DNA of 60,115 nt, the filler included, from Nemertoderma westbladi (lineage: Eukaryota; Animalia; Xenacoelomorpha): NCBI GenBank assembly GCA_032718475.1. It is 3 parts of 3 records of this genome, joined end to end, with 100 filler letters (N's around TTAATTAATTAA, not from the genome) between each part and the next. Parts side by side here need not be neighbours in the genome. Positions count along the whole stretch, not along the records: positions 28,977 to 60,115 come from JAUCBJ010006955.1; 2 more parts are not named here. One strand, given 5' to 3'. The position numbers were made by a program, and so were the translations under genes. The notes under the pieces are model-generated. The model searched no databases and had not been told where the DNA came from. It was given only the letters and a program-made list of their open reading frames with translations. Shown one piece after another: positions 1 through 60,115 of the stretch (position 1 is the stretch's first letter; every line of letters starts with the position of its first letter).

Positions 1-2
1 CC

Positions 3-596
3 CATCAGGGCCCCGTCCGGACGCTATTATTCGTCCCGAACCAACCGACTCTCATCTCCTCTTCCGACGACAACTCGATAAAGGTTTGGATTCTCGAGGA
101 TTCCGAATGCCCGGCGCGTCGGCTGTCATTCCGGTCCGGGCACCGGGCGCCGCCCACCCACATCCGGTTCCACGAAGGCTCCCTCCTCAGTGCGGGCGCC
201 GACGCCACGCTGCGGGTATTCTCGTTGCGACATCCTCGGTTGGATCGGAACCTCGGCGTCGCCAACCGGAAGCGAACCGGCGGTAAACTGCCGCGGATAG
301 CGGGGTTCGCTTCTGAACCGGTCCGGCAGTCCGTCTGGGACTCGGTGGTTGCGAACCACGTCGGTTCCGGGGTCGTCACCACCTGGAACCTCGTTAAGGG
401 TTCCCTCGGGGCCCACGTGTTCCAGAGCACCGTCGGTGCCTGCACCGCTGTCGCACTCACCGGTTGCGGTAACTTCTGTCTGCTCGGGTACGCGTCCGGG
501 TTGGTTGTCCGGATTAATCTCCAGTCCGGGATCCGACGCGCCGAGTATCCGGACACCACGGAGGTCCGAGGTCTGGCCGTAGACGCCCTCAACCAG
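3..596 (+). CDS. WDR36: WD repeat protein 36 / UTP21 (SSU processome), internal exon, open at window start
   Basis: Frame from nt 3 reads HQGPVRTLLFVPNQPTLISSSDDNSIKVW...SGHRAPPTHIRFH...LLSAGADATLRVFS...TAVALTGCGNFCLLGYASGLVVRINLQSGIRR...VRGLAVDALNQ, matching WDR36 WD repeats. GT donor at 597, phase 0. Confidence 0.9.
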
Positions 597-1270
597 GTCG
601 AGTTATTATTTAAGTGTTCGGCGGTACCGGTAGCTGGTAGAGTTTGGTGGTAATTAGTATCTGTTAGGTAGTTTTACTTGTGTTACTTTTTAAACAATGA
701 AATAAAGATTCTTAGTGAATCACTTATTTGGGGTGAATCTGAATTCTGTAGATTCTCGGAGACTGAAATAGATTTCTTAGCCGAAATCTGAATTTCAGTT
801 GCCGAAATTTACATATTTTTTGAAACGAACCAGCAGGTCAATGAGATACGTGTTTTTGTAGACGAGGCGAATACACATCGACCTTGCGATAAATATCGTC
901 CGTCGTAGCTTCTTGGTGTTCACAATCAATGAAACTGTTCTTTGTGAACATTTCTTGTCAAACTTATCAACAAAATCTTCGAATTACATTTCAAAGTAAT
1001 TCCCATTAGGCCTACATTAATAATATTAATATTGCATTAAAATAAAGCGTAGCGCTGATGTTATCCACAGGATAGGCCTATTTAATATTCTAGAATATTA
1101 TCGTAATTAATATGGCCACCATTTACCTACTGGTTCACTTTCGCTTTAGTTATTTCACAATGGAAGAAACTTTGATGGAAAATATTCGCGCTTTATTTTA
1201 CGTCACTTGCAACAAATAAAACGACGTGGCAAAATTAAATAGTTATTATGGCGTTTAATATCTCTTATTC

Positions 1271-2866
1271 TAGGGATGTCCCGGAATTCTGTTCCGGCGG
1301 TTTTTGCCCGATTCCGGTTCCGGCCGTAATTGCCGGAATGGGGTCAATTCCGGCCGGAATTTTACCGGAATTACCAGGTTCCTAACTAGTTTGATAGTTG
1401 CACATTTTGCACGTTGACACGCAGTGCTTTACAGTTGCACGTTGATATGTAACATATTTCCAAAAACATTTCACCTGGTAATCAAACTAAAATGGTCCCA
1501 CCATATGTTACACCACCTATTCTAGTATTCATATACAATTCACAATAACCATCGTAATTTACATTAACTAATGAAATGCATCAATACGCCCGTGTCCCAC
1601 TGGTCAGAATGTCAAAATGAATGCCTCCTTGCTCCATTGGTAACACAAGTCATAAGTCATTTGATAAAAAATATAAGATGCGTCTCACATTTACTGCATA
1701 TTTATACCCAAAGTAACCAATCACAGGCATCTTGCCGGATATAACACATGAGTTATGTGGTAAAAGATGGAACATGGGACATAATCACTTTCGACTCATA
1801 GGTCGTAACTTACGATTTACCAGTGGAGACGCTCCCATTGAAACCAATGTGTTCCATAATTTATTCTGACTAAGACTATACATAAGACTTAGCAGTGGAG
1901 CACGGGCCTTAGGGTTTTTCCAATAGTAGTTTTCCCAACTTGCTTATTACATTTTGCTTATAAAAAAAATGGCGTTTTTAGATTGATCTTACACTAATTT
2001 TACATTGATTTTATATTATTTTACTTTGAATTAATTATTGAATAATATGATAATATTATGATTGGTATTATCTCGTCCAACGTAACATTAGGATGACCAC
2101 TAAAGCTTTGCAGCTTATTTCCATTGGGGTCCATTATGTTACTTGGTTACAAATACAATATTACACAATTACAAATACTACTTACTCTAACCTAAAACTA
2201 ATATAAACGTTATTACAATACGTACAGGTTCTGCGAGTGGTCGTTAGTTCAGTCCTGCGTCGTAGGTGCTGCATAATATAGTAGTTTAATTTCTATTTAC
2301 AGCAAAGCTATTTCCTGCCATAAATCTATTTATTCCCAGCAATAATTAAACTGTAACATGTGATTTATTGTGTTGGTTCGAATAACATGTCTCTGTAACA
2401 TGCTCCTTTCCCTTAAAGACACCAGGATATTGCACCAAAGGACCTAATGACGCGAAACCTCATTAGGTTTTTGGTTAACGTAGGTTTTTAGGTATGAGTC
2501 TAAATGCTAAAAACCTAACTTTTGGCCAAAGTTATAGATTTTAGAAACAAATTATATTGAATTCCCTGTCGTTCAATGCCGAAGTACCATCACGTCCCCA
2601 TAAACGGCCATAACGGCCCAGGCCATTCTCCACTCCACCCACCTTAATTCCCCCCAAGGTTCTGATTCATCTCATTATCAAACTTAGCTGTAGAAATTAA
2701 TAAAATCCATTTGGTTTACAAAAAATTATAAAGTTTCATGGGTCATTTAGTGTATTTCACTAATTATAGAAAATTCCGGTTCCCTCCAGAATTCCGGCCG
2801 GAATATTCCGGCATGTTGAATTCCGGTTCCGACCGGAATCAAAATATCGATTCCGGGACATCCCTA
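1271..2866. mobile_element. Non-autonomous hAT-type DNA transposon in the WDR36 intron
   Basis: 17-bp TIRs TAGGGATGTCCCGGAAT (1271-1287) and ATTCCGGGACATCCCTA (2850-2866). Perfect 8-bp TSD TCTTATTC (1263-1270, 2867-2874). Subterminal clusters of ATTCCGG/CCGGAAT motifs. Confidence 0.9.
2070..2226 (-). mobile_element. 3' UTR fragment of the CR1/L2-group LINE, nested in the hAT element
   Basis: Closely similar to 18540-18685 (taaagctttgcagctta...ggggtcc...ttacttggttacaaatacaatattacac), which lies downstream of the LINE ORF2. Confidence 0.7.
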
Positions 2867-3011
2867 TCTTATTCACGTAAAAATATTACTAGAGTTTACT
2901 AAATGCAAACCAGATGTGTAAATCATTGTGTTCTGGGTGTTTGTTTGTTCGAATGTTTGGCAACCAAGGCAACTACAACGAATAATCAATCAATATGTGT
3001 ATTTTTTTCAG

Positions 3012-4205
3012 GTTGTAATAACAGCGAATATCAAAGGCGACCTAAAGCTGTGGCGATATAAACGGTGTAGCGTTATAACGGAGACGAACGTAGGAGTTTC
3101 TGTGCGAGCGATAGAACTACATCGGGACTCGAACATGTTGGCGGTCTCCCTGAACGACGACTCGGTGCTAATCGTCGACGTCGATATATTCCGGGTCGTC
3201 CGGAGATTCCGGGGACCCGCCAATCGGATCACAGACATGGCCTTCTCCGACGACGCCCGTTGGCTCGTCGTAGCCGCCGCAGACTGCTCCGTATGGACGT
3301 TCCATCTCCCCACAGGTCGACCAATAGACGCCTTCCTCGTCGACTCACCCGTCACCTCATTGGCTATTTCCCCTAGCAACCACGTGTTAGCGACCACTCA
3401 CGTCGACCAACTGGGTATCTCCGTGTGGATCAACCGAGCGGTGTTTACCCGGGTGTCTATTACGCCTCTAGCGGACGGGTTCGTCCCGGAGGCCGTGATG
3501 GAGGCCCCATCCACCGCCGGTGTCCCCCGCGATCTCGTTCCACACGAGTCCATGGAGGTAGACCACGAAGAGTACTCGAGTCCGGGTCAGCTGTCTGGGA
3601 ACCTCGTTACTTTGTCGCTCCTCCCCCAGTCTCGATGGAAGACCGTCGTTAATATCGACCTCATCCGCAAGCGAAACCGACCGAAACAACCGCCACAACG
3701 TAAAGAGGCGCCATTCTTCCTGCCGACGGTCCCCGGGATAGAAACCGCTTTCGATACGTCGAGTAAACCCCAAGCGACCAACGACCAACCCCCAATGTTA
3801 TCCTCATTATTCGATGATAAATCTCCACTGGTCAACCTCCTCTCCAATGGTGATGTCTCTGAAACATGGGAAGTGATTTTAGCCTTCATGAAGGAATTAA
3901 ATCCGTCAGCAATTGATCTACAGATCAGATCTCTCGATCCTGATCTTGATGGATCTTCGTGCGATTTATGTAACTTCGTACGGTTTCTCAACCTGTGTTT
4001 ATCGAGCCGCCAATGTTTCGAGTTAGTTCAAGCGTTCTTGTCACTTTTCCTCAAACATCACGGTTGTAGAATAATTAGTTCTGGTGAATTAAGTTTATTA
4101 GTTGCTGAACTTAATGAAACTCAGCGTTCAGTTTGGTTGTCCCTACAGCAGACATGTCTACAAAGTTTAAGTATAACCAACTATATTAAAAGTGCCTTAA
4201 TATAA
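3012..4205 (+). CDS. WDR36: WDR36/UTP21 terminal exon (WD repeats plus Utp21 C-terminal domain)
   Basis: Acceptor ttttttcag at 3003-3011, phase 0, continues NQ|VVITANIKGDLKLW. Motifs RITDMAFSDDARWLV, LATTHVDQLGISVWIN, LVTLSLLPQSRWKTVVNIDLIRKRNRPKQPP, APFFLPTVPG, FELVQAFLSLFLKHHG. Stop TAA at 4203-4205. Confidence 0.93.
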   Translation, partial: VVITANIKGDLKLWRYKRCSVITETNVGVSVRAIELHRDSNMLAVSLNDDSVLIVDVDIFRVVRRFRGPANRITDMAFSDDARWLVVAAADCSVWTFHLPTGRPIDAFLVDSPVTSLAISPSNHVLATTHVDQLGISVWINRAVFTRVSITPLADGFVPEAVMEAPSTAGVPRDLVPHESMEVDHEEYSSPGQLSGNLVTLSLLPQSRWKTVVNIDLIRKRNRPKQPPQRKEAPFFLPTVPGIETAFDTSSKPQATNDQPPMLSSLFDDKSPLVNLLSNGDVSETWEVILAFMKELNPSAIDLQIRSLDPDLDGSSCDLCNFVRFLNLCLSSRQCFELVQAFLSLFLKHHGCRIISSGELSLLVAELNETQRSVWLSLQQTCLQSLSITNYIKSALI

Positions 4206-4240
4206 ATGTTATATGGGTTATGTTATTTTTAGATATTTGC

Positions 4241-4246
4241 AATAAA
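4241..4246 (+). promoter_or_regulatory. Probable polyadenylation signal of WDR36
   Basis: AATAAA 35 nt after the stop codon, followed by T-rich sequence. Confidence 0.6.
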
Positions 4247-5017
4247 GATTGAAAAGTGCATTTTAATTTTGGTTGAATTTAATTACCGGTATAATTACAT
4301 TCCCAGCGACAACATGTCATGTTTCGTTCCCCAAAACTGATCACTTGCTTATAGATTTAGAACGGCCAATTTTTGGGCGTCGAAATTAGGAATAACATAA
4401 GGAATTGTTGTACCACTCGTAATTTGCCTGCTCTGCGTCAGAGAGAAACTATTTGAACGGTAAGCGAGATAATTTTGAGAATTCTGCAAATATTTATTTA
4501 TTATTACTCTGGAGTCCCGAATAGACGGGCGACACGGTTGTTAATTTTTGAAAAAAAATCCACCCACAATTATCTTATTCCTCTCTTATTCTCTAATATT
4601 TTTTTCTACAAAATTTAGTACATTTATTATTATGAGTAAATAAACGTTTGTTCTCATAATAATTGAGAGTTGAAAGTGAAAGAAAACAAAATCATGTACC
4701 GAGTATACCACCGGTAGCCGTAGGTACTACTGTACCTGTACCCCTATACAGTACTGTATGTTAAGTAAGTATGTTAAATTTTCTACCCACCACGTCTATT
4801 CCAGCCACCCCGACTAATTAGCATAATGACATTTTTCTACCCACCCAGTTTAAATCATACGATATCAGCGACGAGCGTTATACTGCGCACACGACACTCG
4901 TGGACGATGTCCACCCAGACCCCCCTGCTAGACTTAGAGAGGACAACGAAGTAGTTGGCTGATATCGAAATAAAGAGATACCAGAATGTTGCCACGTGTC
5001 TAGTTCATGTACAGTTG

Positions 5018-5077
5018 ATCCGATTAGCTGCTGCAACAAGAGTGATCAACTACTCTTGTTGCAGCAGCTAATCGGAT
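5018..5077. repeat. Perfect 26-bp hairpin with 8-nt loop
   Basis: ATCCGATTAGCTGCTGCAACAAGAGT (5018-5043) and its exact reverse complement (5052-5077). Confidence 0.9.
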
Positions 5078-5456
5078 ACCTTGAATCAGCAGGGGGACAC
5101 TCGGATTTACCAGTGGACCACGCAGTGTCTCAGTGGTAATAGTATGGACATATGTGTTACACCATGTTATCACATTGTTACACCCTTCGCAACATCCTGG
5201 CATTAGGTTAAGTTTATACAGTCAGAAGCGTACTACTCTTAACTAGAATTAATCTTTAAAGTAAATATACGAAATATTGACGGCTACGGTTATCTAAATC
5301 GATATTATTAAGACAATGATATATAATATAATTGCTGCAAAGTGAAACTAACGTAATATGCAATATTAGGATTGCGTATTAAACTATAAAAAACACAAGT
5401 TCAATATTATAATTTATTACGTTGACTTGGGTTTCAGCTTCTTCACCAAATTGGGA

Positions 5457-7739
5457 CTATTTTAGCGGCATCGGATTCAACTTCGACGGAGTCCGGTTGC
5501 AGGATACGTTTGAGGTTTTCCGCTTGTAATCTTCTTTGATGAGAGATTTTTGATGCAAGTTGTCATTTTGCTTAAGCAATTCTCTTTGCCGATCAACCGC
5601 AGGAGGTTTAAAATATGCCTTGGTATCGACGTTGTTGGAATGCGGTGCGGATTTAAACATCATTAATTTATTGTAGCAAACTTCCGGCAACTGCCACTCA
5701 TCATCCCCACCTTGACTCGATTTTTCATACTTTGAACTTTCCTTTACTATATTCGTGTGGGCATAGTTGCAAGTTGAATCTTTTACAAAATAGCTCTGCA
5801 TCTTAGACACCATTTTTTCGTAAAATTCCATTTGGCATCCAAGTTCGCGAATCGTACTTAAATGTGTGTCTCTTTCTTTTTGGAACTCCTGAGAAAGATC
5901 CTTCATCTCTCTTTTAGCATCTTGCAGCATTTCCCCAAGAGTTACTATCCTCTTTTCCTTCTCCTTGCGTTCATTCCTCTCATCTGTGTACATCGACACC
6001 ACAGTCATAAGGTCCTGTCGCTCTCTCAGTTTATTCGCTTTATCACGGGCATGCTTTGATTTTGCGTCGTGTTTTCGTTGTTTTTCTTTCACTGCCGCTT
6101 GACTATCTCCTGTGCCGTGTTCTAACTGTTTGCTTAAGTATTTTAATCTCTGTGTTGCTGCATTACTGGTTATTAATGTTGGGTGCATGGCCTCATCTCC
6201 TTCGTTATAGAGAGCATTCGTTGTAACTGTGAGACTTTCCTGCGAACCCTTTAACAAATTTTTTTCATTTTCTATAAATTGTTGTTTCTTTTGCAGTATT
6301 AAGCTTTGTTTTTTACTCAATCCAATTTCAGTCTCTTTCAATTTTATCTGTTTATTATACTTCACTTCCAATTTATTAAAATCTTTTTGGTATTTCGTTT
6401 CAAGTTCATCGATTTTTTCTTTAAGTTTACTTGATGTATTCTTTTCCGCATTGAATTTATTTTTTAACTTTTCAACCTCTTCATTGTACTCATTTTTCAT
6501 CTTTTCTTTTTCTTTTTTCATTTCCTCCACTTTCTCCTTTTCAATCTTGCCTTCGTCTTCTGCTCTCTGTTGTAGTGCATTGAGATCTGTATCGTGAGGG
6601 GATTGCCCCTTGTTTGATAGCATCATTTTTAATCGCTCAATCTCTTCTTGCATTTGTCTCATTATTGTGTCTTTGGGGTCCTCATTGATTTTAGGTTTGT
6701 TTTTTATTTGTTTAGCTCTATCTGCATATCTTAAAGTACTTAGGGTTTCTTCATAACTATCTGATGAAGGAGATATACAAGCTATCATTAAGGTCTTGGT
6801 ATTACCACCAAGGGAATCTTGCAACAATCGAGTCAGTTTGGAATCTCTGTAAGGAATGTGACCGCCTTTCTTTCTACCATCAACAAGAGCGTTTATTACA
6901 TTACCAAGAGCAGACAAAGACAAGTTGATTTTGGCTCCCTCTCTCAGCCTTTCACCAGTAGCTCCTGTCTTTCCTTGACGTTCTGATCCAGCCAAATCTA
7001 CGAGGTTGAGCTTTCCAACTTTGACATGTTTCCCACCTTTATCATCAGTTACTTCGGTTTCTACATATATTGTAAATATAGAATGAGATCTAGATGATTG
7101 CGCGTTCATTTGTGTAGATCCTGTTGCGCGGACACTCACGCCCTTCTCCATTAGCTCCATGCATTGTTGTACTTCGGTACATGGCGACATCGTGAGATCT
7201 TTCACGTACACCCCTTTCGATGGATGCTCACTCAAACTCCTGACTGGTTTATTTGTAGCCAAAAGATCTCGGATTTCTTCGTTGTAAATTTCTAAATAAG
7301 ATGAGTAAATTAAGAACTTGCTGCATTTCGTCAGATGCGGAGATTCGAAAATATCAGCAAACGATCTTGGTATGAAGCCGTGATTAGTCGGTGGGTCAGG
7401 TATGCCCTGCATCGTATATGATTTACCGCAACCGGTTTGGCCATAAGCAAACACAGTTGCGTTATAACCTTCAGGAACACTTGCTACACTAATGTAACCT
7501 ACATCGTCATATAATTCTGAAGTTGTTGACTTTGTTCCGTAACTTCCATCATACGTGAAATCTTTGGCTGATTTCTCTTCCTTATTTTTGATCCCACATG
7601 TTCCTTTATCTGTGTCTGTCTCAATGATAACTTCTGTACCCTTGGTGTTCTTCTCTTTTTCGTTCATTGGTCGACATCTAACGATCACTTTAATGGATTC
7701 TCCATCTTTAGAACTTGTACTTGAAGTTCCGGGTGCCAT
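5457..7739 (-). CDS. KIF17: Kinesin-2 family motor, KIF17/OSM-3-like, single uninterrupted ORF (760 aa)
   Basis: N-terminal motor IKVIVRCRPMN, P-loop GQTGCGKS, switch I NAQSSRSH, switch II DLAGSER, HIPYRDSKLTRLLQDSLGGN, neck NKPKINEDPKD, coiled coil. KIF17-type tail DLSQEFQKER..LSTIR...CNY...W.LP. AATAAA on the minus strand at 5413-5418. Confidence 0.85.
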   Translation of the reverse strand: MAPGTSSTSSKDGESIKVIVRCRPMNEKEKNTKGTEVIIETDTDKGTCGIKNKEEKSAKDFTYDGSYGTKSTTSELYDDVGYISVASVPEGYNATVFAYGQTGCGKSYTMQGIPDPPTNHGFIPRSFADIFESPHLTKCSKFLIYSSYLEIYNEEIRDLLATNKPVRSLSEHPSKGVYVKDLTMSPCTEVQQCMELMEKGVSVRATGSTQMNAQSSRSHSIFTIYVETEVTDDKGGKHVKVGKLNLVDLAGSERQGKTGATGERLREGAKINLSLSALGNVINALVDGRKKGGHIPYRDSKLTRLLQDSLGGNTKTLMIACISPSSDSYEETLSTLRYADRAKQIKNKPKINEDPKDTIMRQMQEEIERLKMMLSNKGQSPHDTDLNALQQRAEDEGKIEKEKVEEMKKEKEKMKNEYNEEVEKLKNKFNAEKNTSSKLKEKIDELETKYQKDFNKLEVKYNKQIKLKETEIGLSKKQSLILQKKQQFIENEKNLLKGSQESLTVTTNALYNEGDEAMHPTLITSNAATQRLKYLSKQLEHGTGDSQAAVKEKQRKHDAKSKHARDKANKLRERQDLMTVVSMYTDERNERKEKEKRIVTLGEMLQDAKREMKDLSQEFQKERDTHLSTIRELGCQMEFYEKMVSKMQSYFVKDSTCNYAHTNIVKESSKYEKSSQGGDDEWQLPEVCYNKLMMFKSAPHSNNVDTKAYFKPPAVDRQRELLKQNDNLHQKSLIKEDYKRKTSNVSCNRTPSKLNPMPLK

Positions 7740-7839
7740 TGTTCTTTTAGTCAGTTAGTATGATGTACATCTGGGGTACATATGAATACTGCCCGTGTAC
7801 ACGCCCGGCTATTAGTTGCCAAGAAGCACTGGAAATGAT

Positions 7840-8100
7840 TACTTCGCCCTGTCGACACCCCCTGTCATTTTTTTAACCATTGCCGGTAATTTTTTTGTGA
7901 TTTTGAGTGTTTTTTTGATAATGGTGAATATTCTTGAACCATAGTAGATATTATTTCATGGTAGCTAGTGTTTGTTTTTTTACTAGCTTGTATTTTTTAC
8001 TTGCTATAATATTAAAATTATACTTTTTTGTTATCATAATTAGTTATGGTAGCTAGTATTTTTATGGAGCTAGTGAATTACTTACTACTAGTAATAGTAT
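7840..8100. mobile_element. Fragment of an AT-rich dispersed repeat (MITE-like), also at 57315-57660
   Basis: Shared ACTTCGCCCTGTCGACACCCC start and tagctagt-rich body with the 57.3-kb copy. Confidence 0.55.
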
Positions 8101-9419
8101 ATATTTAAAATGTTTAAAACTGTTTTTTTTATAATGTTGCTTATGTATAGGTGTTGTTGGTTTGGTAACAATCCTCTATGGTTGCTGGGTTACCTAGCCT
8201 AAATTATTACCCTAAAATAATATCTGGGTCTCATTCAGGTACACTTTGCTGAATTTAAATTTAGAAAACTGTACCGCCACACGATGTTCCGTTCAGCTTA
8301 AACTGTTATAATATCATCAATATTTTTGGTCATTAATAAATGCTGCAACAGTTCTAACCTGAAATATCAATGTTTTCACAAATTTTTTTTATAATTTCAT
8401 AAAAATATCACAGGGTCAAAATCACAAATCACAATGGTCAACATAAAATACGCACTAGCAACTCCACTATAACCATGGCAATGTATATATAATTTTGTAG
8501 CTCTTTGTGGTGGTCATCTACTGGTATAAAAATTAAAAGTATATACCATTACTGTGAAAAATGGAACGTCTTCAAACGTGATATTTTCACGTTTTCTAAA
8601 ATGTCAAGGTCTATCTTGATTCACATTCAGTCTAGTATAATCCATAAGAATCGGCAGACCCATAACAAACTATATATCTCCAGAAAGCAGAGATCCTGGC
8701 GGATCTAATGAGATAGGAGATGTACTGGTTCTTCTAACCACTACGCTGCTATGTTAATTTGAAAATAGATTTAAAAATGAACCGAGATTTCGTCCACCCT
8801 GTAACGTTGTTTATTGCCGACCTTTACTATAACAAGGCGACCGTAAAGTAAGTATAATACTTTCAATTTATTTTTGATTTCACTAAAAAATTTTATTTGA
8901 AAGGAAAACACCACTCTGGGGCCAAGCTATGGCCTTTGGTACATGGTAACTCCAGTCCGTTCATTCTTGAACGTCCATCCTGTAACGCTATTTGAAGTTC
9001 AATAACTTTATATGTATTGATCGTAGCGTCACAAAGTAAACATTATTAGATCTCGTTGTGCGCTTTCAAATAGTGTACGGCAATACGTGTTTTGCAGTTC
9101 TACTAACAAATTCCACCTAGTAACAAATGAATGTCCAAAACCTGTAACGCGTCCGCGTTACAAGGTGCGCTACAGGGTCCAGTCTGTAATGCAATTTTTC
9201 TTTAAAATCCGTTGTTACAATGCTGGACATCCATGCCTGTAACGTGTTTATTTGCAGATTACATACGTATATACATAGGTCGGTAAGTACACTCAGTACT
9301 GCACCATTACTGGCATTCAATACCTGCCCGGAAGCGGTACATACACGATCAGATCATAATCTACTTTCATTTTAGTAATTCCTAACCTGTACAACCTGTA
9401 CCTATACAAGGAAAATATA

Positions 9420-9711
9420 TGAGAAGACACTACCTATAGAAACAGGGAATTCACACCTGCCGAACTCCAGAGAAGCATTAAAAGCATGTCCAATAATAAA
9501 GCGAGTGGATGAGATGAAATCCCAGCGGAGGTATGGAAAACAGGAGTGCTAAACAGACCATTATTGAATGTTTGCAACCGGATGTTAAAAGGGGAAAAGC
9601 CACCACCAATTTGGACTAAAGGTCAACTAAAGCCTCTCCCCAAGAAAGGAGACCTCGGTATACCAACAAACTATCGTGGGATCTGTCTACTTGTGGTAGC
9701 TGCCAAAATAT
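9420..9711 (+). mobile_element. RTE-clade LINE reverse transcriptase fragment (degenerate)
   Basis: Reads IKSMSNNKASG*DEIPAEVWKTGVLNRPLLNVCN...WTKGQLKPLPKKGDLGIPTNYRGICLLVVAAKIY; cut off by the foldback element. Confidence 0.8.
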
Positions 9712-10785
9712 ACTGTGGAGGCTGTATGCTTATAAGGCTGAATGTTTACTCATCCTCATAATGATTCTCCATAAGGCTAACATTATTGTTTGAAATATAA
9801 AAATCTGTTATAATAATAATATACACCATGTCCCGTAATATAGTGTCATTTTCCGATGACACGGACCCCCCCAAATTTTTCTACAAATCTTTATCATATT
9901 GCTTACAACTAGTTCAACTCACCGTGGTTGTTACCATGAAGCCCGAATTTTCGATTTTGCCTTTAATATAAGTGTTTTAAAAAAGTGTCTTTTGCGAAAT
10001 CGCATCCTCATTGCCATTCTTCACTTTAGTCGTCGTTACTTCAATAAAAAGCTTGCGTTGAAAGGATTCCAAAAATGTAGCAATATCTGAATTTCATTGA
10101 GAAGCAGCTGAGAAATAGGCGTTCAAAGATTGCAAGAATTATTGTTCGCTGCAAGCCATTTATTCTATTTAATAAATACACAAAATTCTAGAATGTGTTA
10201 TTTATTTTATGAGTTGGTAGGCAACAGCGGTATGCCTATACAATATCTATATTGCCTAGCTAATCATACATAAACAAATTGTTCCAGAATATTGTGTATT
10301 TATTAAATAGAATAAATGGCCTGCAGTGAACAATAGTTCTTGCAATCTTTGAATGCCTATTTCTCAGCTGTTTCTCAACGAAATTCAGACATTGTTACAT
10401 ATTTGGAATCCTTGCAACGCAAGCTTTTTATTGAAGTAACGACGACTAAAGTGAAGAATGGCAATGAGGATGCGATTTCGCAAAAGACACTTTTTTAAAA
10501 CACTTATAAAAAAATTTAAAGGCAAAATCGAAAATTCCGGCTTCATGGTAACAACCACGGTGAGTTGAACTAGTTGTGTTTCAAATTTCAAGCAATATGA
10601 TAAGATTTGTAGAAAAATCTGGGGGGGGGGATCCGTGTCATCAGAAAATGACACTATATTACGGGACATGGTGTATATTATTATTATAACAGATTTTTAT
10701 ATTTCAAACAATAATGTTAGCCTTATGGAGAATCATTATGAGGATGAGTAAACATTCAGCCTTATAAGCATACAGCCTCCACAGT
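9712..10785. mobile_element. Foldback/MITE-like element with ~490-bp inverted arms
   Basis: ACTGTGGAGGCTGTATGCTTATAAGG... at 9712 is the reverse complement of ...CCTTATAAGCATACAGCCTCCACAGT ending at 10785. The arms give mirror ORFs (9899+ and 10385-). Short central spacer at ~10200-10285. Confidence 0.85.
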
Positions 10786-11029
10786 TTTAATGTTGGCACA
10801 AAGATTTCAAAATAAAACAATAATTAGATGAGAGCACAGTGAAATCAATAGTAGCCAACATATTGTATAACTAACAGTCATTTAGCTTGCAAATTAATTA
10901 ACATTAATTTGTACTTCTTTGTTAGTTGGCCCTTCCTTACAATTTTCATGAGTGCCAGGTGATGTTTTTTTTATCATTGCGCCTATGGCAATTTTCGTGT
11001 TTTGGAGCTATTTTTCGAAATAAAACAAG

Positions 11030-11210
11030 TTTTAAAACGCTTATAAATAAAGGCGAAATCGAAAATTCCGGCTTCATGGTAACAACCACGGTGAGTTGAA
11101 CTAGTTGTGTTTCAAATTTCAAGCAATATGATAAAGATTTGTAGAAAAATTTGAGGGGGGGGGGTCCGTGTCATCAGAAAATGACACTATAATACGGGAC
11201 ATGGTGTATA
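11030..11210. mobile_element. Partial third arm of the foldback element
   Basis: Near-identical to 10490-10677 (aaatcgaaaattccggcttcatggtaacaaccacgg...acgggacatggtgtata). Confidence 0.8.
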
Positions 11211-12569
11211 GATTTTATAAATATAACTAGTTTTTTCGCAAGCTGCATTTTGTTATCATAGCTTTTTTCTTGTGTTTTGGAATATATTTGTTTTTCTTAT
11301 TCATTTCTTATTATTTTTAATAATAATAAGTGAATTGTTGTGGGGTGAGTAACGCGGTGTATTAAATATACAATGTAAATAAGACAATATGATAATGCTC
11401 TCCATAGCGAAAAATATCAATCCTTGGTCGGTCCCAAGTCATAACACCTTAACCTTAGGCTTCAAATTGACATTTTATAAATTTTATCATCTGTTTAGCC
11501 TGGTTGCCAAGTTAACTGGATTTTCTATTTAACCTCATTCGGCTCTGATATGGCCCTTATGCTTAGGTTGAGAAACCCCCAAGTTTATATCAACTACAAT
11601 TTTCCTACAAATAGAGTTAAAAATATTGACTTGAAATACATAGACTTTTTATGAAGTCCATTGCCATGGAAACCAGATTTTTCCCAGACATGTGACCTAT
11701 CCCACACGATGCGCCTTGGTGAGTAGTATATACATGCAAAATTTCGGGTTACTTTTTCAAGGCTAGTTTTTGCTGGACTTAAAAAGGACCATATCTGCCT
11801 CAAATCAGGAAAAGGGCCCACTATGTATACACCATCTCAGCTAAGGAAAATCTTTCTTAGCGAAAGTAGTTGATTTTCCTTAGCTTCGTGGATAAAAAAT
11901 ATATATATATTAGTGGTGCGGGTTTTTTTAAATTGATTTGTATTCATAACTATTAATTGCAATAAATTATCACGGTCGCTAGTTATCATTATGATACTGT
12001 ATGTAGTGTTTTTTCATTAGCTAATTTAAAAAATAAAAAATACACCTCCCACCAAGTATTTTATATAAAGCAGCTAATTTTTTTTATCATAGCTAGTGAT
12101 TTATTACTTTTGTATAGAAAGGGCTACCCATGGTGTACGCGGGGCATATTCATTCCTATACCTGTTATAGGGCGGATGCAGATGAACCATATACACTACA
12201 TGTATAAATACTATTATTATATAAAGTATTATTTTGTTGATATATATAGACCTACACAACTTAGTTAACAATAATATTAAATTAGGGCCTACTGTTATTA
12301 TTATATATCTCGTTACGTAAATGCTAACAACACCGTACATAACAATTTTAATGTGTGAAACATTTTTTTACCTACCACAATGAATTAATAATTATCTAGT
12401 TGCTAAGATAACGCCAGTAATAATAATAACAGTAGACCTAGGCCTAGTAAAATACAATAGAAAGCAGAATTATTATCGGCAGGTCTGGTTTGTATTTGAG
12501 AAATCCAAATACATATAATCAACCCGATGAAATGAAGATTTTATTTCGCATATTTCTAAAATGTTTTAA

Positions 12570-12900
12570 TTTCTGGCCACTAGCGGCAGACTGGATAACT
12601 TCTGATAGATTACTGCCGAAACAAAGACGCAGCCTGTTGGTTGACTACGGTCTGCCTAGTTTAAGCTAAAACTGATAACAAATAACGAAATGAGAGAAGG
12701 TTTTCACTTTCAGATATTTCGCTCTCTAGCGGCAGACTGGAGAACTACTGACCGATCACCTTCACCAATACACAACATGTGGTATAGTACATACATATAT
12801 GCCAAGATTCAGCTTAAACAAATTAAAATCAAGTTGAATTAGAGTTAATCATCTGGTACAAATCTGCCAAGTTTCAGTTTGAACGGATTATAAGCATAGA
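12570..12900 (-). mobile_element. Diverged fragment of the Helentron-like repeat family seen at 43284 and 53955
   Basis: Two subunits containing ctagcggcagactgga and gccaag.ttcag motifs, as in 43380-43480. Confidence 0.55.
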
Positions 12901-13074
12901 AATGAGAATCAACCTCCACCCCCACTATATCAAGTATAAGGAAAAATATGCAATATGTTTCAGTTTCTAGATGCCATGGCAACATTGTTAACAAAGTGTT
13001 TTCAATATCACTTAGCTGTTTTGACAACATAAAGGAGCGCATTTTGAAAGATGTGTGAGGTTTACGTGTTACGT

Positions 13075-13906
13075 ATATTTACAACAAAATTCAGAAGTGC
13101 CGAAATGACCTTCATAAGGCGCAGAAAGAGTCCCGCCTCAAACAGACTACAGCGGCCAAGAATGCAGTTACGGCTGCATCTAGGTCCCTGAACAGGCAGT
13201 ACTCTGTTAATCTACAGGAGCTAATAAACCAACAGGTTGATGCCATCAATGATGCTGACGACAGCAGGCAATCATCCCAGGCATGGAAATCGATCAATCT
13301 GCTTACTGGGCGGAAAAGCCAACCAACCACCAAGGTTAAGGCTGAATCACCAGCCGATCGCCTCAATGGTTGGAAAGCCCACTTTGAAAAGCTCCTCAAT
13401 AATGACAGGGTATTGCCTGATAACTTTATAGAAGTAAAAGTGTCTGAGTCTGTACTCCCAGATATTCCCATTGGCGATATCTCCTTTGCAGAAGAGAGGG
13501 CTGCTGCAAAGAGCATTAAGACCAATCGTGCCAGTGGAGTAGATGGTGTTCCCCTGAGGTCTTTAAAACACCTGAGTGTTTAAAGCTCATCTATCCCATC
13601 ATAGTAGACATGTACCGAACAACAAGAGCCCCACAGGAAATGAAAACAAATAAGTTGGTGCCAGTTCCCAAGAAGGGCAACCTAGCACTCTATGGTTCTT
13701 TTCGGGGAATCTCATTGATCTCGATTGCTGCAAAGCTATACAATATAATTATATTAAATCGCATCAGGGATCCCATTGAGAGACTGCTCCGTGGAAATCA
13801 GAATGGGTTCCGTAAAGGTCGTGGGACCATGGAGCCCATTTTGGCACTTAGAATGATAATTGAAGAGTTATCAAAAAAGAAAGACAGGCATCTGGCTGTA
13901 TCTTTG
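13075..13906 (+). mobile_element. RTE-clade LINE ORF fragment (pre-RT and RT N-terminus), frameshifted, runs into the gap
   Basis: AWKSINLLTGRK, W..HF..LLN, RASGVDGVP, then a frameshift near 13555, then LVPVPKKGNL...FRGISLISIAAKLYN...NQNGFRKGRGT. Confidence 0.85.
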
Positions 13907-14006
13907 NNNNNNNNNNNNNNNNNNNNNNNNNNNNNNNNNNNNNNNNNNNNTTAATTAATTAANNNNNNNNNNNNNNNNNNNNNNNNNNNNNNNNNNNNNN
14001 NNNNNN
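13907..14006. other. Artificial contig linker / assembly gap
   Basis: N44-TTAATTAATTAA-N44; the 12-mer places stop codons in all six frames. Confidence 0.95.
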
Positions 14007-14870
14007 GACCTCCAATGTTATATAGTGTCTGGTTGGAGATATGTGCATTGTACTTGACACAGTGAACCCGGCGTAGCATTCTTGTGAATGTGCCATCCAG
14101 AGATTTGGTGTCCTCAGCAGTTAGAGCCCGGCATGACTCCCATAGAAGAGTACTGGAATTACTGCTGCTATAAATAATCGGACCTTAAGTTTCCGATTAA
14201 TTATGTGGGACTTCCTAATCCTAGAAAGCCTATTCATATTCAAGGCTGCCCAATGGGCAGCCTTGAATATGAATATAAATATAGTTGTAATCAAATTAGG
14301 GGACTTGGTTTTCACTCAGGAAGAACTCCAAACCACAGTAAATCGATTTCAACTATAGAGACTACGAAGTAGGTTTGCTGTATTTTAAGGGTGAAATTTG
14401 GCAAATTTTGCAAAATTTTAAAGGCCATGAGGCTGGGGTAGATTTATATGAAAATCACAATTTCACATTTTGTGTTTGTTTCCAACCTATTTGACATTAA
14501 ATATTTGCATCTTCCTTAACTTTTATCAAAAATACAAAATATCTGGGATTTTCAAAACTGGCATTGCGTTCTCAAAAATTTGAAATTTTCAAGTGCCGTG
14601 AGGCCCGCTTAGAATTTTTCGAAATCAAAAATTTTTTTTTGCAAAGTCAGTTTAGACCGATTTGGCATCAGAAAAATAGTGCTTCCCTTAAAAATAAAGA
14701 AAAAATTTTTTTTCACTCCACCCTACTGCCCATGCCTTTCCCTTACGTATTTGTAGGCCCTCACCTGACTTCACGATCCATGATCTCATACACCAGAAGT
14801 TGTTGCATACCATCCTTTGAGCTTATGCTCATACGATCACACATTTCATGATGACTTTCAAAGTTAATAC
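14007..14870 (-). mobile_element. RTE LINE fragment (same family as 29988-30981), interrupted at ~14253-14725
   Basis: 14007-14252 and 14726-14870 are reverse complements of consecutive parts of ~30275-30662. Confidence 0.85.
14276..14725. mobile_element. One-ended DNA transposon remnant (hAT-like end CCACCCTA) inserted in the RTE
   Basis: Right end ...ctccacCCTA (TAGGG-type terminus) is followed by CTGCCCA, which also occurs at the left junction. The left end is replaced by a palindrome. Confidence 0.5.
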
Positions 14871-15849
14871 TACTAGTAAAGTTACTACTACGTAGTATTA
14901 ATTAAGTAGTATTATTTTTAGGAAATGATGTACAAGACGATAGGGTACCATTCCACAACCCAACTAGACTGATGATAAAATTACCGTTCCCTTATGGTAA
15001 AAGTACTTAGTAGTATTTCTATGAGTTATAGTAATTCATTTCACCCCCATAAAGCATAGGCTCTTTCGAGATTCCAGTTGAAGTGGCCTGAATATTATTA
15101 TTAGAAGATATTATTAACATATAATATTTGTACCGCAACATCCACATCCATTTACTAGTCAATATCTAATTTAGCAGGTATTATTCCTTAAAAAATTACA
15201 TACTTTCAATTTAAAGCCAAATATTTCCGTAAATTTACAATTCAATATCTAATTTAGCAGGTATTATTCCTTAAAAATTGCATCCATTCAATTTGTCAGC
15301 TGTTTAAATAAACATGAGTGATGTTTACTCAATATCCAATTATCATTTGAGGCAATTACTCCACCTCATTGTTTGCCAACCTTTGAGTATCAACCTAACA
15401 GAGTTTTATGTAATTATTTCATTTTATTTAGTATTTAAGCGACCTGTTTTTTAGGTCTCAGATTTTATCATCCACTGCTATTTTACGGATCGCTCTTTGA
15501 AACTGGCTTTATAAAATGTTTATAAATTAATATTGAAGCAAAAATAGTGAATATTCTACAGAATCCAAGTGGATTTAACTGTAAATTACAGTAGAAATAC
15601 CGAAAGTATCGACATTTTAGACTAATATTCAACTGTATAGAATCCTCGGTATTTCCACTTACCTTTTTATAACAAAATCATTCTCTCGCATACATTCAAT
15701 ATTCTATTTGTAAGTGAAGATTTCCCAACCTGAACCAACATGATTTTTATGTACAATACTTATTAGTAAAACGTACCTTTTATCGATAAGAAAGAAGTTT
15801 CAGAAATAACTTTTTGTCACATATTTCAGTTGGCCGATTGAGACGCACT

Positions 15850-16100
15850 GCTCTTATGTTCTAAGTGTCACCAACTGCAATATACACAAATTGTGTCGAA
15901 CCATCATATAGTTCAATAATTTCTTCAGGAATCCCATATGCTGAAATATACTGAACATAGGTGATTGAAACACTGAATCCAATAGCTTAAATAAAGCAAC
16001 AAAGACAACAACCAAATGTCTGTGTTTCTCTGTAGACAACTCTAGAATTATACTTCTAAGGGCCAGAATAACTTGCTCAATGGCCTCATTACAATTATGT
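15850..16100 (-). mobile_element. Highly degenerate RTE RT fragment
   Basis: EQVILALRSIILELSTEKHRHLVVVFV..FK.LDSV parallels EPILALRMIIEELSKKKDRHLAV at 13830-13906. Confidence 0.7.
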
Positions 16101-16919
16101 AACAATTCCAATTCCCATGTAAATAACTGTCTCTTTACAGGATCGTGGTTATATTATTATTATATTATTATATTGATTCTGGTGCCCCAGAACAAAAAGT
16201 ACAAGTTAGCAAAATTTCAAACTGTTAAATTTTGCCTTTGGTTTGGTAATTCTGAAGATTTACTGGTTGTCAAGGTCGCTGATCATGATACGATTCATTA
16301 GGGATCATTTGTGGTAACGATAGTAACGTAACTCTCATTTTTGGTGCTGATGGGACGAAAAATACAAGTAACGAAAATTTCAAACGTCAAAATTCGAATT
16401 TCGTTTTATAATACGATATTTTTGAGTGTCATATCCGTGATCAGCAACCCAGAAAACCATTAATGTAATAAAATCAAGTTGATTTGGTAATCACTATTGA
16501 TTATCAAATTTCTGCTACTTGTATTATTGACACGTATCCAAAAATACCGTAATCAACAAGGAGTGATATTTTTCAGTGTTATATTCGCGATCAGCATCCC
16601 TTGTGGTCATAAAATTCAATCCAAAAGGTAATAAAATCAATTTGATTTTGTGGTGACTTTCACTATCATAATATGTCCACTACTTGTTCTTTCGCCCCCC
16701 CCCCCCCCCCCCCCCCCACCCACCCCACGGGCAACATTCAAAATGAACAACAATTTTCTCGAAAGTTTTATTTGAGTTCTATAATCTCGATCAGCATTCA
16801 CAAAACCGCCATATACTGCAAATGAATTAAATTTTGTGTACTATAAAAAATTTTGACATTTTAGAACTATAGATATCACAAATAGCAATATATCGAGTTT
16901 ATAAGGGCACCCACCGTAC

Positions 16920-17315
16920 AGTTCGTAGATGTACTCATTATAAAAAACACTGATATTAAATTCACTAAGTCTGTTTACCGAAAACTAACCTTTACACACC
17001 ATTTTATAGCTTTATTCCAGATCATTCAAAATTACATTTCAAAACACATGTGTATCGAATTTTTATGATTTACTCTACCTGGTGCCAATTTCATAAGGAA
17101 ATTAATATTAGCCCATAACCTATGGACCCTCAATGGTTACCCTAAACACTTACTGTCAATGGCTACTAATAGGATAACAGTAAACTGTATGAGAGGTAAT
17201 AAACCGACTTTCCCTACTACTGCCACCAAAACTCCGGCATATATTGTACTACCTTTCATTGGTTCCTACTCGGTCCTACTTAAGAAACGACCACACATCA
17301 TCCCTATCTACTGTA
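16920..17315 (+). mobile_element. Penelope-like element remnant (RT C-terminus and linker)
   Basis: FVDVLIIKNTDIKFTKSVYRKLTFT, QFHKEIN, LNGYPKH and YIVLPFIGSYSVLLKKR follow the PLE pattern FLDV..TSVYRKPT..NGYP..LPYxG, with frameshifts. Confidence 0.7.
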
Positions 17316-18407
17316 TGTCATGTAAGCAGATAGGGTTCAGTTTCATCTAAGCAGTTAGGGTTCAGTATCATGTAAGCAGTTAGGGTTCAGTTTCATGTAA
17401 GCAGTTAGGGTTCAGTATCATGTAAGCAGTTGGGGTTCAGTATCATGTAAGCAGTTAGGGTTCAGTATCATGTAAGCAGTTGGGGTTCAGTATCATGTAA
17501 GCAGTTGGGGTTCAGTATCATGTAAGCAGTTAGGGTTCAGTAACATGTAAGCAGTTGGGGTTAAGTATCATGTAAGCGGTTAGGGTTCAGTATCATGTAA
17601 GCAGTTGGGGTTCAGTATCATGTAAGCAGTTGGGGTTCAGTATCATGTAAGCAGTTAGGGTTCAGTATCATGTAAGCAGTTAGGGTTCAGTATCATGTAT
17701 GCAGTTAGGGTTCAGTTTCATGTAAGCTGTTAGGGTTCAGTATCATGTAAGCAGTTAGGGTTCAGTATCATGTAAACAGTTAGAGTTCAGTATCATGTAA
17801 GCAGTTAGGGTTCAGTATCATGTAAGCAGTTGGGGTTCAGTATCATGTAAGCAGTTGGGGTTCAGTATCATGTAAGCAGTTAGGGTTCAGTATCATGTAA
17901 GCAGTTAGGGTTCAGTATCATGTATGCAGTTAGGGTTCAGTTTCATGTAAGCTGTTAGGGTTCAGTATCATGTAAGCAGTTAGGGTTCAGTATCATGTAT
18001 GCAGTTAGGGTTCAGTTTCATGTAAGCTGTTAGGGTTCAGTATCATGTATGCAGTTAGGGTTCAGTTTCATGTAAGCTGTTAGGGTTCAGTTTCATGTAA
18101 GCTGTTAGGGTTCAGTATCATGTAAGCTGTTAGGGTTCAGTATCATGTAAGCAGTTAGGGTTCAGTTTCATGTAAGCAGTTAGGGTTCAGTATCATGTAT
18201 GCAGTTAGGGTTCAGTTTCATGTATGCAGTTAGGGTTCAGTATCATGTAAGCAGTTAGGGTTCAGTATCATGTAAGCGTTAGGGTTCAGTTTCATGTAAG
18301 CAGTTAGGGTTCAGTATCATGTAAACAGTTAGGGTTCAGTATCATGTAAACAGTTAGGGTTCAGTATCATGTATGCAGTTAGGGTTCAGTATCATGTAAA
18401 CAGTTAG
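17316..18407. repeat. 25-bp tandem array (TATCATGTAAGCAGTTAGGGTTCAG), ~44 copies
   Basis: Direct reading of the period; variants ttaggg/ttgggg and tatca/tttca. Confidence 0.95.
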
Positions 18408-18534
18408 CCTCTTATTATGTATTTCGCCAATGATGATTTATAGTATTAAATCGAAACGTTCCGCTTAATATAGATAGAATTATTTAAACATTATGTTAAA
18501 ACAATAACAAATACACCAAACAATGTACCGGTAT

Positions 18535-20303
18535 AAAGGTATTGTCCAACATAACATATAGGATTACCCCTAAAGCTTTGCAGCTTAATTCCAAGGGGGT
18601 CCTTTATATTACTTGGTTACAAATACAATATTACACTACGCTAACCTAAAACCAATATATAACGTAATTACACTATGTACATGTACAACTTTACCGAGAG
18701 CGTGACAATATCCGACTCAACGATAAAGATGTAATGTACAGAACAATTTATTATAAAACGTAATTACAGTATAAATAGTAAATAATTAATAAACTAATAA
18801 CTTACTGTAGGACTATTGTACCTATTTTTACATTGCACACGGAGATGAGATTTAACTGCAGATTTAAAAGAATTTTGATTATTTAGGTTTTTAATTTCAT
18901 TAGGCAGAGCGTTCCAATTTTTAATACCGTTAAAAAAGAAAGTATCAGATTCGAAGGATTTACAATTCGGGGGGTAAAAGTTTGAAGCACTAGCTCTGGT
19001 ACTGTAAGAGTGTGTATCGCGTACTCTGTTGAATTTTTGTTTTAGGTAATTGGGACATTTACCATTATACACTTTATGCACATGGTTAAGGCGTAGCTGC
19101 TTAACTCTACTATCTAAGTTAAGTAGTCCAGATTCAGAAAAGTCATCTGGAGTTAGGTGGTGCCTAGGTTTGTAGTCTTTAATAAATCGTACTACTTTAT
19201 TCTGAGCTACTTGTAATTTACATTTAAGCTGTTTGGTTAAGCCTTCATACCAAGAAGTGCATGCATAGTCCATGTGGCACTGAATTAAAGAAGAGCAAAG
19301 TAACTTGCGGGAGTCGGTGTTTAAACTATTTTTATTTCTGTATAGAAACCTAAGCCTACTGTTTACTTTCGAGAAAATATTTTTCACTGTACTTTCTCCT
19401 GATAAGCAGTTATCCAATGTGGCGCCTAAATATTTAACTTCATTTTTATTTTCAATCTTATGTCCATTACTAGTGACTTCAAACTTAGTTACCTTCTTTA
19501 ACTTTCTTTTGGAACCAAACAAAATACTTTCAGTCTTACCGTAGTGAATGGATAGCTTATTTTCAACCAACCACCCATTACAGGATTCTAGAACTGCACT
19601 TAACTTTTGGGAAATATGGATAGGATCTTTATGAGAGAAAATAAGAGCACTGTCGTCGGCATATAAAATGAGTTTAAAATCGGGATCTATACTACTTATC
19701 ATATCATTTACATAGCATACAAAAAGCAGAGGACCTAATATACTACCTTGCGGTACACCACAGGTAATCTCTTGTACAGTAGACTGCGATTTGCTAATGA
19801 CTACAGTTTGACCTCTGTCTAGGACAGGTAGGACTTGAACCTGTCTATAGAACCTACACCCATTAGGCCTAACTTACCAAGCAGAATTTCGTGATCTACA
19901 GTATCGAAAGCCTTTTGTAGGTCCAACATTACCATACCAGTATATAAACCCTTTGCGTTATTACATTTAATTGTATCAGTTAAGTTAATAAGGCAGGTGT
20001 CTGTAGAATATGATTTACGAAAACCGGACTGAAGTTCATAGATCAGATTTAGCCTACTAAGATGTGCCTCCAGCTGTAGAAAAACAGAACGTTCTAGAAT
20101 TTTAGATACAATACTTAAGATACTAACAGGTCTGTAATTACAGGGTTCTACTTTACTATTCTTTTTATACAGAGGAACAACCTTAGCTAATTTCAGTTCG
20201 TCTGGTACTACATTATCTACGATAGAGTAATTAATAATAAAAGTAATAGGCACTTTAAGTCCTTCAGCACCATCCTTAAGAAAACGGGCAGGTATTAGGT
20301 ACA
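18535..20303 (-). mobile_element. 5'-truncated CR1/L2-group LINE (ORF2 RT plus 3' UTR), one frameshift
   Basis: AKVVPLYKK, NYRPVSILS, QSGFR, LDLQKAFDTVDH, GVPQGSILGPLLF, LYADD, KYLG, DYACTSWY, WNALP. Frameshift near 19819; stop at 18794. Confidence 0.9.
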
Positions 20304-21444
20304 TAATAGAACTACATTGAACTACATTGAGGTACATAATTGAACTATGGTATTTTATTCATTGGCGTAGTAACCAGTACAGTATGTTTTACAAAGTTAC
20401 AAGGCAATATTACACCCAGCCAGTTATAATGACCTTGTTGAGAGACCTAGATACAACCTTAACGGCATCCATTGCCACTTGATTATCATTCTATTTAAAT
20501 GAACTAGCCAGGCACAACTCTGCCTTTAATCCTTATGGTCAAATCATCCAAACCGACTTTATTTTAGATTTTTAGGCTTTAATTTTTAAGGATTTAACTT
20601 TTATTGCATTTTATTTTATAGTTTAGTGAAAAATATAATATATTCTCTTTAAATTCAATTTGCTGGTTAAACTATGGCTGAAAATCCAACTAATTCGAAG
20701 TCGATGCCTCATCCTTCTCGATGGTGGTTGACAATCGCATGTATAGCTATTACACTCTCAACAGGTATTTATACAGCAACTCGCAATAATATTTAATCAC
20801 AAATAATATATAATTTTACACTGATTAACAACGACTAGAAGTATATTGACTCAGTGGATTTTATTTATGCAGAGCAGATGTCAGATGTTGGTGAAAAAAA
20901 TCTACAAATCTTAATGAGATTGCATGAAATTTGGAACAGAGATACATTAATCTCCCTCATTCAATTCAACTCAACTCAATCTCATTAATCTTTTGAGTTA
21001 CACAGGTTTTTTGGTGTTTGGAATTAGATAGAATATATATAAAATAAGCTAGAAATTGCAAACTTGTTTTTTTCGGCAGGTGCCACATTTTAGTGCTAGC
21101 ACCAAATTTTAAAAGTGAATTGTAAATTGATTGTTTGAACCTGATTTTTGAGTAATAAGGGTTTTTTGTGGTTATATTTTCGATGGAATGTATTCGAGTT
21201 GCACCAGGCACATCAAACTTTTATTTTTTGGTGTCGTGCGCAAAATTTGGTTCCAGCACGAAATTTGGAAAATTCAGTCAATAGTTCAATTGCTTGTGAC
21301 AAATGTTTCTCACATTTTACAGGTTTATGGGGGTTCTGAATTAAATTAAATAAATAATTATCTATCCACACTTCTCAAAGATATATTTTTGGGTGGGTGC
21401 AAAATTTTTGGTGTTTGCACTTTTAACCGGGTAGTGTACAAAGT

Positions 21445-21580
21445 TAAATAAGTACCAGTTAAATAACTGGGAGCAAATCATGGGATAGGAGTAGCGCCCA
21501 CCCCTACCCTCAGGTAGCAGCTATCGAAAGAGGAGCCTTCGGGTCGCCTCCGGCTTCGGCCGACTGTTTGCTTTTTTTTG
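21445..21580 (+). mobile_element. Probable SINE 3' half with structured tail
   Basis: aaataagtaccagt core-like motif, then a GC-rich island with two C(TTCG)G hairpins and a (TTTGC)/T-rich tail. Confidence 0.4.
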
Positions 21581-22850
21581 CTTTGTACAAAGTTAGGAAT
21601 CGCGTAATTTTTATGGAAATTAATATCTCATATCTCTCCAAACCACGCACGCGTGTCGACCTTACTGGGTCTCTTCAGCGTTGTGTCGGATTCGAACCTG
21701 GGACATCGAGGTGGAAGCCGAGACAACAAGAACTAGGCCGCAGGTTCATGAGATGTGGAGTATTAATTTCAAAGAAAGCTGCCATTTTATTAGCCCCTGA
21801 TTTTTATTATTGATAGTAACAATGTGATTGGCACGTTATGTTTTTCAAGGTGTTAGTTATTATACATTTATAGGTACAATTATTTACTACAACTGCGCCA
21901 ATAAAAGTTATTTTTGGTAAAATAAACTTATCATTCGAGGTTAAGACCCCTAGATCACTTCCTATAAATATCTTGATACTTGCGTTATATAGGTTTATGT
22001 GGATTCTGAATATAATTGAATAACTAATTATCTAACTAGACTTCTCAAAGTTATTTTTGGTAGGTGCAAAATTTGGTGTTTGCACAAAATTTTGAAATCC
22101 ATCAAATATATAAATCAAATATACAAATATAAAATTACTCGCGTTATATGGGCTTATGAGGGTACTGAATCCAATGGAATAACTAATACCAGCACTGCAC
22201 AAGTTTTTAGTGATGCACGAAATGTGGTGCTAGCACCAAAATTAGCCATATTACGCAAATAAATACGGGTAGCAATGATCTGGAGATTTATAAATGTATT
22301 TCATTAGAATCAGAATCAGCGTCCCAAAAAACTAAAAAAATGAATATTATATACTGTAGCTTAGTATAAATCAATTAAAATTTGTGTATTCAAACTAAAA
22401 GGTTCTGGTTATTTGTTTTTTCATTTTTTGGCTAAGTAGAGGACTAAAACTGCCATTTAGAGTAAACATATGATTTTTAAACATCTTCCAATAGATTCAG
22501 CGCCCCATAAAACCTATATTGAAAAAGATACTGTAACATGCAAATTGAGACTTTTATAATTTTTGAAATTTTTTCACTACTCTAAATTTTGGTGCTGCAA
22601 AAACCACCCCAGTAAATGTTTTCGAATAGTTTTTTTTTCGAATAGTCAGACTAGTGAAATCTACAGACAAACAAAAAGTCAGAAGTTGTTGCCGTGAAAT
22701 TTTGTAGATTTGAGAGGGGTGGGGGTCAATATGACCACCTCCCAGTATTTGGGCATCATTTTATAGCTAATAGGTAAAAATCAATGGCAGTCAATAAAAC
22801 AACTGTGTGTTTACGAGGAGATTACATATTAGTTATTACTAGAGAGACAT

Positions 22851-23626
22851 CAAGCTGGCTATACGAAAACCCTCAGCCCCTAAGAAGGACAGTTTGACTG
22901 AGTTATAGCGGCACATATAAGAAGACACTCAGCCCCTAAGAAGGACAGTTTGACTGAGTTATAGCGGCACATATACTTGTCCTCCCAACCAGTAAGCTGG
23001 CTATAAGAAGACCCTCAGCCCCTAAGAAGGACAGTTTGACTGAGTTATAGCGGCACATATACTTGACCTCTCAACCAGTAAGCTGGCTATAAGAAGACCC
23101 TCAGCCCCTAAGAAGGACAGTTTGACTGAGTTATAGCGGCACATATACTTGTCCTCCCAACCAGTAAGCTGGCTATAAGAAGACCCTCAGCCCCTAAGAA
23201 GGACAGTTTGACTGAGTTATAGCGGCACATATACTTGACCTCTCAACCAGTAAGCTGGCTATAAGAAGACCCTCAGCCCCTAAGAAGGACAGTTTGACTG
23301 AGTTATAGCGCCACATATACTTGACCTCTCAACCAGTAAGCTGGCTATAAGAAGACCCTCAGCCCCTAAGAAGGACTGTTTGACTGAGTTATAGCGGCAC
23401 ATATACTTGTCCTCCCAACCAGTAAGCTGGCTATACGAAGACCCTCAGCCCCTAAGAAGGACAGTTTGACTGAGTTATAGCGGCACATATACTTGACCTC
23501 TCAACCAGTAAGCTGGCTATAAGAAGACCCTCAGCCCCTAAGAAGGACAGTTTGACTGAGTTATAGCGCCACATATACTTGACCTTTCAACCAGTAAGCT
23601 GGCTATAATAAGACCGTCAGCCCCTG
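22851..23626. repeat. 86-bp tandem array, ~9 copies
   Basis: agtaagctggctataagaagaccctcagcccctaagaagg... recurs at 22991, 23077, 23163 and onward. Confidence 0.95.
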
Positions 23627-24123
23627 AGGTCTTCTAATAAGACCTATCGGTGTTCTAATAAGCCATAACGGTCTTCTAATAAACTATAAATGTCTTCTAA
23701 TAAGCCCTAACGGTCTTCTAATAATATTATTCTTATTTGACATGCATCCTCTAAAAATACGTTTTATCTGTGAGGAGATCCCAGACAGACACAGCTGTTA
23801 ATTGGTGGTGAATGAGTTTCAACGACCTCATTATGCTAGGGGGGGGGGGGGGGGGGGGGTGGGATGGGCTAGCAGAGCTACGGTATTTGCATAAGGTTCC
23901 CATGTGTTGTGGTATCTCTTTCAAAAAATATGTTAGGCCTAAATTAGTAGTTAGAGTGCATATACACTACGCTTTCATTGTATCGAGTGGTTAAAGACGG
24001 CCAAGTACGGTAGGGTAGAGCACAGTGGCATCAGATGATGGTATTGACAGATGGGAGGCCATGAGGACGTAAATTGCGGACATACAAGGTATCAGATAGT
24101 ATTTCCAGGACTATCTTTTACCT

Positions 24124-24295
24124 GAGCTGCTAGCTGAATGGTTAGAGCGACAGACTTCCAACCCGTAGGTCACCAGTTCGATCCCATCTGGACGTCATTG
24201 CGGACTTTCAAAGCTGTGCCGAACAAAAGTTGAAGTGAATTGGTTATCAAGCTTTATAGTTGATTCCACAAAGAAATGCCCTAGAAACGGCTTTT
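24124..24295 (+). mobile_element. tRNA-derived SINE (or tRNA pseudogene head)
   Basis: A-box TAGCTGAATGG (24131) and B-box-like AGTTCGATCCC (24175) at tRNA spacing; stems are not intact. Confidence 0.5.
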
Positions 24296-24369
24296 GGGTA
24301 TTTTCTTGTTATTAATGTATGCTCACTGTATTTTATCATTGTCATATCACACTGTATTTTTTAAATCAG

Positions 24370-24560
24370 CAGTCTCAGCTTGTCCAGAAGCTTCCCATAT
24401 CGCTCCAGCAGGAACTGTTGGCACGTTATCCTCACCTAACTACCCATCCAAGTATGGAAACAATGAACAATGTGTCTACCACATCCAAGGAGAAGTTCAT
24501 CCCTACATTCATTTAACATTCCAAGCGTTTAAATTAGAAAATGACTACGATTATCTAAAT
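24370..24560 (+). CDS. CUB domain protein, exon encoding the N-terminal half of a CUB domain
   Basis: CP...GTLSSPNYPSKYGNNEQCVYHI...IHLTFQAFKLENDYDYLN. Phase-1 acceptor candidates give starts at 24370, 24373 or 24379. Donor GTAAGT at 24561, phase 0. Confidence 0.85.
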
Positions 24561-24579
24561 GTAAGTCTAAGTGTAACAG

Positions 24580-27500
24580 CTAAATGTAGCTGTTAGTACC
24601 GGTAAATGTTAGTTAGAGTTAGGACCCTGCTCCATAGTCAGAACCAGTAGCTGTTAGTTAGCTGCCACTCAAAGAGCAGGAGTAGTCAGTACTGGTAGCT
24701 GTTAGTAAGGAGCCCTCTCAAAGAGCAGAGGTTAGTCAGTACCGGTAGCTGTTAGTTAGGAGCCAACTCCGTAGTCAAAACTGGAGCTGTTGCATTAGTT
24801 AGGAGCCCTCTCAAAGTGCAGTGGTTAGTCAGTACCGGTAGCTATTAGTTAGGAGCCCACTCCGCTGTCAGAACCAGTAGCTGTTAGTTAGGAGCCCGCT
24901 CAAAGAGCAGGGGTAGTCAGTACCGATAGCTGTTAGTTAGGAGCCTGCTCAAAGAGCAGGGGTAGTCAGTACTGGTAGCTGGTAGTTAGAAGCCCGCTCA
25001 AAGATCAGAAGTAGTCTGTACCAGTAGCTGTTAGTTAGGAGCCCTCTCAAAGTGCAGTGGTTAGTCAGTACCGGTAGCTATTAGTTAGGAGCCCACTCCA
25101 TAGTCAGAACCAGTAACTGTTAGTTAGGAGCCCGCTCCTTAGTCAGAACCGGTAGCTGTTAGTTATGAGCTGCTCGAAGAGCAGAGGTAGTCAGTACCGA
25201 TAGCTGTTAGTTAGGAGCCCACTCCGTAGTCAGAACCGGTAGCTGTTTAGGAGTCCACTCAAAATCAGGAGTAGTCTGTACCGGTCGCTGTTAGTTAGGA
25301 GCCCTCTCAAAGAGCAGAGGTTAGACAGTACCAGTAGCTGTTAGTTAGGAGCCCACTCCATTGTCAGGACCGGTAGCTGTTAGTTAGGAGCCTGCTCAAA
25401 GAGCAGGGATAGTCCATACTGATAGCTGTTAGTTAGGAGCCCCTTCTGTATTCAGAACCGGTATCTGTTAGTTATGAGCTGCTCAAAGAGCAGATGTAGT
25501 CAGTACTGGGAGCTGTTAGCTGGGAGCCCATTCCGAGGTCAGAACCAGTAGCTGTTAGTTATGAGCCACTCAAAAACCAGGAGTAGTCAGTACTGGTAGC
25601 TATTAGCTAGGAGCCCACTCAAAGAGCAGAGGTAGTCAGTACCGGTAGCTGTTAGTTAGGAGCCCACTCAAAGAACAGGGGTAGTCAGTACTGGTAGCTG
25701 TTAGTTAGGAGCCTGCTCCATAGTCAGAACTGGTAGCTGTTAGTTAGGAGCCCGCTCAAAGAGCAGAGGTTAGTCAGTACTGGTAGCTGTTAGTTAGCAG
25801 CCAACTCAAAGATCAGAGGTTAGTCAGTACTGGTAGCTGTTAGTTAGGAGCCCGTTCAAAGAGCAGAGGTTAGTCAGTACTGGTAGCTGTTAGTTATGAG
25901 CCCACTCAAAGAGTAGAGGTAGTCAGTACCAGGAGCTGTTAGTTAGGAGCCCACTCAAAGAGCAGAGGTAGTCAGTACCGGGAGCTGTTAGTTAGGAGCC
26001 CTCCCAAAGAGCTGATGTTAGTCAGTACTGGTAGCTGTTAGTTAGGAGCCCGCTCAAAGAGCAGAGGTAGTCAGTACTGGGAGCTGTTAGTTAGGAGCCC
26101 GCTCAAAGAGTAGAAGTTAGTCAGTACCAGTAAATGTTAGTTAGGAGCCCGCTCAAAGAGCAGGGGTATAGTCAGTATTGGTAGCTGTTAGTTAGGTGCC
26201 CACTCAAAGAGCAGAGGTAGTCAGTACCAATAAATGTTAGCTAGGAATGCGCTCCATAGTCAGTACCTGCAGCTGTTAGTTAGGAGCCCACTCAAAGAGC
26301 AGTACCGGGAGCTGTTAGTTAGGAGCCCTCCCAAAGAGCTGATGTTAGTCAGTACTGGTAGCTGTTAGTTAGGAGCCCGCTCAAAGAGCAGAGGTAGTCA
26401 GTACCAATAAATGTTAGCTAGGAATGCGCTCCATAGTCAGTACCGGCAGCTGTTAGTTAGGAGCCCGCTCAAAGAGCAGAGGGTAGTAGGTACCAGTAAA
26501 TGTTAGTTAGGAATGCGCTCCATAATCAATACCGGTAGCTGTTAGTTAGGAGCCCACTCATAGAGCAGAGGTACTCAGTACAATTAAAAGTTAGTTAGGA
26601 ATGAGCTCCATAGTCAGAACCTGCAGCTGTTAGTTAGGAGCCTGCTCAAAGAGCAGAGGGTAGTCAGTATCAGTAAATGTTAGTTAGGAATGCGCTCCAT
26701 AGTCAATACAGGTAGCTGTTAGTTAGGAGCCCACTCAAAGAGCAGAGGTACTCAGTACAATTAAAAGTTAGTTAGGAATGAGCTCCATAGTCAGAACCTG
26801 CAGCTGTTAGTTAGGAGCCTGCTCAAAGAGCAGAGGGTAGTCAGTATCAGTAAATGTTAGTTAGGAATGCGCTCCATAGTCAATACAGGTAGCTGTTAGT
26901 TAGGAGCCCACTCAAAGAGCAGAGGTACTCAGTACAATTAAAAGTTAGTTAGGAATGAGCTCCATAGTCAGAACCTGCAGCTGTTAGTTAGGAGCCCACT
27001 CAAAGAGCAGAGGTAGTCAGTACAATTAAAAGTTAGTTAGGAATGAGCTCCATAGTCAGAACCTGCAGCTGTTAGTTAGGAGCCCACTCAAAGAGCAGAG
27101 GGTAGTCAGTACCAGTAAATGTTAGTTAGGAATGCGCGGGCCATAGGCATACCAGTAGCTGTTAGTTAGGAGCCCGCTCAAAGAGCAGAGGCAAGTCAGT
27201 ACCGGTAGCTGTTAGTTAGGAGCCCGCTCAAAGTGCAGAGGGTAGTCAGTACCAGTAAATGTTAGTTAGGAATGCGCTCCATAGTCAGTACCAGTAGCTG
27301 TTAGTTAGGAGCCCACTCAAAGAGCAGAGGTAGTCAGTATACCAGTAAATGTTAGTTAGGAATGCGCTCCATAGTCAGAACCTGCAGCTGTTAGTTAGGA
27401 GCCCACTCAAAGAGCAGAGGGTAGTCAGTACCAGTAAATGTTAGTTAGGAATGCGCGGGCCATAGGCATACCAGTAGCTGTTAGTTAGGAGCCCGCTCAA

Positions 27501-28075
27501 AGAGCAGAGGCAAGTCAGTACCGGTAGCTGTTAGTTAGGAGCCCGCTCAAAGTGCAGAGGGTAGTCAGTACCAGTAAATGTTAGTTAGGTTAGGAATGCG
27601 CTCCATAGTCAGTACCAGTAGCTGTTAGTTAGGAGCCCACTCAAAGAGCAGAGGTAGTCAGTATACCAGTAAATGTTAGTTAGGAATGCGCTCCATAGTC
27701 AGTACCGGTAGCTGTTAGTTAGGAGCCCGCTCAAAGAGCAGATGGTAGTCAGTACCAGTAAATGTTAGTTAGGAATGAGCTCCATCGTCAGAACCAGTAG
27801 CTGTTAGTTAAGAGCCCCCTCAAAGAGCAGAGTTTAGTCAGTACCGGCACCTGTTAGTTAGGAGCCACTCAAAGAGCAGGGGTAGTCAGTACTGGTAGCT
27901 GTTAGTTAGGAGACCACTCAAAGATCGAAGTAGTCTTTACTGGTAGCTGTTGTTTAGGAGCTCCCGCTCATAGATCAGAGTTTAGTCAGTACCGGCACCT
28001 GTTAGTTAAGAGCCCACGCAAAGAGCAGGGTTAGTCACTACCGAACTGTTGGTTAGGAGCTAGTTAGCTGTTAGG
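24580..28075. repeat. Complex 40/49-bp satellite filling the CUB intron
   Basis: Core GTAGCTGTTAGTTAGGAGCCC recurs with long (ctcaaagagcagaggtagtcagtac) and short (ctccatagtcagaac) linkers. Confidence 0.9.
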
Positions 28076-28169
28076 GAATAATAGTATTATAATTCATGTG
28101 TATTTTAAACTATTTATTGGATGAATAGAGATAAAGTTAACTTGGTTTACTTTTACTTTTCTCATTTAG

Positions 28170-28329
28170 GTATTTGATGGCGCGGATGATTCTGCACCTT
28201 TGATAGCCTCATTAACTGGAACTACACTACCGCCTCCAATAACCTCCTCTACTAAAGATTTATACCTGGTCTTTTTTAGTGACGGTTGTGTTACTAGAAC
28301 CGGATTCTCTCTCAATTATGAAAATATAG
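28170..28329 (+). CDS. CUB domain protein, exon encoding the C-terminal half of the CUB domain (not in the ORF track)
   Basis: Acceptor ttttctcatttag, phase 0. Reads VFDGADDSAPLIASLTGTTLPPPITSSTKDLYLVFFSDGCVTRTGFSLNYENI-G. Phase-1 donor GTAGGT at 28330. Confidence 0.88.
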
Positions 28330-28541
28330 GTAGGTCATGTATAAGAGAAAATATAGATTGAGTTATGTGTAATATTGGTTTTGCTAATATGCCATTTGAC
28401 ACAATAATTAGTCTATATTAGAAGGACTGTGGGTACAGGGTATAAAGTTCTATGGCTGCCGCGTGTTGGTCAGCGAACGCATTTACATAGCTAATGCCAA
28501 ACTCTGGAGGTTTTGGGTAGCTGGCAATCAATCATAGTGGG

Positions 28542-28608
28542 TAGGCGAGGCCGATATAGGCGAGGCCGATATAGGCGAGGCCGATATAGGCGAGGCCGAT
28601 ATAGGCGA
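28542..28608. repeat. 15-bp minisatellite (TAGGCGAGGCCGATA) x4.5
   Basis: Direct reading. Confidence 0.9.
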
Positions 28609-28876
28609 GAACAAATTTTATAAATATTAAAGAACAATTTAATCAGGGAATAAAACCTTCATTCCAGAAATTACCAAATTTACCTATCTCTGACATTTGT
28701 AATTTTGCTGCGAATTAGAACAATGAATACACTATCATTGCACATTTCTCAGGTCAAAAATGTACAGACTAATAAATCAGATTTGTTTGTATTATGCCTT
28801 ACGTTGACACCGAAGTGAATGTTCTGTATCAATAATACGTAGATTATATAAAATATTAATATAATCTCAATATAGC

Positions 28877-28976
28877 NNNNNNNNNNNNNNNNNNNNNNNN
28901 NNNNNNNNNNNNNNNNNNNNTTAATTAATTAANNNNNNNNNNNNNNNNNNNNNNNNNNNNNNNNNNNNNNNNNNNN
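28877..28976. other. Artificial contig linker / assembly gap
   Basis: N44-TTAATTAATTAA-N44, identical in design to the first gap. Confidence 0.95.
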
Positions 28977-29489
28977 AAAACTAAATAAATGATTATTAGA
29001 TTGTAAAACTTCGGTTTATATGGTTGCTTTAATACAGCAGAGTGACTTACAGTGAGGAATATAGTAGCTTCGTGTAACAGATGCAACGTGTACAGATAAA
29101 TTTATTACATTAGCGTGAGTTAGAGAGTGAAATAGCAGTAACGTGTAACAGATGCAACGTAATCAATGCTAGCCCTGTCATTCTAACTTATATTCAACTT
29201 AGTTGATCGATCAGTTACAACGATAAAAGAAATTGATTATTATTAATAGTCGAATTAATGTATTCTACGCTATAGTAATTATGTTAAGGAACTAGAAGCT
29301 ATTTATAAACATCTGCTACCGGTGATGAAGATGAAGAATTCAATGACTATGGTATAACTCAGATATTTATCGCCTTTTTCTCTCGAGGTTGGATGGGGGA
29401 GTGAGTGGAGGAATGTGGGGAGTTATAATGGTCCCGAGTTCGAACCCTGTTGAATATTTTGTTATCTGAAAAATTGCAAAATTAAATTT

Positions 29490-29750
29490 AGTTACTGGTG
29501 AAAAATAGTAGAAGTTACCTGTAGACACCTCTAGCGTCTGTAAGATAAAGGTTGGTGAATATGAAAAATACTGGTTGCTGAAAAATTGCGATTTGAAAAA
29601 TAGTAGAAGTTACCTGTAGACACCTCTAGCGTCTGTAAAATAAAGGTTGGTAAATATGAAAATACTGGTTGCTGAAAAATTGCGATTTGAAAAATAGTAG
29701 AAGTTACCTGATGCTAAGTGTAGACACCCGAACACTTGTAAAATAAAGGC
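29490..29750. repeat. ~95-bp tandem repeat, 2-3 copies
   Basis: aaaaatagtagaagttacctg recurs at 29501, 29596 and 29690. Confidence 0.85.
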
Positions 29751-29987
29751 TTATGATTGGACGGATGAGTAGCGTTGGGGGACTAATAACGCCTCTAGCG
29801 GAAGATGCGGGAACTTGAGAAGTTGCCATGGTTACGGATTAAATGCTGACATCTGATTGGTTGAAATAATAACGACCACCGCAAAAGGTTGAAATAGTGG
29901 CTTCTGATTGGACAGAGTACCAGAAATGGACGGTAATGATGGGCTACGGGTGACCATTATCCAGTGTCATAGTATTGTATACTACTC

Positions 29988-30981
29988 GTCCTCCAAGGAG
30001 ACACACTTGCACCATTCTTGTTCATTATTGTGGTTGACTATGTTCTACGCATGTCCTTAGATCATCATAATGATGATGGGGTGATGATAACTCCACCTAC
30101 TGGCTCCAGAAGTCGAGGAAATCCTGCCAAGTACCTAACTGATCTAGACTTTGCTGATGACTTAGGAGTACTCTCAGAATCATTAGAGGGAGCCCAACGG
30201 CTCCTCAGCTCATTAGAACATGCTGCTTCTAGTGTTGGTCTTTTTATTAACCCCAGAAAGACCAAAATTCTGACAGTCAACTTTGAAAGTCCTCAGCAAG
30301 TCTCTGATCGGATGAGCATAAGCTCAAAGGATGGTATGCTTGAGCATGTGGACGACTTCTGTTACCTTGGATCATGGATCCGGAAGTCAGGTGAGGACCT
30401 TCGAATACGTAAGGGAAAGGCATGGGCAGCCTTGAATAGGCTTTCCAGGATTTGGAAGTCACCTAGAATTAATCGGAAACTTAAGGTCCGATTATTTAGA
30501 GCAGCAGTAGTTCCAGTACTCCTCTATGGGAGTCCATGCTGGGCTCTAACTGCTGAGGACACCAAATCTCTGGATGGCACATTCACAAGAATGCTACGCC
30601 GGGTTCATTGTGTCAAGTACAATGCACACATCTCCAACCAGACACTATATAACATTGGAGGTGTCTCATTGGTTCCCCCAAGCTTGACACTAGAACAAAA
30701 TCGCCTCCGCTTTGCAGGACATTGCTTTCGCCGTGAGGACCAGCCAGTGCATAATCTTGTACTTTGGCAGCCTCATGGAGTGATTAAGCATGGTGGACAG
30801 CCCATGACTTTCTTGAGACGCATCTTAAAGGACACTGGCCTTAAAGATGCGGATGATCTAGCAAATGTCATGGGTGATAGGGAGTTGTGGCGGTGCAATT
30901 TTGTTGACAAGCCGGCACAGCATTCTTAAAAATGCAGCTGCAATGCAGCATGCCGATCCTAGTAGTAGTAGTAGTAGTAGT
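29988..30981 (+). mobile_element. 5'-truncated RTE-clade LINE with intact RT C-terminal ORF and (TAG)n tail
   Basis: VLQGDTLAPFLFIIVVDY, DLDFADD, FCYLGS, AW.ALNRL..IWKS, VLLYG, RLRFAGHCFR. Stop at 30929, short 3' UTR, (TAG)7 tail at 30960-30980. Confidence 0.93.
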
Positions 30982-33900
30982 GAACGCCGAGCTCTATGGT
31001 ACTATACCATCTGTATCAACCACCCTCCGTGAACGCCGAGCTCTATGGTACTATACCATCTGTATCAACCACCCTCCGTGAACGCCGAGCTCTAGGGTAC
31101 TATACCACCTGTATCAACCACCCTCCGTGAACGCCGAGCTCTATGGTACTATACCATCTGTATCAACCACCCTCCGTGAACGCCGAGCTCTATGGTACTA
31201 TACCACCTGTATCAACCACCCTCCGTGAACGCCGAGCTCTATGGTACTATACCATCTGTATCAACCACCCTCCGTGAACGCCGAGCTCTATGGTACTATA
31301 CCATCTGTATCAACCACCCTCCGTGAACGCCGAGCTCTAGGGTACTATACCATCTGTATCAACCACCCTCCGTGAACGCCGAGCTCTATGGTACTATACC
31401 ATCTGTATCAACCACCCTCCGTGAACGCCGAGCTCTATGGTACTATACCATCTGTATCAACCACCCTCCGTGAACGCCGAGCTCTAGGGTACTATACCAC
31501 CTGTATCAACCACCCTCCGTGAACGCCGAGCTCTATGGTACTATACCATCTGTATCAACCACCCTCCGTGAACGCCGAGCTCTAGGGTACTATACCACCT
31601 GTATCAACCACCCTCCGTGAACGCCGAGCTCTAGGGTACTATACCACCTGTATCAACCACCCTCCGTGAACGCCGAGCTCTAGGGTACTATACCACCTGT
31701 ATCAACCACCCTCCGTGAACGCCGAGCTCTATGGTACTATACCATCTGTATCAACCACCCTCCGTGAACGCCGAGCTCTAGGGTACTATACCACCTGTAT
31801 CAACCACCCTCCGTGAACGCCGAGCTCTAGGGTACTATACCATCTGTATCAACCACCCTCCGTGAACGCCGAGCTCTAGGGTACTATACCACCTGTATCA
31901 ACCACCCTCCGTGAACGCCGAGCTCTAGGGTACTATACCACCTGTATCAACCACCCTCCGTGAACGCCGAGCTCTAGGGTACTATACCACCTGTATCAAC
32001 CACCCTCCGTGAACGCCGAGCTCTAGGGTACTATACCAACTGTATCAACCACCCTCCGTGAACGCCGAGCTCTAGGGTACTATACCACCTGTATCAACCA
32101 CCCTCCGTGAACGCCGAGCTCTATGGTACTATACCATCTGTATCAACCACCCTCCGTGAACGCCGAGCTCTAGGGTACTATACCACCTGTATCAACCACC
32201 ATCCCTCCGTGAACGCCGAGCTCTATGGTACTATACCATCTGTATCAACCACCCTCCGTGAACGCCGAGCTCTAGGGTACTATACCACCTGTATCAACCA
32301 CCCTCCGTGAACGCCGAGCTCTATGGTACTATACCAACTGTATCAACCACCCTCCGTGAACGCCGAGCTCTATGGTACTATACCATCTGTATCAACCACC
32401 CTCCGTGAACGCCGAGCTCTAGGGTACTATACCACCTGTATCAACCACCCTCCGTGAACGCCGAGCTCTATGGTACTATACCATCTGTATCAACCACCCT
32501 CCGTGAATGCCGAGCTCTAGGGTACTATACCACCTGTATCAACCACCCTCCGTGAAAGCCGAGCTCTATGGTACTATACCATCTGTATCAACCACCCTCC
32601 GTGAACGCCGAGCTCTAGGGTACTATACCACCTGTATCAACCACCCTCCGTGAACGCCGAGCTCTATGGTACTATACCATCTGTATCAACCACCCTCCGT
32701 GAACGCCGAGCTCTAGGGTACTATACCAACTGTATCAACCACCCTCCGTGAACGCCGAGCTCTATGGTACTATACCATCTGTATCAACCACCCTCCGTGA
32801 ACGCCGAGCTCTAGGGTACTATACCACCTGTATCAACCACCCTCCGTGAACGCCGAGCTCTATGGTACTATACCACCTGTATCAACCACCCTCCGTGAAC
32901 GCCGAGCTCTATGGTACTGTACCATCTGTATCAACCACCCTCCGTGAACGCCGAGCTCTATGGTACTATACCATCTGTATCAACCACCCTCCGTGAACGC
33001 CGAGCTCTATGGTACTATACCATCTGTATCAACCACCCTCCGTGAACGCCGAGCTCTATGGTACTATACCATCTGTATCAACCACCCTCCGTGAACGCCG
33101 AGCTCTATGGTACTATACCATCTGTATCAACCACCCTCCGTGAACGCCGAGCTCTATGGTACTGTACCATCTGTATCAACCACCCTCCGTGAACGCCGAG
33201 CTCTATGGTACTATACCATCTGTATCAACCACCCTCCGTGAACGCCGAGCTCTATGGTACTATACCATCTGTATCAACCACCCTCCGTGAACGCCGAGCT
33301 CTATGATACTATACCATCTGTATCAACCACCCACCGTGAACGCCGAGCTCTATGGTACTATACCATCTGTATCAACCACCCTCCGTGAACGCCGATCTCT
33401 ATGGTACTGTACCACCTGTATCAACCACCCTCCCTCCGTGAACGCCGAGCTTTATGGTACTATACCAACTGTATCAACCACCCTCCGTGAACGCCGAGCT
33501 CTATGGTACTATACCATCTGTATCAACCACCCTCCGTGAACGCCGATCTCTATGGTACTATACCATCTGTATCAACCACCCTCCCTCCGTGAACGCCGAG
33601 CTCTATGGTACTATACCATCTGTATCAACCACCCTCCGTGAACGCCGAGCTCTATGGTACTGTACCACCTGTATCAACCACCCTCCGTGAACGCCGAGCT
33701 CTATGGTACTATACCAACTGTATCAACCACCCTCCGTGAACGCCGAGTTCTATGGTACTATACCAACTGTATCAACCACCCTCCGTGAACGCCGAGCTCT
33801 ATGGTACTGTACCACCTGTATCAACCACCCTCCCTCCGTGAACGCCGAGCTCTATGGTACTATACCATCTGTATCAACCACCCTCCGTGAACGCCGAGCT

Positions 33901-35339
33901 CTATGGTACTGTACCACCTGTATCAACCACCCTCCGTGAACGCCGAGCTCTATGGTACTATACCATCTGTATCAACCACCCTCCGTGAACGCCGAGCTCT
34001 ATGGTACTGTACCACCTGTATCAACCACCATCCTCCGTGAACGTCGAGCTCTATGGTACTATACCAACTGTATCAACCACCCTCCGTGAACGCCGAGCTC
34101 TATGGTACTATACCATCTGTATCAACCACCCTCCGTGAACGCCGAGCTCTATGGTACTATACCATCTGTATCAACCACCCTCCGTGAACGCCGAGCTCTA
34201 TGGTACTGTACCACCTGTATCAACCACCCTCCCTCCGTGAACGCCGAGCTTTATGGTACTATACCAACTGTATCAACCACCCTCCGTGAACGCCGAGCTC
34301 TATGGTACTATACCATCTGTATCAACCACCATCCGTGAACGCCGAGCTCTATGGTACTATACCATCTGTATCAACCACCCTCCGTGAACGCCGAGCTCTA
34401 TGGTACTATACCATCTGTATCAACCACCCTCCGTGAACGCCGAGCTCTATGGTACTGTACCACCTGTATCAACCACCCTCCCTCCGTGAACGCCGAGCTT
34501 TATGGTACTATACCAACTGTATCAACCACCCTCCGTGAACGCCGAGCTCTATGGTACTATACCATCTGTATCAACCACCATCCGTGAACGCCGAGCTCTA
34601 TGGTACTATACCATCTGTATCAACCACCCTCCGTGAACGCCGAGCTCTATGGTACTATACCATCTGTATCAACCATCCTCCGTGAACGCCGAGCTCTATG
34701 GTACTGTACCACCTGTATCAACCACCATCCCTCCGTGAACGCCGAGCTCTATGGTACTATACCATCTGTATCAACCACCCTCCGTGAACGCCGAGCTCTA
34801 TGGTACTGTACCACCTGTATCAACCACCCTCCGTGAACGCCGAGCTCTATGGTACTATACCATCTGTATCAACCACCCTCCGTGAACGCCGAGCTCTATG
34901 GTACTGTACCACCTGTATCAACCACCATCCCTCCGTGAACGCCGAGCTCTATGGTACTATACCAACTGTATCAACCACCCTCCGTGAACGCCGAGCTCTA
35001 TGGTACTATACCACCTGTATCAACCACCCTCCGTGAACGCCGAGCTCTATGGTACTATACCATCTGTATCAACCACCCTCCGTGAACGCCGAGCTCTATG
35101 GTACTATACCACCTGTATCAACCACCCTCCGTGAACGCCGAGCTCTATGGTACTATACCATCTGTATCAACCACCCTCAGTGAACGCCGAGCTCTATGGT
35201 ACTATACCATCTGTATCAACCACCCTCCGTGAACGCCGAGCTCTATGGTACTATACCATCTGTGTCAACCACCCTCCGTGAACGCCGAGCTCTATGGTAC
35301 TGTACTATACCACCTGTATCAACCACCCTCCGTGAACGC
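30981..35339. repeat. 49-bp satellite, ~89 copies, derived from RTE coding sequence
   Basis: Unit GTGAACGCCGAGCTCTATGGTACTATACCATCTGTATCAACCACCCTCC translates NAELYGTIPSVSTTLRER. Confidence 0.95.
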
Positions 35340-35416
35340 AGATAAAGATTCAGCGGGCACTGCTGGCGAAGTAAAAATTAGGAATGGTCTAATTTTATAC
35401 ATATTATTTTCAATAA

Positions 35417-35642
35417 ATAATGCACCATTGAATGGTGTTTCCAAATCTGAAAACCGCTATTTAATAGCTCTTTTAGTTTTCAAGTTATAAAAATTTCCAT
35501 TTAGGGAGACCTGTTGAAATTACTATTACTATGTATAATGAAAGGTCGATTATCTCCAAATATTTTTTTTATTAAATTGTCAACTTCAAAACCCTACTAC
35601 TTCTACAATTTTTGAGCAATTAGTCTGAAACTTTCTGTGGGT
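35417..35642 (+). mobile_element. Dispersed repeat; inverted copy at 52047-52271
   Basis: ataatgcaccattgaatggtgtttccaaatctgaaaaccgc...ttagtctgaaactttctgtgggt aligns in reverse with 52047-52271 with few mismatches. Confidence 0.85.
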
Positions 35643-38506
35643 GTCTACATAGCCACCCTACATAAAAGTATCAGACAACTTTTCGAAATTATTTGTTAAT
35701 AAAATTTAATACTATTTATAACAAACCTAAAAATTTAGCATAAATTTGCAGCGCCACCTAGCGTTGCAGAATTATTTTCACTAATTACATTGAGTAATTG
35801 ATTAATAAGTAATTGACTACCAATATGTAACAACCATAATTGATTACAATCACTAAGAAACTGGTATACAACGCAGTATGCTGTGGAAAATGTATATATT
35901 TCCTTTAATTTAACTGTAAATTATTTTGTATATAATTTTGTATTATGTTTTTGTAGTTTTGAGCTGCTATATTAATATGATCACGTGACATATATAAATC
36001 GTATTAGTAATACTTAATTAAGAAGCAATTAATAGTCACTCAAATAATATAGACTATTTGTTAGAATTTGTAAAATATATCAATATTTGTTAATTTACCA
36101 CTCACCGAAAATAGGAAGTCCCACACCCGTGTTCTGAGTTTGGTTGGTTCACATATCCTGGTTCAGAGATTGGTTGGTTCACATATCGTGGTTCAGAGAT
36201 TGGTTGGTTCACATATCGTGGTTCAGAGTTTGGTTGGTTAACATATCGTGGTTCAGAGTTTGGTTGATTCACATATCGTGGATTCGAGTTTGATTGGTTC
36301 ACATATCGTGGTTCAGAGTTTGGTTGGTTCACATATCCTGGTTCAGAGTTTGGTTGGTTCACATATCCTGGTTCAGAGTTTGGTTGGTTCACATATCGTG
36401 GTTCAGAGATTGGTTGGTTCACATATCGTGGTTCAGAGTTTGGTTGGTTAACATATCGTGGTTCAGAGTTTGGTTGGTTCACATATCGTGGTTAAAAGTT
36501 TGGTTGGTTCACATATCGTGGTTCAGAGATTGGTTGGTTCACATATCGTGGTTCAGAGTTTGGTTGGTTCACATATCGTGGTTCAGAGTTTGGTTGGTTC
36601 ACATATCGTGGTTCAGAGTTTGGTTGGTTAACATATCGTGGTTCAGAGTTTGGTTGGTTCACGTATCGCGGTTCAGAGTTTGGTTGGTTCACATATCGTG
36701 GATTCGAGTTTGATTGGTTCACATATCGTGGTTCAGAGATTGGTTGGTTCTCATATTGTGGTTCAGAGTTTGGTTGGTTCTCATATCGTGCTTCAGAGTT
36801 TGGTTGGTTCACATATCGTGGTTCAGAGTTTGGTTGGTTCACATATCGTGGTTCAGAGTTTGGTTGGTTCACATATCGTGGTTCAGAGTTTGGTTGGTTC
36901 ATATATCGTGGTTCAGAGTTTGGTTGGTTCATATATCGTGGTTCAGAGTTTGGTTGGTTCACATATCGTGGTTCAGAGTTTGGTTGGTTCACATATCGTG
37001 GTTCAGAGTTTGGTTGGTTCATATATCGTGGTTCAGAGTTTGGTTGGTTCACATATCGTGGTTCAGAGTTTGGTTGGTTCACATATCGTGGTTCAGAGTT
37101 TGGTTGGTTCATATATCGTGGTTCAGAGTTTGGTTGGTTCACATATCGTGGTTCAGAGTTTGGTTGGTTCACATATCGTGGTTCAGAGTTTGGTTGGTTC
37201 ACATGTTGTGGTTCAGAGTTTGGTTGGTTCACATATCGTGGTTCAGAGATTGGTTGGTTCACATATCGTGGTTCAGAGTTTGGTTGGTTCACATATCGTG
37301 GTTCAGAGTTTGGTTGGTTCACATATTGTCGTTCAGAGTTTGGTTGGTTCACATATTGTGGTTAAGAGTTTGGTTGGTTCTCATATCGTGGTTCAGAGTT
37401 TGGTTGGTTCACATATTGTCGTTCAGAGTTTGGTTGGTTCACATATTGTGGTTCTGAGTTTGGTTGGTTCTCATATCGTGGTTCAGAGTTTGGTTGGTTT
37501 ACATATCGTGGTTTAGAGTTTGGTTGGTTCACATATCCTGGTTCAGAGTTTGGTTGGTTCACATATCGTGGTTCAGAGTTTGGTTGGTTAACATATCGTG
37601 GTTCAGAGTTTGGTTGGTTCACATATCGTGGATTCGAGTTTGATTGGTTCACATATCGTGGTTCAGAGTTTGGTTGGTTCACATATCCTGGTTCAGAGTT
37701 TGGTTGGTTCACATATCCTGGTTCAGAGTTTGGTTGGTTCACATATCGTGGTTCAGAGATTGGTTGGTTCACATATCGTGGTTCAGAGTTTGGTTGGTTA
37801 ACATATCGTGGTTCAGAGTTTGGTTGGTTCACATATCGTGGTTAAAAGTTTGGTTGGTTCACATATCGTGGTTCAGAGATTGGTTGGTTCACATATCGTG
37901 GTTCAGAGTTTGGTTGGTTCACATATCGTGGTTCAGAGTTTGGTTGGTTCACATATCGTGGTTCAGAGTTTGGTTGGTTAACATATCGTGGTTCAGAGTT
38001 TGGTTGGTTCACGTATCGCGGTTCAGAGTTTGGTTGGTTCACATATCGTGGATTCGAGTTTGATTGGTTCACATATCGTGGTTCAGAGATTGGTTGGTTC
38101 TCATATTGTGGTTCAGAGTTTGGTTGGTTCTCATATCGTGCTTCAGAGTTTGGTTGGTTCACATATCGTGGTTCAGAGTTTGGTTGGTTCACATATCGTG
38201 GTTCAGAGTTTGGTTGGTTCACATATCGTGGTTCAGAGTTTGGTTGGTTCATATATCGTGGTTCAGAGTTTGGTTGGTTCATATATCGTGGTTCAGAGTT
38301 TGGTTGGTTCACATATCGTGGTTCAGAGTTTGGTTGGTTCACATATCGTGGTTCAGAGTTTGGTTGGTTCATATATCGTGGTTCAGAGTTTGGTTGGTTC
38401 ACATATCGTGGTTCAGAGTTTGGTTGGTTCACATATCGTGGTTCAGAGTTTGGTTGGTTCACATGTTGTGGTTCAGAGTTTGGTTGGTTCACATATTATG
38501 GTTCAG

Positions 38507-38792
38507 TAAAGTAAAAGTAAAGTAAAGTAAATTTTCTTCGGCCGCTAGACCAGGGATTACGCACAAAGTCTGACGACTTATTTCCAGTGCGGTCCCCCCA
38601 GAACTTTACTCCCCAGAGGAAACTCCAGTACTCATTTAGCTACCACTTAAGGATGCAAGGCAGAGATGCGCCCTGGCTGGTCCCTTTATAGCATTCGTGC
38701 CGAAACGAAAACTGCCCTGGCCCATGTGAGGATCGAACCCACGACCTACAGGAGATGTCAATTCAATGCAACCACTACACCAAGGTGGAACC
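38507..38792 (-). mobile_element. tRNA-derived SINE, 286 bp, inside the satellite (copy 1)
   Basis: Minus strand starts GGTTCCACCT, with A-box TGGTGTAGTGG, B-box GGTTCGATCC and a (TTTAC)n tail. TTCAG is duplicated on both sides. Confidence 0.85.
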
Positions 38793-40357
38793 TTCAGAGT
38801 CTGGTTGGTTCTCATATCGTGGTTCAGAGTTTGCTTGGTTCACATATTGTGGTTCAGAGTTTGGTTGGTTCACATATTGTGGTTCAGAGTTTGGTTGGTT
38901 CTCATATAGTGGTTCAGAGTTTGGTTGGTTCACATATCGTGGTTCAGAGTTTGGTTGGTTCACATATTGTTGTTCAGATTTTGGTTGGTTCTCATATCGT
39001 GGTTCAGAGTTTTGTTGGTTCACATATTGTGGTTCAGAGTTTGGTTGGTTCACATATTGTGGTTTAGAGTTTGGTTGGTTCACATATCGTGGTTCAGAGT
39101 TTCGTTAGTTCACATATTGTGGTTCAGAGTTTGGTTGGTTCACATATTGTGGTTCAGAGTGTGGTTGGTTCACATATCGTGGTTCAGAGTTTCGTTAGTT
39201 CACATATTGTGGTTCAGAGATTGTTTGGTTCACATATTGTGGTTCAGAGTTTGGTTGGTTCTCATATTGTGGTTCAGAGTTTGGTTGGTTCACATATTGT
39301 CGTTCAGAGTTTGGTTGGTTCACATATTGTGGTTAAGAGTTTGGTTGGTTCTCATATCGTGGTTCAGAGTTTGGTTGGTTCACATATTGTCGTTCAGAGT
39401 TTGGTTGGTTCACATATTGTGGTTCTGAGTTTGGTTGGTTCTCATATCGTGGTTCAGAGTTTGGTTGGTTTACATATCGTGGTTTAGAGTTTGGTTGGTT
39501 CACATATCCTGGTTCAGAGTTTGGTTGGTTCACATATCGTGGTTCAGAGTTTGGTTGGTTCACATATCCTGGTTCAGAGTTTGGTTGGTTCACATATCGT
39601 GGTTCAGAGATTGGTTGGTTCACATATCGTGGTTCAGAGTTTGGTTGGTTAACATATCGTGGTTCAGAGTTTGGTTGGTTCACATATCGTGGTTAAAAGT
39701 TTGGTTGGTTCACATATCGTGGTTCAGAGATTGGTTGGTTCACATATCGTGGTTCAGAGTTTGGTTGGTTCACATATCGTGGTTCAGAGTTTGGTTGGTT
39801 CACATATCGTGGTTCAGAGTTTGGTTGGTTAACATATCGTGGTTCAGAGTTTGGTTGGTTCACGTATCGCGGTTCAGAGTTTGGTTGGTTCACATATCGT
39901 GGATTCGAGTTTGATTGGTTCACATATCGTGGTTCAGAGATTGGTTGGTTCTCATATTGTGGTTCAGAGTTTGGTTGGTTCTCATATCGTGCTTCAGAGT
40001 TTGGTTGGTTCACATATCGTGGTTCAGAGTTTGGTTGGTTCACATATCGTGGTTCAGAGTTTGGTTGGTTCACATATCGTGGTTCAGAGTTTGGTTGGTT
40101 CATATATCGTGGTTCAGAGTTTGGTTGGTTCATATATCGTGGTTCAGAGTTTGGTTGGTTCACATATCGTGGTTCAGAGTTTGGTTGGTTCACATATCGT
40201 GGTTCAGAGTTTGGTTGGTTCATATATCGTGGTTCAGAGTTTGGTTGGTTCACATATCGTGGTTCAGAGTTTGGTTGGTTCACATATCGTGGTTCAGAGT
40301 TTGGTTGGTTCACATGTTGTGGTTCAGAGTTTGGTTGGTTCACATATTATGGTTCAG

Positions 40358-40643
40358 TAAAGTAAAAGTAAAGTAAAGTAAATTTTCTTCGGCCGCTAGA
40401 CCAGGGATTACGCACAAAGTCTGACGACTTATTTCCAGTGCGGTCCCCCCAGAACTTTACTCCCCAGAGGAAACTCCAGTACTCATTTAGCTACCACTTA
40501 AGGATGCAAGGCAGAGATGCGCCCTGGCTGGTCCCTTTATAGCATTCGTGCCGAAACGAAAACTGCCCTGGCCCATGTGAGGATCGAACCCACGACCTAC
40601 AGGAGATGTCAATTCAATGCAACCACTACACCAAGGTGGAACC
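40358..40643 (-). mobile_element. tRNA-derived SINE (copy 2, co-duplicated with the satellite)
   Basis: Apparently identical to copy 1, with the same junctions and flanking unit variants, 1851 bp away. Confidence 0.85.
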
Positions 40644-43283
40644 TTCAGAGTCTGGTTGGTTCTCATATCGTGGTTCAGAGTTTGCTTGGTTCACATATTG
40701 TGGTTCAGAGTTTGGTTGGTTCACATATTGTGGTTCAGAGTTTGGTTGGTTCTCATATAGTGGTTCAGAGTTTGGTTGGTTCACATATCGTGGTTCAGAG
40801 TTTGGTTGGTTCACATATTGTTGTTCAGATTTTGGTTGGTTCTCATATCGTGGTTCAGAGTTTGGTTGGTTCACATATTGTGGTTCAGAGTTTGGTTGGT
40901 TCACATATTGTGGTTTAGAGTTTGGTTGGTTCACATATCGTGGTTTAGAGTTTCGTTAGTTCACATATTGTGGTTCAGAGTTTGGTTGGTTCACATATTG
41001 TGGTTCAGAGTGTGGTTGGTTCACATATCGTGGTTCAGAGTTTCGTTAGTTCACATATTGTGGTTCAGAGATTGTTTGGTTCACATATTGTGGTTCAGAG
41101 TTTGGTTGGTTCTCATATTGTGGTTCAGAGTTTGGTTGGTTCACATATTGTCGTTCAGAGTTTGGTTGGTTCACATATTGTGGTTAAGAGTTTGGTTGGT
41201 TCTCATATCGTGGTTCAGAGTTTGGTTGGTTCACATATTGTCGTTCAGAGTTTGGTTGGTTCACATATTGTGGTTCTGAGTTTGGTTGGTTCTCATATCG
41301 TGGTTCAGAGTTTGGTTGGTTTACATATCGTGGTTTAGAGTTTGGTTGGTTCACATATCCTGGTTCAGAGTTTGGTTGGTTCACATATCGTGGTTCAGAG
41401 TTTGGTTGGTTCATATATCCTGGTTCAGAGTTTGGTTGGTTCTCATATCGTGGTTCAGAGTTTGGTTGGTTCACATATCCTGGTTCAGAGTTTGGTTGGT
41501 TCACATATCGTGGTTCAGAGTTTGGTTGGTTCACATATCCTGGTTCAGAGTTTGGTTGGTTCACATATCGTGGTTCAGAGTTTGGTTAGTTCACATATCG
41601 TGGTTCAGAGTTTGGTTGGTTCATATATCGTGGTTCAGAGTTTGGTTAGTTCACATATCGTGGTTCAGAGTTTGGTTGGTTCACATATCGTGGTTCAGAG
41701 TTTGGTTGGTTAACATATCCTGGTTCAGAGTTTGGTTGGTTCACATATCGTGGTTCAGAGTTTGGTTGGTTCACATATCCTGGTTCAGAGTTTGGTTGGT
41801 TCACATATTGTGGTTCAGAGTTTGGTTGGTTCTCATATTGTGGTTCAGAGTTTGGTTGGTTCACATATTGTCGTTCAGAGTTTGGTTGGTTCACATATTG
41901 TGGTTCAGAGTTTGGTTGGTTCTCATATCGTGGTTCAGAGTTTGGTTGGTTCACATATTGTCGTTCAGAGTTTGGTTGGTTCACATATTGTGGTTCTGAG
42001 TTTGGTTGGTTCTCATATCGTGGTTCAGAGTTTGGTTGGTTCACATATCGTGGTTTAGAGTTTGGTTGGTTCACATATCCTGGTTCAGAGTTTGGTTGGT
42101 TCACATATCGTGGTTCAGAGTTTGGTTGGTTCATATATCCTGGTTCAGAGTTTGGTTGGTTCTCATATCGTGGTTCAGAGTTTGGTTGGTTCACATATCC
42201 TGGTTCAGAGTTTGGTTGGTTCACATATCGTGGTTCAGAGTTTGGTTGGTTCACATATCCTGGTTCAGAGTTTGGTTGGTTCACATATCGTGGTTCAGAG
42301 TTTGGTTAGTTCACATATCGTGGTTCAGAGTTTGGTTGGTTCATATATCGTGGTTCAGAGTTTGGTTAGTTCACATATCGTGGTTCAGAGTTTGGTTGGT
42401 TCACATATCGTGGTTCAGAGTTTGGTTGGTTCTCATATCGTGGTTCAGAGTTTGGTTGGTTCACATATCGTGGTTCAGAGTTTGGTTGGTTCACATATCC
42501 TGGTTCAGAGTTTGGTTGGTTCACATATCGTGGTTCAGAGTTTGGTTGGTTCATATATCCTGGTTCAGAGTTTGGTTGGTTCTCATATCGTGGTTCAGAG
42601 TTTGGTTGGTTCACATATCCTGTCGTTCAGAGTTTGGTTGGTTCACATATTGTGGTTCTGAGTTTGGTTGGTTCTCATATCGTGGTTCAGAGTTTGGTTG
42701 GTTCACATATCGTGGTTCAGAGTTTGGTTGGTTCACATATCCTGGTTCAGAGTTTGGTTGGTTCACATATCGTGGTTCAGAGTTTGGTTGGTTCATATAT
42801 CCTGGTTCAGAGTTTGGTTGGTTCTCATATCGTGGTTCAGAGTTTGGTTGGTTCACATATCCTGGTTCAGAGTTTGGTTGGTTCACATATCGTGGTTCAG
42901 AGTTTGGTTGGTTCACATATCCTGGTTCAGAGTTTGGTTGGTTCACATATCGTGGTTCAGAGTTTGGTTAGTTCACATATCGTGGTTCAGAGTTTGGTTG
43001 GTTCATATATCGTGGTTCAGAGTTTGGTTAGTTCACATATCGTGGTTCAGAGTTTGGTTGGTTCACATATCGTGGTTCAGAGTTTGGTTGGTTCACATAT
43101 CGTGGTTCAGAGTTTGGCTGATTCCCACATCGTTCACATATCCTATATAATTATCAGCTTATGAGGTTTTGCTGGAATATATTCGACTATATTTAGTAGA
43201 TTTCGGTAGTTGAATTCGGAAATGATTCTCGGTGTTATACCTATTAGACCAATAATTTAATAATTTTAATTTAAAAATAAAGT

Positions 43284-43808
43284 TACACGAAGTGGGGACT
43301 TCGCGCAGCACGAAGTTGGCAGAGCCTTAGCGAATTGACACTGTTAGGGGGTAGGTCAATTTATGCAAATAGTCACGTTGGCCCTCTAGCGGCAGACTGG
43401 AGAACTGCAGATGGATTCGCCTCCTTTGAAAGTCACAGCTAATGGTCTAATACATATCTGCCAAGTTTCAGCTTAAACGGATTAAAAGCAAAGAAATGGG
43501 AGGGCATTTAATGTTTAGACATGTGGCCCTCTAGCGGGAGACCATTGCACTGATGGTGTCTGAAAGTCTCTCAAAAATCTCAACTTTTGCTCATATTGAT
43601 ACCTACAAATTTTCAACTTGGCAGCTTTAAATCCGACAAAGTTATTAGCATGTCAAAATCGTAACGACGACGACAACGACGACGACGACAACGACGACGA
43701 CGACAACGACGACGACGACGACGACGACAACTATTTGCATAAATTGACCCACCCCCTAACAGTGTCAATTCGCTAAGGCTCCGCCAACTTCGTGGCTCGC
43801 CCCACAAT
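43284..43808 (-). mobile_element. Short rearranged copy of the Helentron-like non-autonomous element
   Basis: 43379-43808 is the near-exact reverse complement of 53955-54402, including the (GTC)n microsatellite. 43284-43312 matches the far end at 55575-55603. Confidence 0.75.
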
Positions 43809-43944
43809 GAAGTTTGTACAAAATAAAATAAAGTTACAATGACAATGACGATGAGATGGACTGATCTGATTATAAAATAATTTGTAATATAAAATCAATT
43901 TAATAACCTTATAATATATTATATTTACAGTCCACTACTATTGC

Positions 43945-46900
43945 CTAACTGTCTTTATGTTTTTTTCTAGTTAGTAATTTAACTAAGTGGCTCTGGTTAG
44001 TTTTATTCAATAATTCACAGAATACAATAAAGTCATCATAAGGTCTCCTTTTAATGGCTTCTATTAGTTCGCTGTTTTTTTGTAAACCAGTCGGCTGATA
44101 TTTGATCTGCTCAATAAGATTATCAGTAAGAATATTTCTACTTCTCAATAGCGGTAACAATTCACTCAGCTCCATGTTATAAACCAGTTCAACTTTATTC
44201 CTCATAAGAATATTTTCAAATTCTACATCAACGTTTCCTTTTATCATATCTACTAAATGTTGTTGGTTTGTTTGTGTTAAACTATCCATAAATACTTTCA
44301 TAATGAACTCTGATTTCCCTTTCAGAGATTCTATAATGGCTCGGCTCTTTAGTATTTTAGTTTCTCTTGTTTCTATAAACTGAATCTGATCATTGTTTAG
44401 TATAAAACTTTTTTCGATATATAGTAATAACTCGGTTGGTTCAAGTTTTTCTTCAAATATTTTTGTTTCAACTTTTAAATATTCCTGATCCTTTGATTTA
44501 ACTAAAAACCAAGTTTTATATTCCTGAGTTTCTATACTTGCATTATTCTCACACGTAATTATTGGTTTACTCAAACAATCTGGTAGTAGAATAAAGTGGA
44601 TACAGGATTCATTGTGGCATTTATATAGGCCATGCCTTTCACATTTATATGAACAAGGACATGTTACTTTCAATTGAAAATCAACAATATTGTTCATTTT
44701 TCCAGCTGATATAAGTTCTCCCAAGCTGTCAACAATGTAATCTTTTACTCTGTTTGCAAAATCAGAATCTGGAGGACTTATAATATTTTCGTAGCTATCA
44801 ATATTATCTTTAGGTTTCATAAGAACTTTTCTTACAATTTGAACTTTTATTCTAGAAAAATGCCTTGGAGACACATATAGAATTATATCGTGATCAACAT
44901 CAAAGTATATAACTACAGACCGGTAGTAAAGAGTTGGTTCAGATTTAATATCTCCAATGAGATACGACCATTCTATAAGGCGTTTTACTAGTCGATAAAA
45001 TAGACCCTCAGGTAAAAAACCATTAAATGCAATAAAAAATTCAATATCATTCGCTTTAATAGGGTAAATAGGCTGATTGGAATTTTTAAGTCTACAAGGT
45101 ACATAATATGATTTATTCATTTTTGACTTTTTTAACAATGTTTCTGATTCGTCTCCATTACCTGGCACAGTTTCTCCTATTCTTTCACATATTAAATCAA
45201 AACGCTCTAGGATTTTTAACATAAAAGTTTTTTTGAGTCCCATATAACCCCAGATATCGTCCAGTAGATCCCAGTGCAATATACCCTTGTCATCCAAATC
45301 TTCAAAATATTTCAAATTTTTCCAATTGATATGTTCTTTGACTGTAATAATACTGGCAAACATTGAACTTATCCACTCTGGTTTCAATATAATTGTATCA
45401 CGCAACGATTCTTCATCAAAATAGATAATTCTACCTCTATCATGGTAAAATTCTAACATTGTCTTTAAACCGGGGTATTCAAATTCTACTTTTATTTCCT
45501 TTAACTTACATTCTAAATCTATAATATCAATGTATACGTCATCATTTTTAAGTAATTGAGTTACAAGTTTTTCAAATTTTAAATAATCCAAAGGAATTTC
45601 TTCCTTAAATTTGTCCATTTCTTTAACAATTTCTAGCTGTAAGTTTTGAAGTTCTTCATCTGAATCTGATCTTGCCTCTTTGCTATTTTCCACAGCAAAT
45701 GCTTCTTTAACTAAAATATTGCAATGCAATGTGGACTTTAATAGTCGGAAAATTTCTTTAAACTTTTTACGAGCTAAAATGTTCTGAGTTTCTGGATCTT
45801 CATGCAAACTGGCTTTCTTTGTTCCAACTAAGAATACTGGAGGACCAGAAATATTTGCTCCACGTTCTGAATTATTTTTACCAAATGTAAATATATTGCG
45901 CAACCAAAAATCAATAAATTCTATATTAGTCATCTCGATATATATCTTATTTATATTCTCTTCATCGGCTCTGAATATAATGTTGGCTGTTTTATCAGCA
46001 TCTTGGGTAAGATCAAAAACAACGATATAAATAGCCCGTCTACTTAGAAACATCTGATGGGTTGTGTAATAAATACATTGGCCACCAAAATCGACTATCT
46101 GTAGAGAAAAGCGACTGTCTTCCTCATTAAATTTAGCCAGAATATCTTGAGGTTTACCAGATAACAATATATCCTCTATACCTTTTGTGACTTCTGAAGG
46201 GATATCATATTTATTGTCCTCAAATTTTGATTCATATGGTGTTACGACTTTTCCGCTATCAGATGTATTTCCTCTTTCGCTATCTACTGAAATATCTTCT
46301 CTAATTTCCTTGCTGCTTTCTATTTTAACAGGCTTATCATAAGAACTGGTTCTATTATTCATGTCTCTATCGCTATTTTCACCAGATATTACTGATAAAG
46401 TTGACTGGGTGCCATCAGTGTATATTTTTTCACTGTCCACATTAGAAGCATCTTCTTGAACTTTGAATTCTAGAACACTTTTTGCAACTTTCTTTGCAAC
46501 AGCATTATCTGGATCAGCCTCTAAAATATCAACATTCTTTAAATTAGTCCAGTCTGTGTGTTTATCAGTATCTATAACACAATTAGCCACTGAATCAATA
46601 CCATCTGTTATTGGTTCATTAATATCAAACGGTTGACCAATAAGGGCCTTCTTCAAACTAGTTTTACCAGCCCTCTCTTGTCCCACTAACATTAACCGGG
46701 TATTCAGTATCCATGTAGTCCCTTTAGAAAGAGCTGCTTTATAAGCAGCCAATGCTTCTGGGCCTCTCGCCAGTATCTCTATTGGCAGTTTTTGTTCTTT
46801 AATATAATTAATTAAAAATTTTGGAAGTTTCAGTGTATTTGATCCACTTATATTCATAATCATAAGTCCCATGTCTCTGAATTTATTAACAATTTCTATT

Positions 46901-47207
46901 GTTGAAATTTCATTTAAACCCCAAATACTAACCAGATTCTGGGTTGTTAGCTCAGAAATATCTGCATCCAGTCTAAAGTAAAGTTCTTTCTCTTTATCTG
47001 AAAGAACATCAACAGTAGATATAATTATATCAGTTATCTTACCCTGGAATGGTTTATTTATGGGACCAACCCATCCAATATACTCAACAATTTCCTTTAA
47101 TTCTTCAGCTTCCACCAATATACCTTCCACCTGTTTGATACTTTTCTTTGTTTCAGTTTGACCTTCACGGAACGTATCAATTACTGTAATTGTGCCGCCA
47201 TCATCTC
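43945..47207 (-). CDS. ROCO-family protein: winged helix - Roc GTPase - COR - Cys/His cluster - CARD - CARD (probably a large terminal exon; ORF extends to ATG 47256)
   Basis: EILARGPEALAAYKAALSKG, P-loop RLMLVGQERAGKTSL, TDGID, DFGGQ..YYTTHQMFLSRRAIYIVVFDL, FIDFWL, PPVFLVGT. COR motifs LEFYHDRGRIIYF, IILKPEWI, LERFDL, YYVPCRL, LPEGLFYRL. Two death-fold repeats ending F..SL.QTNQQHLV and FCELLNKTNQSHLV. Confidence 0.88.
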
Positions 47208-47265
47208 CTGCATAAAGTATAATTATTGTTAAGTTGTCTTTCCACAGAGTTGACATCCAATATTA

Positions 47266-48014
47266 CGATGAAAAATTCTGGGTTGGAGCAAGTTAAATAT
47301 TATTAATCAAATTACAAATATAATTATAAATATAATTCGTTAGGGTCTCCAATATGCACCTACGGTCCCTATACGTTTCCCTGCCTATGTCTTCTGTTTT
47401 TTGGTTACAACATTTATTCTGGTTTTAGTGCAATTTTCAACAGATATCAAGTCATACATTACGTTAGTCAATTCTGCAATTTATATTAGAATTTGTACTT
47501 TATTGATAACTGGCAGGCAATACCCGAGGCATGTTACCCGGTATTTCCCGCTACTGGCATAGGCCTACTGGCGTACTGGTACCGGTATAGGCCTACTGAC
47601 GTACCGGTACCCAGTACCGGTACCGAACGTGAATTAAACTTTTCGAAAAGTGGTCTATAACGACCGCTGGTTAAAGTTATACACACATGCCAAGTTCCAG
47701 CGCAATCCCTCCGCCCGTTTTGGAGGAGTTCGAACACAGAGAGAGAGAGAGAGAGAGATAATTTGATTTTTATAGGTATATATATATATACTAGCAGGCA
47801 ATACCCGAGGCATGTTACCCGGTATTTACCGCTACCGGCATAGGCATACTGGCGTACTGGTACCGGTATAGGCCTACTGACGTACCGGTACCTAGTACCG
47901 GTACCGAACGTGAATTAAACTATTCGAAAAGTGGCCTATAACGACCGCTGGTTAAAGTTATACACACATGCCAAGTTCCAGCGCAATCCCTCTGCCCGTT
48001 TTGGAGGAGTTCGA

Positions 48015-48074
<60 letters not shown>

Positions 48075-48191
48075 TGATTTTTATAGGTATAGATTGATAA
48101 TGAAAGCGCTGAGCTACCGAAATATACATGTAATTATATTTGACATTTGATTAATAATATTTAACTTGCTCCAACCCAGAATTTTTCATCG
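47266..48191. mobile_element. Inverted-repeat-bounded element just upstream of the ROCO exon
   Basis: 46-bp perfect inverted pair at 47266-47311 and 48146-48191, extending with mismatches in both directions. Confidence 0.7.
47510..48093 (-). mobile_element. Two head-to-tail non-autonomous Helitron-like copies (47510-47789, 47791-48093) with (AG)n microsatellite
   Basis: On the minus strand, copy 2 has an A|TC 5' end, a subterminal GC-rich hairpin (ccgggtaacatgcctcgg) and a CTAG|T 3' end. Copy 1 ends CCAG. Confidence 0.75.
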
Positions 48192-48257
48192 AATATAACT
48201 GACATCTCAAACTTTCTTATAGTTAATCCAAAATTACGTATTATAGCAAGGATAAAC

Positions 48258-48448
48258 GGACAATAGGCGGGACAATAGGCGGGACAAAAGGCGGGACAAA
48301 AGGCGGGACATTAGGCGGGATAATAGGCGGGACAATAGGCGGGACAATAGGCAGGACAATATGCGGGGCAATAGGCGGGACAAGAGGCGGGACAATAGGC
48401 GGGACAATAGGCGGGACAATAGGCGGGACAATAGGCGGGACAATAGGA
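48258..48448. repeat. 12-bp minisatellite (GGACAATAGGCG), ~16 copies
   Basis: Direct reading; the source of the RLLS and PPIV pseudo-ORFs. Confidence 0.9.
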
Positions 48449-48521
48449 TGGTTAAAATTATAAAAATATGTTTTTTGCAATATTTCTGAGCCGAAGTGAA
48501 GCTGAAATACAATATCTCACT

Positions 48522-51500
48522 GATACTGTATACTGTTAATATAAACAACTACCCGCGATACTGTATACTGTTAATATAAACAACTACCCGCGATACTGTA
48601 TACTGTTAATATAAACAACTACCCGGCGATACTGTATACTGTTAATATAAACAACTACCCGCGATACTGTTAATATAAACAACTACCCGCGATACTGTAT
48701 ACTGTTACTATAAACAACTACCCGCGATACTGTATACTGTTAATATAAACAACTACCCGCGATACTGTATACTGTTAATATAAACAACTACCCGCGATAC
48801 TGTATACTGTTACTATAAACAACTACCCGCGATACTGTATACTGTTAATATAAACAACTACCCGCGATACTGTATACTGTTAATATAAACAACTACCCGC
48901 GATACTGTATACTGTTAATATAAACAACTACCCGCTATACTGTATACTGTTAATATATAAACAACTACCCGCGATACTGTATACTGTTACTATAAACAAC
49001 TACCCATGATACTGTATACTGTTAATATAAACAACTACCTGCGATACTGTTAATATAAACAACTACCCGCGATACTGTATACTGTTAATATAAACAACTA
49101 CCTGCGATACTGTTAATATAAACAACTACCCGCGATACTGTATACTGTTAATATAAACAACTACCCGCGATACTGTATACTGTTACTATAAACAACTACC
49201 CATGATACTGTATACTGTTACTATAAACAACTACCCATGATACTGTATACTGTTAATATAAAAACAACTACCCGCGATACTGTATACTGTTAATATAAAC
49301 AACTACCCGCGATACTGTTAATATAAACAACTACCCGCGATACTGTATACTGTTAATATAAAAACAACTACCCGCGATACTGTATACTGTTAATATAAAC
49401 AACTACCCGCGATACTGTATACTGTTAATATAAACAACTACCCGCGATACTGTATACTGTTAATATAAACAACTACCCGCGATACTGTATACTGTTAATA
49501 TAAACAACTACCCGCGATACTGTATACTGTTAATATAAACAACTATACCCGCGATACTATATACTGTTAATATAAACAACTACCCGCGATATTGTATACT
49601 GTTAATATAAACAACTACCCGCGATACTGTTAATATAAACAACTACCCGCGATACTGTATACTGTTAATATAAACAACTACCCGCGATACTGTATACTGT
49701 TAATATAAACAACTACCCGCGATACTGTATACTATTAATATAAACAACTACCCGCGATACTGTATACTGTTAATATAAACAACTACCCGCGATACTGTAT
49801 ACTGTTAATATAAACAACTACCCGCGATACTGTATACTGTTAATATAAACAACTACCCGCGATACTGTTAATATAAACAACTACCCGCGATACTGTATAC
49901 TGTTAATATAAACAACTACCCATGATACTGTATACTGTTAATATAAACAACTACCCGCGATACTGTATACTGTTACTATAAACAACTACCCGCGATACTG
50001 TATACTGTTACTATAAACAACTACCCGCGATACTGTATACTGTTAATATAAACAACTACCCGCGATACTGTATACTGTTAACATAAACAACTACCCGCGA
50101 TACTGTATACTGTTAATATAAACAACTACCCGCGATACTGTATACTGTTAATATAAACAACTACCCATGATACTGTATACTGTTAATATAAACAACTACC
50201 CGCGATACTGTATACTGTTAATATAAACAACTACCCGCGATACTGTATACTGTTAATATAAACAACTACCCGCGATACTGTATACTGTTAATATAAACAA
50301 CTACCCGCGATACTGTTAATATAAACAACTACCCATGATATTGTATACTGTTACTATAAACAACTACCCATGATACTGTATACTGTTAATATAAACAACT
50401 ACCCGCGATACTGTATACTGTTAATATAAACAACTACCCATGATACTGTATACTGTTAATATAAACAACTACCCGCGATACTGTATACTGTTAATATAAA
50501 CAACTACCCGCGATACTGTATACTGTTAATATAAACAACTACCCGCGATACTGTATACTGTTAATATAAACAACTACCCATGATACTGTATACTGTTAAT
50601 ATAAACAACTACCCGCGATACTGTATACTGTTAATATAAACAACTACCCGCGATACTGTATACTGTTAATATAAACAACTACCCATGATACTGTATACTG
50701 TTAATATAAACAACTACCCGCGATACTGTATACTGTTAATATAAACAACTACCCATGATACTGTATACTGTTACTATAAACAACTACCCGCGATACTGTA
50801 TACTGTTAATATAAACAACTACCCGCGATACTGTATACTGTTAATATAAACAACTACCCGCGATACTGTATACTGTTAATATAAACAACTACCCGCTATA
50901 CTGTATACTATTAATATAAACAACTACCCATGATACTGTATACTGTTAATATAAACAACTACCCGCGATACTGTATACTGTTAATATAAACAACTACCTG
51001 CGATACTGTTAATATAAACAACTACCCGCGATACTGTATACTGTTAATATAAACAACTACCCGCGATACTGTATACTGTTAATATAAACAACTACCCGCG
51101 ATACTGTATACTGTTAATATAAACAACTACCCGCGATACTGTATACTGTTAATATAAACAACTACCCGCTATACTGTATACTATTAATATAAACAACTAC
51201 CCATGATACTGTATACTGTTAATATAAACAACTACCCGCGATACTGTATACTGTTAATATAAACAACTACCTGCGATACTGTTAATATAAACAACTACCC
51301 GCGATACTGTATACTGTTAATATAAACAACTACCCATGATACTGTATACTGTTAATATAAACAACTACCCGCGATACTGTATACTGTTAATATAAACAAC
51401 TACCCATGATACTGTATACTGTTAATATAAACAACTACCCGCGATACTGTATACTGTTAATATAAACAACTACCCATGATACTGTATACTGTTAATATAA

Positions 51501-52045
51501 ACAACTACCCGCGATACTGTATACTGTTAATATAAACAACTACCCGCGATACTGTATACTGTTACTATAAACAACTACCCGCGATACTGTATACTATTAA
51601 TATAAACAACTACCCATGATACTGTATACTGTTAATATAAACAACTACCCGCGATATACTGTATACTGTTAATATAAACAACTACCCATGATACTGTATA
51701 CTGTTAATATAAACAACTACCCGCGATACTGTATACTGTTAATATAAACAACTACCCGCGATACTGTATACTGTTAATATAAACAACTACCCGCGATACT
51801 GTTAATATAAACAACTACCCGCGATACTGTATACTGTTAATATAAACAACTACCCGCGATACTGTATACTGTTACTATAAACAACTACCCGCGATACTGT
51901 ATACTGTTACTATAAACAACTACCCGCGATACTGTATACTGTTAATATAAACAACTACCCGCGATACTGTATACTGTTAATATAAACAACTACCCGCGAT
52001 ACTGTATACTGTTAATATAAACAACTATACCCGCGATACTGTATA
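48522..52045. repeat. 35-bp satellite (GATACTGTATACTGTTAATATAAACAACTACCCGC), ~100 copies
   Basis: Direct reading; recurrent 7-bp-deleted units and cccatg variants. Confidence 0.97.
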
Positions 52046-52046
52046 A

Positions 52047-52271
52047 CCCGCAGGAAGTTTCAGACTAATTACTTAAAAATTGTAGAAGTAGTAGGGTTTT
52101 GAAGTTGACAATTTCATGAAAAAAATATTTGGAGATAATCGACCTTTCATTATACATAGTAATAGTAATTTCAATAGGATTCCCTAAATGGAAATTTACA
52201 TAACTTGAAAACTAAAAGAGCTATTAAATAGCGGTTTTCAGATTTGGAAACACCATTCAATGGTGCATTAT
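52047..52271 (-). mobile_element. Dispersed repeat, inverted copy of 35417-35642
   Basis: Reverse-complement alignment by eye; directly abuts the 35-bp array through a shared ACCCGC. Confidence 0.85.
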
Positions 52272-53199
52272 AATAGACCATAAAAAGAAAATTTCGACGT
52301 ATTTTGGTCCAAAATGGTGTATCCCCCCCTTAAAATTTTTTTACAAAGTTTAAGTTGACTCGTTTTGAAACTGTTTCGAAAATTTCAACAAATTTGCTCC
52401 GATTTAAAGAGGGTTGGGAAAGAAGGTTAAACTCATGCATGCAATATGTAAAATAGACTGTCCATAATTACATTGGAAAACTTTTAAATGAAAACATGTA
52501 AAACGCCACAATGAACATTATTTATGGAGAGTGTTATAGTTTTTACTGACAGTGTTGGTGGTGGGCTTAAAATTTGAATGTAAATAATGGTAATTGGTAA
52601 ATAAAATGTATCGATTTACAGTTTTAAGCGGTCTTATATAATGGCTATAAACGTGACGAATATAACGTGTCAGTTCTAGACTCGCATATATAGATCCAAC
52701 AGATTTGGCAACTCACGAAACTATTCAAATACGAACAAATTTATATACATATATTTTTATAATAATTTATTTTACCAGGAATAAAACGACATTAAAAATT
52801 GTACTTTCTTTGATGAGTGGCACTTATATACTTATATGAACTTACATTACTATTTTTCCACAATCACTGTTCTGTACACTTGTAATTTTTGAATAAGACA
52901 CTTACTCTGCCATAAACAGTACAATAATTCCACACTTATTGTAACATGAGAAAACCTACCAAATCCAATGATACATTTCTTTGTTTGTGGGAAAGTATGT
53001 TTGTTTGTGGTGGTGGGAATTTTCAAAAAGGTCAGGGTATCATATTCTGTATCACTACCCGTCTAAATACTACAGTGTAAAGTTGTTCCAAACAGTATTC
53101 CAAACCGTATGAGTCAAAAATCATCTCCCTACTGCACGAGAATTTAACTCGCAGAAATAAGCTGTTTCCTTATTAAAAATTGTATTAGTTCAACTCAGA

Positions 53200-53900
53200 G
53201 CAGAGGACCCCAGGTAACCGGAATTTTCAATTTTAAATTTAAATTTTTACGTTAGCGTTTTATAAAAGTGTCTTTTACGAAATTGTTGCCTTCGTTTCGC
53301 TGCCATTTTTCTCATCAATAGTGATTTATTTTTTATATATTTTTGAAAGCTTGCATTGCGAGGATTCCAAATATGTATCGATGTCTAAATTTCGTTGAGA
53401 AACAAATGAGATATGGGCGTTCTAAGATTGCAAGAATTATCTTTCATTATAATATACCAGTTATTTATGTATATGTGTAGGTAGCTATGCATACATAAAT
53501 ATAATAATATATTATAAATAGGATAAATAAATGGGATTTTTATAATAATTTTTTTTAAATTTTAATTTAATTTTTTTAAAATAATATCACGTTCTAGAAT
53601 GTTGTATTTATATTAATTATAATAAATGACTTCCAGCGAATGATAATTTATCACAATCTTTGAACGCCAGTATTATATCTCAGCTGTTTCTCAACGAAAC
53701 TCAAAATATATTTATATTTGGAAACCTTACAACTCAAGCTTTCTAATAATATGTCGTTGTGGCTAATATGAGGAATGGTCGTGATGCAATGAGGGCGATA
53801 TCGCAAACGTTAAATGTCTACAAATTCAAAATAGAAAATTCTATGTAGCTCCATGTTAAATAAAGTATGATAAAGATTTGTATAAAAATAAGGTGGGGTG
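53200..53900. mobile_element. Diverged copy of the foldback element at 9712-10785
   Basis: aagcttgcattgcgaggattccaaa...aagattgcaagaatt and caatctttgaa...tctcagctgtttctcaacgaaa match the left and right arms. Confidence 0.75.
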
Positions 53901-53954
53901 TGGGTTAGGAATGTCCCTTCTTATCTAAAATTACACTTTAATACGGGCAAGGTG

Positions 53955-54048
53955 TTGTGGGGCGAGCCACGAAGTTGGCGGAGCCTTAGCGAATTGACAC
54001 TGTTAGGGGGTGGGTCAATTTATGCAAATAGTTGTCGTCGTCGTCGTT

Positions 54049-54105
<57 letters not shown>

Positions 54106-55603
54106 GTCGTCGTCGTTACGATTTTGACATGCTAATAACTTTGTCGGATTTAAAGCTGCCAAGTTGAAAATTTGTAGGTATCAATATGAGCAAAAGTTGA
54201 GATTTTTGAGAGACTTTCAGACACCATCAGTGCAATGGTCTCCCGCTAGAGGGCCACATGTCTAAACATTAAATGCCCTCCCATTTCTTTGCTTTTAATC
54301 CGTTTAAGCTGAAACTTGGCAGATATGTATTAGACCATTAGCTGTGACTTTCAAAGGAGGCGAATCCATCTGCAGTTCTCCAGTCTGCCGCTAGAGGGCC
54401 AAAGGTCTGAAAGTGAAATCGTTGTCGTCGTTACGATTTTGACATGCTAATAACTTTGTCGGATTTAAAGCTGCCAAGTTGAAAATTTGTAGGTATCAAT
54501 ATGAGCTAAAGTTGAGATTTTTGAGAGACTTTCAGACACCATCAGTGCAATGGTCTCCCGCTAGAGGGCCACATGTCTAAACATTAAATGCCCTCCCATT
54601 TCTTTGCTTTTAATCCGTTTAAGCTGAAACTTGGCAGATATGTATTAGACCATTAGCTGTGACTTTCAAAGGAGGCGAATCCATCTGCAGTTCTCCAGTC
54701 TGCCGCTAGAGGGCCAAAGGTCTGAAAGTGAAATCGTTGTCGTCGTTACGATTTTGACATGCTAATAACTTTGTCGGATTTAAAGCTGCCAAGTTGAAAA
54801 TTTGTAGGTATCAATATGAGCTAAAGTTGAGATTTTTGAGAGACTTTCAGACACCATCAGTGCAATGGTCTCCCGCTAGAGGGCCACATGTCTAAACATT
54901 AAATGCCCTCCCATTTCTTTGCTTTTAATCCGTTTAAGCTGAAACTTGGCAGATATGTATTAGACCATTAGCTGTGACTTTCAAAGGAGGCGAATCCATC
55001 TGCAGTTCTCCAGTCTGCCGCTAGAGGGCCAAATGTCTGAAAGTGAAATCGTTGTCGTCGTTATGATATTGACATGCTTATAACTTTGTCGAATTTAAAG
55101 CTGCCAAGTTGAAAATTCGTTTTGTTGAAAATCAGTTCAACAGTCACCCGCTATAGGACTACTTTATGCCTGAAAGTGAATAGATTCTCCCGTCTCATTG
55201 ATTTTAATCAGTTTAAGCTGAATCTTGCCATATATTCTGGACCACATGCTGCGTCTTTGTGGGGGGGGGGGGGGGGGGGGAGATTTAATCGGTCTGCCGC
55301 TATACGACGAAATTTCTGAAAGTGAGATCCGTCTCTCATTTCGTTATCCGTTATTCAAGATGAAACTTGGCCGATGTACGTATGTACTATTCATCCATAG
55401 GCTGTGTCTTTGTGGGGCTGGAGACCCTAATCCATCTTCAGTTCTCACTATACCGCTAGAGTCAGAAATGTCTGAATAGAAATGAAAGAGGTGAAAAGTG
55501 ATTAGGCGAAATCTGCTTAAAATTTGCTAATACAGTAATACTTTCGAATTAGTACTTAAATTAAATTTAAGTCACGTGCTGCGCGAAGGCCCCACTTCGT
55601 GTA
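53955..55603 (+). mobile_element. Helentron/HINE-like non-autonomous element with internal 315-bp tandem repeats
   Basis: 5' TTGTGGGGCGAGCCACGAAGT and 3' ...GCGAAGGCCCCACTTCGTGTA share short subterminal inverted motifs. (GTC)n microsatellite. 315-bp units start at 54121, 54436, 54751 and 55066. Confidence 0.7.
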
Positions 55604-56364
55604 TATTATAATATACCTTGTTGTATGCCTAAGTAATGAGACTGTGTGGCAGACCTAAAAATGAAAGTTTTTATTATACATTACCGGTTGTATTCTCTTA
55701 CAGTTACTTTACTGCATTGCAGTACCGGTAGCCCTATTGGCACCATTATAGTTTGTTTATTTAAGTAGAACTACCAGTTGGTTAAAACGCCATTGATACA
55801 AACCAATAACAAACAACCTAACAGATACCTAAATACATAATATTATTAAGCTAATTGCTTATGTTATAATAATGTTACAATACTTAATATGTTTTTTATT
55901 TTTTCAAGTGATTTGCGTTAATAAATGTATTTTTAATTGATTTAAACATAATTAACATTGTAAATTCATACGCTGATTCCATTCTCCCCCATAGAGCCTA
56001 AGGCATGGCAAGGGCAGCCGTGCCCAATAATATTTCTTGAAGTTTTACAGTTGGCAAGCTAAAGTCAGTGGCCAAGCCAGTGCCTAGGCTAGTACACAAG
56101 GACATAGTAGTCCAGTAGAAGGAATAGTGCTCCTTCAATACATCTCAACAGACATCAATTCATTTGCCTGTGCCTACCAACGCGTGCTCCATAACATAAC
56201 ATATATTCTTGATTTCCATCACCTCTCACCACAATTATTATTAGTAATTAAAAGTTTCAATTCGATTTGTCTTTCCGTTATCTGGTTATTCAGTTATTGC
56301 ATTATTAATAAATAAATGTTTTAAAATATATCTTACGAAATATGGTTAATATTTAAAACTTGTC

Positions 56365-57050
56365 GCTAACATTCTCGCTATGGGGGTTTTAAGGAGTGCT
56401 GATTACATTTCTGATGTCAGTTTTCACGTTTACATAAATCTAGTCTGTCTGTCTGTCGGTCATTCTGTCAGTCAGTCTGTCAAAACTTAAAAGATAATTC
56501 AAATTAACTAACATTCTCGCTATGGGGGTTTTAAGGGGTGCTGATTTCATTTCTGATGTCAGTTTTCAGGTTTACATAAATCTAGTCTGTCTGTTTGTCG
56601 GTCTTTCTGTCAGTCAGTCAGTCTGTCAAAACTTAAAAAAGAATACAAACTAACTAACATTCTCGTTATGGGGGTTTTAATGGGTGCTGATTTTATTTTA
56701 GATGTCAGTTTTCACGTTTAAAAAAATCTAGTCTGTCTGTTTGTCGGTCTTTCTGTCAGTCAGTCAGTCTGTCAAAACTTAAAAAAGAATACAAACTAAC
56801 TAACATTCTCGTTATGGGGGTTTTAATGGGTGCTGATTTTATTTTAGATGTCAGTTTTCACGTTTAAAAAAATCTAGTCTGTCTGGCTGTCGGTCTTTCT
56901 GTCAGTCAGTCTGTGAAAACTTAAGAAAGTATACTAACTAACCAACATTCTCGCTATGGGGGTTTTAAGGGTTGCTGATTTCATTTCTGATGTCAGTTTA
57001 CACGTTTACATAAATCTAGTCTGTCTGTCTGTCGGTCTCTCTGTCAGTCT
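56365..57050. repeat. ~143-bp tandem array (~5 copies) with (GTCT/GTCA)n microsatellite, likely the core of a non-autonomous element
   Basis: aacattctcg(c/t)tatgggggtttta recurs near 56369, 56510, 56656, 56802 and 56944. Confidence 0.85.
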
Positions 57051-57227
57051 GAACTACTGTACTGTGGTTGGCATTACGCCATATACCTAACACTAATAAT
57101 ACAGTCTACAATACAGCCTATCTACAGTACAGAATGGATTTTTTGCCATGAAGAGCAATAAATGTCATTAATACTATCCACCAGTATACCTACTCCAAGA
57201 GCCTTCCAATAAAACATGTATTCCAGC

Positions 57228-57300
57228 ATGACGTCCACTGCACGTCTTCGTGCTGTCCATGGTGACGTGCAGTGGACGTCATTAGGCTCTAAGGGGTTAA
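57228..57300. mobile_element. Solo piggyBac-like terminus with 19-bp subterminal inverted repeat
   Basis: ATGACGTCCACTGCACGTC / GACGTGCAGTGGACGTCAT, followed by ...AAGGGG|TTAA. Confidence 0.55.
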
Positions 57301-57314
57301 GCAACACGGTCCCT

Positions 57315-57660
57315 ACTTCGCCCTGTCGACACCCCAGCCATTTTCCACCAATCCTTTTTTAGAGTTTATTAATTTTTTTGGTATTGGTGAAAGTTCTACA
57401 ACATTAGTAGATATGTTTTTTATGATAGCTAGTGTTTTTTTGCTAGCTAGTATTTTTTGAAATTATAAAAAATGTGAAAGTCCATGATATTTCAGGTTAA
57501 ACTGTTGAAGAATATATTAATGACCAAAATAATTTCCAAAAATTACTAGCTAGTAAAAAATACTAGCTATATACCATAAAAAATCTACTAAGGTTCTAGA
57601 ACATTCACTAATATAAAAAAGCACTCAAAATCACAAAAAAATAAAGGTTAAAAAACTCAT
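57315..57660. mobile_element. Internally palindromic MITE-like repeat related to 7840-8100
   Basis: Same start motif; 57375-57460 and 57540-57625 are imperfect inverted copies. Confidence 0.55.
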
Positions 57661-60115
57661 TCGGGACCCTTTTGCTTAAGGAGTCAAAATTGTAGAACAA
57701 ATTCCCGAAGTTTGCGACGTTTGCGAAATTCGCGAAGAATTCGTCAGTTTCTGTGCCCTAATGGTTTCGTGACGAAACAATCAAATCTTACACACTTAAC
57801 ACACACGAACTAATTTAATGTGGGTATTAGTATGCCTGAATAATTAAATAGAAATTAAATTAATGAACGCTATTACAACATGAAATCTACGGAATCAATA
57901 CACAACACACGCACACTACTGAATTTAAAAATTTATATAGATTGCAACTTATATTTGGCTACCTTTTAATGGGTGATTAATTTAATTATTCACCCTTATA
58001 TATTTGTAGCCTTTTTAATTTGTGCCTCTAATTGAATCAAACATTAAACTAAAATATATGTCACAATATTGGTCTGTCGGTAGCTGGTCAATGAGTCTCT
58101 CATAAATTTGTTAATTAGTCGCTGTTCATTCATTGAACATTTGAACACGTGCTGCTCGAAGACCCCACAACGTGTTACATTATTACTGGAACCAAACCGC
58201 ACCTAAAACTATCCGACTACAGGGACTATGTTGTAATAACTTCTGATTTTCAGTGGTCTATATTCTGATATTAGACTAATTTAAATTTCGTTCCCATGGT
58301 ACCCAATATTGGCAGGAGGCAGTGAAGTTTAATGTTCAGTTAATCCGCATCATATCGGTAAGTAAATTATTAATTAAATAAAATTAAATTAAAGAATAAT
58401 AATTAATGTAATTAATTCAATTAAGTGGTCAGTAATGGTTGACCGATGCGCCTGTAAATAGCCTCTCGTCAACAAGTCAACCCCACCGACTAGCGGTACT
58501 GGCTGTTTTTGCTGACGGGGCTCTGTCGAACAACGCGTCCCTGATAGCAGTAAAGGGGGTCTCTTTATTGAGAGGCAGTATTATTATTGCCGCGGAACTG
58601 CCCCAACTCATCACCTCTCCCACTCTCGCTCTCCGACGAAAATGAACATAAAATCAACACACACCAACCCACTACCCTACCCCACACCGCGACACCCACC
58701 CACACCTACGATCTGAAAGATTGTACCCAATACAAAAAAAACAGGATAAGTTGAATCATACAACTAAAGCGGTAAGCTTGCAAGACGAATGCATGATTTA
58801 CTGAGAATATCGGTCATAATCTCACTTCATGGAATACTGTACATAATTGTACAAAACTTTTACTAAATTAATTGCAATGCTCACCTATCATTTCGCCGAG
58901 TGTCAATACATACTCTTACATACTCATGCATGTTAAAAATTAAGGTAATTGGTACTGTACAAATCTGACAAATACTGGGATTGTAATTCATCTAGCATGA
59001 TATAAACTAACGAACAAATTGGCAATTAATATGGCTGATATTTACTTCTTTTCATGTGGATTTTTCAGAAATATTTCAATTGCATTAATTTACATATTTT
59101 CAGGCCCTTTCATCCCATTTTACCAAATTTTTTACTTTCAGGGATTTTAATTTCCATGCGGTATAGGGTTCCGCAACTTTTAGTGGCAACACTAGAGACA
59201 TCTAACCCAGGGTAGGGTATTCCTTAAATACCCCCTGTAGGTGTTGGGCTGGGCTCCTATGGGTAAGATACAGCATAGCGCACTACCCAACTAACAAATT
59301 TCCAACTAAATCTTCCACTTTTCTTCTCTAAAACGCTCAAACTACCGTCCCAACTTCAGAAAAACAGAATAAAATTGGATTAGTTAGTAATAAATACTAT
59401 TACTATTTAATAAAGGTTCTATACCTATAATGATAACGGACAATATCTCTCCTAAATACCCAACAAAACAATCCATCTAAACACTATTCCCCTCCCAATT
59501 AACAGATTACCACTACATCTCACTATACCACATCAAAAATCAATGTCACATCACCACTGCCCTTTCATTACATTTATAATGATATCAACAACCCAAAGAT
59601 ACCCCATTTGCTATCATCTTATTGATAAAGCGCGATTTTATCGATGGAGATAAAATTATACCCCTGTTATATTGAATATTCACCAAGCATCAACCTGAAA
59701 AGAACAAACCAACAACATCTATGGGAAATTTTTTAAAACGAATAAACATGTCAACTGTTGATTTATGACTCCAGCTAATGGACTATAATAAACAAACACC
59801 AGTGACTCTCGAATTACAGACCTTCCAACCACCACGCAATGCTCCCATTCCTACACCATTAATGAAACACTCATAACCGACCTTAGGATTAGCCTCCCCT
59901 CCATTCCCCACACGGCGGGCAGCATTATTAGTCCTTCAGAATATGAGTCATCAATATCAAATACTGTCAACCCCTACAGGCAACAGACCAACTATCCCAC
60001 TGACTTATACAAAATGAACCAATAATGACGAGAGCAATATATGAGATAGAGGTTACACATTTAACCTGATAACAACCATTACGATCAGAGAAAACATGCC
60101 TCATATTAACAAACA

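What the first reader, a model, noticed from the sequence alone, without database searches (positions are those of the whole stretch)
43945..47256. Kinase-less ROCO GTPase ending in tandem CARDs: candidate GTP-switched death or immune signalling platform
Seen: an open 1103-codon frame with Roc G1-G3 motifs, COR motifs, a Cys/His cluster (~44550-44665) and two C-terminal ~80-aa repeats with the CARD pattern (~44245-44460 and ~43970-44220). There is no kinase or LRR in this exon. Established: COR dimerises ROCO proteins (LRRK2, DAPK1, MFHAS1), and tandem CARDs are the effector module of RIG-I, MDA5 and NOD2. Invertebrate ROCO families with death-fold domains are known but poorly characterised. 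Inference: Roc-COR could replace the NACHT/NB-ARC ATPase as the oligomerising switch that clusters two CARDs to recruit a caspase or adaptor.
Basis: partly seen in the sequence, partly recalled or inferred. Interest (0 to 1): 0.85.

Follow-up and report, generated by a model that had tools for sequence, protein, structure and literature searches.

The report
Amplified ROCO GTPase with twin CARDs
This animal gene joins an LRRK2-type GTP switch to two cell-death adaptor (CARD) domains and likely recruits a caspase; the pairing is already known from other invertebrates, but read depth suggests this one has recently multiplied to roughly 10-30 near-identical copies, and its job is untested.

Summary
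There is an open 1103-codon frame (47256-43945, minus strand) with Roc, COR-A, a conserved Cys/His cluster and two CARDs that each pass Pfam's cut-off. The modelled core matches LRRK1/2 and bacterial Roco. The architecture is not new in kind. Trichoplax ROCO proteins with CARD and death domains were published in 2014, and a freshwater mussel protein among my hits also ends Roc-COR-CARD-CARD, acquired independently. Lacking kinase and LRR is normal in this invertebrate clade, whose members carry Death, TIR, caspase, HEPN, GT4 and other effectors. New here: in three DNA runs the ORF's contigs are 10-33 times deeper than neighbouring genes and about 1% different, so the gene looks recently amplified. 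One run that behaves as RNA covers most of the ORF. Against the simple story: the G4 guanine-binding Asp is replaced, the only RNA-like contig over CARD2 has a frameshift, the true start is uncertain, and known COR domains form dimers, not NLR-like rings. Best reading: a lineage-expanded ROCO adaptor that likely brings CARD caspases together. New variant of a known kind; interest 0.45.

The parts
43945..47256 (-). ORF, 1103 aa plus stop, uninterrupted by introns; may be the last coding exon of a longer transcript
46810..47256 (-). N-terminal region aa 1-149, no detectable homologue or fold; contigs over the 5' end are deeper than over the rest of the ORF
   Evidence: depth
47208..47209 (-). 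candidate splice acceptor AG at codon 16-17 (inferred); the RNA-like run has depth 188 at 47201 and 0 at 47234 and 47345
   Evidence: my stricter pyrimidine-tract filter did not list it
45607..46704 (-). Roc GTPase domain aa ~185-550: G1 46683-46660, G2 Thr217, G3 46092-46081, altered G4 45825-45811, G5 45693-45682
46132..46584 (-). about 150-aa polar insert between G2 and G3, aa 279-348 predicted disordered
45187..45576 (-). COR-A domain aa 561-690
44662..45114 (-). COR-B-like domain aa ~715-865; no Pfam hit, but confidently modelled and inside the region aligned to LRRK1/2 and CtRoco
44551..44661 (-). Cys/His cluster aa 866-902, conserved in the clade, likely zinc-binding
44239..44478 (-). 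CARD 1, aa 927-1006
43966..44214 (-). CARD 2, aa 1015-1097
47260..48196 (.). MITE-like element: 84-bp inverted ends (90%), internal 281-bp unit x1.9, ending 4 nt before the ATG; a 7-bp direct repeat that includes the ATG lies just outside both ends (possible target-site duplication, inferred)

Best explanation
This is a member of the invertebrate, non-LRRK Roc-COR clade with two C-terminal CARDs, likely present in many recent copies, and it likely works as a nucleotide-controlled dimer that brings CARD-bearing initiator caspases or adaptors together for cell death or immune signalling. Shown: the domains, the clade, and the depth excess. Inferred: (1) the Roc nucleotide cycle shifts a COR-mediated monomer-dimer balance, as in CtRoco and LRRK2; (2) the dimer presents four CARDs that bind a CARD caspase and activate it by proximity; (3) the orphan N-terminal region, or unseen upstream exons, supply the trigger; (4) the amplification is a lineage-specific expansion of an immune gene.
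For: Domains and fold. G1, G2, G3 and G5 match the consensus of 131 homologous cores. Among the 150 best relatives at least 44 show a Death domain, 15 TIR, 5 DED, 4 CARD and 4 a caspase. In Owenia and Lingula proteins a caspase domain follows Roc-COR directly (P0067, P0048), the position the CARDs hold here; the Owenia ROC-caspase is noted in PMC11463336. CARD2's nearest solved sequences are Apaf-1, CED-4, RAIDD, CARD8 and caspase-9 CARDs, at weak E 0.005-0.05. The frame is open over 1103 codons, and none of 34 listed variant codons is a stop. An RNA-like run covers 29 of 30 bins of the region.
Against: No binding partner or activity was shown. G4 reads TKKA where homologues have His in 111 of 131 and Asp in 85 of 131, so guanine binding may be weak. 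Differences between this copy and the majority contigs are 11 synonymous to 23 non-synonymous, against 20% synonymous expected (p=0.065), which is not clear purifying selection. The single RNA-like contig over CARD2 has a 5-nt deletion at 44035, and that run has no depth over 44327-44487 in CARD1. CtRoco is mainly monomeric with GTP, so the direction of the switch is unknown.
Confidence: 0.45

Rival explanations
1. The ORF is cargo of a mobile or selfish element that is copying it around the genome, so the copy number reflects transposition rather than host selection for immunity.
For: Depth is 10-33 times that of neighbouring genes with about 1% differences. The 5' part is deeper still (21-77 times), a few contigs are 7-9% diverged, and one contig skips 44303-45377, as deleted copies of an element would. 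The ORF is AT-rich (GC 32%, GC3 24%, against 39%/37% for the kinesin and 51%/56% for WDR36), has a MITE-like element at its start, and sits between two satellite arrays.
Against: No long inverted repeat brackets the ORF, and none of the 8 frames scanned gave a DNA transposase hit. The neighbouring kinesin is also a single 765-codon frame, so lack of introns is normal here. No relative was found in viral contigs. The skipping contig has only 29 letters on its short side.
Confidence: 0.2
2. The ORF is only the last exon of a larger receptor whose sensor domains (repeats, NHR, macro or similar) are encoded by upstream exons.
For: An AG acceptor-like site at 47209-47208, with RNA-like coverage present at 47201 and absent at 47234 and 47345. 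Many relatives have N-terminal NHR, ANK, TPR, SH2, macro or NACHT modules.
Against: None of 188 relatives hits the window outside the ORF by tblastn at E<=0.01, and the 12.8 kb upstream has no convincing coding frame. No spliced joint at 47208 was among the 15 joints shown, of 87.
Confidence: 0.2
3. The family is a decaying or decoy set: nucleotide binding is impaired and the CARDs act as inhibitors that soak up caspases, or most copies are non-functional.
For: G4 change, long branch of 1.3-1.45 substitutions per site, near-neutral variant ratio, frameshift in the RNA-like CARD2 contig.
Against: G1, G2, G3, G5, the COR motifs and the Cys/His ligands are intact, and G4 Asp is also absent in 46 of 131 homologues. 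The frame is open and the core models at high confidence.
Confidence: 0.15

Closest known systems
Trichoplax adhaerens ROCO repertoire (Civiero et al. 2014, PMC4104024; passages and figure legend read, figure not seen)
   Same: Roc-COR surrounded by CARD and death domains, in an expanded set of at least 17 genes.
   Different: Those are diverged paralogues with varied domains. Here the copies look near-identical and end in a CARD pair. Whether Figure 1 already shows a CARD pair I could not see.
Sinanodonta woodiana KAL3889163.1 (P0097), a hypothetical protein
   Same: Roc-COR followed by two C-terminal CARDs.
   Different: It has a 270-aa N-terminal extension, its CARDs are 65% identical to each other and 17-25% to the query's, and one clade with the query is rejected (p-AU 1e-83): a separate origin.
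NHR-Roc-COR-Death-TIR proteins of molluscs, amphioxus and nemerteans (P0001-P0005; Aplysia ROCO-bearing MyD88-like gene in PMC9334734, passages read)
   Same: Closest Roc-COR core (29-34% identity) including the Cys/His cluster; same 19-row starred group in the tree.
   Different: Neuralized domain in front and Death+TIR behind, instead of an orphan N-terminus and two CARDs.
Prokaryotic AP-GTPase (ROCO) counter-invader systems (Kaur et al. 2021, PMC8195603, section 15 read)
   Same: Constant GTPase-COR core with a swappable C-terminal effector (TIR, caspase, trypsin, GT4), and several paralogues per genome.
   Different: Bacterial, LRR-fronted; CARD is not among the effectors named in that section.
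RIG-I/MDA5 2CARD and NOD2 (PMC4763080 passages for the 2CARD tetramer; NOD2 recalled)
   Same: A tandem CARD pair attached to an NTP-dependent module.
   Different: Their CARDs are N-terminal and driven by a helicase or NACHT ATPase. RIG-I signals through a tetramer of 2CARD (eight CARDs), while a COR dimer would give four.

Membership tests
ROCO (Roc-COR) GTPases | Roc domain with P-loop G1, switch I Thr and G3 DxxG | tested here: met
   Pfam Roc E 3.8e-13; G192, G197, K198, T199, T217, D389, G392 match the consensus of 131 cores
ROCO (Roc-COR) GTPases | COR domain directly after Roc | tested here: met
   COR-A above cut-off. COR-B has no Pfam hit but the model aligns over about 790-830 columns with LRRK1, LRRK2 and CtRoco, E down to 5e-18
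ROCO (Roc-COR) GTPases | Guanine-specificity motif G4 (clade consensus TH[KR]D) | tested here: inconclusive
   Query TKKA; His in 111 of 131 and Asp in 85 of 131 homologues, so the motif is variable in the clade but the query departs at both places
ROCO (Roc-COR) GTPases | GTP binding, hydrolysis and nucleotide-dependent dimerisation | not testable with these tools
   needs biochemistry
CARD death-fold domain | Pfam CARD above the gathering score for each repeat | tested here: met
   25.8 and 44.8 bits against 23.9
CARD death-fold domain | Six-helix bundle | tested here: inconclusive
   All-helical, with about six helices per repeat, but pLDDT 32-77; the single-sequence model was unusable
LRRK / DAPK / MFHAS1 subfamilies | Kinase domain or N-terminal LRRs | tested here: not met
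   None in the ORF or elsewhere in the window; exons outside the window are not excluded
NLR / STAND receptors | NACHT or NB-ARC ATPase with sensor repeats | tested here: not met
RIG-I-like receptors | N-terminal CARD pair with DExD/H helicase and CTD | tested here: not met
   CARDs are C-terminal, no helicase; Pfam CARD_2 16.7 and 18.3 bits against 28.2
Cargo-carrying DNA transposon | Terminal repeats and target-site duplication around the whole unit, or a linked transposase | tested here: inconclusive
   No long inverted repeat brackets the ORF within 43100-48520; the unit could extend into or beyond the satellites; no genome is held

The most novel reading that the evidence does not exclude
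An animal mobile element carries a GTPase-switched twin-CARD death platform and is amplifying it: tens of near-identical copies, an orphan N-terminal module shared by still more copies, and deleted derivatives. It would be a selfish or defensive cell-death cassette built on a ROCO switch, and an entry point to an NLR-parallel family of invertebrate Roc-COR receptors with swappable effectors.
Probability: 0.15. Interest if true: 0.8.

Novelty: new variant of a known kind. Interest (0 to 1): 0.45.

Why it matters
The single architecture is a modest addition. The larger point is that invertebrates hold a big non-LRRK Roc-COR clade with interchangeable death and immune effectors, and CARDs were fused to it at least five separate times on the tree. 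I found no functional study of this clade in my paper searches. A short member with only a switch and two CARDs is a simple test case for whether a ROCO nucleotide cycle can drive caspase recruitment, which also bears on how the LRRK2 and DAPK1 switches work. The apparent recent amplification is unusual for a death-signalling gene and needs explaining.

Tried and rejected
COR homodimer prediction (aa 548-920, two copies): no verdict, score 0.00, alignment not used; not counted for or against. Single-sequence fold of the CARD region: pLDDT 38, unusable. N-terminal region: no hit among 603 shorter candidates, none in Pfam, PDB sequences or among the fetched relatives; Atlas first hit 0.90 to unnamed clusters, a lead only; Atlas gave no usable hit for the CARD pair. 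No RNA holder was listed by the run search; X4 was judged RNA-like from my own lay. No related loci in viral or metagenome contigs (37 and 78 pattern matches, none confirmed). No whole genome is held, so copy arrangement, synteny and upstream exons could not be examined. The kinesin tail found no homologue and neither window protein is in the collection, so the lineage is not placed beyond 'animal'. No second ROCO piece lies in the window. Rejected: artefactual repeat ORF (the frame is complex and has real domains, unlike the satellite frames beside it); retrogene argued from lack of introns (neighbours are intron-poor too); kinase loss as a special event (2 of 150 relatives show a kinase); shared origin with the mussel CARD pair. 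Earlier-findings look-ups by sequence, by place and by the long word list returned nothing.

Full report
Observation. The minus strand holds one open frame, 43945-47262, 1105 codons stop to stop and 1103 from the ATG at 47256. Pfam finds Roc, COR-A and two CARD stretches, and no kinase or LRR. Each CARD passes the curated cut-off alone, and the two are 32% identical. With a 63-sequence alignment AlphaFold2 models the Roc-COR core mostly at pLDDT 80-98, leaves aa 1-149 and 279-348 under 50, and builds the CARD region as all-helical at low confidence. Foldseek's best matches are LRRK1, LRRK2 and Chlorobium Roco.

Context. The window is animal DNA: spliced WDR36, a kinesin, reverse-transcriptase fragments and many satellites. 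The ORF lies between a 30-bp array (36131-43117) and a 35-bp array (48522-52045). A MITE-like element with 84-bp inverted ends stops 4 nt before the ATG. An acceptor-like AG at 47209-47208 may be the real exon start (inferred; my stricter filter did not list it). No relative matches the window outside the ORF (0 hits from 188 proteins).

Family. The profile search found 5032 representatives at E<=0.001 and listed 150. I scanned all 150 against Pfam. For some only the best five families were shown and many sequences are partial, so counts are minimums: Death 44, TIR 15, HEPN 7, GT4 7, DED 5, CARD 4, caspase 4, NACHT 3, OTU 2, kinase 2, LRR 1. The 18 representatives I looked up gave names from molluscs, amphioxus, echinoderms, an annelid and a brachiopod for 17, and none for 1. 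Kinase-less and LRR-less is thus the rule. P0097 from Sinanodonta woodiana ends in two CARDs; P0136 from Branchiostoma has two CARD stretches, one of them C-terminal. A local CARD profile added only two weak N-terminal hits. In trees of the core (132 rows; 34 hand-picked rows) the query is a long branch in a group with the NHR-Death-TIR and echinoderm proteins. The five CARD-bearing rows need five changes, and query plus P0097 as one clade is rejected. The query has unusual residue make-up and a long branch, so its exact position is soft.

GTPase site. G1, G2, G3 and G5 match the consensus of 131 cores. G4 is TKKA against TH[KR]D. The Cys/His positions are conserved among cores that reach that far, for example C866 in 63 of 63 and H887 in 50 of 52.

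Copy number. This is the main addition. Contigs on the ORF have depths of 442-749 in runs X1-X3 (two samples), while long contigs on the kinesin and WDR36 have 20-53 in the same runs. The ratio is 10-23 in X1, 26-33 in X2 and 17-25 in X3, and 21-77 for the longest 5' contigs. I left out five contigs of depth 3.5-6.7 over the first WDR36 exon and intron; including them would raise the ratios. The majority contigs differ from the window by about 1% (12 of 1113 letters in the longest). Caveats: the tool warns that depth is not a copy number, the runs were found with this gene, and AT-rich DNA may be over-sequenced. A 10-30 fold excess against a 39% GC neighbour is more than I would expect from bias alone. 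Of the 40 differences shown (54 hidden), 35 fall in the ORF, in 34 codons: 11 synonymous, 23 non-synonymous, no stop; p=0.065 against neutrality.

Expression. No run was on record as RNA. X4 behaves as RNA: one contig of depth 745 skips the GT..AG intron 593-3009 of WDR36, and X1-X3 lack that joint. X4 contigs cover the ORF in pieces at depth 4.5-185 and are absent at 47234 and 47345, where DNA runs have 800-2750, which argues against DNA carry-over. They carry the majority alleles, so this shows transcription of the family, not of this locus. No contig spans the whole architecture, there is no depth over part of CARD1, and the one contig over CARD2 has a 5-nt deletion at codon 1074.

Mechanism. 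By analogy with CtRoco, the C-terminal half of COR would mediate dimers; CtRoco is mainly monomeric with GTP and dimeric when empty (PMC6337361, passages). A dimer would present four CARDs, half of RIG-I's 2CARD tetramer (PMC4763080, passages), so an NLR-like ring is not implied. Initiator caspases are activated by dimerisation (recalled), and in two relatives a caspase domain sits where the CARDs sit here. CARD2 is weakly closest to Apaf-1, CED-4, RAIDD, CARD8 and caspase-9 CARDs. I therefore favour a nucleotide-gated dimer that recruits a CARD caspase, at 0.45. Rivals are mobile cargo, the last exon of a larger receptor, and a decoy or decaying family.

Prior art. Trichoplax has at least 17 ROCO genes with CARD and death domains (PMC4104024, passages). 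Aplysia has ROCO-bearing TIR and death proteins (PMC9334734, passages), as do sea anemones (PMC5094078, passages). About forty animal ROCO domain combinations are reported (PMC11378527, passages). Bacterial AP-GTPase-COR systems swap C-terminal effectors (PMC8195603, passages and section 15). An Owenia caspase with a ROC pro-domain is noted (PMC11463336, passages). Six searches aimed at this question listed no paper whose title or abstract start describes Roc-COR-CARD-CARD or a near-identical amplified ROCO family. Figures and supplements were not seen and may already show the architecture, and Marin's 2008 ROCO papers were not read. Transposon-borne cargo in animals has precedent (PMC8277862 and bioRxiv 10.1101/2022.07.12.499685, search listing and abstract start only).

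Verdict. Real gene, correctly read, a new variant of a known kind. The apparent amplification and the untested function keep it at 0.45.

Noticed in passing
P0067 (Owenia fusiformis CAH1786849.1) and P0048 (Lingula anatina XP_013407220.1): Single chains joining Roc-COR to a caspase; P0067 also has an N-terminal Bcl-2 domain (Pfam E 5e-23), so Bcl-2, GTP switch and caspase lie in one protein. PMC11463336 mentions only a ROC pro-domain in an Owenia caspase.
   Followed up: partly
P0164 (Mercenaria mercenaria XP_053379695.1), aa 345-420: A CARD inserted inside the Roc domain, between G3 and G4.
   Followed up: no
P0146 (Branchiostoma), P0053/P0086/P0149, P0104/P0112/P0121/P0123/P0133/P0158/P0170, P0154: Roc-COR fused to FIIND-Death-Death, to NACHT, to GT4 conflict glycosyltransferases, and in P0154 to a Mutator-like transposase fragment plus DED.
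   Followed up: no
window 5457-7754 (-): Kinesin in a single 765-codon frame; its tail (aa 360-760) found no homologue.
   Followed up: partly
window 1-593 and 3009-4205 (+): WDR36/Utp21 gene with very long exons and one 2415-nt GT..AG intron seen spliced in run X4; the organism looks intron-poor.
   Followed up: partly
window 43309-43794 and 53955-55120: Very high-copy element with 65-bp inverted ends and a GTC microsatellite, with a second copy carrying a 315-bp unit x3.2.
   Followed up: no
window 36131-43117, 48522-52045, 30980-35339, 17318-18407: Long satellite arrays of 30, 35, 49 and 25 bp; the 30-bp array produces many spurious ORFs.
   Followed up: no
window 13059-13954, 18794-20358, 29973-30929: Non-LTR retrotransposon fragments; Pfam RVT_1 hits for the latter two, the first is split and runs into an N gap.
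   Followed up: no
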